A stretch of DNA of 37,566 nucleotides from a virus (taxonomy: Duplodnaviria; Caudoviricetes), in IMG/VR virus record IMGVR_UViG_3300033067_000376, positions 1-37,566 of that record; one strand, given 5' to 3'. The stretch's first letter is position 1. Each line of letters begins with the position of its first letter. Made by a program: the position numbers and the translations under genes. This document shows, piece after piece, positions 1 through 37,566 of this stretch. Below the pieces are notes generated by a model. That model saw nothing but the letters and a program-made list of their open reading frames with translations, had not been told where the DNA came from and did not search any database.

Positions 1-79
1 TATACCAAACTGTCTAATCTTGTCTGATTAGTTATTGACGGGAGTGTTGCCCTGTCAATGGTAGGTTTGCCGATGTTTG

Positions 80-280
80 TGTCAATTGTTCCAATTGTGC
101 CAATTGTTACCAATGTGAACATAGCCCCCCCCCCCCCATTTTCTTTTTTAACTAATTTTTTTTTTTTAGAACACTACTTATTAAGGCTTGAACGTGAAAC
201 TTTGAACACGCGATTTTGGGTGCATGGGGGGTATGTTCACATACGGAACATTCGGAACAGCGGAACATCCGGAACACCCA
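80..280. repeat. Short ~9-bp-period repeat arrays flanking a poly(C)/poly(T) block (origin- or terminus-like)
   Basis: CAATTGT recurs 3x at ~83-107. C12 and T-rich tracts lie at ~126-167. CGGAACA occurs 4x at 244, 253, 261 and 270. Confidence 0.6.
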
Positions 281-443
281 TGGGCGGGTGCTGGCCGATG
301 CGGATGTCCGCTTGTGTGCCATGGTGAAACCGACGGGAATGGGTCTGGATGGCCCATGGCGGCGATCCCGTGGCGATCCCGTGCAATGGTGGCGGGTGGC
401 ATGGGTGCCCCGTATGGGGCGATTGGTGGCGTTTTGGCGAATC

Positions 444-458
444 GTTCACAATGTGAGC
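444..458. promoter_or_regulatory. Palindromic box, copy 1 (GTTCACAATGTGAGC)
   Basis: Matches the TTCAYAWTRTGAA core with one mismatch; non-coding position. Confidence 0.6.
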
Positions 459-494
459 GTCCCTTGTAAGCGAAAAGGTGCGACTGCCGGACGC

Positions 495-529
495 AAAAAA
501 GCCAGCACCTGTGGAAGCGTGCTGGCTTT
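495..529 (-). terminator. Rho-independent terminator after the leftward gene
   Basis: Stem AAAGCCAGCAC/GTGCTGGCTTT; the + strand A-run gives a U-tract on the minus strand, just downstream of ORF 543..881. Confidence 0.8.
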
Positions 530-542
530 GGGTTGCTGGATG

Positions 543-881
543 TTACGCGCTGGCCAGCAGTTTCTGCGCTTGAGCGATAAACTCCGCCAACTCTGCCATC
601 GACATCTGGCCAACGGCCTTTGTGGCTGTGGCCGTAGGAGTTGCTGGCATGCGGGACTTCCGCCCGGTCAAATCATCGACGGAACCTTCCCACATCGGCG
701 GAATGCCGTCGGCACGGAAGCGCATCTGCAAGCGAATCCTCGCGGAGTGCTCGACCAGCGTTGCGATGTCCTCGCTAACTTCCTGCCCAAGGTGCAGCAC
801 GCAATCGGTGCTGGTCGCATCCTTTGCATTCTTGTCGAGGCGCGTTTTCATGGTGAAGCGCAGGGTGTTGGTGGTGGTCAT
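543..881 (-). CDS. Hypothetical protein (112 aa), likely early gene
   Basis: Protein-like composition, ATG start, followed directly by a terminator; no recognisable motif. Confidence 0.65.
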   Translation of the reverse strand: MTTTNTLRFTMKTRLDKNAKDATSTDCVLHLGQEVSEDIATLVEHSARIRLQMRFRADGIPPMWEGSVDDLTGRKSRMPATPTATATKAVGQMSMAELAEFIAQAQKLLASA

Positions 882-1218
882 GTTCGTTGTCCATTGTGGG
901 CAGGCCCATCGCCTGCATTATGATGACAACATACCGCACGGGAAATTACACGGTCGATGAAATAATTTTGCATCGCTTAGACATTGGCTTCGCGGATATG
1001 CTCTGCAATGAGTTGGATCGTTGTAGTATTGTGGTGTTGTAGTGCTACCGCACTAGCTAGGTTGGGGGGGCGTCTACCGTGTCGGCCATAGAAACGTGGC
1101 AGGGGAGGGAAACTTGGCTGGGCTTGTGTGGGTGGGAGAAGGCACCATCTCACCCGCGAACAATCTGAAACCTGGTACTAACAAACAGAGTTTAGTACCT
1201 GCGGGTGATGCCGCCGGG

Positions 1219-1247
1219 TTGACATGGTGACGCTGCCGTGGTATGAT
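1219..1247 (+). promoter_or_regulatory. Sigma70-type promoter
   Basis: TTGACA (1219-1224), 17-bp spacer, TATGAT (1242-1247) with an extended -10 TG; upstream of an AAGGA RBS and ATG 1274. Confidence 0.85.
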
Positions 1248-1273
1248 GCGGGAAACTAACTAAGGAATTGCTC

Positions 1274-1420
1274 ATGGATGCGACAGTCTTTCGGCAAGCT
1301 TTGCAACCGGAACAGCTGCGGGAGTTAGACCTTGCCCGGCAGGTTCTTGAGGTGGCTGGAGAGTTGGGGGCGGAAACTCCCATTCATATTGTGAACAACA
1401 GTGCCGCCGAGGTCAGCTAA
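1274..1420 (+). CDS. Small hypothetical protein (48 aa, MDATVFRQALQPEQLRELDLARQ...), absent from the ORF track
   Basis: AAGGA RBS, ATG 1274; stop TAA overlaps the next ATG (TAATG). Confidence 0.65.
   Translation: MDATVFRQALQPEQLRELDLARQVLEVAGELGAETPIHIVNNSAAEVS
1382..1396. promoter_or_regulatory. Palindromic box, copy 2 (ATTCATATTGTGAAC)
   Basis: Matches the consensus; ~135 nt downstream of the sigma70 promoter. Confidence 0.7.
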
Positions 1421-1674
1421 TGTACTGGCTAGGAATCTGCCTCGCAATCTCCCTGCTGGCTAACTTGGCAGCCGTCGCATCACTGATGCGCAGCATCCCT
1501 CGGATTGACTTGAGGCGCCCAGTTGACAACCGCGCCCGCAAGTTTGGCAGCGCCAAAGTCTACTACCAAACCGAGTGCGTTTTGGGAGATGGCCGCGTTG
1601 TTCCTATGCTCCTGACTGAGAGCGCTGTGTTGACCGCCATCCGTCGGCAGCAAGAAAACCTGGAGGATTTGTGA
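1420..1674 (+). CDS. Hypothetical protein with N-terminal membrane anchor
   Basis: Hydrophobic N-terminus MYWLGICLAISLLANLAAVASL; translationally coupled to the upstream ORF. Confidence 0.6.
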   Translation: MYWLGICLAISLLANLAAVASLMRSIPRIDLRRPVDNRARKFGSAKVYYQTECVLGDGRVVPMLLTESAVLTAIRRQQENLEDL

Positions 1675-1770
1675 GGCACTCAGTGGGTTGCCATCTAATC
1701 CCGGCGGATGTTATCTCGCTGGAGACGGGCGGCGGAAGTGGGAATGCGGGAGTGTCGGGCGGGCGAGGGA

Positions 1771-1820
1771 GCGCGAAGCGCGAGGAGCCGGCGGCGAAGC
1801 CGCGCCCGCGCCGGAGGCGC
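1771..1820 (+). other. Three consecutive GNA-triloop mini-hairpins
   Basis: GCGC-GAA-GCGC (1771-1781), GCGGC-GAA-GCCGC (1791-1803), GCGCC-GGA-GGCGC (1808-1820). Confidence 0.7.
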
Positions 1821-1846
1821 AAGTTTCACAGTCAAACAGGTGACTT

Positions 1847-2347
1847 ATGCAACAGTTAGTACCAGCCTTTCAAAACTCTCAAGAGTTCGAAGACGTTGAT
1901 GAGCTTCCTGAGCGCGCTGAGTGGATTTTGAAAAAACTCAAACCAGTCCATATTCAGATTTGCTCTCTTCTTGCACAGGGTTTTAAGAACATTGAGGTTG
2001 CTAAACTTACCAACGTAACGCCTGAGTACATCACTATGCTGCTTCGGCAACCTCTTATCAAGGATGAGATTTACCGTCGTGGTGAGTTTATTGGTCAGCG
2101 TTTTGAGTTGATGACTGAAAAGTCCTGTGATGTTATTTCTGAGGCTATGTCTAATGGAAATAACACAGAAAAACTGAAAGCTGCACGATTGCAACTTGAA
2201 GTCACTCGTCGAATTGGTCGCCCTGATCCGATGGCTGTAGTCGTGAACGTAGGAGACGATCGGTTGGCTAAACTTGCTGAAAGACTCGAGGGCTTATTGG
2301 ATGAAAAACGCACTAACATCTACGATCAACATGGCAACCCCATCTAA
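1847..2347 (+). CDS. HTH protein, putative terminase small subunit
   Basis: N-terminal HTH (LLAQGFKNIEVAKLTNVTPEYIT) followed by a helical region; size and position at the head of the morphogenesis operon fit terS. Confidence 0.55.
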   Translation: MQQLVPAFQNSQEFEDVDELPERAEWILKKLKPVHIQICSLLAQGFKNIEVAKLTNVTPEYITMLLRQPLIKDEIYRRGEFIGQRFELMTEKSCDVISEAMSNGNNTEKLKAARLQLEVTRRIGRPDPMAVVVNVGDDRLAKLAERLEGLLDEKRTNIYDQHGNPI

Positions 2348-2492
2348 TGGGCGAGAAGTTTCTTTTGAGACAAACTTAATCTTTGCTCCATTACGCCAAC
2401 GCTATAGGGCGTCGATCGGTAGTACCAGTAAGCCTCGTCCGATTAAAACGCTAACTGGTAGATCTGGGCTTAAGAAAGGCTCTGGTGGCTAA
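2331..2492 (+). CDS. Small basic hypothetical protein (53 aa)
   Basis: ATG 2331 (MATPSNGRE...); fills the gap and its stop overlaps the next ATG. Confidence 0.45.
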   Translation: MATPSNGREVSFETNLIFAPLRQRYRASIGSTSKPRPIKTLTGRSGLKKGSGG

Positions 2493-3268
2493 TGGGAAGT
2501 GCTCCTACTAAACTTGTTAATGAGCGCATTTCTCTTAGTGTTCCTTTTGGGGATGAGATTCCCTGGGGACTGGTGATTACTCGGGCTAATGTAACTGTAA
2601 CAGTTTTTAGTGGCACAGACCCCTATCCACAACGAGTGTTTTGGCGAGCTACTTCTTTAGATAATTGTTCTGTTGTTTTACAGTTTCGGCAGGGTGTCCC
2701 CGGAGTTATCTATAATGTTTTAGTTGAAGCAATTGCAGGTGGAATACCTTATTCAAAAAGTTTTCGCCTTGCAATTCTTCCTGATTCTGCAGAACTTCCT
2801 GACCTTTTCCCACTTACTAGGATTCTTACTAGTCATCCTTACGTTCAAACTTTTAATGATTCTGGTGATATTTCCTTTGAAGTTACTGGGGGCACCCTTA
2901 CTCTTGTTGTAAAGCATGGAGTGGTTGCAAGTGATTTAACAACTCTAAGTCTGTCAGTTGCTCCTAGCGCTCTTATTTTATATATTCCCCCGAAGTTTAT
3001 TGATCTTACTACTTATTCTCTTACTATTGTTGGGGGTACTTTAGCCTTACCTCCGCACGGACAGTTTAAGGATAATACAACTTTTTCTTTAACTGTTAAG
3101 AATGGTACTCTCCTTATTCCTCCACTGGGACAGTTTAAGGATAATACTACTCTAAGTTTAACTGTTACTCCTAGTACTCTTCTGTGGCCACTCGCTGAGC
3201 ATCTTCTTATGACTGAAGATGCCAAAGTTCTTATGACTGAAGATGGCAAAGTTATCATGACGGGCTAA
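2492..3268 (+). CDS. Virion/tail-appendage protein with beta-repeat C-terminal half
   Basis: N-terminal domain paralogous to 6679..7011; 23-aa repeats (GQFKDNTTxSLTV); C-terminal LMTEDxKV repeats. Confidence 0.6.
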   Translation: MGSAPTKLVNERISLSVPFGDEIPWGLVITRANVTVTVFSGTDPYPQRVFWRATSLDNCSVVLQFRQGVPGVIYNVLVEAIAGGIPYSKSFRLAILPDSAELPDLFPLTRILTSHPYVQTFNDSGDISFEVTGGTLTLVVKHGVVASDLTTLSLSVAPSALILYIPPKFIDLTTYSLTIVGGTLALPPHGQFKDNTTFSLTVKNGTLLIPPLGQFKDNTTLSLTVTPSTLLWPLAEHLLMTEDAKVLMTEDGKVIMTG

Positions 3269-3270
3269 TT

Positions 3271-3738
3271 ATGACTGCTGATATTACTGCTTTTCCTATT
3301 CCTGCTATTAAAAGAAGTGAGCTTTCTGTTGCTTCTAGCATTAATGATTCTGATAAAGTCGCCTTACTACAAGGTACCGTCAATAAAGAAGTTACTGCTA
3401 CAACCTTTAAGAGCTATGTCCTAACATCTGTTGAAAATGCGCAGACTGGTACTAGCTATACACTTGTATTATCTGATGAGTGGAAGCTAGTAACAATGAG
3501 TAATGCTGGGGCAAACACTCTTACGGTTCCTCCAAATAGTAGTGTGGCATTTCCTGTTGGAACTCGTATTGATGTGGGGCAAGATGGATCGGGCCAAACT
3601 ACTATTGCAGCTGGTGTGGGAGTTACTATTCATACACCTGAAACTTTAAAAATTAGAAAACAATGGGGTAAGGCTACATTGTTTAAGCGTGCTACGGATA
3701 CTTGGGATGTTGAAGGAAACCTAGAGGCTGCTCCATGA
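3271..3738 (+). CDS. Tail fibre/appendage-like protein
   Basis: QTGTSYTLVLSD...TLTVPPNSSVAFPVGTRI...GQTTI is a beta-rich segment common in phage fibre proteins. Confidence 0.6.
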   Translation: MTADITAFPIPAIKRSELSVASSINDSDKVALLQGTVNKEVTATTFKSYVLTSVENAQTGTSYTLVLSDEWKLVTMSNAGANTLTVPPNSSVAFPVGTRIDVGQDGSGQTTIAAGVGVTIHTPETLKIRKQWGKATLFKRATDTWDVEGNLEAAP

Positions 3739-4148
3739 TTCCTATTGGTATCTTAGGCGCCGCGACGCCTAGGTCTAGCGCAGGCGGCCTAGGTTTTGCT
3801 TATACTGATTCAGGCACTGCCGGGAGCATCACTGTAGGAACTACTTTTACTGATTATCTTTCAGTTTCTATCACTACCTCAAGTGATAACATCCTTATCC
3901 GATTTGATGGGACTGGCTACGGTAGTAGTTCTTTGGGCGCAGCTAAGGTGCTGGTGGATGGGGTAGATATTGGTACAACCCAGATTGTAAACTTCGGTAG
4001 TGATTGGGGTTTCGTAACCTGCGTGCAAGTAGTAGCCACCGTCAGTGCCGGTAGTCACACAATTAAGGTACAGTTAAAATCTTCATCTGGTACGAAGACG
4101 CTTGGACTCTCAGGCTTTTTCTGTAGTCTTTCTGTTCAGGAGTTCTAA
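3735..4148 (+). CDS. Beta-sandwich virion appendage protein
   Basis: S/T/G-rich; shares motifs with the next gene (AGSHTIKVQLK). Confidence 0.55.
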   Translation: MIPIGILGAATPRSSAGGLGFAYTDSGTAGSITVGTTFTDYLSVSITTSSDNILIRFDGTGYGSSSLGAAKVLVDGVDIGTTQIVNFGSDWGFVTCVQVVATVSAGSHTIKVQLKSSSGTKTLGLSGFFCSLSVQEF

Positions 4149-4516
4149 TGCAAATTCAGTTTGCTCAATCTGTAAGTGGCACAGCTACGTCATTGACCAC
4201 TTCTTATGCTGATTTCTTGACAGTTCCGATCACGACTACTGGAAGTAGTGCTACTGTAGAACTCTCAGCAGTGGTTGGATGTAGCAAGTCCGACACAGGT
4301 AACGTCTATGCACAGTTATTGTGGGATGGTGTTTCTGAAGCTGTGGGCACCATTTCACTGCCCGGTGGTTATAGTGGGGTGGTTGTCGTCTCCTGTGTTT
4401 TGTCAGGGGTTGCCGCTGGTAGTCACACCGCTAAGGTGCAGTGTAAAATGAATACCTCTGGTGGTAGTGCCGGGGGAACAGATCAAGCTGCATCTCTTAT
4501 AGTTAAGGAGCATTAA
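4148..4516 (+). CDS. Beta-sandwich virion appendage protein (paralog of the preceding gene)
   Basis: AGSHTAKVQCK and TSYADFLTVPITT match the upstream gene. Confidence 0.55.
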   Translation: MQIQFAQSVSGTATSLTTSYADFLTVPITTTGSSATVELSAVVGCSKSDTGNVYAQLLWDGVSEAVGTISLPGGYSGVVVVSCVLSGVAAGSHTAKVQCKMNTSGGSAGGTDQAASLIVKEH

Positions 4517-5554
4517 ATGGATGTTTTGAGGATTTCTACATCAATGTGTGCTCGTGGGCGTTTTCGCGCAGAAGTGCATACTGGTCATTTTTATGAAAAT
4601 GGTAAACTTGTAAGACTTGCAGACCCTATTCGTCAGACTTCTTTTGGGAAGAATGTTATTACACTATCTGGTATTGCTAAGCTATTAAATGATGATGTTC
4701 CTATTAAGATGCAAGCAGGTGATGATAATACTACACCAGCTGAGTCTGATACTCAATTAGGTAATCTTCTGGGTAGTACTACTACTCATGTTTCTACAAA
4801 CACTAACAGAAATACCACTCCTGATGGAGATGGGAATGTCACTTGGACTGCTACATATCGTTATACTTTTAATCCTGGAGCTCTGGGTAGTGTTCCTGTA
4901 AATGTCGCCGAAGCTGGTGTTAGAAGTAATGATATTGATAATGTTTTGGTATCTCATGGACTTTTAGTAGATGATACTGATACTCCTACTACTGTTTCAG
5001 TTGATCCAACTTTTGAGTACCTAGATTTAATCTGGGAACTTACTTTCTATGTCCCAGCTTCAGTCACTGGGACATCTACTTTTTCAATTCTTGGTGTGGA
5101 TACTTCTACGGATTGGGAAGTTCGTCCAGCTTTCTTTGGTAACACTGGCGGTAGTTATAACTTTAAGGGATGGGCTGATGCTTCTGCTGGACTTGTCCCG
5201 GGTTTTAGTATTATTTGGACATCTCTTACTTATGATGGTACAAATGCAGCGACTCAAGTTCGAAGTACAAATGGTTTAGGCGCACTTACAAGTTCTCCCG
5301 CTAATGATAGCGGTCTTACTAATGCTCAAAGAGTCCCCACTTCTGCAATAAGGAATGCTTACGTTACCGATTCAAAGGAACGTACAATGAAACTTGTATG
5401 GCTTCCGGATCGGGCTAATATCCCTGGAGGCATTCAATCGGTTTTAGTAAATTGTGTTTTCAGCCAATGGCAGATTAGCTATAGTCCTAAGTTATCTAAA
5501 ACATCTGACTATCAACTTAACCTTGAATTTAAGTTGACTCTCCATAACAAATGA
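4517..5554 (+). CDS. Putative tail/appendage structural protein (345 aa)
   Basis: T/S/N-rich; NVITLSG...GDDNTTPAESDTQL...NVAEAGV pattern resembles phage tail-fibre attachment domains. Confidence 0.55.
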   Translation: MDVLRISTSMCARGRFRAEVHTGHFYENGKLVRLADPIRQTSFGKNVITLSGIAKLLNDDVPIKMQAGDDNTTPAESDTQLGNLLGSTTTHVSTNTNRNTTPDGDGNVTWTATYRYTFNPGALGSVPVNVAEAGVRSNDIDNVLVSHGLLVDDTDTPTTVSVDPTFEYLDLIWELTFYVPASVTGTSTFSILGVDTSTDWEVRPAFFGNTGGSYNFKGWADASAGLVPGFSIIWTSLTYDGTNAATQVRSTNGLGALTSSPANDSGLTNAQRVPTSAIRNAYVTDSKERTMKLVWLPDRANIPGGIQSVLVNCVFSQWQISYSPKLSKTSDYQLNLEFKLTLHNK

Positions 5555-6093
5555 TTATCCTTCCAGATCAAGGTCTGATTTTTGTTGCAGTGCCTCGTAC
5601 TGGTAGTCAATCTATTGCTTACTGGTTGCAGAAAAACTTTTACCTTCCAGGAAAAGGCTATCCAGCAACAAGAGAGCATCAGAAATTGGATGAACTTCAA
5701 ACTACTGAGTTTGAGCATTTTAAATCTTTTTGTGTTATTAGAGATCCTTTAAGTAGACTTGTATCTATTTGTGCTAGGTTTGACCCTAATTTTCATAGTA
5801 ATCCTGCCCAAAGTATTCTAAAAAATCTTTTAGCTCCACTTAATCGTTTTAATCTTCCACAAACTATTCTAAGTGCTGGAGTTAAAACTAAGATTCCTTA
5901 TGAAAAGTTTACCCAGATCCCAGATATTGTTGGAGATCTTGTGGGAGTAATGAATCTTCCAAAGATTCCTCACTATGATACTGCATCTCCTGAAGGTTTG
6001 GTAGAAAATCTTCCTAATGATATAGTTGATCTAGTTAAAGCTCGATATTTGGATGATTTTAAGTTATTGGAGTTATTAAATGCTTCCACTTAA
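5551..6093 (+). CDS. Sulfotransferase-family protein
   Basis: 5'-PSB-like loop IFVAVPRTGSQSI and 3'-PB-like motif SFCVIRDPLSRLVS; C-terminal YLDDFKLL typical of Sulfotransfer_2-type proteins. Confidence 0.75.
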   Translation: MIILPDQGLIFVAVPRTGSQSIAYWLQKNFYLPGKGYPATREHQKLDELQTTEFEHFKSFCVIRDPLSRLVSICARFDPNFHSNPAQSILKNLLAPLNRFNLPQTILSAGVKTKIPYEKFTQIPDIVGDLVGVMNLPKIPHYDTASPEGLVENLPNDIVDLVKARYLDDFKLLELLNAST

Positions 6094-6682
6094 TGAGCTG
6101 GCAGATCCATCATATCCTAGTAGTTTTAAGTATCCTGTAAAGAGTATCTTGCCTGATGATATATTGCAAGACTGGGAGATGGCAGGTGTTGCTATTGGGG
6201 ACACATCTCAAGGAATGCACTATCAACTTTGGCATGTAATGTTGGAGATTGATCCAGATACTACAATGGGATATATTTATTTGGAGGCCCCTAATACTCC
6301 ACGATATCTATTAATGACTGGTTTAGGGATTAGTGAAATTAGTTTGGCCTTTGATCAGAATATGCATTTGTTTCTTGCATACAAACAAGCAGGCGCTTGT
6401 GTTATTTACTGGTGGGATCCTACTTTAGGAGCGATGACTACCACAAACTTAGGGGAGGGTATTAGCGATCCTCGGTGTTCTCTAGACGATAATCGAAATA
6501 CTGATGTGCCTGGTAGTGATATTATTCTAGGATATATTAAGGATAACAAACTTTACCATAGACGTCAGCGGGATCGTTATCTTACTGAATTTTTATTAAA
6601 AGACCCTGTTCCAGAGAATCTTGTTTGTGTAGGAATGGGTGTTGACTGGCGATTTCAGTTTGGGCTGGGATATATTCTATGA
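6080..6682 (+). CDS. Putative tail-associated protein (200 aa)
   Basis: Position in the appendage cluster; ISLAFDQN...SDIILGY...RQRDRY pattern recalled from phage tail proteins. Confidence 0.5.
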   Translation: MLPLNELADPSYPSSFKYPVKSILPDDILQDWEMAGVAIGDTSQGMHYQLWHVMLEIDPDTTMGYIYLEAPNTPRYLLMTGLGISEISLAFDQNMHLFLAYKQAGACVIYWWDPTLGAMTTTNLGEGISDPRCSLDDNRNTDVPGSDIILGYIKDNKLYHRRQRDRYLTEFLLKDPVPENLVCVGMGVDWRFQFGLGYIL

Positions 6683-7011
6683 GCACTTATGTAGCAGATC
6701 AGAAACTTGTTGGCGAAGATATTACATTAGCAGTAGATTTTAACTCTCGTCTTGTTATTGGAGAGGTTGCTTTAACTTGTTCTGCTAATATTACTCTTTA
6801 CTCTGGTACAAGTCATGACATGACTAGCATGCTTGTAGGGGCTGCTACAATTAGCAATAATATTGTTTCTCAAGTTATTTCTGGTGGACTTGCTGGGAAT
6901 ATTTATACTGTTTGGGTATCAGTTCGAACAACTGAGACTAATGTTCTTGTTAATGAAGTACGATTAGCTGTTATGCCTGATAGCTCAATTGATCCGCCTC
7001 CTGCCCCATGA
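6679..7011 (+). CDS. Fibre/tail adaptor-like protein
   Basis: Aligns by eye with the N-terminus of 2492..3268 (KLVxE..., SGT, GxxGxIYxV, RLA(I/V)xPDS). Confidence 0.55.
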   Translation: MSTYVADQKLVGEDITLAVDFNSRLVIGEVALTCSANITLYSGTSHDMTSMLVGAATISNNIVSQVISGGLAGNIYTVWVSVRTTETNVLVNEVRLAVMPDSSIDPPPAP

Positions 7012-8474
7012 CAGTTAAACTAAATGCTCGCCTTTTAGAAGCATTCTCTGGTACTTTCCTTTCCGGAAGGTACGATGATGCGAAGCCTACTCCAGCCTTT
7101 CATAGAAAGGCTTGGGCACTTTATAGTAGCCCAAGTAAACAAGCTGGTGTTGTAGCTCCACGAGGTCATGCTAAGTCTACGGCTTTGACGTATGATTATA
7201 TTTTAGCAGAGTGCTTGTTTAGAACTGCCCGTTATGTAATCTTGATTGGTAGTACTGAGGACAAGGCTGCTGAACAGCTCTCAAACCTTTCGGAGGAGAT
7301 TGAGACTAATGTTGATTTAAGGCGAGAGTTTGGAGTATCCGGCTTTGAGACTCAACAAAAGACGGAGATTATTGTTAAGTTCTCTGATGGTGGAAGGTTC
7401 CGAATTTTAGCTAGAGGCTCAGAGCAGAAAATCCGTGGTGCTATGTGGAATGGTGCTCGTCCAGACTTAATAGTCTGTGATGATATGGAAGATGACGAGC
7501 AGGTTGAGAATAAAGATCGGCGTGCTAAGTTTCGTAGATGGTTCTTTCGTGCAGCAAAGCAAGCACTTTCAAGGCGTGGTAGGATTAGAGTGCATGGAAC
7601 TATCCTTCATGAGGACTCCTTGCTTGCGCGCTTGATAAAGAATAAAACTTGGGACTTCCAATTTTACAAGGCTCACGAAAGTTATAATGATTTTTCAAAC
7701 CTTTTGTGGCCTGAGCAGTGGACAGCGGAAGCTCTTAGGAATGTTCAGTTGGAGTTTGAAGAAGATGGGGATGGTGCAGGCTATTCTCAGGAGTTTTTGA
7801 ATACTCCACTAGACAATAATGAGTCATATTTGAAGAAAGAAAACTTTCTTCCAATGACTGATCGAGACAGAGATTCTGATAAGATCTACATTGTTGGGGC
7901 TGATTGGGCTATTAGTAAAAAAGACCACGCTAATCGGACAAGTTTTACTTGTGGTGGCAAGGACTCAAGCAATATAGTACACATTGTTGGGCAAGTTGCT
8001 GGAAGGTGGGATAGTTCTGATATTATTGAAGAGTTGTTTGACTTCCATCAGCGATGGAAACCTGTAGCTTGGTATGTTGAAAGTGGCCAGATTTGGCTGG
8101 GCTTGAAACCTTTCATCTTAAAAGAAATGCAAAGGCGAGATGTTTGGATCAATTTTGTTGAACGCGTGCCTATTAAGGACAAAGGTATTCGGGGGCGATC
8201 CCTTCAGAAGCGCCATAAGAATGGTGGCATGAGATTTGACAAGGAAGCTTCTTGGTATCCAGGGTATGAGGCTGAGTTACTAACCTTCACGGGTGTAAGT
8301 GATGCTATTAAGGACGACCAGTTTGACTCGACGGCTTTAGTTAGTCTTGGTTTTGATGACTGGAGTGAGGTGAGTGATGAAGATTTTGTAAGTGATTTGG
8401 AGCTTGAGGAGTTGTGGGAAAGTAATAGAAGGCGTAGTACTAGTAGCCTTCGGCGATCTGCTGCTGGGTATTAG
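7008..8474 (+). CDS. terL: Terminase large subunit
   Basis: Walker A APRGHAKST, Walker B LIVCDD, motif III HGT; RNase H-like nuclease residues (GADWA...DDQFDS). Confidence 0.93.
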   Translation: MTVKLNARLLEAFSGTFLSGRYDDAKPTPAFHRKAWALYSSPSKQAGVVAPRGHAKSTALTYDYILAECLFRTARYVILIGSTEDKAAEQLSNLSEEIETNVDLRREFGVSGFETQQKTEIIVKFSDGGRFRILARGSEQKIRGAMWNGARPDLIVCDDMEDDEQVENKDRRAKFRRWFFRAAKQALSRRGRIRVHGTILHEDSLLARLIKNKTWDFQFYKAHESYNDFSNLLWPEQWTAEALRNVQLEFEEDGDGAGYSQEFLNTPLDNNESYLKKENFLPMTDRDRDSDKIYIVGADWAISKKDHANRTSFTCGGKDSSNIVHIVGQVAGRWDSSDIIEELFDFHQRWKPVAWYVESGQIWLGLKPFILKEMQRRDVWINFVERVPIKDKGIRGRSLQKRHKNGGMRFDKEASWYPGYEAELLTFTGVSDAIKDDQFDSTALVSLGFDDWSEVSDEDFVSDLELEELWESNRRRSTSSLRRSAAGY

Positions 8475-8478
8475 TTGT

Positions 8479-8493
8479 ATTCATATTGTGAAC
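8479..8493. promoter_or_regulatory. Palindromic box, copy 3 (ATTCATATTGTGAAC)
   Basis: Immediately after the terL stop, before the RBS of the next gene. Confidence 0.75.
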
Positions 8494-8510
8494 GTAACTG
8501 GAGCATTGAA

Positions 8511-8816
8511 ATGATTAAACCGCCGAGTGATAATCTTCGTAACCCTCGCCGAGGGCCAGCTAATCCAAAACGTAACGTTCAGGGGATTGCAGTAGGTGAG
8601 CCGAATCCTAACGGTGGCCCGATTCCTGGTCGTCGGCGTCCTGGACAGGGTTTGCCAGTTCCTACTGGCCCTCTTAGGAAAAAGCTTCAGCAGGGAATCC
8701 CACAACCTAAGCAGCCGCCAGTTGTTTTTGGGAAACTTAATGACTTAAGCCTTGGTGGGCCTATGGCTGGCCCGAGTGTAAAGTCCCCTCGTCGTAATCG
8801 TACTCCTAGGGTCTAA
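8511..8816 (+). CDS. Pro/Arg-rich basic hypothetical protein
   Basis: GGAG RBS and ATG 8511 (preferred to TTG 8475); fills the terL-portal gap. Confidence 0.55.
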   Translation: MIKPPSDNLRNPRRGPANPKRNVQGIAVGEPNPNGGPIPGRRRPGQGLPVPTGPLRKKLQQGIPQPKQPPVVFGKLNDLSLGGPMAGPSVKSPRRNRTPRV

Positions 8817-8817
8817 C

Positions 8818-10944
8818 ATGCTAAACCTTGAAAATCACATTAAGATCTCGAAGGAACTAATTGCAGAGGCCAATCTTTGTGATTACTTTTCTCCTCAAGA
8901 TCTTCGAGCTATCGGTGAGTGGTGCGCTGAGTGCTACGAAAGTGACAAGGCTTCCCGCTTGAATTGGCTCAGGCGGTCTGAGGCAGCTCTTGACTTAGCG
9001 ATGCAGATGCAGGAAGAAAAGAGTTTTCCTTGGGCTGGGTGCTCTAACATTATCTTCCCTTTGGTAACGATTGCAGCTCTGCAATTTCATGCTCGAGCTT
9101 ATCCAGTTATTGTTGGTGGGAAAGATATTGTTAGGTGTCAAACTTTTGGAGACGATCCAACTGGTGTCTCCAAAGATTTAGCTGATCGCATCTCTAGCCA
9201 TATGTCTTGGCAGTTGCTTAATCAAGATACTAATTGGGAAGAAGACGTTGATCGAAGCCTTCTGAATGTTGCAATTGTAGGTTGTGGGTTTAAGAAAACT
9301 TATTTCTCCCCTGAGAAATTGCACAACATCAGTGAGTTTGTTCCTGCAAAAGACTTAGTGTTTGACTATTGGGCTAAGTCAATTGATGAGGCTAAAACTA
9401 AAACTCATACCATTCCATACTCACGAAATGATATCTACACGGCAGTAAAGTCTGGAAGGTTCTATGATTGCTTAAATGAGTCTTGGTATATCGCTAACAG
9501 CTCTCCATCTAGTGATTCGCAGCGATCTCACCAAGATGCTCGGGATGGTTTGACAGTTCCAAACCCAAGTGATAACACTCCGTTTATTTTGTGCGAGCAG
9601 CACTGTTGGTTGGATTTAGATGGTGATGGCTATGAGGAGCCTTACATTGTTACTTTTGAGGAGACTTCTCATTGTGTTCTTCGGATTGTCACTAGGTTTG
9701 ATCGAATTGAAGATGTTGCTTTCAGTGCTTCTGGGGAGATCATAAAGATTACCCCTTGGGAATATTTTACTAAGATTCCCTTCATTCCTTCCCCGGATGG
9801 GAGCATAATGGATATAGGGTTTGGTACGTTACTGGGCCCGCTTAATGAGAGTGTGAATGCTGCAATTAATCAGTTGTTCGACGCTGGAACTTTGTCAAAC
9901 ACTGCTGGTGGCTTTTTAGGAAGGGGGGCAAAGCTTAGGGGCGGTGTTTATGAGTTTTCGCCATTCTCTTGGCAACGAGTAGACTCAACTGGTGATGACT
10001 TGCGGAAGTCTATCTTCCCGCTTCCAGTTCGGGAACCTAGCAATGTAATGTTCCAGCTCTTGGGTTTAATTATTGACTACTCTGGGAGGATTACGGGCGC
10101 AACTGAGATTAATGTTGGAGAGAACCCGGGGCAGAATACTCCAGCTGAAACATCTCGCACGATGGCAGAGAATGGTCAGCGTATCTACACAGCAATCTTT
10201 AAAAGGATCTGGCGAGGGTTTAAGCAAGAGTTTAGGAAACTGTATAATCTCAACGCAGTATTTATGCCAATGCGAGTTCGCTATGGCACAAGTGGGGCGA
10301 TGATTACTCGGGACGATTATGCTGGAAGTGCCGCTATTATTGCACCCGCAGCTGATCCGATGATTGCTAGTGTTGGGGAGCGTTATGCAAAGGCTTTTGC
10401 TGTTAAACAACTGGCTAATGGGAACCCTGCTTATGATGTTGACGCAGTTGAAGTGGATGTATTAAAAGCTCTTGGAGTCTCGGATGTTGAAAGGGTTTAC
10501 AAGGGTGCATCTAATGCCCCGCCACCTCAGCCAGATATTAGGTTGCAGATTCAACAGATGAAGACTCAGCTTGCTATGCAAGAGCTTGAGTTTAAGAAAC
10601 AGAGTTTCGTTATGGGCTTGCAAAATCAGGCAAGGCTTAACGAAGCTAAGATTTCTGAAATCCAAGCTCAGGTGTTTAAGATCTATGAAGATGGGAAGTC
10701 CGTGGCAGGAAGCCAGCGGATTGAGGCTTTCCGGGCTTATATGGAAATGCTTAGGGAGCAAAACAAAAGTCTGGACAACCAGATACAGTCAATGGTGGAG
10801 TTAGGAAATGCTCAACTTGAGTCCCGAGGAATCTCGGCAGGTATTCCTGGAATGGAAACAGCATCCAGTGACACAGGAAGTTTTGGAGATCTTGGCCAAA
10901 CGAATCCAGGAGCATCAAGCTCTATGGGCTTCGGGGAACCTTGA
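8818..10944 (+). CDS. Portal protein
   Basis: 708 aa after terL; KSFPWAGCSNI, DLDGDGYEEPYIVT and NQLFDAGTLSN motifs plus C-terminal coiled coil (P22-like barrel). Confidence 0.88.
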   Translation: MLNLENHIKISKELIAEANLCDYFSPQDLRAIGEWCAECYESDKASRLNWLRRSEAALDLAMQMQEEKSFPWAGCSNIIFPLVTIAALQFHARAYPVIVGGKDIVRCQTFGDDPTGVSKDLADRISSHMSWQLLNQDTNWEEDVDRSLLNVAIVGCGFKKTYFSPEKLHNISEFVPAKDLVFDYWAKSIDEAKTKTHTIPYSRNDIYTAVKSGRFYDCLNESWYIANSSPSSDSQRSHQDARDGLTVPNPSDNTPFILCEQHCWLDLDGDGYEEPYIVTFEETSHCVLRIVTRFDRIEDVAFSASGEIIKITPWEYFTKIPFIPSPDGSIMDIGFGTLLGPLNESVNAAINQLFDAGTLSNTAGGFLGRGAKLRGGVYEFSPFSWQRVDSTGDDLRKSIFPLPVREPSNVMFQLLGLIIDYSGRITGATEINVGENPGQNTPAETSRTMAENGQRIYTAIFKRIWRGFKQEFRKLYNLNAVFMPMRVRYGTSGAMITRDDYAGSAAIIAPAADPMIASVGERYAKAFAVKQLANGNPAYDVDAVEVDVLKALGVSDVERVYKGASNAPPPQPDIRLQIQQMKTQLAMQELEFKKQSFVMGLQNQARLNEAKISEIQAQVFKIYEDGKSVAGSQRIEAFRAYMEMLREQNKSLDNQIQSMVELGNAQLESRGISAGIPGMETASSDTGSFGDLGQTNPGASSSMGFGEP

Positions 10945-11053
10945 TTCTTCTTTTAGTGCTGAATACATTGCAAGAAACTCAGCTGCAAAGGGTTATGTGA
11001 ATGCTTGTCAGGATGTTCTAAACATTTCTTTTGAGGATATTACTAGTGAATGA
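10808..11053 (+). CDS. Small head-region hypothetical protein (81 aa)
   Basis: GGAG/AGGA RBS; EWKQHPVT motif; usual position between portal and GroES. Confidence 0.65.
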   Translation: MLNLSPEESRQVFLEWKQHPVTQEVLEILAKRIQEHQALWASGNLDSSFSAEYIARNSAAKGYVNACQDVLNISFEDITSE

Positions 11054-11357
11054 GTCAGGAGTAAAACCATTAGGCAGGGCAGTTTTAGTAAAACCTTACA
11101 CTCCCGAACGCCGTGAGGGTTTGATTGTAATTCCAGAGGAAGCTTTGGAACGGGATCAGATGGTTGAACAAAGGGCTGTTGTTGTGGAAGTTGGCCCGCA
11201 CGCTTGGATGGATGAGCCTTGTCCTCGGGCTAAGGTGGGTGATAAGGTGTTGATATCAAAGTTTGCTGGTTATATGGTTAAAGGTACGGCAGACGGATCG
11301 CAGTATCGGCTTGTAAATGACCGAGATATTTTCGCAGCTATTGAAGTGGAGGCATGA
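11046..11357 (+). CDS. groES: GroES-like co-chaperonin
   Basis: VKPLGRAVLV...GLIVIP...VVEVGP...KVGDKVL..KFAG...LVNDRDIFA; GAGGA RBS before GTG 11046. Confidence 0.88.
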   Translation: MNESGVKPLGRAVLVKPYTPERREGLIVIPEEALERDQMVEQRAVVVEVGPHAWMDEPCPRAKVGDKVLISKFAGYMVKGTADGSQYRLVNDRDIFAAIEVEA

Positions 11358-12205
11358 TGGACACTGAGCTTGAAATTGAAGATCGCGCAAGGCAGATGGG
11401 TTGGGTTCCCCTTGAGAACTTCAAAGGTTCTGAGGATAAGTGGGTAGACGCAGAAACTTTTGTTGAGCGCGGGGAACAGGTTTTGCCTATCCTTCGGGCA
11501 AACAATCACCGATTGCACAATGACCTGTTGACATTGCAAACCCAAAATGGTACGCTTCAGCAGGAGCTAACAGCTACGCGAACAATTGTTCGAGGGCTTG
11601 AGAAGAGTTTTAATGAATCACTACAACGGCAATTAGCCGAACAACGCGCACAACTGAAAGCGAGTCTTAAGGAAGCGGTTGAAGATAGAGACATTGATCG
11701 AGAGCTGGAAGTTCGGGAGCAGCTAGGTGACCTTGCTACTGCTGAGCAAGAAGCTAAGAGAAAGCAGTTAGAAGTCTCTAAACCCGTTGAGCCTGTTACT
11801 ACAGATCCCACCAAGCCTAACCTTTCGCCAGAGTTCAATGCCTGGCAGGAAGCTAACCCTTGGTATGGGGTGGATAGGAAAAAGACTAAGGCTGTTCTTC
11901 GTGCTGCGGAGGACTTACGAGATGATGGTGACACATCTATCGGCCTTGAGTTTATGAATAAGGCTCTTGCAATTGTTGAGGCTGCGGCTGGAGAAGGCTC
12001 GGAAGTTAGTTCGGTGGATAAAGTTTCTAGTGGAAGTTCTCGAAATGGTACTCGTGCTGTTGGCAAGTCTTATGCAGCTTTACCCTCAGAGGCAAAGGCT
12101 GCGTGTGAGGAAGATTTAGTAAACTTTGTTGGTGAGGGTAAGTTGTTTAAAACTGAGAAAGATTGGCGGGATTACTACGCCAAAACCTATTTTGGAGAAG
12201 GCTAA
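11354..12205 (+). CDS. Putative scaffolding protein
   Basis: Acidic coiled coil, ARQMGWVP and WQEANPWYG motifs; lies between portal and capsid genes. Confidence 0.7.
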   Translation: MMDTELEIEDRARQMGWVPLENFKGSEDKWVDAETFVERGEQVLPILRANNHRLHNDLLTLQTQNGTLQQELTATRTIVRGLEKSFNESLQRQLAEQRAQLKASLKEAVEDRDIDRELEVREQLGDLATAEQEAKRKQLEVSKPVEPVTTDPTKPNLSPEFNAWQEANPWYGVDRKKTKAVLRAAEDLRDDGDTSIGLEFMNKALAIVEAAAGEGSEVSSVDKVSSGSSRNGTRAVGKSYAALPSEAKAACEEDLVNFVGEGKLFKTEKDWRDYYAKTYFGEG

Positions 12206-12714
12206 TGGCTGAAGTTAATCCTGCAAACAATTCTAAAGTGAGTAGTATTCCGGAAAACTACATTCCAATGAGTGCCCCGATTCAGCGACTTCAAGTTCCT
12301 GAAAAGGAGGGGTTTGTTCGTTACTGGTTCCGTGGCGATCCTGGTAGGATTGCTAGAGCTCAACAAGCTGGATACCGTTTCGTCTTACCCGAAGAGGTTA
12401 GTGTTAACAACTTTGATGTAGCAGGTAATTCCAAGACTTCAGGAAGTACTGATCTTGGATCACGAGTAAGTGTTATTAGTGGTGACGAGGCTGGTTTTGA
12501 TGGGCAGCCTAATCGGTTGTATCTTATGGAGATTCCCAAGGAACTCTATGAGCATGGACAGAAGATTCTTGAACAGCGCAATGAGAGTATTGCTGAGGAA
12601 TTACGCTCTGGCCTGATTGGTTCTGATAGTGAGAGTTCTCAAGATAAGTCGGTACGTTATGCAAAGACAGGTGTTCCAGACCTTTTTAACCCTAACAAAA
12701 TTCGGAGACGATAA
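12205..12714 (+). CDS. Head-region hypothetical protein
   Basis: ATG 12205 coupled to the previous stop, GGAG RBS; GFVRYW...GYRFV...LYLMEIP. Confidence 0.65.
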   Translation: MAEVNPANNSKVSSIPENYIPMSAPIQRLQVPEKEGFVRYWFRGDPGRIARAQQAGYRFVLPEEVSVNNFDVAGNSKTSGSTDLGSRVSVISGDEAGFDGQPNRLYLMEIPKELYEHGQKILEQRNESIAEELRSGLIGSDSESSQDKSVRYAKTGVPDLFNPNKIRRR

Positions 12715-13265
12715 TGGCAAACGCTAATCGCCCTACCGGCTTATCACCTGTTCGCAGTCTTTCGGGAACTTTTGAGGGCCAGGTAAATATCTATTCAATC
12801 GCTGCAAGTTATGGAACTGCTGTAGCTATCGGTGATGTTGTAAAGTTGGCAGCTTCCCCCGGTGCAAGTGGGGATGGTTACGCTAATATTGAAATCTCTG
12901 CTTCGAACGCTAGCCATCTTGGTGTTGTAGTTGGCTTGGGGCGGAGTCCTACGGTGCTGGCTAACTGGGCAAACCTTGATTCAACGGTACGCCCTGCTAG
13001 TGATCCTAGTGTTTGGTATGCAGCTGTAGCAGATGATGCTCGCACGCTTTTTGAGGTGCAGGCGAACACTATTGCAGCTTCCAATGTTGGCGCTAATTGT
13101 GATCTTGTGCCTGGCGCTAACAATGGGTATGTGAGTGGGGCGACTGTGACCAGTACAGTCACAAACAATGATTTCAAGATTGTCTCACTGGTAAATCGTA
13201 TTGATAATGCCGTAGGTGCTTACGCTAAGGTTATTGTCAAATTCCTCAAGCATGCCTTAATCTAA
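12714..13265 (+). CDS. Putative capsid decoration/cement protein
   Basis: MANANRPTGLSPV..., A/G/V-rich beta protein immediately upstream of the MCP. Confidence 0.6.
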   Translation: MANANRPTGLSPVRSLSGTFEGQVNIYSIAASYGTAVAIGDVVKLAASPGASGDGYANIEISASNASHLGVVVGLGRSPTVLANWANLDSTVRPASDPSVWYAAVADDARTLFEVQANTIAASNVGANCDLVPGANNGYVSGATVTSTVTNNDFKIVSLVNRIDNAVGAYAKVIVKFLKHALI

Positions 13266-13277
13266 GGAGAACTTACT

Positions 13278-14195
13278 ATGGCAGGTGTAATCAATACTGG
13301 TAGTCATCCTAAGCTCTTGTGGCCTGGGATTCGCGCTACTTGGGGACAGATGTATGATACGCATAGTCCTGAGTATTCAGATCTCTATGACGTGTTGTCC
13401 TCTAATCGTGCTTATGAGCAGGACGTGCAGATCACTGGGTTTGGCCTGGCTCCGGTTAAGGGTCAGGGTGCTGGCGTTGCATATGACTCTGAGATGCAGG
13501 GTTGGATCACTACCTATGCGCATATTGCCTACGGCCTCGGCTACATTGTTACGTTCGAGGAACTGCAGGATAATATGTATAAGGATGTGAGTACTCGTCG
13601 TGCAAAGGCGAACGCTTTCTCAATGAATCAAACTGTTGAGAATGTGGCGGCATTCTTGTATAACAATGCCTTTAGCACAACGTACTATGCAACTCCGGAT
13701 GGTAAGGCGCTGATTGCTAGCGATCACGTTAATCCAAGCGGCGGTACGTTCAGCAATGCCCTGACTCCTGGTGCGGATTTGAGTGAGGCGGCGCTTGAGG
13801 ATATTTGCATTCAGATCATGAATGCAACTCAAGATCGAGGTCTTCGTATTGCAGTAATGCCGCAATCGTTGCATATTGCTAGTTCGGAGTTTTTCAACGC
13901 TAATCGGATTCTTAAGAGTGTGTTGCAGGCCGGCACTGGGAACAATGCTATTAATGTTCTCAAAGCTACTAATGCTTTCCCGAAGGGCATTATGCTGAAT
14001 CACTACTTCACGAATCCTAATGCGTGGTTCGTCCGCACTAATATTCCTAACGGGATGCAGTTCTTCTGGCGCAATCGTCCTAGCTTTGATCAGGACAATG
14101 ACTTCGATACGAAGAATGCGAAGGCGGCTAGCTACATGCGGTTCTCTGTGGGCTGTACCGATCCTCGTGGCATCTATGGGTCTAACCCGCCGTAA
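13278..14195 (+). CDS. Major capsid protein (HK97 fold)
   Basis: Strong AAGGAG RBS, 305 aa, biased codons; LLWPG, GFGLAPVK, DGKAL..SDH, DFDT and DPRG motifs. Confidence 0.88.
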   Translation: MAGVINTGSHPKLLWPGIRATWGQMYDTHSPEYSDLYDVLSSNRAYEQDVQITGFGLAPVKGQGAGVAYDSEMQGWITTYAHIAYGLGYIVTFEELQDNMYKDVSTRRAKANAFSMNQTVENVAAFLYNNAFSTTYYATPDGKALIASDHVNPSGGTFSNALTPGADLSEAALEDICIQIMNATQDRGLRIAVMPQSLHIASSEFFNANRILKSVLQAGTGNNAINVLKATNAFPKGIMLNHYFTNPNAWFVRTNIPNGMQFFWRNRPSFDQDNDFDTKNAKAASYMRFSVGCTDPRGIYGSNPP

Positions 14196-14207
14196 GATCG
14201 GTCGTGG

Positions 14208-14237
14208 ATGGTAGGGAGTAGAAATGCTCCCTACCAT
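14208..14237 (+). promoter_or_regulatory. 13-bp GAAA-tetraloop hairpin after the MCP (terminator/attenuator or stabiliser)
   Basis: ATGGTAGGGAGTA-GAAA-TGCTCCCTACCAT; no U-tract follows. Confidence 0.6.
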
Positions 14238-14250
14238 TCACATTGTGAAT
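14236..14250. promoter_or_regulatory. Palindromic box, copy 4 (ATTCACATTGTGAAT)
   Basis: Perfect palindrome around a central base; intergenic after the MCP. Confidence 0.8.
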
Positions 14251-14283
14251 ACACCTAACCATCATCAAGAAGAGGTTTATAAG

Positions 14284-14874
14284 ATGGCTACTCCGACTCG
14301 TTTTCCTGGCGGCTTAACTAATGCAAGTCCTACTGCAGTACTTGCTAACCTTGGCCAACTCGATCCGACCAAGTTTATCACGTATTTTGATGACTTTCTT
14401 ACTCCTGTTATTTCAACTGGTATCGTTTCCGTAGCAGGGGAAGGCGGTCAAGTTACTGTTGCTACCACGAAACAGGTTGGTACTACTAGTGCTAGCTTTA
14501 AGTTATCTACTACTAAGCAATTTTTCTTTAAGTGTCGGGCTTCGCTAGCAGCAGTTGCCCAAACTCTTGCAGTTGGTTTTTCTGATAACTTTGCTAGTCA
14601 TGCTCATGGAGTTTGCATTAGTATTACTGGTACAACCCTAACCCTGAAAATTGATGGGACAACTTCCACAGCAACAATTTCTACAACTAACGATGTAATG
14701 TTCGAGCTTGGCTTGAGCTATAACTCTCGAGATGGTGTGGTGGTTTATCTTGATGATTCTCCTGTGCTTCGCGCTTCACCTACTGCGTTTGACACTAACT
14801 TGTCCTTAGCTGGTGCTTATGTTTCAGGGACTACAGCAACTGTTGATTACGTATTTGCTGCTGTAGAGCGCTAA
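14284..14874 (+). CDS. Virion structural protein
   Basis: GAGG RBS and ATG 14284 (MATPTRFPGGLTN...YFDDF); beta-rich. Confidence 0.65.
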   Translation: MATPTRFPGGLTNASPTAVLANLGQLDPTKFITYFDDFLTPVISTGIVSVAGEGGQVTVATTKQVGTTSASFKLSTTKQFFFKCRASLAAVAQTLAVGFSDNFASHAHGVCISITGTTLTLKIDGTTSTATISTTNDVMFELGLSYNSRDGVVVYLDDSPVLRASPTAFDTNLSLAGAYVSGTTATVDYVFAAVER

Positions 14875-14881
14875 CCTACCC

Positions 14882-14913
14882 AGCCCGGCGCTTGTCCCTA
14901 GTGCCGGGCTTTT
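14882..14913 (+). terminator. Probable Rho-independent terminator (short U-tract)
   Basis: AGCCCGGCGCT/AGTGCCGGGCT stem followed by TTT. Confidence 0.65.
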
Positions 14914-14923
14914 GGAGAATTAA

Positions 14924-15298
14924 ATGGCTACCACAAAAGTTTTGCTTAATGGCACACGTAACTATGTCGTGCAAATCACCGGTACTGGAGGTGACTCAGC
15001 AGTTAATATCTTTGATGTTGCAACTGTAACGCCGGAGTGTGCTGAGGTTAGGATTCAAAAGTGTTACTATGATGTTGCAGGTAGTGCTGGCCTTGTCACT
15101 CTCCTTTGGGAAGCTACAGCTAATACTACTGCCTTAACAATTAGTACTGGCAGCGGGCAAACTCTTGATTTTCATGACGTTGGTGGGTTAGTGAACAACG
15201 CTGGAGCTGGTAAGACTGGTGACTTACTTTTGACTAGTACTGCGACAACGCCTTACACAGTGACATTATGGCTTAAGAAAGTTCGTACAGTGTCTTGA
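14924..15298 (+). CDS. Virion structural protein (124 aa)
   Basis: GGAG RBS; LDFHDVGGL.N...TGDLLLT; position between head and tail genes. Confidence 0.6.
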   Translation: MATTKVLLNGTRNYVVQITGTGGDSAVNIFDVATVTPECAEVRIQKCYYDVAGSAGLVTLLWEATANTTALTISTGSGQTLDFHDVGGLVNNAGAGKTGDLLLTSTATTPYTVTLWLKKVRTVS

Positions 15299-15306
15299 GG
15301 TGACAT

Positions 15307-16017
15307 ATGCCTATTACTTCAAATACTGTCTACGGCATCATTAATGATGCAATGCACGATGCGGGATTTTTAGAAGAGGGTGAAGATCCTAACAGTGAAC
15401 AGCTATCCTCAAACTTCCGTCGACTAAATGATATTATTAACCTCTGGCAAACCCAGGGGTTAAAGCTTTTCTTGCTTGAAGAACTTACAATTCCTCTAGT
15501 AGCTGGTACGAGTACTTACTCAATTGGCCCAGGTAAGACCATTAACATGGTTAAGCCTTCGAGGATTCTTGATGCTTATGTTAAGACTCCCGACAATGTA
15601 AAGCGTCCGTTAATTGCTATCTCGTGGAAAGACTGGAACTTACTTCCTACTGTAAGTGCTGGGACGATCTCATCTTACTTTGTAAACAAACTCTCCGATT
15701 ACCTAGAGGTTCGCTTCTGGAATACTCCTAGCACTTCAGAAGCGTTGAACACTGTAGTTGCCCTGATTCAAAGGGAGGTTGTTAATCCTATTAATCTGCA
15801 AGATGATATGGACTTCCCGCAAGAGTGGCGAATTGCTTTGCGTTGGGGTTTAGCTGATGATATTTGTAGTGGGCAGCCGGCTGCTATTATGGATCGCTGC
15901 GCTCAACGGGCTGCGATCTATAGGGATGCCTTAGAATCTTGGGATGTTGAGGATGCTTCGACGAGCTTTGCCCCAGATCGTAGGAGTGGTTATCATGCAG
16001 CTGGGAGATTTGTCTAA
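15307..16017 (+). CDS. Head-tail adaptor (P22 gp4-like)
   Basis: Helical N-terminus (LNDIINLWQ) and C-terminal DFPQEWRIALRWGLA; directly upstream of the tail hub. Confidence 0.65.
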   Translation: MPITSNTVYGIINDAMHDAGFLEEGEDPNSEQLSSNFRRLNDIINLWQTQGLKLFLLEELTIPLVAGTSTYSIGPGKTINMVKPSRILDAYVKTPDNVKRPLIAISWKDWNLLPTVSAGTISSYFVNKLSDYLEVRFWNTPSTSEALNTVVALIQREVVNPINLQDDMDFPQEWRIALRWGLADDICSGQPAAIMDRCAQRAAIYRDALESWDVEDASTSFAPDRRSGYHAAGRFV

Positions 16018-17444
16018 TGGCTAATCCTCAGGCTACACAACAGTGGGAGAGTGTAACACTTCCACCGCGATTACCTTTAGTAATCATTCAGTCAAACCGT
16101 GATGGGACTCTAAATAAGGACGCCAAGTTAGTTAATTGCTATCTTGAGGCAACTCAAGAAGGGGAAGCTAATATCTTTAAGCGTCCCGGTATTACTCAAA
16201 CAAGTGTTGTGTCAGCTAATGAAGTTGGAAATGGTGTGTTTTTCTGGAATGGGGATGTTTACTCTGTTTTTGGTAGTGTCTTTTACAGGAATGGTACGGT
16301 AGTTAGTGGTGTGGATAACACTGGTGGGGTGTATAGGTTTATTTCTATTCTTGGAGCAACCCCAAAGCTGGTGTTTAGTAATGGCAAAAAGGCTTATGCT
16401 TATGATATTGGCGGCGGACTATCCTCTGATTTACATACTATTGATGCAGACTACCCAACCACTACAGTAAAGGGTCTTGCCTACTTAAACGGCCCTGTCT
16501 ATGTTATGCAGCCTGAGGCAGTTATCTGGGGTAGTGCTATTAACTCAGTATCTGTCGCGGGTGACTGGGATCCGTTGAACTATCTCCGTGCTCAGATCGA
16601 GCCTGATGGTGGAGTGTTTCTGGCCAAGCAACTTGTTTATGTAGTGGCTCTGAAAAAGTGGACTATTGAATACTTCTTTGATGCTGGCCAGCCTACAGGC
16701 AGTCCCTTGCAGTCAGTGCAAGGTATGAAGGTTAACTATGGCTGTGCTAGTGCGGACAGTGTTCGTGCTATTAATGACGTTCTATTCTTTCTTTCAACAG
16801 ATCAGAACGCTTCATTACAAGTTTCCCAGCTTGACAAAGGTGCACACTCTGTTGTTTCAACTCCTGCTGTTGATAGATTGCTTTGTGATATTAATACTTC
16901 AGTTGTGTTCTCTTGGACGTTTAAGATCAATGGACACAGCTTTTATGTGTTGACTTTTAAGCAGTCTAATCTAACTTTAGTGTATGACGTAAACCAGCAA
17001 TTGTGGTATCAGTGGACTACAAGTAGTGGAAATTATCTACCCTTCGTAGACTGTACCTATGATGCTAGTGGGGAACACGTCTTACAACATGAAACTAATG
17101 GAGCGCTATATACTATTAGCAGCACAGATTACAAAGATGATAGTAATCCAATTGTTGTAGACATTATCACTCCTAGCTTTGATGCCCAAACCTTTCGCAG
17201 AAAGCATCTCAATATGCTGAAGTTTGTGGGAGACAGAGTTCCTGGAAGCGTTCTTCAAGTAAGGAAAACTGATGATGATTATCAAACTTGGAGTAATTTT
17301 AGGCGGGTTGATCTCAACCTTAAAGTCCCGAAACTTGTTAATTGCGGAACCTTTGTTCGACGAGCTTATCATTTGCGGCATACTGCTAATACTCCTTTTA
17401 GGATTCGGGCACTAGATGCTCAATATGATGTGGGGACGTTATGA
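16017..17444 (+). CDS. Tail hub/nozzle (P22 gp10-like DNA stabilisation protein)
   Basis: 475 aa beta-propeller-like; VSTPAVD, GHSFYVLTF, TLVYD....WYQW and DD.QTWS motifs. Confidence 0.75.
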   Translation: MANPQATQQWESVTLPPRLPLVIIQSNRDGTLNKDAKLVNCYLEATQEGEANIFKRPGITQTSVVSANEVGNGVFFWNGDVYSVFGSVFYRNGTVVSGVDNTGGVYRFISILGATPKLVFSNGKKAYAYDIGGGLSSDLHTIDADYPTTTVKGLAYLNGPVYVMQPEAVIWGSAINSVSVAGDWDPLNYLRAQIEPDGGVFLAKQLVYVVALKKWTIEYFFDAGQPTGSPLQSVQGMKVNYGCASADSVRAINDVLFFLSTDQNASLQVSQLDKGAHSVVSTPAVDRLLCDINTSVVFSWTFKINGHSFYVLTFKQSNLTLVYDVNQQLWYQWTTSSGNYLPFVDCTYDASGEHVLQHETNGALYTISSTDYKDDSNPIVVDIITPSFDAQTFRRKHLNMLKFVGDRVPGSVLQVRKTDDDYQTWSNFRRVDLNLKVPKLVNCGTFVRRAYHLRHTANTPFRIRALDAQYDVGTL

Positions 17445-17950
17445 GTGTTGAGACTGATCCGCTACCACCAGTGCCTGAGCATACCCCGATTCTTCGTGGT
17501 GATATGACTAAGTTCAACCCAGGAGATCTTGTTCATGCAGTTTGGGCTAGGTGGCTAGGTGCGCTGCGTGAGAAAATCAATGTTCTGAATGCCTCGTTAG
17601 TTTCCCTCGGTGAAGTAACTGGTGTTGGAATAGTTACTAAAAATGGTGATGCTTGGGCAGCTAGAACTCTAACCGGCACAGCTGGAGAGATTGATGTTGC
17701 TGGTGGGGATGGGACAAGTGATCCGACAGTTTCTCTGGCTGATTCGGGAGTTACGGCTGGAACACTTCTTGGCGGTTTAGCTACGCCAGTTTTAACTGTT
17801 GATGCCAAGGGACGCATTACTGGAGCTGCTGCGATGGATTATACTTCTGTCGCTACAGCTGGTGCGAGTCCTACTGGTTTCCTAAAGATTAATGTTAAGG
17901 TTAGTGGTACGGCAATAGATGTTTATATTCCATACTATCCAGCTGTTTAG
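17441..17950 (+). CDS. Tail needle/short fibre-like protein
   Basis: Follows the hub; short coiled coil then G/T-rich segment with TVDAKGRIT fibre motif. Confidence 0.55.
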   Translation: MSVETDPLPPVPEHTPILRGDMTKFNPGDLVHAVWARWLGALREKINVLNASLVSLGEVTGVGIVTKNGDAWAARTLTGTAGEIDVAGGDGTSDPTVSLADSGVTAGTLLGGLATPVLTVDAKGRITGAAAMDYTSVATAGASPTGFLKINVKVSGTAIDVYIPYYPAV

Positions 17951-17961
17951 GAGACCTGCAG

Positions 17962-18162
17962 GTGACTACATATGACACGAAGAAGATCTTGAGTGAGTTA
18001 TCTAAACATGAACTAAAGGATATCGTTAAGCTTGCGATTAAGGAATGGCTGGATGAGCAGGCTATGATATTTGGAAAAATGTCCCTTAAGTGGTTGTTCA
18101 GAGCTGGGGCAGCTGCCTTGTTGTTTTTTATCTTAATCGCACAAGGTTGGGTGCATAAATGA
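17962..18162 (+). CDS. Small membrane protein
   Basis: GGAG RBS; C-terminal hydrophobic helix. Confidence 0.55.
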   Translation: MTTYDTKKILSELSKHELKDIVKLAIKEWLDEQAMIFGKMSLKWLFRAGAAALLFFILIAQGWVHK

Positions 18163-18614
18163 GTGATTCACTTGTTATGCGTTTGGGAGTTACTCCAGAG
18201 TTTCTTGAGGGGATCGCTAACTCTCCGGAAGTTTTCCCTCATGTGACTATGGATGGTATAGATAAGATTGACCTGTCTACAGTTTGGAACGATTGCATTT
18301 CTGTAGAGTTTCCAACTGGAGGATTTTTGTTTCATAGGCAAGCGCCGGGCGTGTATGAAGTTCATACTATGTTTAAACCAAAGTCTATTGATGCCTACAA
18401 AGCCGCTTGCATAGCTGCTGACTATATGTTTAGTAATGATGCAACCCTTATTTTAACACAAGTTCCTAGCGGTAATGTGCCTGCTAGGAAGCTAACAGTT
18501 TTAATGGGATTTACTAAGTTCGCCGAGGGTACTATCCAACGGAATGGTAAATCTTTGGTATCTGAATATTTTGAATTACCTAAGCACGTCTGGAGGAAAT
18601 CACAATGCCAGTAG
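18159..18614 (+). CDS. GNAT-fold virion assembly protein (P22 gp14/T7 gp13-like position)
   Basis: YEVHTMF...T.VP..NVPARKL....GF...G is a GNAT-like C-terminal signature; precedes the ejection genes. Confidence 0.65.
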   Translation: MSDSLVMRLGVTPEFLEGIANSPEVFPHVTMDGIDKIDLSTVWNDCISVEFPTGGFLFHRQAPGVYEVHTMFKPKSIDAYKAACIAADYMFSNDATLILTQVPSGNVPARKLTVLMGFTKFAEGTIQRNGKSLVSEYFELPKHVWRKSQCQ

Positions 18615-19177
18615 CCGGTGCAGTCATTGGTCTTGCCACTTCTGTTTATAGTGCAAGCCAGGCGAAGAAACAACAGAAGAAAGCTCAACAGTTTGCTGAA
18701 CAGCAGATGGAGCAAATGGATCCCTTTGGAAAATATCGAGATCAATATGCTCAGAGACTAAATGCCTTTATGAGTGACCCTAGCTATTTAGAGAACACCG
18801 CTGCCTACAAAATGCGGCTTCAGGCGGCTAATAGATCAATGGCAGCCCAGGGATATACAGGGTCTGGGAATGGTACTATGGCAGCAGCTGAGGCAGCTTC
18901 CATGGCTTATCAGCAAGAGTTTGATAATCTAGCTATGCTTTCTGGCGCTACTAATGGGCAGTCTGCGAGGGCTAGTGCATATGGCACAGCTGCTGGCGCG
19001 ATGAGTCAAGCTAATGATAATTATCTTGGGGGCCTTGCAGGTGTTGCGAACAATCTAACTAACACTGCTACTATATTTGGTAACTCTTATGGTAAAACTG
19101 GTAGTGCTACTACAAGTATTGGTAGTTTTAATGCTCCTGTAGCTACGGGTAGTATGCCAACTGTTGGGCCTTATTGA
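18605..19177 (+). CDS. Ejection (DNA transfer) protein, small
   Basis: Hydrophobic N-terminus, A/Q/G-rich, AAQG..GSG motif; P22 gp7-like position. Confidence 0.65.
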   Translation: MPVAGAVIGLATSVYSASQAKKQQKKAQQFAEQQMEQMDPFGKYRDQYAQRLNAFMSDPSYLENTAAYKMRLQAANRSMAAQGYTGSGNGTMAAAEAASMAYQQEFDNLAMLSGATNGQSARASAYGTAAGAMSQANDNYLGGLAGVANNLTNTATIFGNSYGKTGSATTSIGSFNAPVATGSMPTVGPY

Positions 19178-19186
19178 GGAAGCGCT

Positions 19187-20530
19187 ATGTCTTATGATCT
19201 CTCCACTATTGGTTTGAAGGGTATTGAGGCTGCGCAGAACACTTTAAACTCGATTGCTAATCGCTCAGCATTAGAAGTTCAAACTGCAACAGCTCAGCAC
19301 AAGTTAGATGATGAATTACAAGAAGAATCCATTGCCCAGCGAGCGATGGATGCTTATAATCAGTTAAATATCTTAACACCTCAACAACAGCAAGACCAAG
19401 ATCAAGCACGGGATACACTAGATCAAAATGCTCAAACTGCTTTTAATAGAGTTGTGAGTGGAAAGCCTGGAGAGCCTAGTGCTAATGGTTTTCCTGAAGA
19501 CCCAGGCGCTCGTCTAGAGTATTTAGGTAATGCTTATCTTAGGGCTGGTATGACTGCTCGTGGGCAGGAGTCTCTAAAAGCTGCACAAGATTATCGGCAG
19601 GGAGATGCTTCAATTGAGCAGACGCAGTTAAGTAGTGCTAAGATTCGATTAGAGAATATGCACGCAACTGCTAACTTTGTAGCTAATCACATTGGACAGA
19701 ATGAGTCAGAGTTTAGACTCTTTCAACAAAATCTTCAGAATCCGCCTAACCAAGAGTGGCGACAGGTTCGGGCGAGTATTGGGGAACGTGAGACTGAGAT
19801 GTTGTTAGAACAACAGTGGACTCCAGATCTTCAAGCTTACTATGCCAGTACAGCCTTGAGCATAAAGGACAAGGCAGAATTAGCTTTGCAAAGTCAAAGT
19901 GCCCAGCAACGTCAGCGAGAACATGCAGACTTACAAGCTGACCGTTTAATGGGGCGGCAGCTACAGCAAGCCCAACTAACTGAAACTCAACAATATCATG
20001 CAAGACTCTCAAGTAATGCAGGGGGAAGGGCCGCAGCTGTTACACCGCCTAATGATAATGAACGTGGAGCTATTGCAGATGTTTTAAAAAGCTCTGGGAT
20101 TTTTTCAGATGCTGCGCTTGACGATAAAGGAAACTTTGCGGATTCAGGAACAGCAAACTCTTTTAACTTAGCAATACTTGATGTAGCTGGGCGAGTTCGT
20201 CAGATGCTTCCAAATTATCCCGGTAAGACTTATGAACAAGTTGCTCAAATTGCAGTAGCTGATATGCAAGTCTCTGGAGATCTTGTTTCGCATTACCGCA
20301 CATACCCAGATGAGAACAATGCAGTAGTTCCCGGAAGCCGAACTGTTGAGTTTAAGCAGCCTGGGAGTTTTAATAGACCCTTGGATTTACCAGCTGGTAG
20401 TGGGGAAGATTTTGAACAAGGCCTTAAACCTGGTAACTGGTATGTTACTCCAGGACAGACTCGTCCAAGTTATTGGAATGGAAAAAGCTTTACTAGAAAT
20501 GCTACGGCTCGGCAATCTTCCGATAATTAA
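19187..20530 (+). CDS. Ejection (DNA transfer) protein, medium
   Basis: Q/A-rich helical protein of 447 aa, GAGG RBS, between the small and giant ejection genes. Confidence 0.6.
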   Translation: MSYDLSTIGLKGIEAAQNTLNSIANRSALEVQTATAQHKLDDELQEESIAQRAMDAYNQLNILTPQQQQDQDQARDTLDQNAQTAFNRVVSGKPGEPSANGFPEDPGARLEYLGNAYLRAGMTARGQESLKAAQDYRQGDASIEQTQLSSAKIRLENMHATANFVANHIGQNESEFRLFQQNLQNPPNQEWRQVRASIGERETEMLLEQQWTPDLQAYYASTALSIKDKAELALQSQSAQQRQREHADLQADRLMGRQLQQAQLTETQQYHARLSSNAGGRAAAVTPPNDNERGAIADVLKSSGIFSDAALDDKGNFADSGTANSFNLAILDVAGRVRQMLPNYPGKTYEQVAQIAVADMQVSGDLVSHYRTYPDENNAVVPGSRTVEFKQPGSFNRPLDLPAGSGEDFEQGLKPGNWYVTPGQTRPSYWNGKSFTRNATARQSSDN

Positions 20531-20535
20531 CTTCC

Positions 20536-20550
20536 ATTCATAATGTGAAT
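20536..20550. promoter_or_regulatory. Palindromic box, copy 5 (ATTCATAATGTGAAT)
   Basis: Occupies the short gap just upstream of ATG 20557 of the giant gene. Confidence 0.75.
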
Positions 20551-20556
20551 ACCACT

Positions 20557-23500
20557 ATGACCCCAGAAGAGATGCTCCGTTTACGAGATCAAGCCCGCGC
20601 ACAGGGGACAGCGGCACAAGATTCTAGTGATACAACTCAAGTAAAGTTTGCTCACCGGCAGAATGCTTGGGATACTGGAAGTGTTTTTCCACAAAGTGTT
20701 CCAGAGACTTCCAGTACCACAGATAACTCTTCCAGCAATATACCTGTTCGACTGCCGAGTGGTAGTCTTTTGCCAAGCGATCCAGAGGTTAAACAAGTTT
20801 TAACTGATACGGCAAATCGCTATAACATTAATCCAGCTTTGTTGCTCGCCGTAGCGCAACAAGAGTCTAGCTATGACCCTAATGCTGTTGGGCCGCAAAC
20901 TCGTTGGGGTCATGCATCTGGGATGTTTCAATTCTTACAGGATACTGCTCGATCCCTTAAGATTGATCCACTGAACTGGCGGCAGGCAGCAGATGCGACG
21001 GCCAGGAGTTTAGCGGAGCAGATCGCTAAGGGTGGAACTGACTGGGCAATTGCCACGCACTTTGCTGGAACTAACCCTGCAGAGCATGGGCCAAAGACTC
21101 GCAGGTATGTTGCTGAGGTTTCGGCAAAAGCTGCTGTTATTGCTAATGAGCTGGGGATTGACTATACTCCGACGAATACTACCCCGGAGTTATTGCGTAG
21201 ATTGCAGAGTGGGCAGCGCCCGAGTGACACAAGCAGTCGTACTCCACAAGCCCGGCAAGCCCCCCGGGCATCCGCTACACCGCAGAGTGGTGAGTCTCCC
21301 AGTAATTGGCATGCACCTATGTTGTACCGCCCTGGGCAGGCAGCACAGCAAACTCCAACAACTCGGCAATCTCAGCCGCCTCGGCAGTTACCTAGGCAAG
21401 TTGCCCCTGACAATATGTCGCCTGCTCAAATGCTTGCGCTTAGGAATGGGCGATCCCCTCAAGCTACCAGTCCGACAGATACTCAAGGTAATCGGGAGAG
21501 TCTTTGGGAAACCCTTAGCCGGAATGTTAGTGAAGCCATCAATCCAGATGATGGGGATGATGGGGATGATTCTTGGCCTTTTGCTACACCGATAGTTAAT
21601 GCAATTGAGCGTGGTTGGCATGGTGTTCAGGGGCTGATTAATCGACAGACTAATCAAGTTACTCTAAGTGATGCAGACCTACAGCGTAGGTTTGAGGATC
21701 AGCAGAGTTCGATGTTCTCCCTTAAGCCTAGGTTTAGGGTCGGGGATAATCCTATTTATATTAATGGACAATCTCCCACTCCCAGTAGCTTAAACTTATC
21801 TGCCCCCATGATGAACTGGGATCAATTCCGTGCCTCACCTTTTTATAAAAGTTGGGAAGCCCAGAATAGAACTATTGAGATGTCAACAGACTCTCAAGCT
21901 GATCAACGACAACAGTGGCTCGATCGTGTTAGGAAAGATCCCACAGCAATTAGTATGTTGCCAGCTAGGTTCTCTGACGTTAGGGATCAAGTGCTAGCTG
22001 AACGCGCACAAGCTCATGGGTTTGCTCCTAGTGGAACAGTTACTGGTAGCCTTCAGCGATTTATTGAGGGATTTCCGAATCCCTTAGACGCTTTGTTAGG
22101 GCGATCCATGCCTGTTAATGCGGTAAATTATCTGGCTAATATCCCGGAATTAGAGAGGAAACGCTTTGAGGAAGGGCGTGAGATTACTAATGCCCTTAAT
22201 GCAGTTAATCATCCTGATCAGTACTCTGCAGAGGATCTCCAGCACTATAATGGAATGCTTCAAGATTGGCGACAAAAAACTAATCCTAATGTAGTCCATG
22301 CTTGGCAAAACTTTTATCAAGCAGCTCAGGCCGATCCAGGAAATACGGCGTTAGGTTTTGCTACGTCTATTATGGCGGATCCTTACTTGCTAAAGATTCC
22401 TGCTGGACTAGGCCTAACGCCCATTCGCGGAGTTAGAAACCTTGCAGGAATTACTACTCCGATGACTCGGGGACTTGCTGGCGCGGATGCGATCATAGAC
22501 GGTACAATCTCTACTGCGGCTGTTAATACTGCCATTGGTATTACATCTGATCTTGCTACAACTGGGCAGGTTAATACTGAGAATGCCCAGCTTAGTGCTG
22601 CACTTGGTGCACTTCTTGGCGCTGGAGGTGGCGGGCTTGCATTCTTGCATGGTGCGCGTGCTCACTTGGCTAATATAGATGAGGCTCGTGCAAGTGGGAA
22701 GCTTGATGAACTTTTGCAAGCGAAGGCTACTGGGGAAGTTGCAGTAGAGAATGCTATCGAGACTCTGCGAACTCCTGAAAAGGATCCTCGATTCGCTGGG
22801 GAGAGGAATCCTACAATCACTCCCATGCAGCGTAGGATTGCAGAACTTACTGGCATACCGCTGCATGATGCAGAAGTTCCCGGTTTAGGGACTGCTGCCG
22901 GTGATGTCTATGGGCCACAGGTAAAGTCTGGTCGGAAAATTCCTACGGAAGGGGTTGAGCATTTTGAAACTACTGGTGCGGGTCGTCGAGATGAGATGAT
23001 TTCTCAGTGGATTAAGAATCGTAGGGCGCAGGTAAAAGAAGCTTTCACAAATGAGGCTGACTACCATCAGTATCAACAGTACGTAGCTGCGGAAAGGCTA
23101 AGGCTTGCTCAAGAAGCTGCGGCTAGGGCACAACAACAGGAAGCTGCGCAAGCTCAAGCTCGGCAAGCTGACTTGGAAAGAACCAACAGGTTCCAGCAAG
23201 AGTTTGAGGCCGCAACTCGTCAACGCGATGAGCAGCTTGCCCGTGGTGAGGTTGAGAACGCTCATGGAATTGCATTAGCTGAACAAGCTCGGCGAGACAG
23301 CGCGGAACAACTTAATGCTTCAGAGTTATTTGATGCATATACCTCACAAGATCAGGCAGCTATCCGGCAAGCTAAGGCTAACATTGATCGAAGGAATGGT
23401 CGTGGTAGATTTAATCAGTTAGGTGAAACTACTACTGACTATGCTACCGCCCTTGGATTGGTAGGCGCAGGGGCGTTAGCAGGTTCAGTACTTTTCCCGC

Positions 23501-26500
23501 AAGATCGGGAACGCGGAGCTATTGCGGCGGCATTACTTCTGGGACTCCCCGCTGCCGTTTTAGGCCTACGTGGGCGAATGGGCTCAATTGAATCCCGTGA
23601 GTTCAGGTCTCCGGCGTTCCAAGAGGGTGCATTAAAATTAGCTGGAAAGCTTCCTAAGGAAGAAGCTGCCCGAGTTTACAGGACACATCAAGACGTTTTA
23701 AGCGATGCTTTACAAGGAAAGTTTATTAACCGAGATGTTGATAGTACAACTATTACGCATCCAGCTACATACTCTGGAAGATTTATTCCACAATTTGCTG
23801 AAATTGCAAATATGCTAGGGGCTAAATCTGTCATTGATACTATGGCAGGGGTAGGCAACATTGGACGTATTAAAGAGTTTGGTTATAGTGGTAAGATTAT
23901 TGCTAATGAACTTGAACCTGAGTGGGCAGCCCTTCATGGGAAGCATGGAGTTGATAAGAGTATTACTGGAGATGGTAGAAACATCCCGCAGGTTAAGACT
24001 AATAGTGTCGATTTAGGTATTGTCTCCCCACCTTATGGAAATGGTTTAGCTGAAAGTAGGCTTAATGGAAATCTTCGGAGTCTTACTTATGCAAACTCCC
24101 TTGGAAGAAAACTTACTGAGGGCAACGGCGGTGGGATGAAGTGGGGGCAGGCTTATAGGGATTTACATGAAGGCATCTATAAAGAACTTTATCGAATCAT
24201 CAAGCCCGGCGGACATGCTTTAATTAACTCAAAAGACTTCATCAAAAAAGGTGAGGTTGTTAAAGTTAATGATTGGCATATTAGGGCTATGGAAGCCGCT
24301 GGATTTAAGTTACTTTCTAGAGATCAAATTAAATCTTCTGGACTTATCACAGGGGCTGTAAAGCGGCCTAGGGTCGGCTATGAAGAGTTCATGCTTTTCA
24401 GTAAACCAGATAAAACTGGTAAAATCCCGGCTAAACAACGTGGCGAGATCAGTGAGGAGATGCGAACGATTCTAGGTCGTGCAGCCATCGCTACTACCCT
24501 TGCTGGTGCTGGGTATGCAATGAGTCCAGAAGAGCATAGGCTTGCTGGCGGAATCTTGGGTGGGTTAGCTGGACTGGTTGTTCCTCTGGGCGGGGGTAGT
24601 CGCGGCAGTATTCTTAGCTACTTCCATAACATTGGCGCGATAGATGCCGATGGGCTTCCTCGTGGGATTAGGACATTTGGCGGGAAGATTGCCGATGCGG
24701 CAGAAGATGCTAGGCTTAAGGCTAGGGATGACGCTTGGATAAAAGCAGCAGCTGCCGGGGATCAGCGAGCTTTCGAGAATCTTTATCGTGCATACTCTGA
24801 TACAACACGACGCTATGTTGATAGGATGATTCGTTCTAGCAGCACCCGTATTGCTAATGATGCTGATGGAGTTATGAATGAAGCATTCTTCAATGTCTAT
24901 GAGTGGATGCAAGAAAACCCTGAGGTTCCGATAGATAACTTTAGAGACTTCGTTGGGCAATCGGCTAAGAATGTTCTGCTTAATGCACTGAAGGCAGAGC
25001 GTACAATTAAGCGGGATATGCCTACAGTGTCTGAGGCAGATGCTAACGCAGAGCTAGATGCTCAAGGAAAGCCTGCAGCGATTGGTAGTAGCATTATTGA
25101 TCAGACTCCGGGAACCGACCCCGTAAGTAGGAAACTTATCATTGATAATATAGGCGAGAATCCTGAGAGTGTCGCTATGAGGGATCAGCTTAAAGATGTT
25201 ATTCGAAAAGCTGTGGAAACTCAATCAGACATTAACCAGAAAGTTTTCATCATGCGAAACTTTGATAACATGTCTCCTCAGGAAGTAGCAGATGCCCTCG
25301 GGATTAGTAAGAATAATGTTCAAGTAATCGACAATCGTGTAAAAACTCGGGTGCAGAATGCTATTGTAGAAAAGATCCCAGAAGTTCGTTCGATGTTAGA
25401 GGATCGGTATGCTCCTGGACATGAGCCTAAGCCAAAGGTTAGAGGACCGGCTGGACAAAGGGGATCGGCAACTACTGGCGATATGGCAACTGTTGCTACC
25501 CTAGCAGCGGCTGTCGGCGCTGCCTCGTATTTTATGAGTGACGAGAATACTTGGGGCGCTCTAGTCTCAGGTGGCATTGCTGCTGCGCTGACGGCAGTTG
25601 CACGAGGAAAGTCTGGAAGGTTTAGCGGGGCAACTCGTGCGGCGGTGGCGCTTCGTGCTGTAGATTGGCGACTTAAAGAGTTTGGTGGGCATTTCTATGG
25701 TATGGCCAAGGAACATGGAATGCTTGAGTCTCAAGCAATTGCTCACTATAACAATGTTACTGCACCCTTCTCAAAGTGGCTTAATAGTTTGAAACCTCAA
25801 GTTCGTGCGATTATGGTAGAAGCTTTGTCTACCCGAGATGAGGGAATTATTAATGGGATGTTGGAGCATCTAGGCGGGCAGACTGCTGTTGAGGCATTTA
25901 AGCCTGTTCGGGCTATCCTTAACAACATTGAGGATACCCTTGTTTCACTGGGAATTATTAAGAAGTCCGAGGTTGATTACTTCCCCTTCCGAGTCAAAGA
26001 CTTAGAGGGTTTGCGAAATGCCTTGGGAATTGAGCAGAAGGACTTTATTACCGCAGCTCTTAAGGCTGCCGATGATAAGATGTTCAAGAACTTAAACCGG
26101 CACCTTACTCAAATTGAGCAAGATGTTATTGTGAATAAGCTTCTTGAACCTTACTTAGGCTCTCGCATAGGTCCGCAGATGCCAGGCTTTGCACGGGCAC
26201 GGACTATTAAAACCATCCCGGAGAGTTTGCAACGATACTATCATGACCCAGTTACTACTCTGAATAGCTATGGCCAGCAGGCAATTAAATATATTCAGAG
26301 GGCAAAGTTTTTTGGCAAACACCTAAAGATGGTAGATCAAGAAGGTAAAAAGGTTGTAGACATTAGCGCTTCCATAGGTGAGCTTACTAGGTCACTTCAT
26401 GAAGCTGGAAAACTTACTGAGCAACAGACGTTTGAACTTGCGTCTATGTTGCAAGATAGGTTTAATGGTGGAGAGCAGAGTAGTGGTACGATTGTGAGAG

Positions 26501-27603
26501 AAATTAAGAACTGGTCAACTGCTTCTATGCTGGGGCAGTTTGTTTTCTCCGCCGTAGCACAGGTTAATGATTTAGTTTGGCAGATTTACCGCCACGGCCC
26601 TAGAGCTTCTATTGAGACTGCTATTAGGTTAGCTATCAACAAACCACTTGTTCGGTTAAAGGATTTTGGAATTACCGAGCACATGGTGCATGAGTACATT
26701 TCAGAAGGACTATCCTCAAAGGTTGTAAAGAAAAGTTTGCTTGTGTCTGGCATGAGCTTGATGGATAATGCAGCTAAGAGTTTTGGTCTAAATGCTGCAC
26801 TCATCGAGTATAGGAATATGGTAAAGAGTGGGGTGGATGGAAAGCCTAATGTTAAAGGTGAAGCTAGGTTACGTGAGCAGTTCGGCGGATACTTCCCTGA
26901 TAAGATTGAAAAGATTATTAGTGATTTAAGGGAAGGAAAAATTACCCCAGATACAGAGCTTCTCGCTTGGACAGACCTCACGGATACTCAACCGCTGACA
27001 GCTTGGGAACTTCCGCAGTTGTACCATCACTTACCTAATGGAAGAATTATTTATCACTTGCAAACCTTTAACATTCGCGCAGGTAACTTGATCTATGAAG
27101 AAGCCATTAAGAACATTACTTCCGGGAATGTTAAGCAAGTGATGAAGGGCCTACGAGCATTGACTGGCTTTGCTGTAGTGTTCGGTGCTGGTGGAGTTGC
27201 TGGAGATAAGATTAAAGACTTGTTGAGAGGTCGAGAGATAAAGCTAAACCCCTGGGAGATTCCCTTGAACTTGGTGCAAGCGGCTGGTGGGAATCTTTAT
27301 AACTATCGAACCCATAGAGCTAACACACCAATGGAAGCTGTTATTAATAGGCTTCCGCCAGTGATAGGGATGGCTGAGTCTGCTTACCAAGATCCTACAA
27401 CGCTTATTAGGAGGGTTCCCGCAGTAGGTGAGTGGATTTATAATCTGAATCGTCCAAGGCTACAAGCGTGGAATAAAGATAGGGTTAGTAAATTTGATCA
27501 CTCAATTACAATTAATGTTGAAGGGCGAGACAGCTCAAGTGGTTCAAGCAGTTCAAGCAGGAATAGTCGAAATAGTAGGCGCAACACTAGGAGGCATTAC
27601 TAA
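20557..27603 (+). CDS. Giant multidomain ejection protein: lytic transglycosylase + DNA methyltransferase + ECF-like sigma factor + helical C-terminal domain
   Basis: SLT (AVAQQESS...ASGMFQF, ~20779-21156); MTase (HPATY, VIDTMAGVG, SPPY, IIKPGG, ~23750-24410); sigma regions 2 and 4 (GDQRAFENLY...; SPQEVADALGIS..NV, ~24727-25365). ATG 20557 is preferred to GTG 20545. Confidence 0.85.
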   Translation: MTPEEMLRLRDQARAQGTAAQDSSDTTQVKFAHRQNAWDTGSVFPQSVPETSSTTDNSSSNIPVRLPSGSLLPSDPEVKQVLTDTANRYNINPALLLAVAQQESSYDPNAVGPQTRWGHASGMFQFLQDTARSLKIDPLNWRQAADATARSLAEQIAKGGTDWAIATHFAGTNPAEHGPKTRRYVAEVSAKAAVIANELGIDYTPTNTTPELLRRLQSGQRPSDTSSRTPQARQAPRASATPQSGESPSNWHAPMLYRPGQAAQQTPTTRQSQPPRQLPRQVAPDNMSPAQMLALRNGRSPQATSPTDTQGNRESLWETLSRNVSEAINPDDGDDGDDSWPFATPIVNAIERGWHGVQGLINRQTNQVTLSDADLQRRFEDQQSSMFSLKPRFRVGDNPIYINGQSPTPSSLNLSAPMMNWDQFRASPFYKSWEAQNRTIEMSTDSQADQRQQWLDRVRKDPTAISMLPARFSDVRDQVLAERAQAHGFAPSGTVTGSLQRFIEGFPNPLDALLGRSMPVNAVNYLANIPELERKRFEEGREITNALNAVNHPDQYSAEDLQHYNGMLQDWRQKTNPNVVHAWQNFYQAAQADPGNTALGFATSIMADPYLLKIPAGLGLTPIRGVRNLAGITTPMTRGLAGADAIIDGTISTAAVNTAIGITSDLATTGQVNTENAQLSAALGALLGAGGGGLAFLHGARAHLANIDEARASGKLDELLQAKATGEVAVENAIETLRTPEKDPRFAGERNPTITPMQRRIAELTGIPLHDAEVPGLGTAAGDVYGPQVKSGRKIPTEGVEHFETTGAGRRDEMISQWIKNRRAQVKEAFTNEADYHQYQQYVAAERLRLAQEAAARAQQQEAAQAQARQADLERTNRFQQEFEAATRQRDEQLARGEVENAHGIALAEQARRDSAEQLNASELFDAYTSQDQAAIRQAKANIDRRNGRGRFNQLGETTTDYATALGLVGAGALAGSVLFPQDRERGAIAAALLLGLPAAVLGLRGRMGSIESREFRSPAFQEGALKLAGKLPKEEAARVYRTHQDVLSDALQGKFINRDVDSTTITHPATYSGRFIPQFAEIANMLGAKSVIDTMAGVGNIGRIKEFGYSGKIIANELEPEWAALHGKHGVDKSITGDGRNIPQVKTNSVDLGIVSPPYGNGLAESRLNGNLRSLTYANSLGRKLTEGNGGGMKWGQAYRDLHEGIYKELYRIIKPGGHALINSKDFIKKGEVVKVNDWHIRAMEAAGFKLLSRDQIKSSGLITGAVKRPRVGYEEFMLFSKPDKTGKIPAKQRGEISEEMRTILGRAAIATTLAGAGYAMSPEEHRLAGGILGGLAGLVVPLGGGSRGSILSYFHNIGAIDADGLPRGIRTFGGKIADAAEDARLKARDDAWIKAAAAGDQRAFENLYRAYSDTTRRYVDRMIRSSSTRIANDADGVMNEAFFNVYEWMQENPEVPIDNFRDFVGQSAKNVLLNALKAERTIKRDMPTVSEADANAELDAQGKPAAIGSSIIDQTPGTDPVSRKLIIDNIGENPESVAMRDQLKDVIRKAVETQSDINQKVFIMRNFDNMSPQEVADALGISKNNVQVIDNRVKTRVQNAIVEKIPEVRSMLEDRYAPGHEPKPKVRGPAGQRGSATTGDMATVATLAAAVGAASYFMSDENTWGALVSGGIAAALTAVARGKSGRFSGATRAAVALRAVDWRLKEFGGHFYGMAKEHGMLESQAIAHYNNVTAPFSKWLNSLKPQVRAIMVEALSTRDEGIINGMLEHLGGQTAVEAFKPVRAILNNIEDTLVSLGIIKKSEVDYFPFRVKDLEGLRNALGIEQKDFITAALKAADDKMFKNLNRHLTQIEQDVIVNKLLEPYLGSRIGPQMPGFARARTIKTIPESLQRYYHDPVTTLNSYGQQAIKYIQRAKFFGKHLKMVDQEGKKVVDISASIGELTRSLHEAGKLTEQQTFELASMLQDRFNGGEQSSGTIVREIKNWSTASMLGQFVFSAVAQVNDLVWQIYRHGPRASIETAIRLAINKPLVRLKDFGITEHMVHEYISEGLSSKVVKKSLLVSGMSLMDNAAKSFGLNAALIEYRNMVKSGVDGKPNVKGEARLREQFGGYFPDKIEKIISDLREGKITPDTELLAWTDLTDTQPLTAWELPQLYHHLPNGRIIYHLQTFNIRAGNLIYEEAIKNITSGNVKQVMKGLRALTGFAVVFGAGGVAGDKIKDLLRGREIKLNPWEIPLNLVQAAGGNLYNYRTHRANTPMEAVINRLPPVIGMAESAYQDPTTLIRRVPAVGEWIYNLNRPRLQAWNKDRVSKFDHSITINVEGRDSSSGSSSSSRNSRNSRRNTRRHY

Positions 27604-27881
27604 TGGGACAAGCTGACTTTTTAAAACTTGGTGACTGGAATGCTAATTGTGCAGAGTGTGGAAGGAAGTTTAAGGCTTCCACACTTATCAGGCACTGGAA
27701 AGGGTATTATGTTTGTAAGGAGCATTGGGAAACGCGTCATCCACAGGACTTTGCAAGGGGTAGTTCAGACAATCAAGCTGCTCCGTTTGTTCAAGAACTT
27801 CCAATTCCAACTTTTGTAGAAGGTTCACCTAGCTCAACAATTCCAAGTCCTTCAGACTATCCAATTCATGGAGTTGATTAA
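27603..27881 (+). CDS. Small Cys/His (Zn-finger-like) phage protein
   Basis: CAECG...VCKEHWETRHPQ; coupled start and stop on both sides. Confidence 0.65.
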   Translation: MGQADFLKLGDWNANCAECGRKFKASTLIRHWKGYYVCKEHWETRHPQDFARGSSDNQAAPFVQELPIPTFVEGSPSSTIPSPSDYPIHGVD

Positions 27882-28399
27882 TGTTATTCTTATCAGCTGG
27901 ACACAGTAACTCAGACAGTGGAGCTGTTGCGAATGGATACTCTGAAGCTGCTCTAATGACAGAGTTTAGGAATTTAGTTATCTTCTATGTCAGTAATGCA
28001 CAGGTGCCGTTTATTTCAGATGGTAAGAAGAGTGACAACCTTCCACTGAAGCATGCTATGAGTATGGCTAAGCAGGCTACAATTGCTGTAGAGTTTCATC
28101 TTAATTCTGGGCCAGCGGGAGCTGGTGGGGTTGAGACACTATCGGCTCCAAAAGATTTTCAGCTTGGCGCTAAACTTTGCTATGCAGTCTCCCGAGTGCT
28201 AGGCATCCAGAATAGAGGGCCAAAGCCTGAGGATGCTGGCCACCACTCAAGGCTTGGGTTTGTGCAAGCAGGGGGGTTGATTTTAGAACTTTTCTTTATC
28301 ACTAACAAAGAGGAACTTCAGAAGTATTTAGACAAAAAATGGTTAGTTGCTAAAGCCGTCGCAGAACTTTTAATCCAGGAGATGAAGCATGAAGCTTGA
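27881..28399 (+). CDS. Endolysin, N-acetylmuramoyl-L-alanine amidase (Amidase_3)
   Basis: LSAGH...DSGA...E...EFHLNS...G.ET...ILELFFITN zinc-amidase motifs. Confidence 0.88.
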   Translation: MLFLSAGHSNSDSGAVANGYSEAALMTEFRNLVIFYVSNAQVPFISDGKKSDNLPLKHAMSMAKQATIAVEFHLNSGPAGAGGVETLSAPKDFQLGAKLCYAVSRVLGIQNRGPKPEDAGHHSRLGFVQAGGLILELFFITNKEELQKYLDKKWLVAKAVAELLIQEMKHEA

Positions 28400-28652
28400 G
28401 TTTATTGATAAGGCAGAGATGAAGAGAGTCTGGTCACTTCGTTGGGCTATTGCTACAGCTATTATTGCTGCAATTCCGGTTGCCTACATGGCACTTCCTT
28501 ATGACTGGACTTACGCAATTCCCGACTGGTTAAAAATTACGTTTGCTAGTTTGACTATGGGAACGGCCATTACTACCGCGGTAACTCGCGTAATCAAGCA
28601 ACCGGAGAAGCCTAGTGATAAGCCCAGCGATAGTGTGGAAGGTGATATCTGA
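28389..28652 (+). CDS. Holin
   Basis: 87 aa, two TM helices, charged C-terminus (RVIKQP...); between endolysin and spanin. Confidence 0.75.
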   Translation: MKLEFIDKAEMKRVWSLRWAIATAIIAAIPVAYMALPYDWTYAIPDWLKITFASLTMGTAITTAVTRVIKQPEKPSDKPSDSVEGDI

Positions 28653-29148
28653 GTTTGTTAAAAGTATTCCTTGGCAAGCTTATGCAATTGCGGCAGTTGT
28701 TTTGGCACTCTTACTGCTTAGACATATTAGCTATCGCCAAGGTCAGCAGGATGTGCAAGCTAAATGGGATGCACAGAAAGCTGCAACAGCTGAGCAGATT
28801 AGAGTCCTTCAACAAAAAGCAGCCCGAGTTAATGAGAGGGTTGTCACTCAAGTAGTTACACGAACACAGGTGATTCATGAAAAAGGTGATACAATTGTTC
28901 GAGAAATCCCCCGCTATATCCCCGTTGGTACTCCCGATCTGCCTAGTGGTTTCCGGGTGTTGCACGACGCAGCCGCAACTAACACCCTTCCCGGAAGCTC
29001 CAGCGGAACTACTGCAGCCCCCGTCCCAGTTGCAGACGCTACCAGCACCATCACAAAAAACTACACAGCCTGCCACATAGATCAAGAGAGGTTAGCAGGT
29101 TGGCAGCTTTGGTATAGCGAGCAACTTCGGCTGCATCGTCAAAACTAA
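28615..29148 (+). CDS. Rz: Inner-membrane spanin (Rz-like); start uncertain
   Basis: N-terminal TM helix, coiled-coil periplasmic part, GFRVLHDAAA motif. Confidence 0.75.
   Translation: MISPAIVWKVISEFVKSIPWQAYAIAAVVLALLLLRHISYRQGQQDVQAKWDAQKAATAEQIRVLQQKAARVNERVVTQVVTRTQVIHEKGDTIVREIPRYIPVGTPDLPSGFRVLHDAAATNTLPGSSSGTTAAPVPVADATSTITKNYTACHIDQERLAGWQLWYSEQLRLHRQN
28877..29080 (+). CDS. Rz1: Outer-membrane lipoprotein spanin (Rz1-like), embedded in Rz
   Basis: +1 frame inside Rz; MKK N-terminus, lipobox VSGC, Pro-rich mature part (PEAPAELLQPP). Confidence 0.75.
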   Translation: MKKVIQLFEKSPAISPLVLPICLVVSGCCTTQPQLTPFPEAPAELLQPPSQLQTLPAPSQKTTQPAT

Positions 29149-29160
29149 ACCTATGAACAC

Positions 29161-29201
29161 AAAAAAGGGTGAGGCTGTTTAGGCTTCACCCTTTCTTGTT
29201 T
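29161..29201. terminator. Bidirectional Rho-independent terminator between the convergent arms
   Basis: A6-GGGTGAGGC...GCTTCACCC-TTTCTTGTTT. Confidence 0.85.
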
Positions 29202-29212
29202 CTGTAAGTTGT

Positions 29213-29227
29213 ATTCACATTATGAAT
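29213..29227. promoter_or_regulatory. Palindromic box, copy 6 (ATTCACATTATGAAT, extendable to GT...AC)
   Basis: Intergenic, at the convergence of the two arms. Confidence 0.75.
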
Positions 29228-29232
29228 ACGGC

Positions 29233-30435
29233 TTAATTGCCAATCCAAGTGTACAACTTATCTGCCTCACTGACTAGTAGTTTAATCTGAAGCTTACCCA
29301 TTTGTTGTAGGGTGACTTCAATGTTAGCTAAGGTGTAGGGATCAATGTCTCGGTAGAACATTTGAAGCACTTTCTTTCTAGTAGTCACACCCATTTGCTG
29401 AATGTAGTTAGCAATAATATCAGTTTCTTCACTTGCCCGTGCCCTGCCAAGTCCACCAAAGGTCTTGGCCATATGAACTTCCGCGCTTTCCAGCAAGCCT
29501 TTTGCCTTATAAAAATCCACCTCTGTCAACTTAAGAGAGTCATCACGGGCAGCACTACATAAGAGCATCAGCTTTCGCAGGTGAGTTGCTCGGCGCTCAC
29601 AGTAACCAGCAAATCGCTTATCCTCAACAGCAGGTTTCCCAGCACTTAGCTTTGAGTCTTGGTCTATGTACCAGCTTACATAGGCGTCCTCGCCCTTTTG
29701 ATCGAATGTCATCTCACCGGCGAGATTAGATATTCGTTCCAAATCCTTTACCAGCTTTTCTCCAAGCTCCCTGGTAGCCTGGTCAATGACAAACTTTGGA
29801 ACAATCTTTCTTTTCTTTTCCTCAACAATGAAGATTACTCGACTAGTAAATCCACCTCCGAGAGCTTCTTGTGGAATCATACTCTGAATCCAGTCCGGAG
29901 CAGTCCCGCCAATTAAGTTAAGACAAAGTCCTTGCAGGGAGTCCTTACCACGGCCAACAGTCTCATACTCCCAATCATCTTTTGAATCATACCAGTCTGT
30001 TAGGTTGGATAGGTAGGCAATGTCACCTTGCCCGAGGAAGACACTAAGCTCTTCAGAGAATGCTGTTACCGAACAGTGGAACTTGATCTTCTTATCAACA
30101 GGATCCTCAAAGTTTTTACTTGCACGCTTCATAGCCAAGATCATAGCCTGCCGGCCGGAGGAACTCTCTGGAACCACAGTAATCCCCGGAGTTCTCTTAA
30201 GCATGTCCTTTGCAATACCAATAGCTGTGCCCTTTCGAGTTCGGCCACTTGGCCCTATAAGAACAACGTACAAATTTGGGTAGATTGTTTCTGCTAGTCC
30301 CCATTGCAGGTAGACTCGTCGTTGTAAAGCTCCTGCAATTACGGATAGACCGCACCAAGTGTGGTAGCTAACTGGGCTCTCAGTGCTATCTGTGTAAGTC
30401 AGGTAGCTGTCAAGCCAGTTGGTTAACTCCCGCAT
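29233..30435 (-). CDS. P-loop ATPase, putative replicative helicase (DUF3987/YfjI-like)
   Basis: PNLYVVLIGPSGRTRKGT (Walker A), FSEEL (Walker B), GGFTSR (arginine finger); adjacent to PolA. Confidence 0.7.
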   Translation of the reverse strand: MRELTNWLDSYLTYTDSTESPVSYHTWCGLSVIAGALQRRVYLQWGLAETIYPNLYVVLIGPSGRTRKGTAIGIAKDMLKRTPGITVVPESSSGRQAMILAMKRASKNFEDPVDKKIKFHCSVTAFSEELSVFLGQGDIAYLSNLTDWYDSKDDWEYETVGRGKDSLQGLCLNLIGGTAPDWIQSMIPQEALGGGFTSRVIFIVEEKKRKIVPKFVIDQATRELGEKLVKDLERISNLAGEMTFDQKGEDAYVSWYIDQDSKLSAGKPAVEDKRFAGYCERRATHLRKLMLLCSAARDDSLKLTEVDFYKAKGLLESAEVHMAKTFGGLGRARASEETDIIANYIQQMGVTTRKKVLQMFYRDIDPYTLANIEVTLQQMGKLQIKLLVSEADKLYTWIGN

Positions 30436-31945
30436 CTTTCCATCCTTCCAGTGCAGTTAGAAACTGTTCATGGGATTCTATGTCCAACATTCCAGTTGGA
30501 TTCCGGATCTTGTGCCTCTCACCCCAGTTTAGGCCAAACTTAAAATCACTAGCAATCTTAAAGGTTCGCCCACTATAGGTGATAGGAGGACTGGTATAGG
30601 CAACAACCTTTTCAATAAACTCTTTGAACGACTCTGGGTTTTTCAGTACATTTACAGGGACTTGCATTAACACTGAGTCATGAACTTGCGTAAGCACATC
30701 AATGTTAAAGCCTTTACTTCCACACAGATCAGAGTCTTGATAGATGGCAACCATGCCACTGTTCAAAGAATCAACTACCGTACTCTGTGGAATCATGGCA
30801 TAGGCACTTTTCCACAAGTCATCGCCCCACTGTCCCATAAATCTAACTGAGCGCCCGAAACAATTGGTGAGGGTGCGGGTGGCACTGAGTTCTCGTTTAA
30901 CTTGCTCATACCAAACTCTGATGCCGGGATAAATCTGGTGGTATAGTGAGACAATTCGCTTTGCTTCAGGTATTTCAATTTCGTTAATAAGTGCGAAACC
31001 ATTAGGCCCTTCATCATAGTTAAGACCATGGTTGGACTTTTTGCCACATTGCCGCAATGACATTGTGCGAGGCCATCTGGCGTCATAGATCTCTGACAAC
31101 TCACGTTGCCGCAACTGCCTAATAAAATCTGCATCAGTGGAGTGTCCAATTAGTGTGCCCTCGACTTTAATAATCCCAGGATCAATCCCGAACATTAGGC
31201 TGGCAGTATGAGTGTGAACGTCGATGCCCTTCTCGACAGCAGCAATCATGTTAGCATCACCGCTGGCATAAGCTACAACAACCCACTCAGCCTGCCGCTT
31301 GTCAACCTCAACAAAGACATAACCATCATCAGCCACGATGAACTTCTTAAACTCTTGCGGTAGATTCTGTAAGTTTGTTCCGGTGCCAAAGATAGTTTTA
31401 GAACTTGACAACCTACCAAACTTAGTCCCACGAGGATTAAAAGAACACCTAATTCGAGAGTCCTTATCAAACTCCAGATTCAGGTAGGTTCCGCTAAGTT
31501 TTTTCAATCCCCTGATTTCTTGCACCAGCTTTGCTTGGTGAAGCCCGGGTTGCTTAGCTGTGCCTCGAACTAACCGTTGCAACGCCTTATCATCGACTGT
31601 AGCATTTCCAACCTTGTTTGTGTAAGGTTTGTATCCAAGTTCTTTGTAGAAGTAGTCTTGACAATCTTTTGGGCTTAAAGGATTCAGTACTCGACCGCAA
31701 GCCTCATTAAGCTCAATTTGTTTTTTGGCTATATCATCTTGAACGTCTTGCCTAGTGCTCGCCAGCGCACGCATGTCAACCTTAATGCCACGAGTTTGCA
31801 TGAACATCAGCACAGGAAAGAGTTTCATCGTTAAGTCTACGGCTGGCTTAAACTGATTAAGCTCATGCCAGAAGCGTTCGTATATCTCTAAAGTACAAGC
31901 CGCGTCAAGGGCAGCATACTTTAGAAAGTCCTCAGACATTTTCAT
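30410..31945 (-). CDS. polA: DNA polymerase family A, C-terminal subunit (ExoIII motif + polymerase domain)
   Basis: YAALDA (ExoIII), GRLSS, NLQN, motif A DKRQAE, motif B RQCGKKSNHGLNY, motif C QVHDS; GGGAG RBS before ATG 31945. Confidence 0.9.
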   Translation of the reverse strand: MKMSEDFLKYAALDAACTLEIYERFWHELNQFKPAVDLTMKLFPVLMFMQTRGIKVDMRALASTRQDVQDDIAKKQIELNEACGRVLNPLSPKDCQDYFYKELGYKPYTNKVGNATVDDKALQRLVRGTAKQPGLHQAKLVQEIRGLKKLSGTYLNLEFDKDSRIRCSFNPRGTKFGRLSSSKTIFGTGTNLQNLPQEFKKFIVADDGYVFVEVDKRQAEWVVVAYASGDANMIAAVEKGIDVHTHTASLMFGIDPGIIKVEGTLIGHSTDADFIRQLRQRELSEIYDARWPRTMSLRQCGKKSNHGLNYDEGPNGFALINEIEIPEAKRIVSLYHQIYPGIRVWYEQVKRELSATRTLTNCFGRSVRFMGQWGDDLWKSAYAMIPQSTVVDSLNSGMVAIYQDSDLCGSKGFNIDVLTQVHDSVLMQVPVNVLKNPESFKEFIEKVVAYTSPPITYSGRTFKIASDFKFGLNWGERHKIRNPTGMLDIESHEQFLTALEGWKDAGVNQLA

Positions 31946-32148
31946 TAGTCGCAAACTCCCGAAGGGCAGCCGGTTTTAATACTCTGGCCATAAGCTTTAT
32001 AAGCGGTGTAAGCTCCAAGAAAACTCTTGTATGGCCCAATAGCATCATCACCAGACTCATTCCAGAAGTAGTAATGGTTGTCCAAAAGCCCCATGTCTGT
32101 GAGTGCTTGGTAGTTTTCAAGTCCTTTGTTTACAAGAAAAATATTCAT
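31945..32148 (-). CDS. Small hypothetical protein (67 aa) between the two polymerase halves
   Basis: AAGGA RBS; ATGA and TAATG couplings on either side; YYFWNE...GPY. Confidence 0.65.
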   Translation of the reverse strand: MNIFLVNKGLENYQALTDMGLLDNHYYFWNESGDDAIGPYKSFLGAYTAYKAYGQSIKTGCPSGVCD

Positions 32149-33176
32149 GAGTTTTCCTTGATGTTAGTAAACTTCGCCAAATCCTTCCAGTATTCCTGAG
32201 ATCCGCAGTAGATGCTGCCAAGGAAGCCAAGCCCCTTTTGTAACTCAGGATACATGCAAGAATGCCCAATCATAGTATCTCGGATTTCTCCAGCAATTAA
32301 AAGCCCATACCGAGCCAGCATGAACTGGATGTCGAAGATTCCATTTTGCAAAACTTTAATGGTATTAGGATTCCCTAGGAGTCTGTCGAGCCTTCGCCAG
32401 ATTACAAACTCCTCCTCAAGAGTCCACCTATCTGCAATAGGAATCACGCAAGCAACACTAGGATCAATGGAAAGATTAATACAGCTTACTTCATAGTTGA
32501 TTACTTCGATATCAACTGACAGTGGTTTGTTAGGCTGGCTCTCAAAGTAATCCAGCCAACTTACAGCTTCCTCAAGACTTGCGAAGTTATAGATTAACTT
32601 TCTGTCTGGCCGCCGAAGCTCGGGGAACAAACTTTCTTGCTTAGCTTTCTTAAGATCACAAGTAATCAGGTGTCGATAGATATACATTCCCCTAACTGCC
32701 TGGCTTGGAGAAAACGTCGGGATCACCTTAACACAACGTCCTAAACCCAAACTAGGAAACACATACCCACGCTTAGCACTGACCTTGCTAATCCCGCATA
32801 CAGCCGCACTGGCAGCAGCCCCGCAGGTAACTATCACATTACCGTCAAAATCTTTTAACTCTTCCTGTAAGGCACTAACTGCTTCCTGTCCTGCTGCGGT
32901 AAACTTTCCAGTTCTCTCAGAAAAAAGGTCTGGCCTAGCTCCCTCGGGAGTTGGTCGGGCAGCTTTATAACTTTTGAATATATTAGTCAAATACACCTCG
33001 CCCCGGATTAGTTGAGCAAGGTGTAAGCACTGAGAGAGTACTGTTCCAGCAGTTCCCTGAAACGGCCGCAATACTTTATCGTCATAAGCTGAGGAGTAGT
33101 CACCTATGATGGCAATCTTCGCAGAAAGATCCCCCTCGGGTTTGACCACCCTATCAGCCTTAAAAGGAATAAACAT
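32145..33176 (-). CDS. DNA polymerase N-terminal subunit: UDG-family-4-like domain + 3'-5' exonuclease (ExoI/II)
   Basis: EGDLSAKIAIIG...PFQGTAG..L...YLTN (UDG fold); SVDIE (ExoI), QNGIFD (ExoII), DTM. Confidence 0.8.
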   Translation of the reverse strand: MFIPFKADRVVKPEGDLSAKIAIIGDYSSAYDDKVLRPFQGTAGTVLSQCLHLAQLIRGEVYLTNIFKSYKAARPTPEGARPDLFSERTGKFTAAGQEAVSALQEELKDFDGNVIVTCGAAASAAVCGISKVSAKRGYVFPSLGLGRCVKVIPTFSPSQAVRGMYIYRHLITCDLKKAKQESLFPELRRPDRKLIYNFASLEEAVSWLDYFESQPNKPLSVDIEVINYEVSCINLSIDPSVACVIPIADRWTLEEEFVIWRRLDRLLGNPNTIKVLQNGIFDIQFMLARYGLLIAGEIRDTMIGHSCMYPELQKGLGFLGSIYCGSQEYWKDLAKFTNIKENS

Positions 33177-33178
33177 AA

Positions 33179-34489
33179 TTACTCCGAAGCAAAGAGTTTC
33201 TTTGTGTCCTCTTCTACTGCCAGCAAGAACTTATCTTTATAGCTTCCATCAAGGTCAAACCCAAAGCCGTGCATCCCGAGATTATAAACAGCTCGTAAAG
33301 TAGCACCGCTCCCCAGGAAAGGTATAAAAACATTAGACATCCCGGCAACCAGCGTTCGGAAAATCTCTTCAATAAGGGCCGTCGGCCGCTGAGTAGGATG
33401 ATACTTGCGAGACTCAGGAGAAAAACTAAAGACGTTGCTCCTACCGCGTTCCACCATAACAGGCTTGCCCTTTCGGCAAAGATAGAAAGGCTCATAGCAT
33501 CGGGCATAGTAAAGCTCCGGTTGCATAGTTTGACCATTCGGCTTCACCCACAGAGCAGGAATCTCGTCAACAAGCCAGCCGGCAGACCTCAAACTTTCCA
33601 GCACCTCAGCCTGCCACGTAGGGCCGAACCAAAACACTAACCAACAATCCTTTCCTGCAACGCGATAAAGTTCTTTGGTTAGGTTGTCCAAGAAACCCTT
33701 ATAGGTTTCCGAACTAACTTCCTTGTAGTCATCAGCCGCGCTGCCTGACTTTTGCGCTCCAAGATCAATTCCATAGGGCGGATCACACTCAATCAAAGAA
33801 ATGTTACCACTGGACTTTAGCTTAGCCATCCCAGTAAACACATCCCCGACTCGATAATTTTCCATAGCTATTTTAAGCGTATCAGCTATGCCCTTATCAA
33901 GACCCTTTGCAGGAGCCTGGAGCTTGGCATCTTGACGCTTTCGCATCTCAGAAACCAGTGCATGTTCTTCGAGTTTCTTAATCATTTTAAAGGCATCATC
34001 AGCAGTCTTGGCCTCGCCAAGTGCCGGCATTGCCTTAATAGCATTGGCCAACTGGATGTCTTTGTTAGTAATCCCAACACTCATCTCAAGAAGGTCAGCC
34101 GTTTTTTGCTGATTCCATCCAGGGTTTTTCTTGCGGTAGAGTTCGTCAATCTCCGCAGTCAGTTTAGCGCGCTCTTGCCAAGTAAAGTCTTTGCGAAAGA
34201 CATTCTCCATCAACTCAATTTCTTTTGAGTCCAGCAGGTCAGAACTGTCACGCAAGATAGCTGGGATACTTTCAAGCCCCAAGTCTGTGCAAGCCTGAAA
34301 GCGCCGTCCGCCAGCAAGCAGAACGAGATCAGATGTCAGAGTGATAGGTTGCAGGATTCCCTTAGCTTTGATGCTTTCCTTTAGAGCTTCCAAGTCTCCA
34401 AAGTCTTGCCGAGCACGGTCTTGAACAGTAATATCAGAGAGCTTCACATGCTTCAGCTTATCCTTCCGCTGTCCCTCAATCTTTTGCAT
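33179..34489 (-). CDS. ParB/Srx-domain + HTH + amino-DNA methyltransferase fusion
   Basis: LKESIK..GILQPI...LAGGRR...EN..RKD (ParB); QQKTADLLEMS (HTH); DPPY, HPTQRP, PFLGSG (beta-class MTase). Confidence 0.85.
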   Translation of the reverse strand: MQKIEGQRKDKLKHVKLSDITVQDRARQDFGDLEALKESIKAKGILQPITLTSDLVLLAGGRRFQACTDLGLESIPAILRDSSDLLDSKEIELMENVFRKDFTWQERAKLTAEIDELYRKKNPGWNQQKTADLLEMSVGITNKDIQLANAIKAMPALGEAKTADDAFKMIKKLEEHALVSEMRKRQDAKLQAPAKGLDKGIADTLKIAMENYRVGDVFTGMAKLKSSGNISLIECDPPYGIDLGAQKSGSAADDYKEVSSETYKGFLDNLTKELYRVAGKDCWLVFWFGPTWQAEVLESLRSAGWLVDEIPALWVKPNGQTMQPELYYARCYEPFYLCRKGKPVMVERGRSNVFSFSPESRKYHPTQRPTALIEEIFRTLVAGMSNVFIPFLGSGATLRAVYNLGMHGFGFDLDGSYKDKFLLAVEEDTKKLFASE

Positions 34490-34721
34490 TAGATTTCTCC
34501 AGTTCGGCTAATAGTTGCGCAAGGGCTTCGTTAGATAGCCCGCTTAGGATACCTTGAGTTTTGTGAATCTTTGTAACCCTACCCTTGTTACTTTCTCTAG
34601 TCTTTCTAGCAGCAGCTGCTGGCCGAGCCACTGTTCGATTGTGCCTAATTTGCTTAAGCCTTTCCATTAGGTCTTCATCAGACAGCGCGCTAAGGGGTTT
34701 TACTAAATCATCAAGTTGCAT
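34476..34721 (-). CDS. Hypothetical protein (81 aa)
   Basis: In-operon, GGAG RBS, basic/helical. Confidence 0.6.
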   Translation of the reverse strand: MQLDDLVKPLSALSDEDLMERLKQIRHNRTVARPAAAARKTRESNKGRVTKIHKTQGILSGLSNEALAQLLAELEKSNAKD

Positions 34722-34724
34722 ACA

Positions 34725-35411
34725 TTACTCCCGTGTAGCCAGTTCCTTCTTTGCAGCAGCTAAAACAGCTTCGTCCATGTTAGGTTGTGAGATTAGCCAG
34801 TTTAGGTAGTCCGCCCCAATTACAGTAAACTTAAGACCTTTGTACCGACCAAAGGGCATTTTTAGAAGATCTCTTGGAGAGCTTGTCCATGTCAGCAGAG
34901 TTTCTGGAGTTTGATACTTTAAAAGCTCGTTAAGGATGGCCGTTGTAGTTAGGCAGTCCCCTAAAGCTGTGTGAGATTGTTGACTGAAAGACCTACCGCA
35001 ACGATCAAGCTTGAGCCAGTACTTCAAACCTTCATTGCTATGCGTCGGGGCATCTGGCCACTGGCGAAGAGCACACTTGTATGTACAAATCCAAGGATAC
35101 TCTGACAGTCCTACAAAGGATTGGTCAAACTTAGCATTGTGTGCAACAAGATACTTAGCTCCCCATGCTTCAAGGGTTTGTTTTACCTGTGGGAAAAAGG
35201 CTTCCCATGTTGGAGAGTCTTTTACATCACTATTAGTAATATGATGAATAGCACTAACACTTGCAGGAATATCTTGGGTAGGATTGATTAAGCTAGCCTG
35301 GATAAAGTTAGGCCCAACCGCACAGAACTCTACAATTTTATCAGTGGCCGAGGAAAGTCCAGTTGTTTCTACATCTATTACAACAAAAGTTTGTTCTGGA
35401 ACATCACTCAT
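34725..35411 (-). CDS. DEDDh 3'-5' exonuclease (DnaQ/ExoX-like)
   Basis: VIDVETTG, VAHNAKFD, HTALGD; C-terminal MPFGRYKG module. Confidence 0.88.
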   Translation of the reverse strand: MSDVPEQTFVVIDVETTGLSSATDKIVEFCAVGPNFIQASLINPTQDIPASVSAIHHITNSDVKDSPTWEAFFPQVKQTLEAWGAKYLVAHNAKFDQSFVGLSEYPWICTYKCALRQWPDAPTHSNEGLKYWLKLDRCGRSFSQQSHTALGDCLTTTAILNELLKYQTPETLLTWTSSPRDLLKMPFGRYKGLKFTVIGADYLNWLISQPNMDEAVLAAAKKELATRE

Positions 35412-35423
35412 TGAGTATCTCCT

Positions 35424-35459
35424 AAAAACGGTGCCCCAGAGATTTCTCCCCAGGGCACC
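35424..35459 (-). terminator. Probable terminator after the SSB gene
   Basis: GGTGCCC...GGGCACC stem followed by GTTTTT on the minus strand. Confidence 0.6.
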
Positions 35460-35466
35460 AAGGTTG

Positions 35467-35898
35467 TTAGTCGATCCGCGGAAGGACTAAGCGATTGTAA
35501 ACGTTCCCATTGTCATCAGGGGCGCTGAGGGAAACTTCCATGTCCGCCGAGCAACCGATCATTGCAAGACAAGTTTCTTCAAGATCAATTCCATTCGAGT
35601 CAAAGGGAACCCCATAGATCAACAAGAAACGCTTCAACATGCGAGCTTTAAAACTTGCTGCTCGCGGTTCATCATCAGCATGTGGGAGTGCGATGAAATG
35701 CGTGACAGCTGGGGCATTTGACTCCTCAACAGAATCACCAGTAAACACAATGCTCACAACAATTTGATCTCGACCGGGATGCTTAGACCGTTCACCAGTT
35801 TGCTTTACCTCAGCATTAGTAATCTGCGTAGCATACCGACCAGCAGTCAGCGGAGCCGGCTCAACAACGGAATCAAAGTCAACGTTAAGAAAAGTCAT
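35467..35898 (-). CDS. Putative ssDNA-binding protein (DUF669-like)
   Basis: P...GRY..QITNAEVK..S....G...YN pattern; adjacent to the Sak4-like ATPase; ATG 35898 with AAGG RBS. Confidence 0.6.
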   Translation of the reverse strand: MTFLNVDFDSVVEPAPLTAGRYATQITNAEVKQTGERSKHPGRDQIVVSIVFTGDSVEESNAPAVTHFIALPHADDEPRAASFKARMLKRFLLIYGVPFDSNGIDLEETCLAMIGCSADMEVSLSAPDDNGNVYNRLVLPRID

Positions 35899-35939
35899 AC
35901 AATTACCTTTTGAGATTAGGCCTTTCGGCAATTAGGGGT

Positions 35940-35954
35940 ATTCACATTGTGAAT
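35940..35954. promoter_or_regulatory. Palindromic box, copy 7 (ATTCACATTGTGAAT)
   Basis: Perfect copy, intergenic, upstream of the SSB gene. Confidence 0.8.
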
Positions 35955-35989
35955 GCAACTTGCAACACCTCATCTATTCTTCTTCCATA

Positions 35990-36778
35990 TTAACCTCCTG
36001 CCTTAGTTGATAGTCCACCAATACCCTGACCAACGGGATCCTTTGACCAGTCAATAGTAACATCCTCAAAAGCATTCAGACCCTTGATAGATGTACGGAC
36101 TGTAGTTGTCGTGCGGTCAGGTACAGTTTGAATAGTGTGCTTGATGTTTCCCTTGCCATCGTTACTAGCTTCACAGATAAAGATATCGGAGAACAATAAG
36201 GGAACCTTGACCTTAAGACGGCCCGTCATCATAGGGCCACGGAAAATCCTTTTCGTTAGATCATCTTGACGTGTTTCCAAGTGTCCAGTCATGATGATAG
36301 TCTTACCCAATGCAGTAGCCTGTCGACAGATATTCTGAAAAGCTAGCATCTGTGGGCCATAGTCATCCTGCTGAGGCCATCCACCAGCCCTACCATTTAC
36401 TGTTAAGACTCGATCCATAATAATGTCAAGGAGGGTAGTGGCGCTGTCGAACACTATCACGTCCACATCCTCAAAAAACCCAGACTTTACACGGTTGTTA
36501 AAGTCCTTTTCCCACTCCACATAGAGTGAGTTTGTGAAAGTAGTTGTTTTATCACCCTTGTCCTTGGACAGGGACTTAATGGAAAGGTTCAATCTGTCAG
36601 GCAAGAATTCTTCGTACTCAATATCGTATCCTTGCAAAGACAGAATAGCATTGGGGTCGAACAAGTAGGCAAACTTCCTCCCTGGGAAGGTGAGCACTTG
36701 GGTGGTTTTCCCGCCACCAGTGTCGCCCAGTAAAAGAAACTTTCTTGCCCCTTGCTGAGGATCTTTTGCATTAGCCAT
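35990..36778 (-). CDS. AAA_24/Sak4-like ATPase (recombination)
   Basis: LLLGDTGGGKTT, VIVFDSAT, DYG, IMTGH. Confidence 0.8.
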   Translation of the reverse strand: MANAKDPQQGARKFLLLGDTGGGKTTQVLTFPGRKFAYLFDPNAILSLQGYDIEYEEFLPDRLNLSIKSLSKDKGDKTTTFTNSLYVEWEKDFNNRVKSGFFEDVDVIVFDSATTLLDIIMDRVLTVNGRAGGWPQQDDYGPQMLAFQNICRQATALGKTIIMTGHLETRQDDLTKRIFRGPMMTGRLKVKVPLLFSDIFICEASNDGKGNIKHTIQTVPDRTTTTVRTSIKGLNAFEDVTIDWSKDPVGQGIGGLSTKAGG

Positions 36779-37028
36779 TGAGTTTAGCCTCCAACTCGGC
36801 AATCTTGGACTTCAAAGCCATAAGCTCGGCTTCCTTATCAGAGACTTCTTCCAACAAATCCATCTGTACTTCGATAGGCCCACGAACAACCACTTTCAAA
36901 GGCTGTCCTGTGTTATATTTCTTTTCAGCATTTTTAATCTTGCCAGCAGCCACAAGTGCAAGAATAGTTGCAGCAGTTTCCGAGTCCATTGCATAAGAAG
37001 TGTAACCAATTGTCAGGACATTAACCAT
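36771..37028 (-). CDS. Hypothetical protein (85 aa)
   Basis: Coupled in the operon; C-terminal coiled coil. Confidence 0.6.
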   Translation of the reverse strand: MVNVLTIGYTSYAMDSETAATILALVAAGKIKNAEKKYNTGQPLKVVVRGPIEVQMDLLEEVSDKEAELMALKSKIAELEAKLNG

Positions 37029-37566
37029 TTCCTTTCTCCATTGTAAGTTGTTCTTTCAGTGACTCAAAACCTTTCACATCGAAAGGCTCCCAAACTTCCA
37101 CCTTAAATCCAGGTGGAGGCCCATCTAGCTTTGTTGGGTCTGGCACGATGCGACAAATATCCAAGAAGGGACAACTGCCATACTTACCAAAGCAAGAATC
37201 TTCATTCTTCGGAAACGTAACAGCAGCGGATACTCCAGCTTTGTGCTGCTGAATTGCATCAGTTACAGTGTTTGCCCAAGTTAGCGTCGTTGTTACCCAT
37301 TCTTGGATTAGGTCAACACTGTGACTGACTGGAACAAACTTAAAACCCTCATGAATCTTTTTGTGGACTAGCGCGCAATCCACCCAGACATCGTCAACAC
37401 TACCATAAAAGAGCGTTCCACCGTATTCATAGCCTTTGACTTGAGAACTTGACCACCAAGAGTCAAGATAGTTTTGCTCAAAAAATCCCGACACTCGATA
37501 AAGACTCGTAGTCTTATGTTCAATAATAGTCGTTCGACCATTCAGCTTAATTACTTTATCAAGCTT
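37021..37566 (-). CDS. PD-(D/E)XK nuclease (Cas4/RecB-like), 5'-truncated by the window edge
   Basis: Frame is open to the window end: KLDKVI...IIEHKT, Q..GY, C-terminal C......CPF..IC. Confidence 0.8.
   Translation of the reverse strand, partial: KLDKVIKLNGRTTIIEHKTTSLYRVSGFFEQNYLDSWWSSSQVKGYEYGGTLFYGSVDDVWVDCALVHKKIHEGFKFVPVSHSVDLIQEWVTTTLTWANTVTDAIQQHKAGVSAAVTFPKNEDSCFGKYGSCPFLDICRIVPDPTKLDGPPPGFKVEVWEPFDVKGFESLKEQLTMEKGNG

Follow-up and report, generated by a model that had tools for sequence, protein, structure and literature searches.

A probable giant podophage-type ejection protein with swappable cargo, including an ECF sigma domain, between QxG-hairpin joints

To our knowledge, phages begin early transcription either with the host sigma70 or with a whole polymerase that is injected (N4, crAss-like). 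In the N4/DEV type, this whole polymerase is described as fused within the largest ejection protein, held at the inner membrane and starting early transcription (PMC13434306, PMC11445570). Recruitment of the host RNA polymerase is ascribed (PMC13434306) to T7 gp16, a protein with an N-terminal transglycosylase, hydrophobic segments, and a basic C-terminus (PMC8954989). Other long phage-encoded chains include the phage-type polyvalent proteins (Iyer et al. 2017, PMC5512222), where the word "sigma" occurs 0 times in the main text, and the DarB-like proteins, which are reported to need a helicase (PMC6630229). Phage sigma factors are treated as ordinary genes in the account given by PMC7824862, and cleavage of bacterial giants has been proposed with no motif of the QxG-hairpin type (bioRxiv 2023.11.21.568195).

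The locus described here lies in a podophage-type record, 83% complete, with structural genes on the + strand and replication genes on the - strand; we use "the window" for the whole stretch of DNA analysed (37,566 nucleotides, IMG/VR record IMGVR_UViG_3300033067_000376). The single ORF of ~2350 aa reported in a first-pass annotation is borne out, its start at 20557 being an ATG four codons inside a GTG-initiated frame. The gene and its upstream neighbours are arranged as follows.

15307-16017, upstream of the tail hub, SU10-type adaptor (family match)
16017..17444, + strand, tail hub (Phage_stabilise; family match)
18159..18614, + strand, 151-aa gene in the GNAT slot, without a family match of its own
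18605..19177, + strand, first (small) ejection-slot gene, 190 aa, no family match
19187..20530, + strand, second ejection-slot gene, 447 aa, no family match
20545..27603, + strand, giant ejection-type polyvalent protein, an open frame of 2352 aa from GTG (2348 aa from the ATG at 20557)

This order of adaptor, hub, small genes, and giant is kept across the mapped whole relatives. The giant had been placed third in the ejection slot, after the hub, a GNAT gene, and two smaller genes; this position holds, except that the window's 151-aa gene has no GNAT match, a GNAT being recognised only at the corresponding position of the closest whole relative, where the gene is 147 aa long. Directly 3' of the giant gene lies a Cys/His-rich 92-aa gene (27603-27881, +), 50-66% conserved in most relatives and without a family match. 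Elsewhere in the window, a GroES co-chaperonin gene (11031-11357, +) sits between portal and scaffold and is kept in relatives and in the Alcaligenes phage QDWS535, a sulfotransferase-like gene (5551-6093, +; PHROG E 5e-5) lies among the tail-fibre genes, and short tandem units near the contig start (85-280; GGAACA every 9 bases, TTGTNCCAA every 10, with poly-C/poly-T runs) possibly represent a genome end or packaging region.

In Pfam searches of the whole giant protein, SLT came first, followed by N6_N4_Mtase and then by sigma regions; the layout is as follows.

20767..21159, + strand, SLT lytic transglycosylase domain (aa ~75-205), with a catalytic-type QESS at aa 106-109
21580..22704, + strand, conserved helical region of the N-terminal part, with a hydrophobic stretch (aa 683-701) at its end and without a family
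23416..23568, + strand, joint 1, QLG plus hydrophobic hairpin (aa 958-1008), with a second QxG-like site, QEG/AL, at 23620 (aa 1026)
23428-24451, + strand, optional 340-codon cassette made of joint 1 and the methyltransferase (MTase), an indel relative to the homologue P0002
23740..24420, + strand, circularly permuted amino-methyltransferase, with HPA at 1072, motif I at 1098, and SPPY at 1161
24436..24588, + strand, joint 2, QRG plus hydrophobic hairpin (aa 1298-1348), with a second site, NIG/AI, at 24628 (aa 1362), which is QxG/AI in relatives
24721..25374, + strand, ECF sigma module, with region 2 at aa ~1393-1490, region 4 at aa ~1538-1606, and a -35 helix diverged from that of sigmaE
25456..25608, + strand, joint 3, QRG plus hydrophobic hairpin (aa 1638-1688), with no second site
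25642..27519, + strand, conserved C-terminal core of ~630 aa, shared by compact proteins of 900-1100 aa that have no joints
27556..27600, + strand, Arg-rich C-terminal tail

The fusion is not a mis-assembly, because SPPY is carried by all 11 of the 11 long members examined of the 90% cluster and an independent 41-kb contig covers 22500-26495 unbroken; the occurrence of SLT, MTase, and sigma in one ORF is confirmed and real. The SLT match (aa 89-140, E 8.6e-10) lies above the Pfam cut-off, and the helical region behind it gave weak structure-atlas leads to LPD22 (0.88) and P22 gp16 (0.87), both below the 0.9 mark. The core's nearest named clusters are LPD39/LPD38 (also atlas leads), and the last 15 residues bear a net charge of at least +3 in 38 of the 68 family proteins. 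Searches against the PDB matched neither T7 gp16 nor any other solved ejection protein. Pfam detected no named LPD or polyvalent domain in the window's giant, these being present in relatives, and no zincin MPTase or other peptidase in the giant or in the relatives' cargo (MPTase is common, not universal, in polyvalent proteins); likewise, no protease was recognised among the ORFs examined in the window or its relatives. Identification as a putative ejection protein, as first proposed, is well supported by the slot, the N-terminal SLT, the hydrophobic segments, and the basic tail, and on these sequence features the giant is very probably packaged and injected.

A search with the C-terminal 640 aa yielded 67 homologues of 1376-3026 aa, and locus scans added the compact forms, which share the core and lack joints; viral contigs scanned with the core had at first given no match. 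No cultured phage with this protein was found: cultured-phage matches were limited to SLT and MTase patches, and in the cultured Alcaligenes phage QDWS535 the slot is present, with no match to core, repeat, or sigma. Three related phage contigs are binned in MAGs, from which no host was obtained, and public records label some relatives "sigma-70 like domain", without the context. In the long proteins, each cargo sits between copies of a repeat, Q-x-G followed by two Gly/Ala-rich hydrophobic helices (starting at aa 958, 1298, and 1638 in the window). These QxG-hairpin joints, overlooked in the first-pass annotation, are the new part of the protein together with the sigma cargo. Clustering of 102 inter-repeat stretches (duplicates included) separated 62 sigma domains, 32 members of a group including PcfJ-like sequences, 3 MTases, 3 long mixed stretches, 1 ART-PolyVal, and 1 unknown, sigma being the commonest cargo and MTase a rare one. 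The position of the MTase block holds PcfJ-like or ADP-ribosyltransferase cargo in other relatives, and ART-PolyVal, PBECR5, and LPD domains are carried by relatives' giants, so that the chain of unlike effector domains varies among relatives, as is typical of polyvalent proteins. Alignment of homologues, suggested earlier as a check for cargo swapping, gave a positive answer, with an MTase indel and PcfJ-like, ART-PolyVal, or sigma alternatives between repeats. A sigma module is also found in the giants of L334 and L338 (genomes G023 and G029), whose C-terminal part has no match to the window-family core; by its sequence distribution, the module evidently moves between different giants as well.

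The 162 distinct joint copies in the family share a consensus of Q/E-x-G, then S/K/E, A/I/V, D, and P (Q in 81% and E in 10%, G in 97%, D at +3 in 67%, and P at +4 in 60%). The flanks of the hairpin are rich in K/R (21.9% and 17.9%) and its loop is rich in D/E (27.5%), against a background of 13% each. Basic flanks and an acidic loop form the pattern of hairpins with both ends in the cytoplasm, and under the positive-inside rule the cargo is therefore predicted to be cytoplasmic; the hairpin shape is read from hydropathy only, because the aligned fold failed there (pLDDT about 35). A second motif, [QEN]xG[ASK][AIVL], occurs 5-35 residues past the hairpin in 39 of 86 pre-cargo cases, in 0 of 72 pre-core cases, and in 1 of 86 control windows, which makes these sites, found after pre-cargo and never after pre-core hairpins, candidate cut sites. 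Sites kept on both sides of the cargo, with the core left anchored, would be the expected look of protease sites, and cutting at QxG may free the cargo, a prospect we rate slightly below an even chance. Joints and sigma also go together: in a set of 171 entries, including duplicates and fragments, all 78 sigma-bearing ones have a joint repeat, and 72 of the 93 sigma-less ones have none.

One alternative for the joints is that they mimic class III signal peptides (background in PMC2910488), with the host prepilin peptidase cutting after each QxG to leave membrane-anchored units. This would fit the basic stretch, the G at -1, and the hydrophobic helix behind it, as well as the E/D at +5 in 90 of 158 repeats, which agrees with the loose (A/G)X4(D/E) motif given in PMC3244431. 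A strict class III test ([GAS], four uncharged residues, and [DE], then 14 uncharged residues, near the N-terminus) gives a different picture, since the strict PilFind core is present in 11 of 158 repeats and the core plus 14 uncharged residues in 5 of 158. Moreover, D at +3 and P at +4 prevail, no pilin Pfam family was matched by the 11 repeats searched, no membrane helix follows the second QxG sites, and the sites are internal, not N-terminal. From the low strict count, the internal position, and the lack of a pilin match, we do not class the joints as class III signal peptides, and we consider prepilin cutting quite improbable.

The MTase is recognised by its homologues rather than by its own Pfam score, the N6_N4_Mtase match (aa 1155-1291, E 2.9e-5, 24.5 bits) lying below the 26.7 cut-off. 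Ten stand-alone homologues of 223-287 aa retain HPA, DxxxGxG, ExEPEW, and SPxY, in an order permuted relative to beta-class N4/N6 enzymes, and their profile matches N4/N6 DNA MTases (best E 3.6e-14) and also Trm14/Trm11-type RNA MTases. In the window's copy, the SAM-binding motif I and the catalytic SPPY are both intact, and no helicase partner was found in the giant by Pfam. The presence or absence of the MTase block is a clean indel of exactly 340 codons, bounded by two joint repeats: in P0002, which is 95-97% identical, the first QLGE runs directly into the second hairpin, with the MTase block alone missing and the junction at QxGE. The same net 1020-base skip was seen in contigs from 2 of 8 runs, both of one wastewater study, its short side being just 24 letters, and contigs of other runs contain the block; missing cover over the cassette in run X10 was not counted as evidence. 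DNA protection, as initially suggested, is thus plausible, yet tied to an optional cassette present in P0001, P0003, and P0004 only (3 of the 68 family proteins), and from its motifs the chance that the MTase methylates the incoming genome seems to us evenly balanced. A second MTase in the genome combines a ParB-like domain with a DPPY DNA methyltransferase (33179-34489, -) and is kept in whole relatives.

By sequence, the sigma piece is a whole ECF sigma domain. Sigma70_r4_2 (E 2.2e-5) and Sigma70_ECF (E 0.002) were both below cut-off in the whole-protein Pfam search, and on TIGR02937 (cut-off 42.9) the isolated piece reaches 69 bits, with regions 2 and 4, no region 3, and a family profile that matches AlgU/sigmaE at E about 1e-23. 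Folded from a single sequence, it reached a pLDDT of 43; in the aligned AlphaFold model, regions 2 and 4 are confident (pLDDT about 80-93), and the best Foldseek matches are the ECF sigmas SigH, AlgU, and sigmaE. The profile and fold searches originally recommended thus recovered the sigma fold (by profile, model, and Foldseek) as well as the MTase (by profile search). The domain is not an RpoE/sigmaE orthologue, as it scores 27.7 bits on the RpoE equivalog TIGR02939 (cut-off 236) and its -35 helix, ISKNNVQVIDNRV, is far from the sigmaE GTVRSR. No RNA polymerase or second sigma was found among the window's 39 ORFs, nor among 87 ORFs of three relatives.

We modelled the sigma with residues 1-340 of E. 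coli beta', used as a stand-in for that of the host. The predicted complex scored 0.73, against 0.13 for the best of 3 controls, the mark applied being one that 116 of 157 solved pairs attain, as do 2 of 215 mismatched ones; because comparable sigma-RNAP complexes have already been solved, this score expresses likeness, not binding. The runs share at least 52% of contacts, partner pLDDT is at least 72, and the modelled contacts join sigma aa ~1441-1453 to beta' 275-298, with the core-binding helix retained. The sigma fold, the beta' contact, and the membrane topology are all predictions; the sigma probably engages host RNA polymerase after entry. It is also the fastest-changing domain, with region 2 identities of 86/101 to P0002 and 29/101 to P0004, compared with 149/227 for the MTase and 354/614 for the core. 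Such rapid divergence fits an arms race and decay equally well, and together with the absence of the MTase cassette from a nearly identical relative it could suggest that the cargo is tolerated passenger sequence without a role; the fusion might even be an assembly chimera. We regard both as very improbable: the MTase is 66% identical against 48% for the whole protein and keeps every motif, sigma is in frame in 78 of 171 entries, and independent contigs span the fusion.

Candidate promoters for such a sigma were found in relatives. When the window and ten whole relatives were scanned for dyads without supervision, GGAAC-N17-GTCTA ranked first in G004 and G007 and close to first in G006, G008, and G009. 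GAACT-N16/17-GTCWAA occurs in 2-6 copies in 9 of 35 genomes, once in 4, and not in the other 22, with 2 matches overall for the reversed pattern across the 35. These sister-clade sites agree with the sigmaE consensus of GGAACTT-16-GTCAAA type as listed in PMC1312014, and sites lie mostly between early genes, in the early-gene sense. A GAACT..GTCTAA match before the capsid gene in some relatives, included in the raw counts of 1, was not taken as a promoter, being placed as coding sequence against a ribosome site. Among 25 genomes with both tests, 7 combine a fused sigma, a sigmaE-type helix (GTVRS, NTVRT, or GTIRS), and 2-6 sites; G036 has six sites but lacks a fused sigma; the rest, 11 that carry sigma (the window included) and 6 that do not, have 0-1. 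The 7 matching genomes fall in one terminase clade (in a tree built without G036) and therefore represent one evolutionary event, not seven. For this sister clade, we consider it quite likely that the fused sigma reads the promoters. The family A DNA polymerase, a single 820-850-aa gene in the sigmaE-promoter clade, is in the window split in two genes (30410-33176, -; 343 + 514 aa, with a 67-aa ORF between).

The picture differs on the window's side of the tree. The window has no strict sigmaE site (its early region being mostly missing from a record 83% complete), and the ten other sigma-bearing genomes on this side have 0-1, including G021 and G023 with sigmaE-like helices. De novo scans for another promoter motif in the window's clade gave nothing above shuffles, a weak test given that it missed the motif in G008 and that the window lacks much the greater part of its early region. 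A sigma70-type promoter is present in the window at 1219-1247. G029, which lies in the other branch from the seven matching genomes, pairs a diverged helix with 4 variant sites, CTTCC-N13-GTTGTCTAAG. The proposed redirection of transcription is therefore backed by the sister clade, with its fused sigmaE-type domain and sigmaE-type promoters, and not by the window, with no cognate promoter found and a diverged -35 helix; that the window's own sigma reads promoters is possible, if rather doubtful.

We also considered, and rejected as promoters of the sigma, a set of 17-bp palindromes: 15 of 25 genomes have them, 4 of these genomes carry no sigma, and every member of the sigmaE-promoter clade lacks them. 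In the window, TTCACA-N-TGTGAA (<=1 mismatch) lies at 445, 1383, 8480, 14237, 20537, 29214, and 35941 (7 copies, against 0.10 expected), at gene borders every 6-8 kb, one copy overlapping the GTG of the giant gene. Each of the 15 genomes has its own version in 6-11 copies, one of which we take to be near the bacterial parS consensus. The palindromes are likely operator or parS-like sites, with the ParB-MTase as a candidate binder.

For the window's lineage, a serious rival to promoter reading, though on the whole an unlikely one, is that the injected sigma acts as a decoy, occupying host core RNA polymerase or soaking up a membrane-bound anti-sigma (RseA/MucA type), so that host sigmaE would be freed for phage promoters or host transcription dampened. 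The window's clade combines a diverged -35 helix with a kept core-binding helix, no cognate promoter was found in it, and its sigma diverges rapidly; a membrane location would, in addition, place the sigma beside the anti-sigma. G036 points the same way, as its giant (L360:12395-16141) has a PcfJ-like cargo reduced to a stub between joints and no sigma, and six sigmaE-type promoters remain, which suggests that host sigmaE may read such sites. A decoy would, however, leave unexplained why the sister clade keeps both DNA-reading parts along with the promoters, and why G029 couples a changed helix with a changed -35 element.

Timing offers another alternative, which, like prepilin cutting, we find weaker than the decoy. 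The giant gene lies within the late operon, G004, G006, G007, G008, and G009 each have one sigmaE-type site aimed at the structural side, and candidate cut sites flank the cargo on both sides; the sigma might thus boost structural-gene transcription in the virion-producing cell, where the MTase would mark progeny DNA before or during packaging, the cargo perhaps being trimmed and never injected. This seems improbable, since most sites lie among early genes, in the early sense, and a late-made sigma could not serve these first; fusion to an ejection protein with a membrane hairpin for each cargo would be needless, and a separate ParB-MTase gene is already in the genome.

On balance, we lean towards early action by an injected protein. 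The giant would be a gp16-type ejection protein, the largest of the phage, whose SLT cuts the cell wall and whose hairpins dip into the inner membrane and hold the chain there with the cargo on the cytoplasmic side. After entry, the cargo would refold in the cytoplasm, the sigma would bring host core RNA polymerase beside the entering DNA, and the optional MTase would mark this DNA against restriction. More tentatively, we propose that podophages lacking an RNA polymerase inject an ECF sigma that would turn the host polymerase to early phage promoters ahead of all phage expression and evade host anti-sigma control, entry perhaps being pulled by transcription. The joint would then be a general plug-and-cut unit that takes each cargo through the inner membrane and, by proteolysis on either side, releases it and leaves the core anchored. 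An injected sigma, if real, would be a third, minimal route to early transcription, for which the sister clade provides both the protein and named promoters. The joints, in turn, mark exact positions that bear on an earlier prediction, namely cleavage of polyvalent proteins into units, here in a family where no protease is recognised. They also point to a natural cassette with which proteins might be loaded into phage particles.

Among described systems, the polyvalent proteins of PMC5512222 resemble the giant as large virion-type chains with swappable effectors and lysozyme/SLT domains, and the cargo types of the window's relatives are the same; the window's giant differs in having no zincin MPTase or peptidase match and in cargo bounded by QxG-hairpin repeats. 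P1 DarB and the Bcep22-type DarB-like proteins, as presented in PMC6630229, are packaged giants with an N-terminal transglycosylase and a DNA methyltransferase, and the best SLT matches among cultured phages are DarB-like proteins. However, the window's giant is half as long, has no SF2 helicase or LPD36, adds a sigma, and carries its MTase as a small, permuted SPPY-type, optional cassette; lacking the MTase-SF2 helicase-LPD36 fusion, it is not a DarB-like antirestriction protein. The first-pass annotation knew of no characterised example of this combination of domains. Giants with SLT and MTase were already known, as is the polyvalent kind of ejection protein, and what is new is the sigma cargo, along with the QxG-hairpin joints; a mainly open-access literature search found no report of a virion-borne sigma, QxG-hairpin joints, or a prepilin-cut ejection protein.

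As in T7 gp16 (PMC8954989) and P22 gp16, the giant is encoded by the last and largest of three ejection-slot genes, begins with a wall hydrolase, contains hydrophobic segments, and ends in a basic tail, although it has no detectable sequence homology to them and holds inserted enzyme and sigma cargo. Its sigma resembles sigmaE/AlgU in consisting of regions 2 and 4 only and in its best profile and fold matches, and departs from them in its altered -35 helix and in its setting, flanked by membrane hairpins within a structural protein of a phage. The virion RNA polymerase of N4/DEV likewise places a transcription function inside the largest ejection protein, whereas the window's giant carries the promoter-specificity subunit only and the enzyme would be the host's. 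The giant may thus be a cheap stand-in for an N4-type virion polymerase, with the sigma brought and the enzyme borrowed.

What the first reader, a model, noticed from the sequence alone, without database searches (positions are those of the whole stretch)
23401..25610. Cargo domains bracketed by a repeated Q-x-G + hydrophobic hairpin module, exactly 1020 nt apart, resembling prepilin-peptidase sites
Seen: three modules, RGRFNQLG|ETTTDYATALGLVGAGALAG..., KIPAKQRG|EISEEMRTILGRAAIATTLAGAG... and RGPAGQRG|SATTGDMATVATLAAAVGAA.... Each has a basic lead-in, Q-x-G, an acidic residue at +5/+6, then two Gly/Ala-rich hydrophobic helices split by a short acidic loop. The Gln codons start at 23416, 24436 and 25456, i.e. 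340 codons apart both times, although the cargos (MTase, sigma) are unrelated. After hairpins 1 and 2 a second Gly motif (FQEG|AL, HNIG|AI) precedes the cargo. Established: type IV/Flp prepilins are cut after a basic-Q/E-x-G leader followed by E+5 and a TM helix. Inference: the hairpins insert in the inner membrane and a host prepilin peptidase or phage protease releases the cargos into the cytoplasm, giving a plug-in effector cassette system. The equal spacing could reflect a size constraint or be coincidence.
Basis: partly seen in the sequence, partly recalled or inferred. Interest (0 to 1): 0.85.

Follow-up and report, generated by a model that had tools for sequence, protein, structure and literature searches.

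The report
Plug-in cargo in phage injection protein
A wastewater phage builds its DNA-injection protein from swappable units, each a short Q-x-G tag plus a greasy two-helix hairpin followed by a cargo such as a sigma factor or DNA methylase; the hairpins likely anchor the cargo in the host's inner membrane and the tags are likely cut sites, but the cutting enzyme is unknown and is probably not the pilin-processing peptidase.

Summary
The three modules are real and 340 codons apart. They lie in a 2352-aa podophage ejection protein (transglycosylase, cargos, T7-gp16-like body). The module defines a family: 420 copies in 208 proteins, one clade on the body tree, about 22 cargo clusters (ECF-type sigma in 117 of 201 long proteins, PcfJ-like, MTase, ART, ParB, HD). 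Hairpin-plus-cargo is the exchanged unit: a 96%-identical relative and one wastewater run lack exactly the 1020-nt MTase cassette, joined just after Q-x-G. Equal spacing is coincidence (68-847 aa; 2 of 46). The prepilin reading fails its tests: sites are internal, Glu+5 is in 114 of 390, D-P follows instead, and a second Q-x-G before cargos (73 of 205, against 12 of 208 before the body) has no hydrophobic tract. Best reading (0.45): membrane-anchored cassettes cut at Q-x-G by an unidentified, probably host, protease. Close rival (0.3): never cut, tethered at the pore like N4 virion polymerase. No cleavage is shown. This scan has noted junction motifs and sigma-like cargo in other phages' giant proteins; the hairpin module was not among those notes, and ten literature searches did not find it.

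The parts
20545..27603 (+). 2352-aa ejection (internal virion) protein, third of three genes after the head-closure gene; the true start may be the ATG at 20557
20782..21159 (+). lytic transglycosylase (SLT) domain, predicted periplasmic
   Evidence: PF01464 aa 89-140, E 9e-10; tblastn matches to about aa 205
22387..22659 (+). earlier hydrophobic, Gly/Ala-rich stretch (aa 615-705), candidate inner-membrane crossing; not a Q-x-G module
   Evidence: hydropathy; low-confidence model, no fold match
23416..23424 (+). Q-x-G site 1 (QLG)
23440..23583 (+). hairpin 1, two Gly/Ala-rich helices with an acidic loop, glycine-zipper-like
23620..23634 (+). second-type site QEG|AL before the MTase
23758..24417 (+). 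DNA methyltransferase cargo (motif I near aa 1098, SPPY at aa 1161); related to stand-alone ORFs of Vibrio phage eugene 12A10
23429..24450 (+). exchangeable cassette: hairpin 1 + MTase + site 2; net 1020 nt absent, in frame, from P0001 and from a contig of run X4
24436..24444 (+). Q-x-G site 2 (QRG)
24463..24591 (+). hairpin 2
24628..24642 (+). second-type site, here NIG|AI (Q-x-G|AI in close relatives)
24718..25386 (+). ECF-type sigma-70 factor cargo, regions 2 and 4
25456..25464 (+). Q-x-G site 3 (QRG); Q and G invariant in 19 of 19 aligned proteins
25483..25605 (+). hairpin 3, with no second-type site after it
25642..27534 (+). conserved helical body, predicted fold like T7 gp16-type ejectosome proteins

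Best explanation
This gp16-like ejection protein is a chain of swappable units, each made of a basic lead-in, a Q/E-x-G-x-[AVI]-D-P tag, a glycine-zipper-like hairpin and a cargo; after injection the hairpins likely sit in the host inner membrane with both ends in the cytoplasm, and a sequence-specific protease, probably of the host and still unidentified, likely cuts after the glycine. Cutting at the first-type sites would split the chain into anchor-cargo pieces and an anchor-body piece; where a second Q-x-G|A[IV] site follows the hairpin it would free the cargo, while the last hairpin, which lacks that site, would keep the DNA-conducting body on the membrane. The sigma factor would give host RNA polymerase to the entering DNA at once; the MTase would modify it. 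Shown: anatomy, conservation, cargo variety, gain and loss of whole units at or within the module. Inferred: packaging in the virion, membrane insertion, cleavage, cargo activity. Units are exchanged by recombination at or between modules, which is why cassette lengths are arbitrary.
For: Gene position and SLT plus gp16-like body (T7 layout in PMC8954989, passages). Module in 420 copies in 208 proteins; in 286 copies from newly found proteins G 97%, Q/E 82%, +2 A/V/I 95% (the profile favours these letters, the non-circular check is: 57 of 62). The same five-residue pattern recurs in a second, non-helical, non-hydrophobic context before cargos (73 of 205) but not before the body (12 of 208; background 28 of 980), which a helix cap does not explain. 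Net charge +1.4 before, -1.2 in the loop, +0.8 after. Close pairs differ by one unit with the switch within a few residues of the Gly: window/P0001, P0004/P0005, P0007/P0010, L114/P0189; run X4 holds both forms. Hairpins travel with their cargo (sigma 91 of 103, body 191 of 208). No conserved phage protease: none in the window, none among genes shared by 38 loci, no A24 in 5 records, HExxH in only 19 of 201 and not in this protein. Sister lineages use a different junction tag, [DN]-[IVP]-x-[FY]-[SQ] (23 against 2.7 expected).
Against: No cleavage data and no enzyme. 132 of 205 cargos, 60 of 103 sigma cassettes among them, lack a recognisable second site, and in this protein the one before sigma reads N-I-G. 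54 of 413 modules lack [QE]xG, and several hairpins directly after sigma region 4 have no tag. The second-site counts are not independent events, as cassettes are inherited. The helices are marginal for membrane insertion on a crude scale recalled from memory (median +3.7 and +4.8 kcal/mol). Exchange also happens inside the second helix (L041 against L117), so breakpoints at the module show recombination between repeats, not cutting. The X4 joint has only 24 letters on its short side and was seen in 1 of 8 runs laid; P0001 may come from the same source. N4 virion RNA polymerase stays tethered (PMC13434306, passages).
Confidence: 0.45

Rival explanations
1. The chain is never cut. The tag is the start and N-cap (D-P) of a membrane-anchor or docking hairpin, and cargos work tethered at the DNA entry pore: the MTase modifies DNA as it passes and sigma recruits host RNA polymerase, which pulls the genome in.
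For: D+3 in 289 and P+4 in 270 of 390 modules is a typical helix start (established knowledge). Most cargos have no second site. No protease gene found. N4 gp50 RNAP stays anchored by a linker and T7 gp16 recruits host RNAP (PMC13434306, passages; PMC8954989, passages).
Against: Does not explain the Q/E at -3 and G at -1, nor the same pattern in a second context before cargos but not before the body. In P0011 an ART-like cargo (my reading of its YH motif, no Pfam hit) follows QRG with no hairpin.
Confidence: 0.3
2. One reading: a host type IV or Flp prepilin peptidase (PilD, TadV) cuts the internal sites.
For: Basic lead-in, K/R at -2 in 192 of 390, near-invariant Gly, then a hydrophobic helix, predicted on the cytoplasmic face. 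Glu+5 is dispensable for processing, only the Gly is critical (PMC4471445, passages), so its absence does not exclude cutting. The phages encode no A24 peptidase of their own (0 of 5).
Against: Class III signals are N-terminal with 6-26-residue leaders and 21 mostly hydrophobic residues; here the first site lies at median aa 527, 354 of 382 sites carry 2-6 charges in +1..+21, hydrophobic +1 in 31 of 390, and 74 of 75 second sites have no hydrophobic tract. No pilin family matched any of 35 modules at E up to 1.
Confidence: 0.1
3. The tag is read during phage assembly, by a phage protease or packaging chaperone not recognisable by sequence (the small Zn-ribbon gene next door is one candidate), and the hairpins are packing handles inside the capsid rather than membrane anchors.
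For: Polyvalent proteins are proposed to be processed in the head (PMC5512222, passages). The Zn-ribbon gene overlaps the stop codon and is in 31 of 38 hairpin loci. Weak hydrophobicity of the helices.
Against: No protease family in the window or shared by two complete relatives; one weak proteasome-subunit hit and one weak Clip-domain hit in G001 only. The Zn-ribbon protein also occurs beside 11 non-hairpin loci. The charge asymmetry fits a membrane.
Confidence: 0.1

Closest known systems
T7 gp16-type ejection proteins (T7 gp16, PhiM1 ejectosome PDB 8vb2, E1004 core protein 9vvp)
   Same: Third of three ejection genes, N-terminal transglycosylase, large helical C-terminal body; best solved matches of the body model; internal virion proteins among BFVD matches
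   Different: Repeated tag-hairpin modules with unrelated cargo domains between the two ends; the passages I read of PMC8954989 describe none in gp16; structural match is modest (Z 6.1, rmsd 6.1, 229 aligned)
Phage polyvalent proteins (Iyer et al. 2017, PMC5512222; passages read)
   Same: Large late-region proteins that string unrelated effectors (lysozyme, MTase, ART-PolyVal, ParB, LPD23) and are proposed to be injected and processed
   Different: Processing there is assigned to an embedded zincin MPTase; this protein has no HExxH and only 19 of 201 relatives do. The words sigma, transmembrane, QxG, glycine and PcfJ occur 0 times in that paper's main text; its supplements were not seen
Class III signal peptides of type IV and Flp prepilins (PMC4471445; passages read)
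   Same: Basic stretch, Gly at -1, hydrophobic helix after it, predicted cytoplasmic face
   Different: Internal and repeated, D-P instead of Glu+5, charged first turns, two helices rather than one, second site without a helix
N4 virion RNA polymerase gp50 (PMC13434306; passages read)
   Same: A transcription function carried inside the largest ejection protein and placed in the cytoplasm at the entry site
   Different: N4 brings a polymerase and stays in one piece; here a sigma factor for the host enzyme, in an exchangeable cassette
Glycine-zipper 2TM domains (PF05433, PF13488, PF13441)
   Same: Gly/Ala-rich two-helix hairpin; 5, 5 and 7 of 35 modules match at E up to 1, best 8e-6
   Different: Mostly weak matches; those families carry no Q-x-G-x-[AVI]-D-P lead as far as I recall, which I did not test

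Membership tests
[quoted passage not shown] | N-terminal position with a 6-26-residue hydrophilic leader | tested here: not met
   sites at aa 960, 1300, 1640; first module at median aa 527 in relatives
[quoted passage not shown] | leader ends in Gly, preceded by hydrophilic or basic residues | tested here: met
   G 97%, net charge +1.4 in the 12 residues before it
[quoted passage not shown] | 21 mostly hydrophobic residues directly after the Gly | tested here: not met
   354 of 382 first sites have 2-6 charged residues in +1..+21; mean hydropathy 0.8, none above 1.6; second sites -0.02
[quoted passage not shown] | Glu at +5 | tested here: not met
   114 of 390; K/R in 152; E, D, G in the window's three modules
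[quoted passage not shown] | cleavage by an A24 peptidase | not testable with these tools
   needs an experiment
T7 gp16-type ejection protein | largest of three ejection genes after the head and tail-hub genes of a podophage | tested here: met
   190-aa, 447-aa and 2352-aa ORFs after adaptor and head-closure genes; order kept in relatives
T7 gp16-type ejection protein | N-terminal lytic transglycosylase | tested here: met
   PF01464 above cut-off
T7 gp16-type ejection protein | helical C-terminal body of the gp16 fold | tested here: inconclusive
   top solved matches are two ejectosome proteins but modest (Foldseek E 5.5e-3, prob 0.97; VIA Z 6.1 and 5.5); BFVD internal virion proteins at E 1e-6 to 1e-4, TM about 0.45-0.5
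T7 gp16-type ejection protein | packaged in the virion and ejected | not testable with these tools
   no isolate in the phage collection covers 80% of the protein
Phage polyvalent protein | unrelated effector domains in varying combination in one late-region protein | tested here: met
   22 cargo clusters among 205 segments; Pfam names
Phage polyvalent protein | embedded zincin MPTase as processing enzyme (about 36% of that set, so typical and not required) | tested here: not met
   no HExxH in this protein; 19 of 201 relatives, 5 expected by chance
Sigma-70 family, ECF type (cargo) | regions 2 and 4 in one domain | tested here: met
   TIGR02937 over profile 2-164 of 165, above cut-off; PF04542 and PF08281 in relatives
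Sigma-70 family, ECF type (cargo) | binds core RNA polymerase and directs promoter-specific initiation | not testable with these tools
   no promoter identified

The most novel reading that the evidence does not exclude
A clade of podophages without their own RNA polymerase inject a membrane-anchored polyprotein and use a host inner-membrane protease, possibly a prepilin-type peptidase reading internal pilin-like sites, to cut it on arrival and set free a ready-made sigma factor and interchangeable anti-defence enzymes: a phage delivery system triggered by a host enzyme, with a standard socket for new cargo.
Probability: 0.25. Interest if true: 0.9.

Novelty: new variant of a known kind. Interest (0 to 1): 0.66.

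Why it matters
Whether and how phage polyvalent proteins are cut into their parts has been a prediction since 2017 without mapped sites. This family gives exact candidate sites, a natural pair with and without one cassette, and no built-in protease, so the question can be tested with one cloned gene. It also points to a route of host takeover I did not find in print: a complete ECF-type sigma factor carried inside the ejection protein (117 of 201 family members). If cargos of 70-800 residues can be plugged into an ejectosome at a defined socket, that is a ready design for delivering proteins into bacteria.

Tried and rejected
Size rule: rejected; 205 spacings run 68-847 aa, and of 46 proteins with three modules only this one and its 93%-identical relative P0002 have equal spacings; sigma cassettes of 20 close relatives are 315-348 aa. 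DNA repeat at the sites: none. Complex prediction of module 2 with P. aeruginosa PilD: no answer, score 0.14 against a mark of 0.32, no evidence either way. Autoprotease in the middle region: model of low confidence (pTM 0.36), no fold match, inconclusive. HExxH as partner of the [FY][SQ] tag: no association, p = 0.39. Q-x-G without hairpin before the body in non-hairpin relatives: 8 of 62, not above the 15% background, so not claimed. T7-type RNA polymerase search in 5 records: nothing rang, also not in controls, so uninformative; the Pfam scan of 120 ORFs of 75 aa or more from complete genomes G001 and G005 named no RNA polymerase and no stand-alone sigma (the G001 ejection ORF was left out). 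Atlas search with the module: no usable hit. PDB sequence search with the module and with the MTase: nothing significant. The cargo MTase is not a copy of the phage's own ParB-MTase. The deletion joint was not seen in 7 of 8 runs laid; X10 has no cover there, which shows nothing. The first viral scan with the single protein found no relative. Unsupervised 3-letter motif counts were swamped by conserved domains. Host: four related contigs sit in genome bins (Anaerolineaceae, Cellvibrionaceae twice, Rhodoferax); three are of phage-genome size and may be co-binned, so I draw no host from them. Literature: searches listed no description of this module; I saw listings and abstract starts only, plus passages of PMC5512222, PMC4471445, PMC8954989 and PMC13434306; no supplements were read and most subscription papers are not in the library.
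Full report
Setting. The window is most of a podophage genome (virus record, 83% complete by CheckV): terminase, SU10-like portal, GroES, capsid, adaptor, head closure, then ORFs of 190, 447 and 2352 aa, lysis genes with spanin-like ORF, and a family A DNA polymerase block on the other strand. Close variants were laid from wastewater and aquatic runs. The finding lies in the 2352-aa ORF 20545-27603: SLT at the N-terminus, an MTase, an ECF-type sigma factor, and a 630-aa helical C-terminal body. The body model (pLDDT 69, pTM 0.68) has two ejectosome proteins as best solved matches, modestly, and many internal virion proteins among predicted structures. With gene order this makes it a T7 gp16-type ejection protein by inference (PMC8954989, passages).

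Observation. The three Q-x-G codons, the hairpins, the second motifs and the 340/340 spacing are as described. The DNA of the three modules is not repeated.

The module is a family trait. A search with the body found 34 proteins; scans of viral and metagenome contigs added loci (the last two kept the best 80 of 324 and of 160), giving 173 non-redundant body-bearing proteins. An iterated profile found 133 modules in 62 of them (threshold 13 bits, reversed control at most 8.7). On a tree of 115 body domains (58 short ones left out) the 60 hairpin proteins form one clade, support 1.0, midpoint-rooted. A profile of 35 modules hit 453 representatives at E up to 0.001; I received the best 150, 146 of them new. 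93 of 146 carry the same body; 45 share a second body family that aligns to the first by profile (probability 81%, E 1e-5). In all, 420 modules in 208 proteins (threshold 12 bits; one reversed control reached 12.7; the set has some duplicates between proteins and loci). Consensus: basic lead-in, Q/E-x-G, small or charged +1, A/V/I at +2, D-P at +3/+4, two Gly/Ala-rich helices, acidic loop. The last hairpin sits about 59 residues before the body. Its nearest Pfam look-alikes are glycine zippers, not pilins.

Cassettes. 205 segments between modules fall into 22 single-linkage clusters: sigma 103, PcfJ-like 62 (some compound), an unnamed domain 16, MTase 3, and rare ones with ART-PolyVal, ParB, HD and LPD23 plus HExxH hits (26 proteins were scanned, 18). 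Sigma is in 117 of 201 long hairpin proteins and in none of the 111 non-hairpin relatives, many of which are fragments. P0001 is 96% and 95% identical on either side and lacks hairpin 1 plus MTase, reading QLG then EISG. In run X4 a contig joins 23428 to 24451 with two letters between, a net in-frame loss of 1020 nt giving the same junction, at depth 25 against 13 for the cassette form; its short side is only 24 letters and the other 7 runs did not show it. Three more close pairs switch at the tag, with PcfJ-type cargo in two; in another group the switch lies in the second helix. Each hairpin's nearest relative serves the same cargo (sigma 91 of 103, body 191 of 208, PcfJ 46 of 62), and this protein's MTase hairpin is nearest to PcfJ hairpins, so the MTase likely replaced PcfJ behind the second site. 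The MTase resembles stand-alone ORFs of a Vibrio phage.

Spacing. 68-847 aa; equal in 2 of 46 three-module proteins, which are near-identical to each other; P0003 has 340/348. Coincidence.

Prepilin test. By PMC4471445 (passages) class III signals are N-terminal, end a short leader in Gly, and continue with 21 mostly hydrophobic residues with Glu+5; Glu+5 is dispensable for cutting. Here the Gly and basic lead-in fit, but position, hydrophobic tract and Glu+5 do not. The second Q-x-G|A[IV] site occurs before 73 of 205 cargos, after 12 of 208 last hairpins, and in 28 of 980 background windows; 74 of 75 such sites have no hydrophobic tract. So one pattern is kept in two contexts, which suggests a reader of the five residues rather than a membrane-helix signal. 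These counts follow descent and are not independent.

Which enzyme. None found: no protease family in the window, none among genes shared by 38 hairpin loci, no A24 in 5 records with controls ringing in 12 of 14, and in two complete genomes only two weak hits confined to one of them. HExxH is a cargo in a minority. Sister lineages with the same body use another tag, [DN]-[IVP]-x-[FY]-[SQ] (23 copies in 14 of 81 proteins, shuffle mean 2.7, maximum 7; 1 in 60 hairpin proteins), and L167 has one more such unit than L166.

Mechanism. Most likely the protein is ejected, the SLT stays in the periplasm, an earlier hydrophobic stretch crosses the inner membrane, and the hairpins insert from the cytoplasmic side, as the charge pattern suggests, though they are weakly hydrophobic. 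Cutting after the Gly would give anchored pieces and, where the second site exists, free cargo; the body keeps its anchor. I put this at 0.45, an uncut tethered chain at 0.3 (precedent: N4 gp50, PMC13434306, passages), a prepilin peptidase at 0.1 and assembly-stage reading at 0.1. In either of the first two, the sigma factor would hand host RNA polymerase to the incoming DNA; two complete relatives showed no RNA polymerase or separate sigma gene by Pfam.

Novelty. Polyvalent proteins and their proposed processing are known (PMC5512222, passages), but that text does not mention sigma, transmembrane segments or this tag, and ten searches listed no description. This scan's notes on other genomes report junction tags and sigma-like cargo in giant phage proteins; they are unchecked leads, and none matched this sequence. 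New here is the tag-plus-hairpin socket on a gp16-type body, without an embedded protease, with a natural plus/minus pair. New variant of a known kind; interest 0.66.

Noticed in passing
window 445, 1383, 8480, 14237, 20537, 29214, 35941: A 13-bp palindrome TTCAYAWTRTGAA occurs 7 times (0.24 expected), mostly between or at the start of genes and, apart from the first pair, 5.8-8.7 kb apart. Related palindromes recur 8 times in complete genome G001 and 3-4 times in L015, L194, L195, L196; a copy lies just before the ejection gene in the window, L003, L015, L194 and L196. Not enriched in 129 non-hairpin loci. Likely a site for a dimeric protein; the likeness to parS is recalled, not tested.
   Followed up: partly
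window 27603-27881: 92-aa CxxC..CxxH Zn-ribbon ORF overlapping the stop of the ejection gene; in 31 of 38 hairpin loci; Atlas cluster of 513 viral members with no Pfam family.
   Followed up: partly
P0029, L099, L159, L166, L167 and others: Sister lineage of the same body uses a D-I-x-F-S junction tag, up to 5 copies per protein; L167 carries one more 261-aa unit than L166.
   Followed up: partly
window 11031-11357: GroES co-chaperonin gene in the head module, also in complete relatives G001 and G005.
   Followed up: no
window 30410-35411 (minus strand): DNA polymerase functions in separate ORFs (514, 343 and 228 aa) with a ParB-MTase fusion among them; the 343-aa and 514-aa parts appear as one 820-aa ORF in G005.
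   Followed up: no
window 5551-6093: Sulfotransferase-family ORF among tail-fibre genes.
   Followed up: no
L199:16629-17063 (G001): 145-aa ORF with a weak proteasome-subunit match (E 2e-5); no such match in G005 or the window.
   Followed up: no
P0179: An intein with a LAGLIDADG domain sits in the PcfJ-like cargo region.
   Followed up: no
window 27535-27600: Ser/Arg-rich basic C-terminal tail, present in close relatives; possibly DNA-binding or a packaging signal.
   Followed up: no
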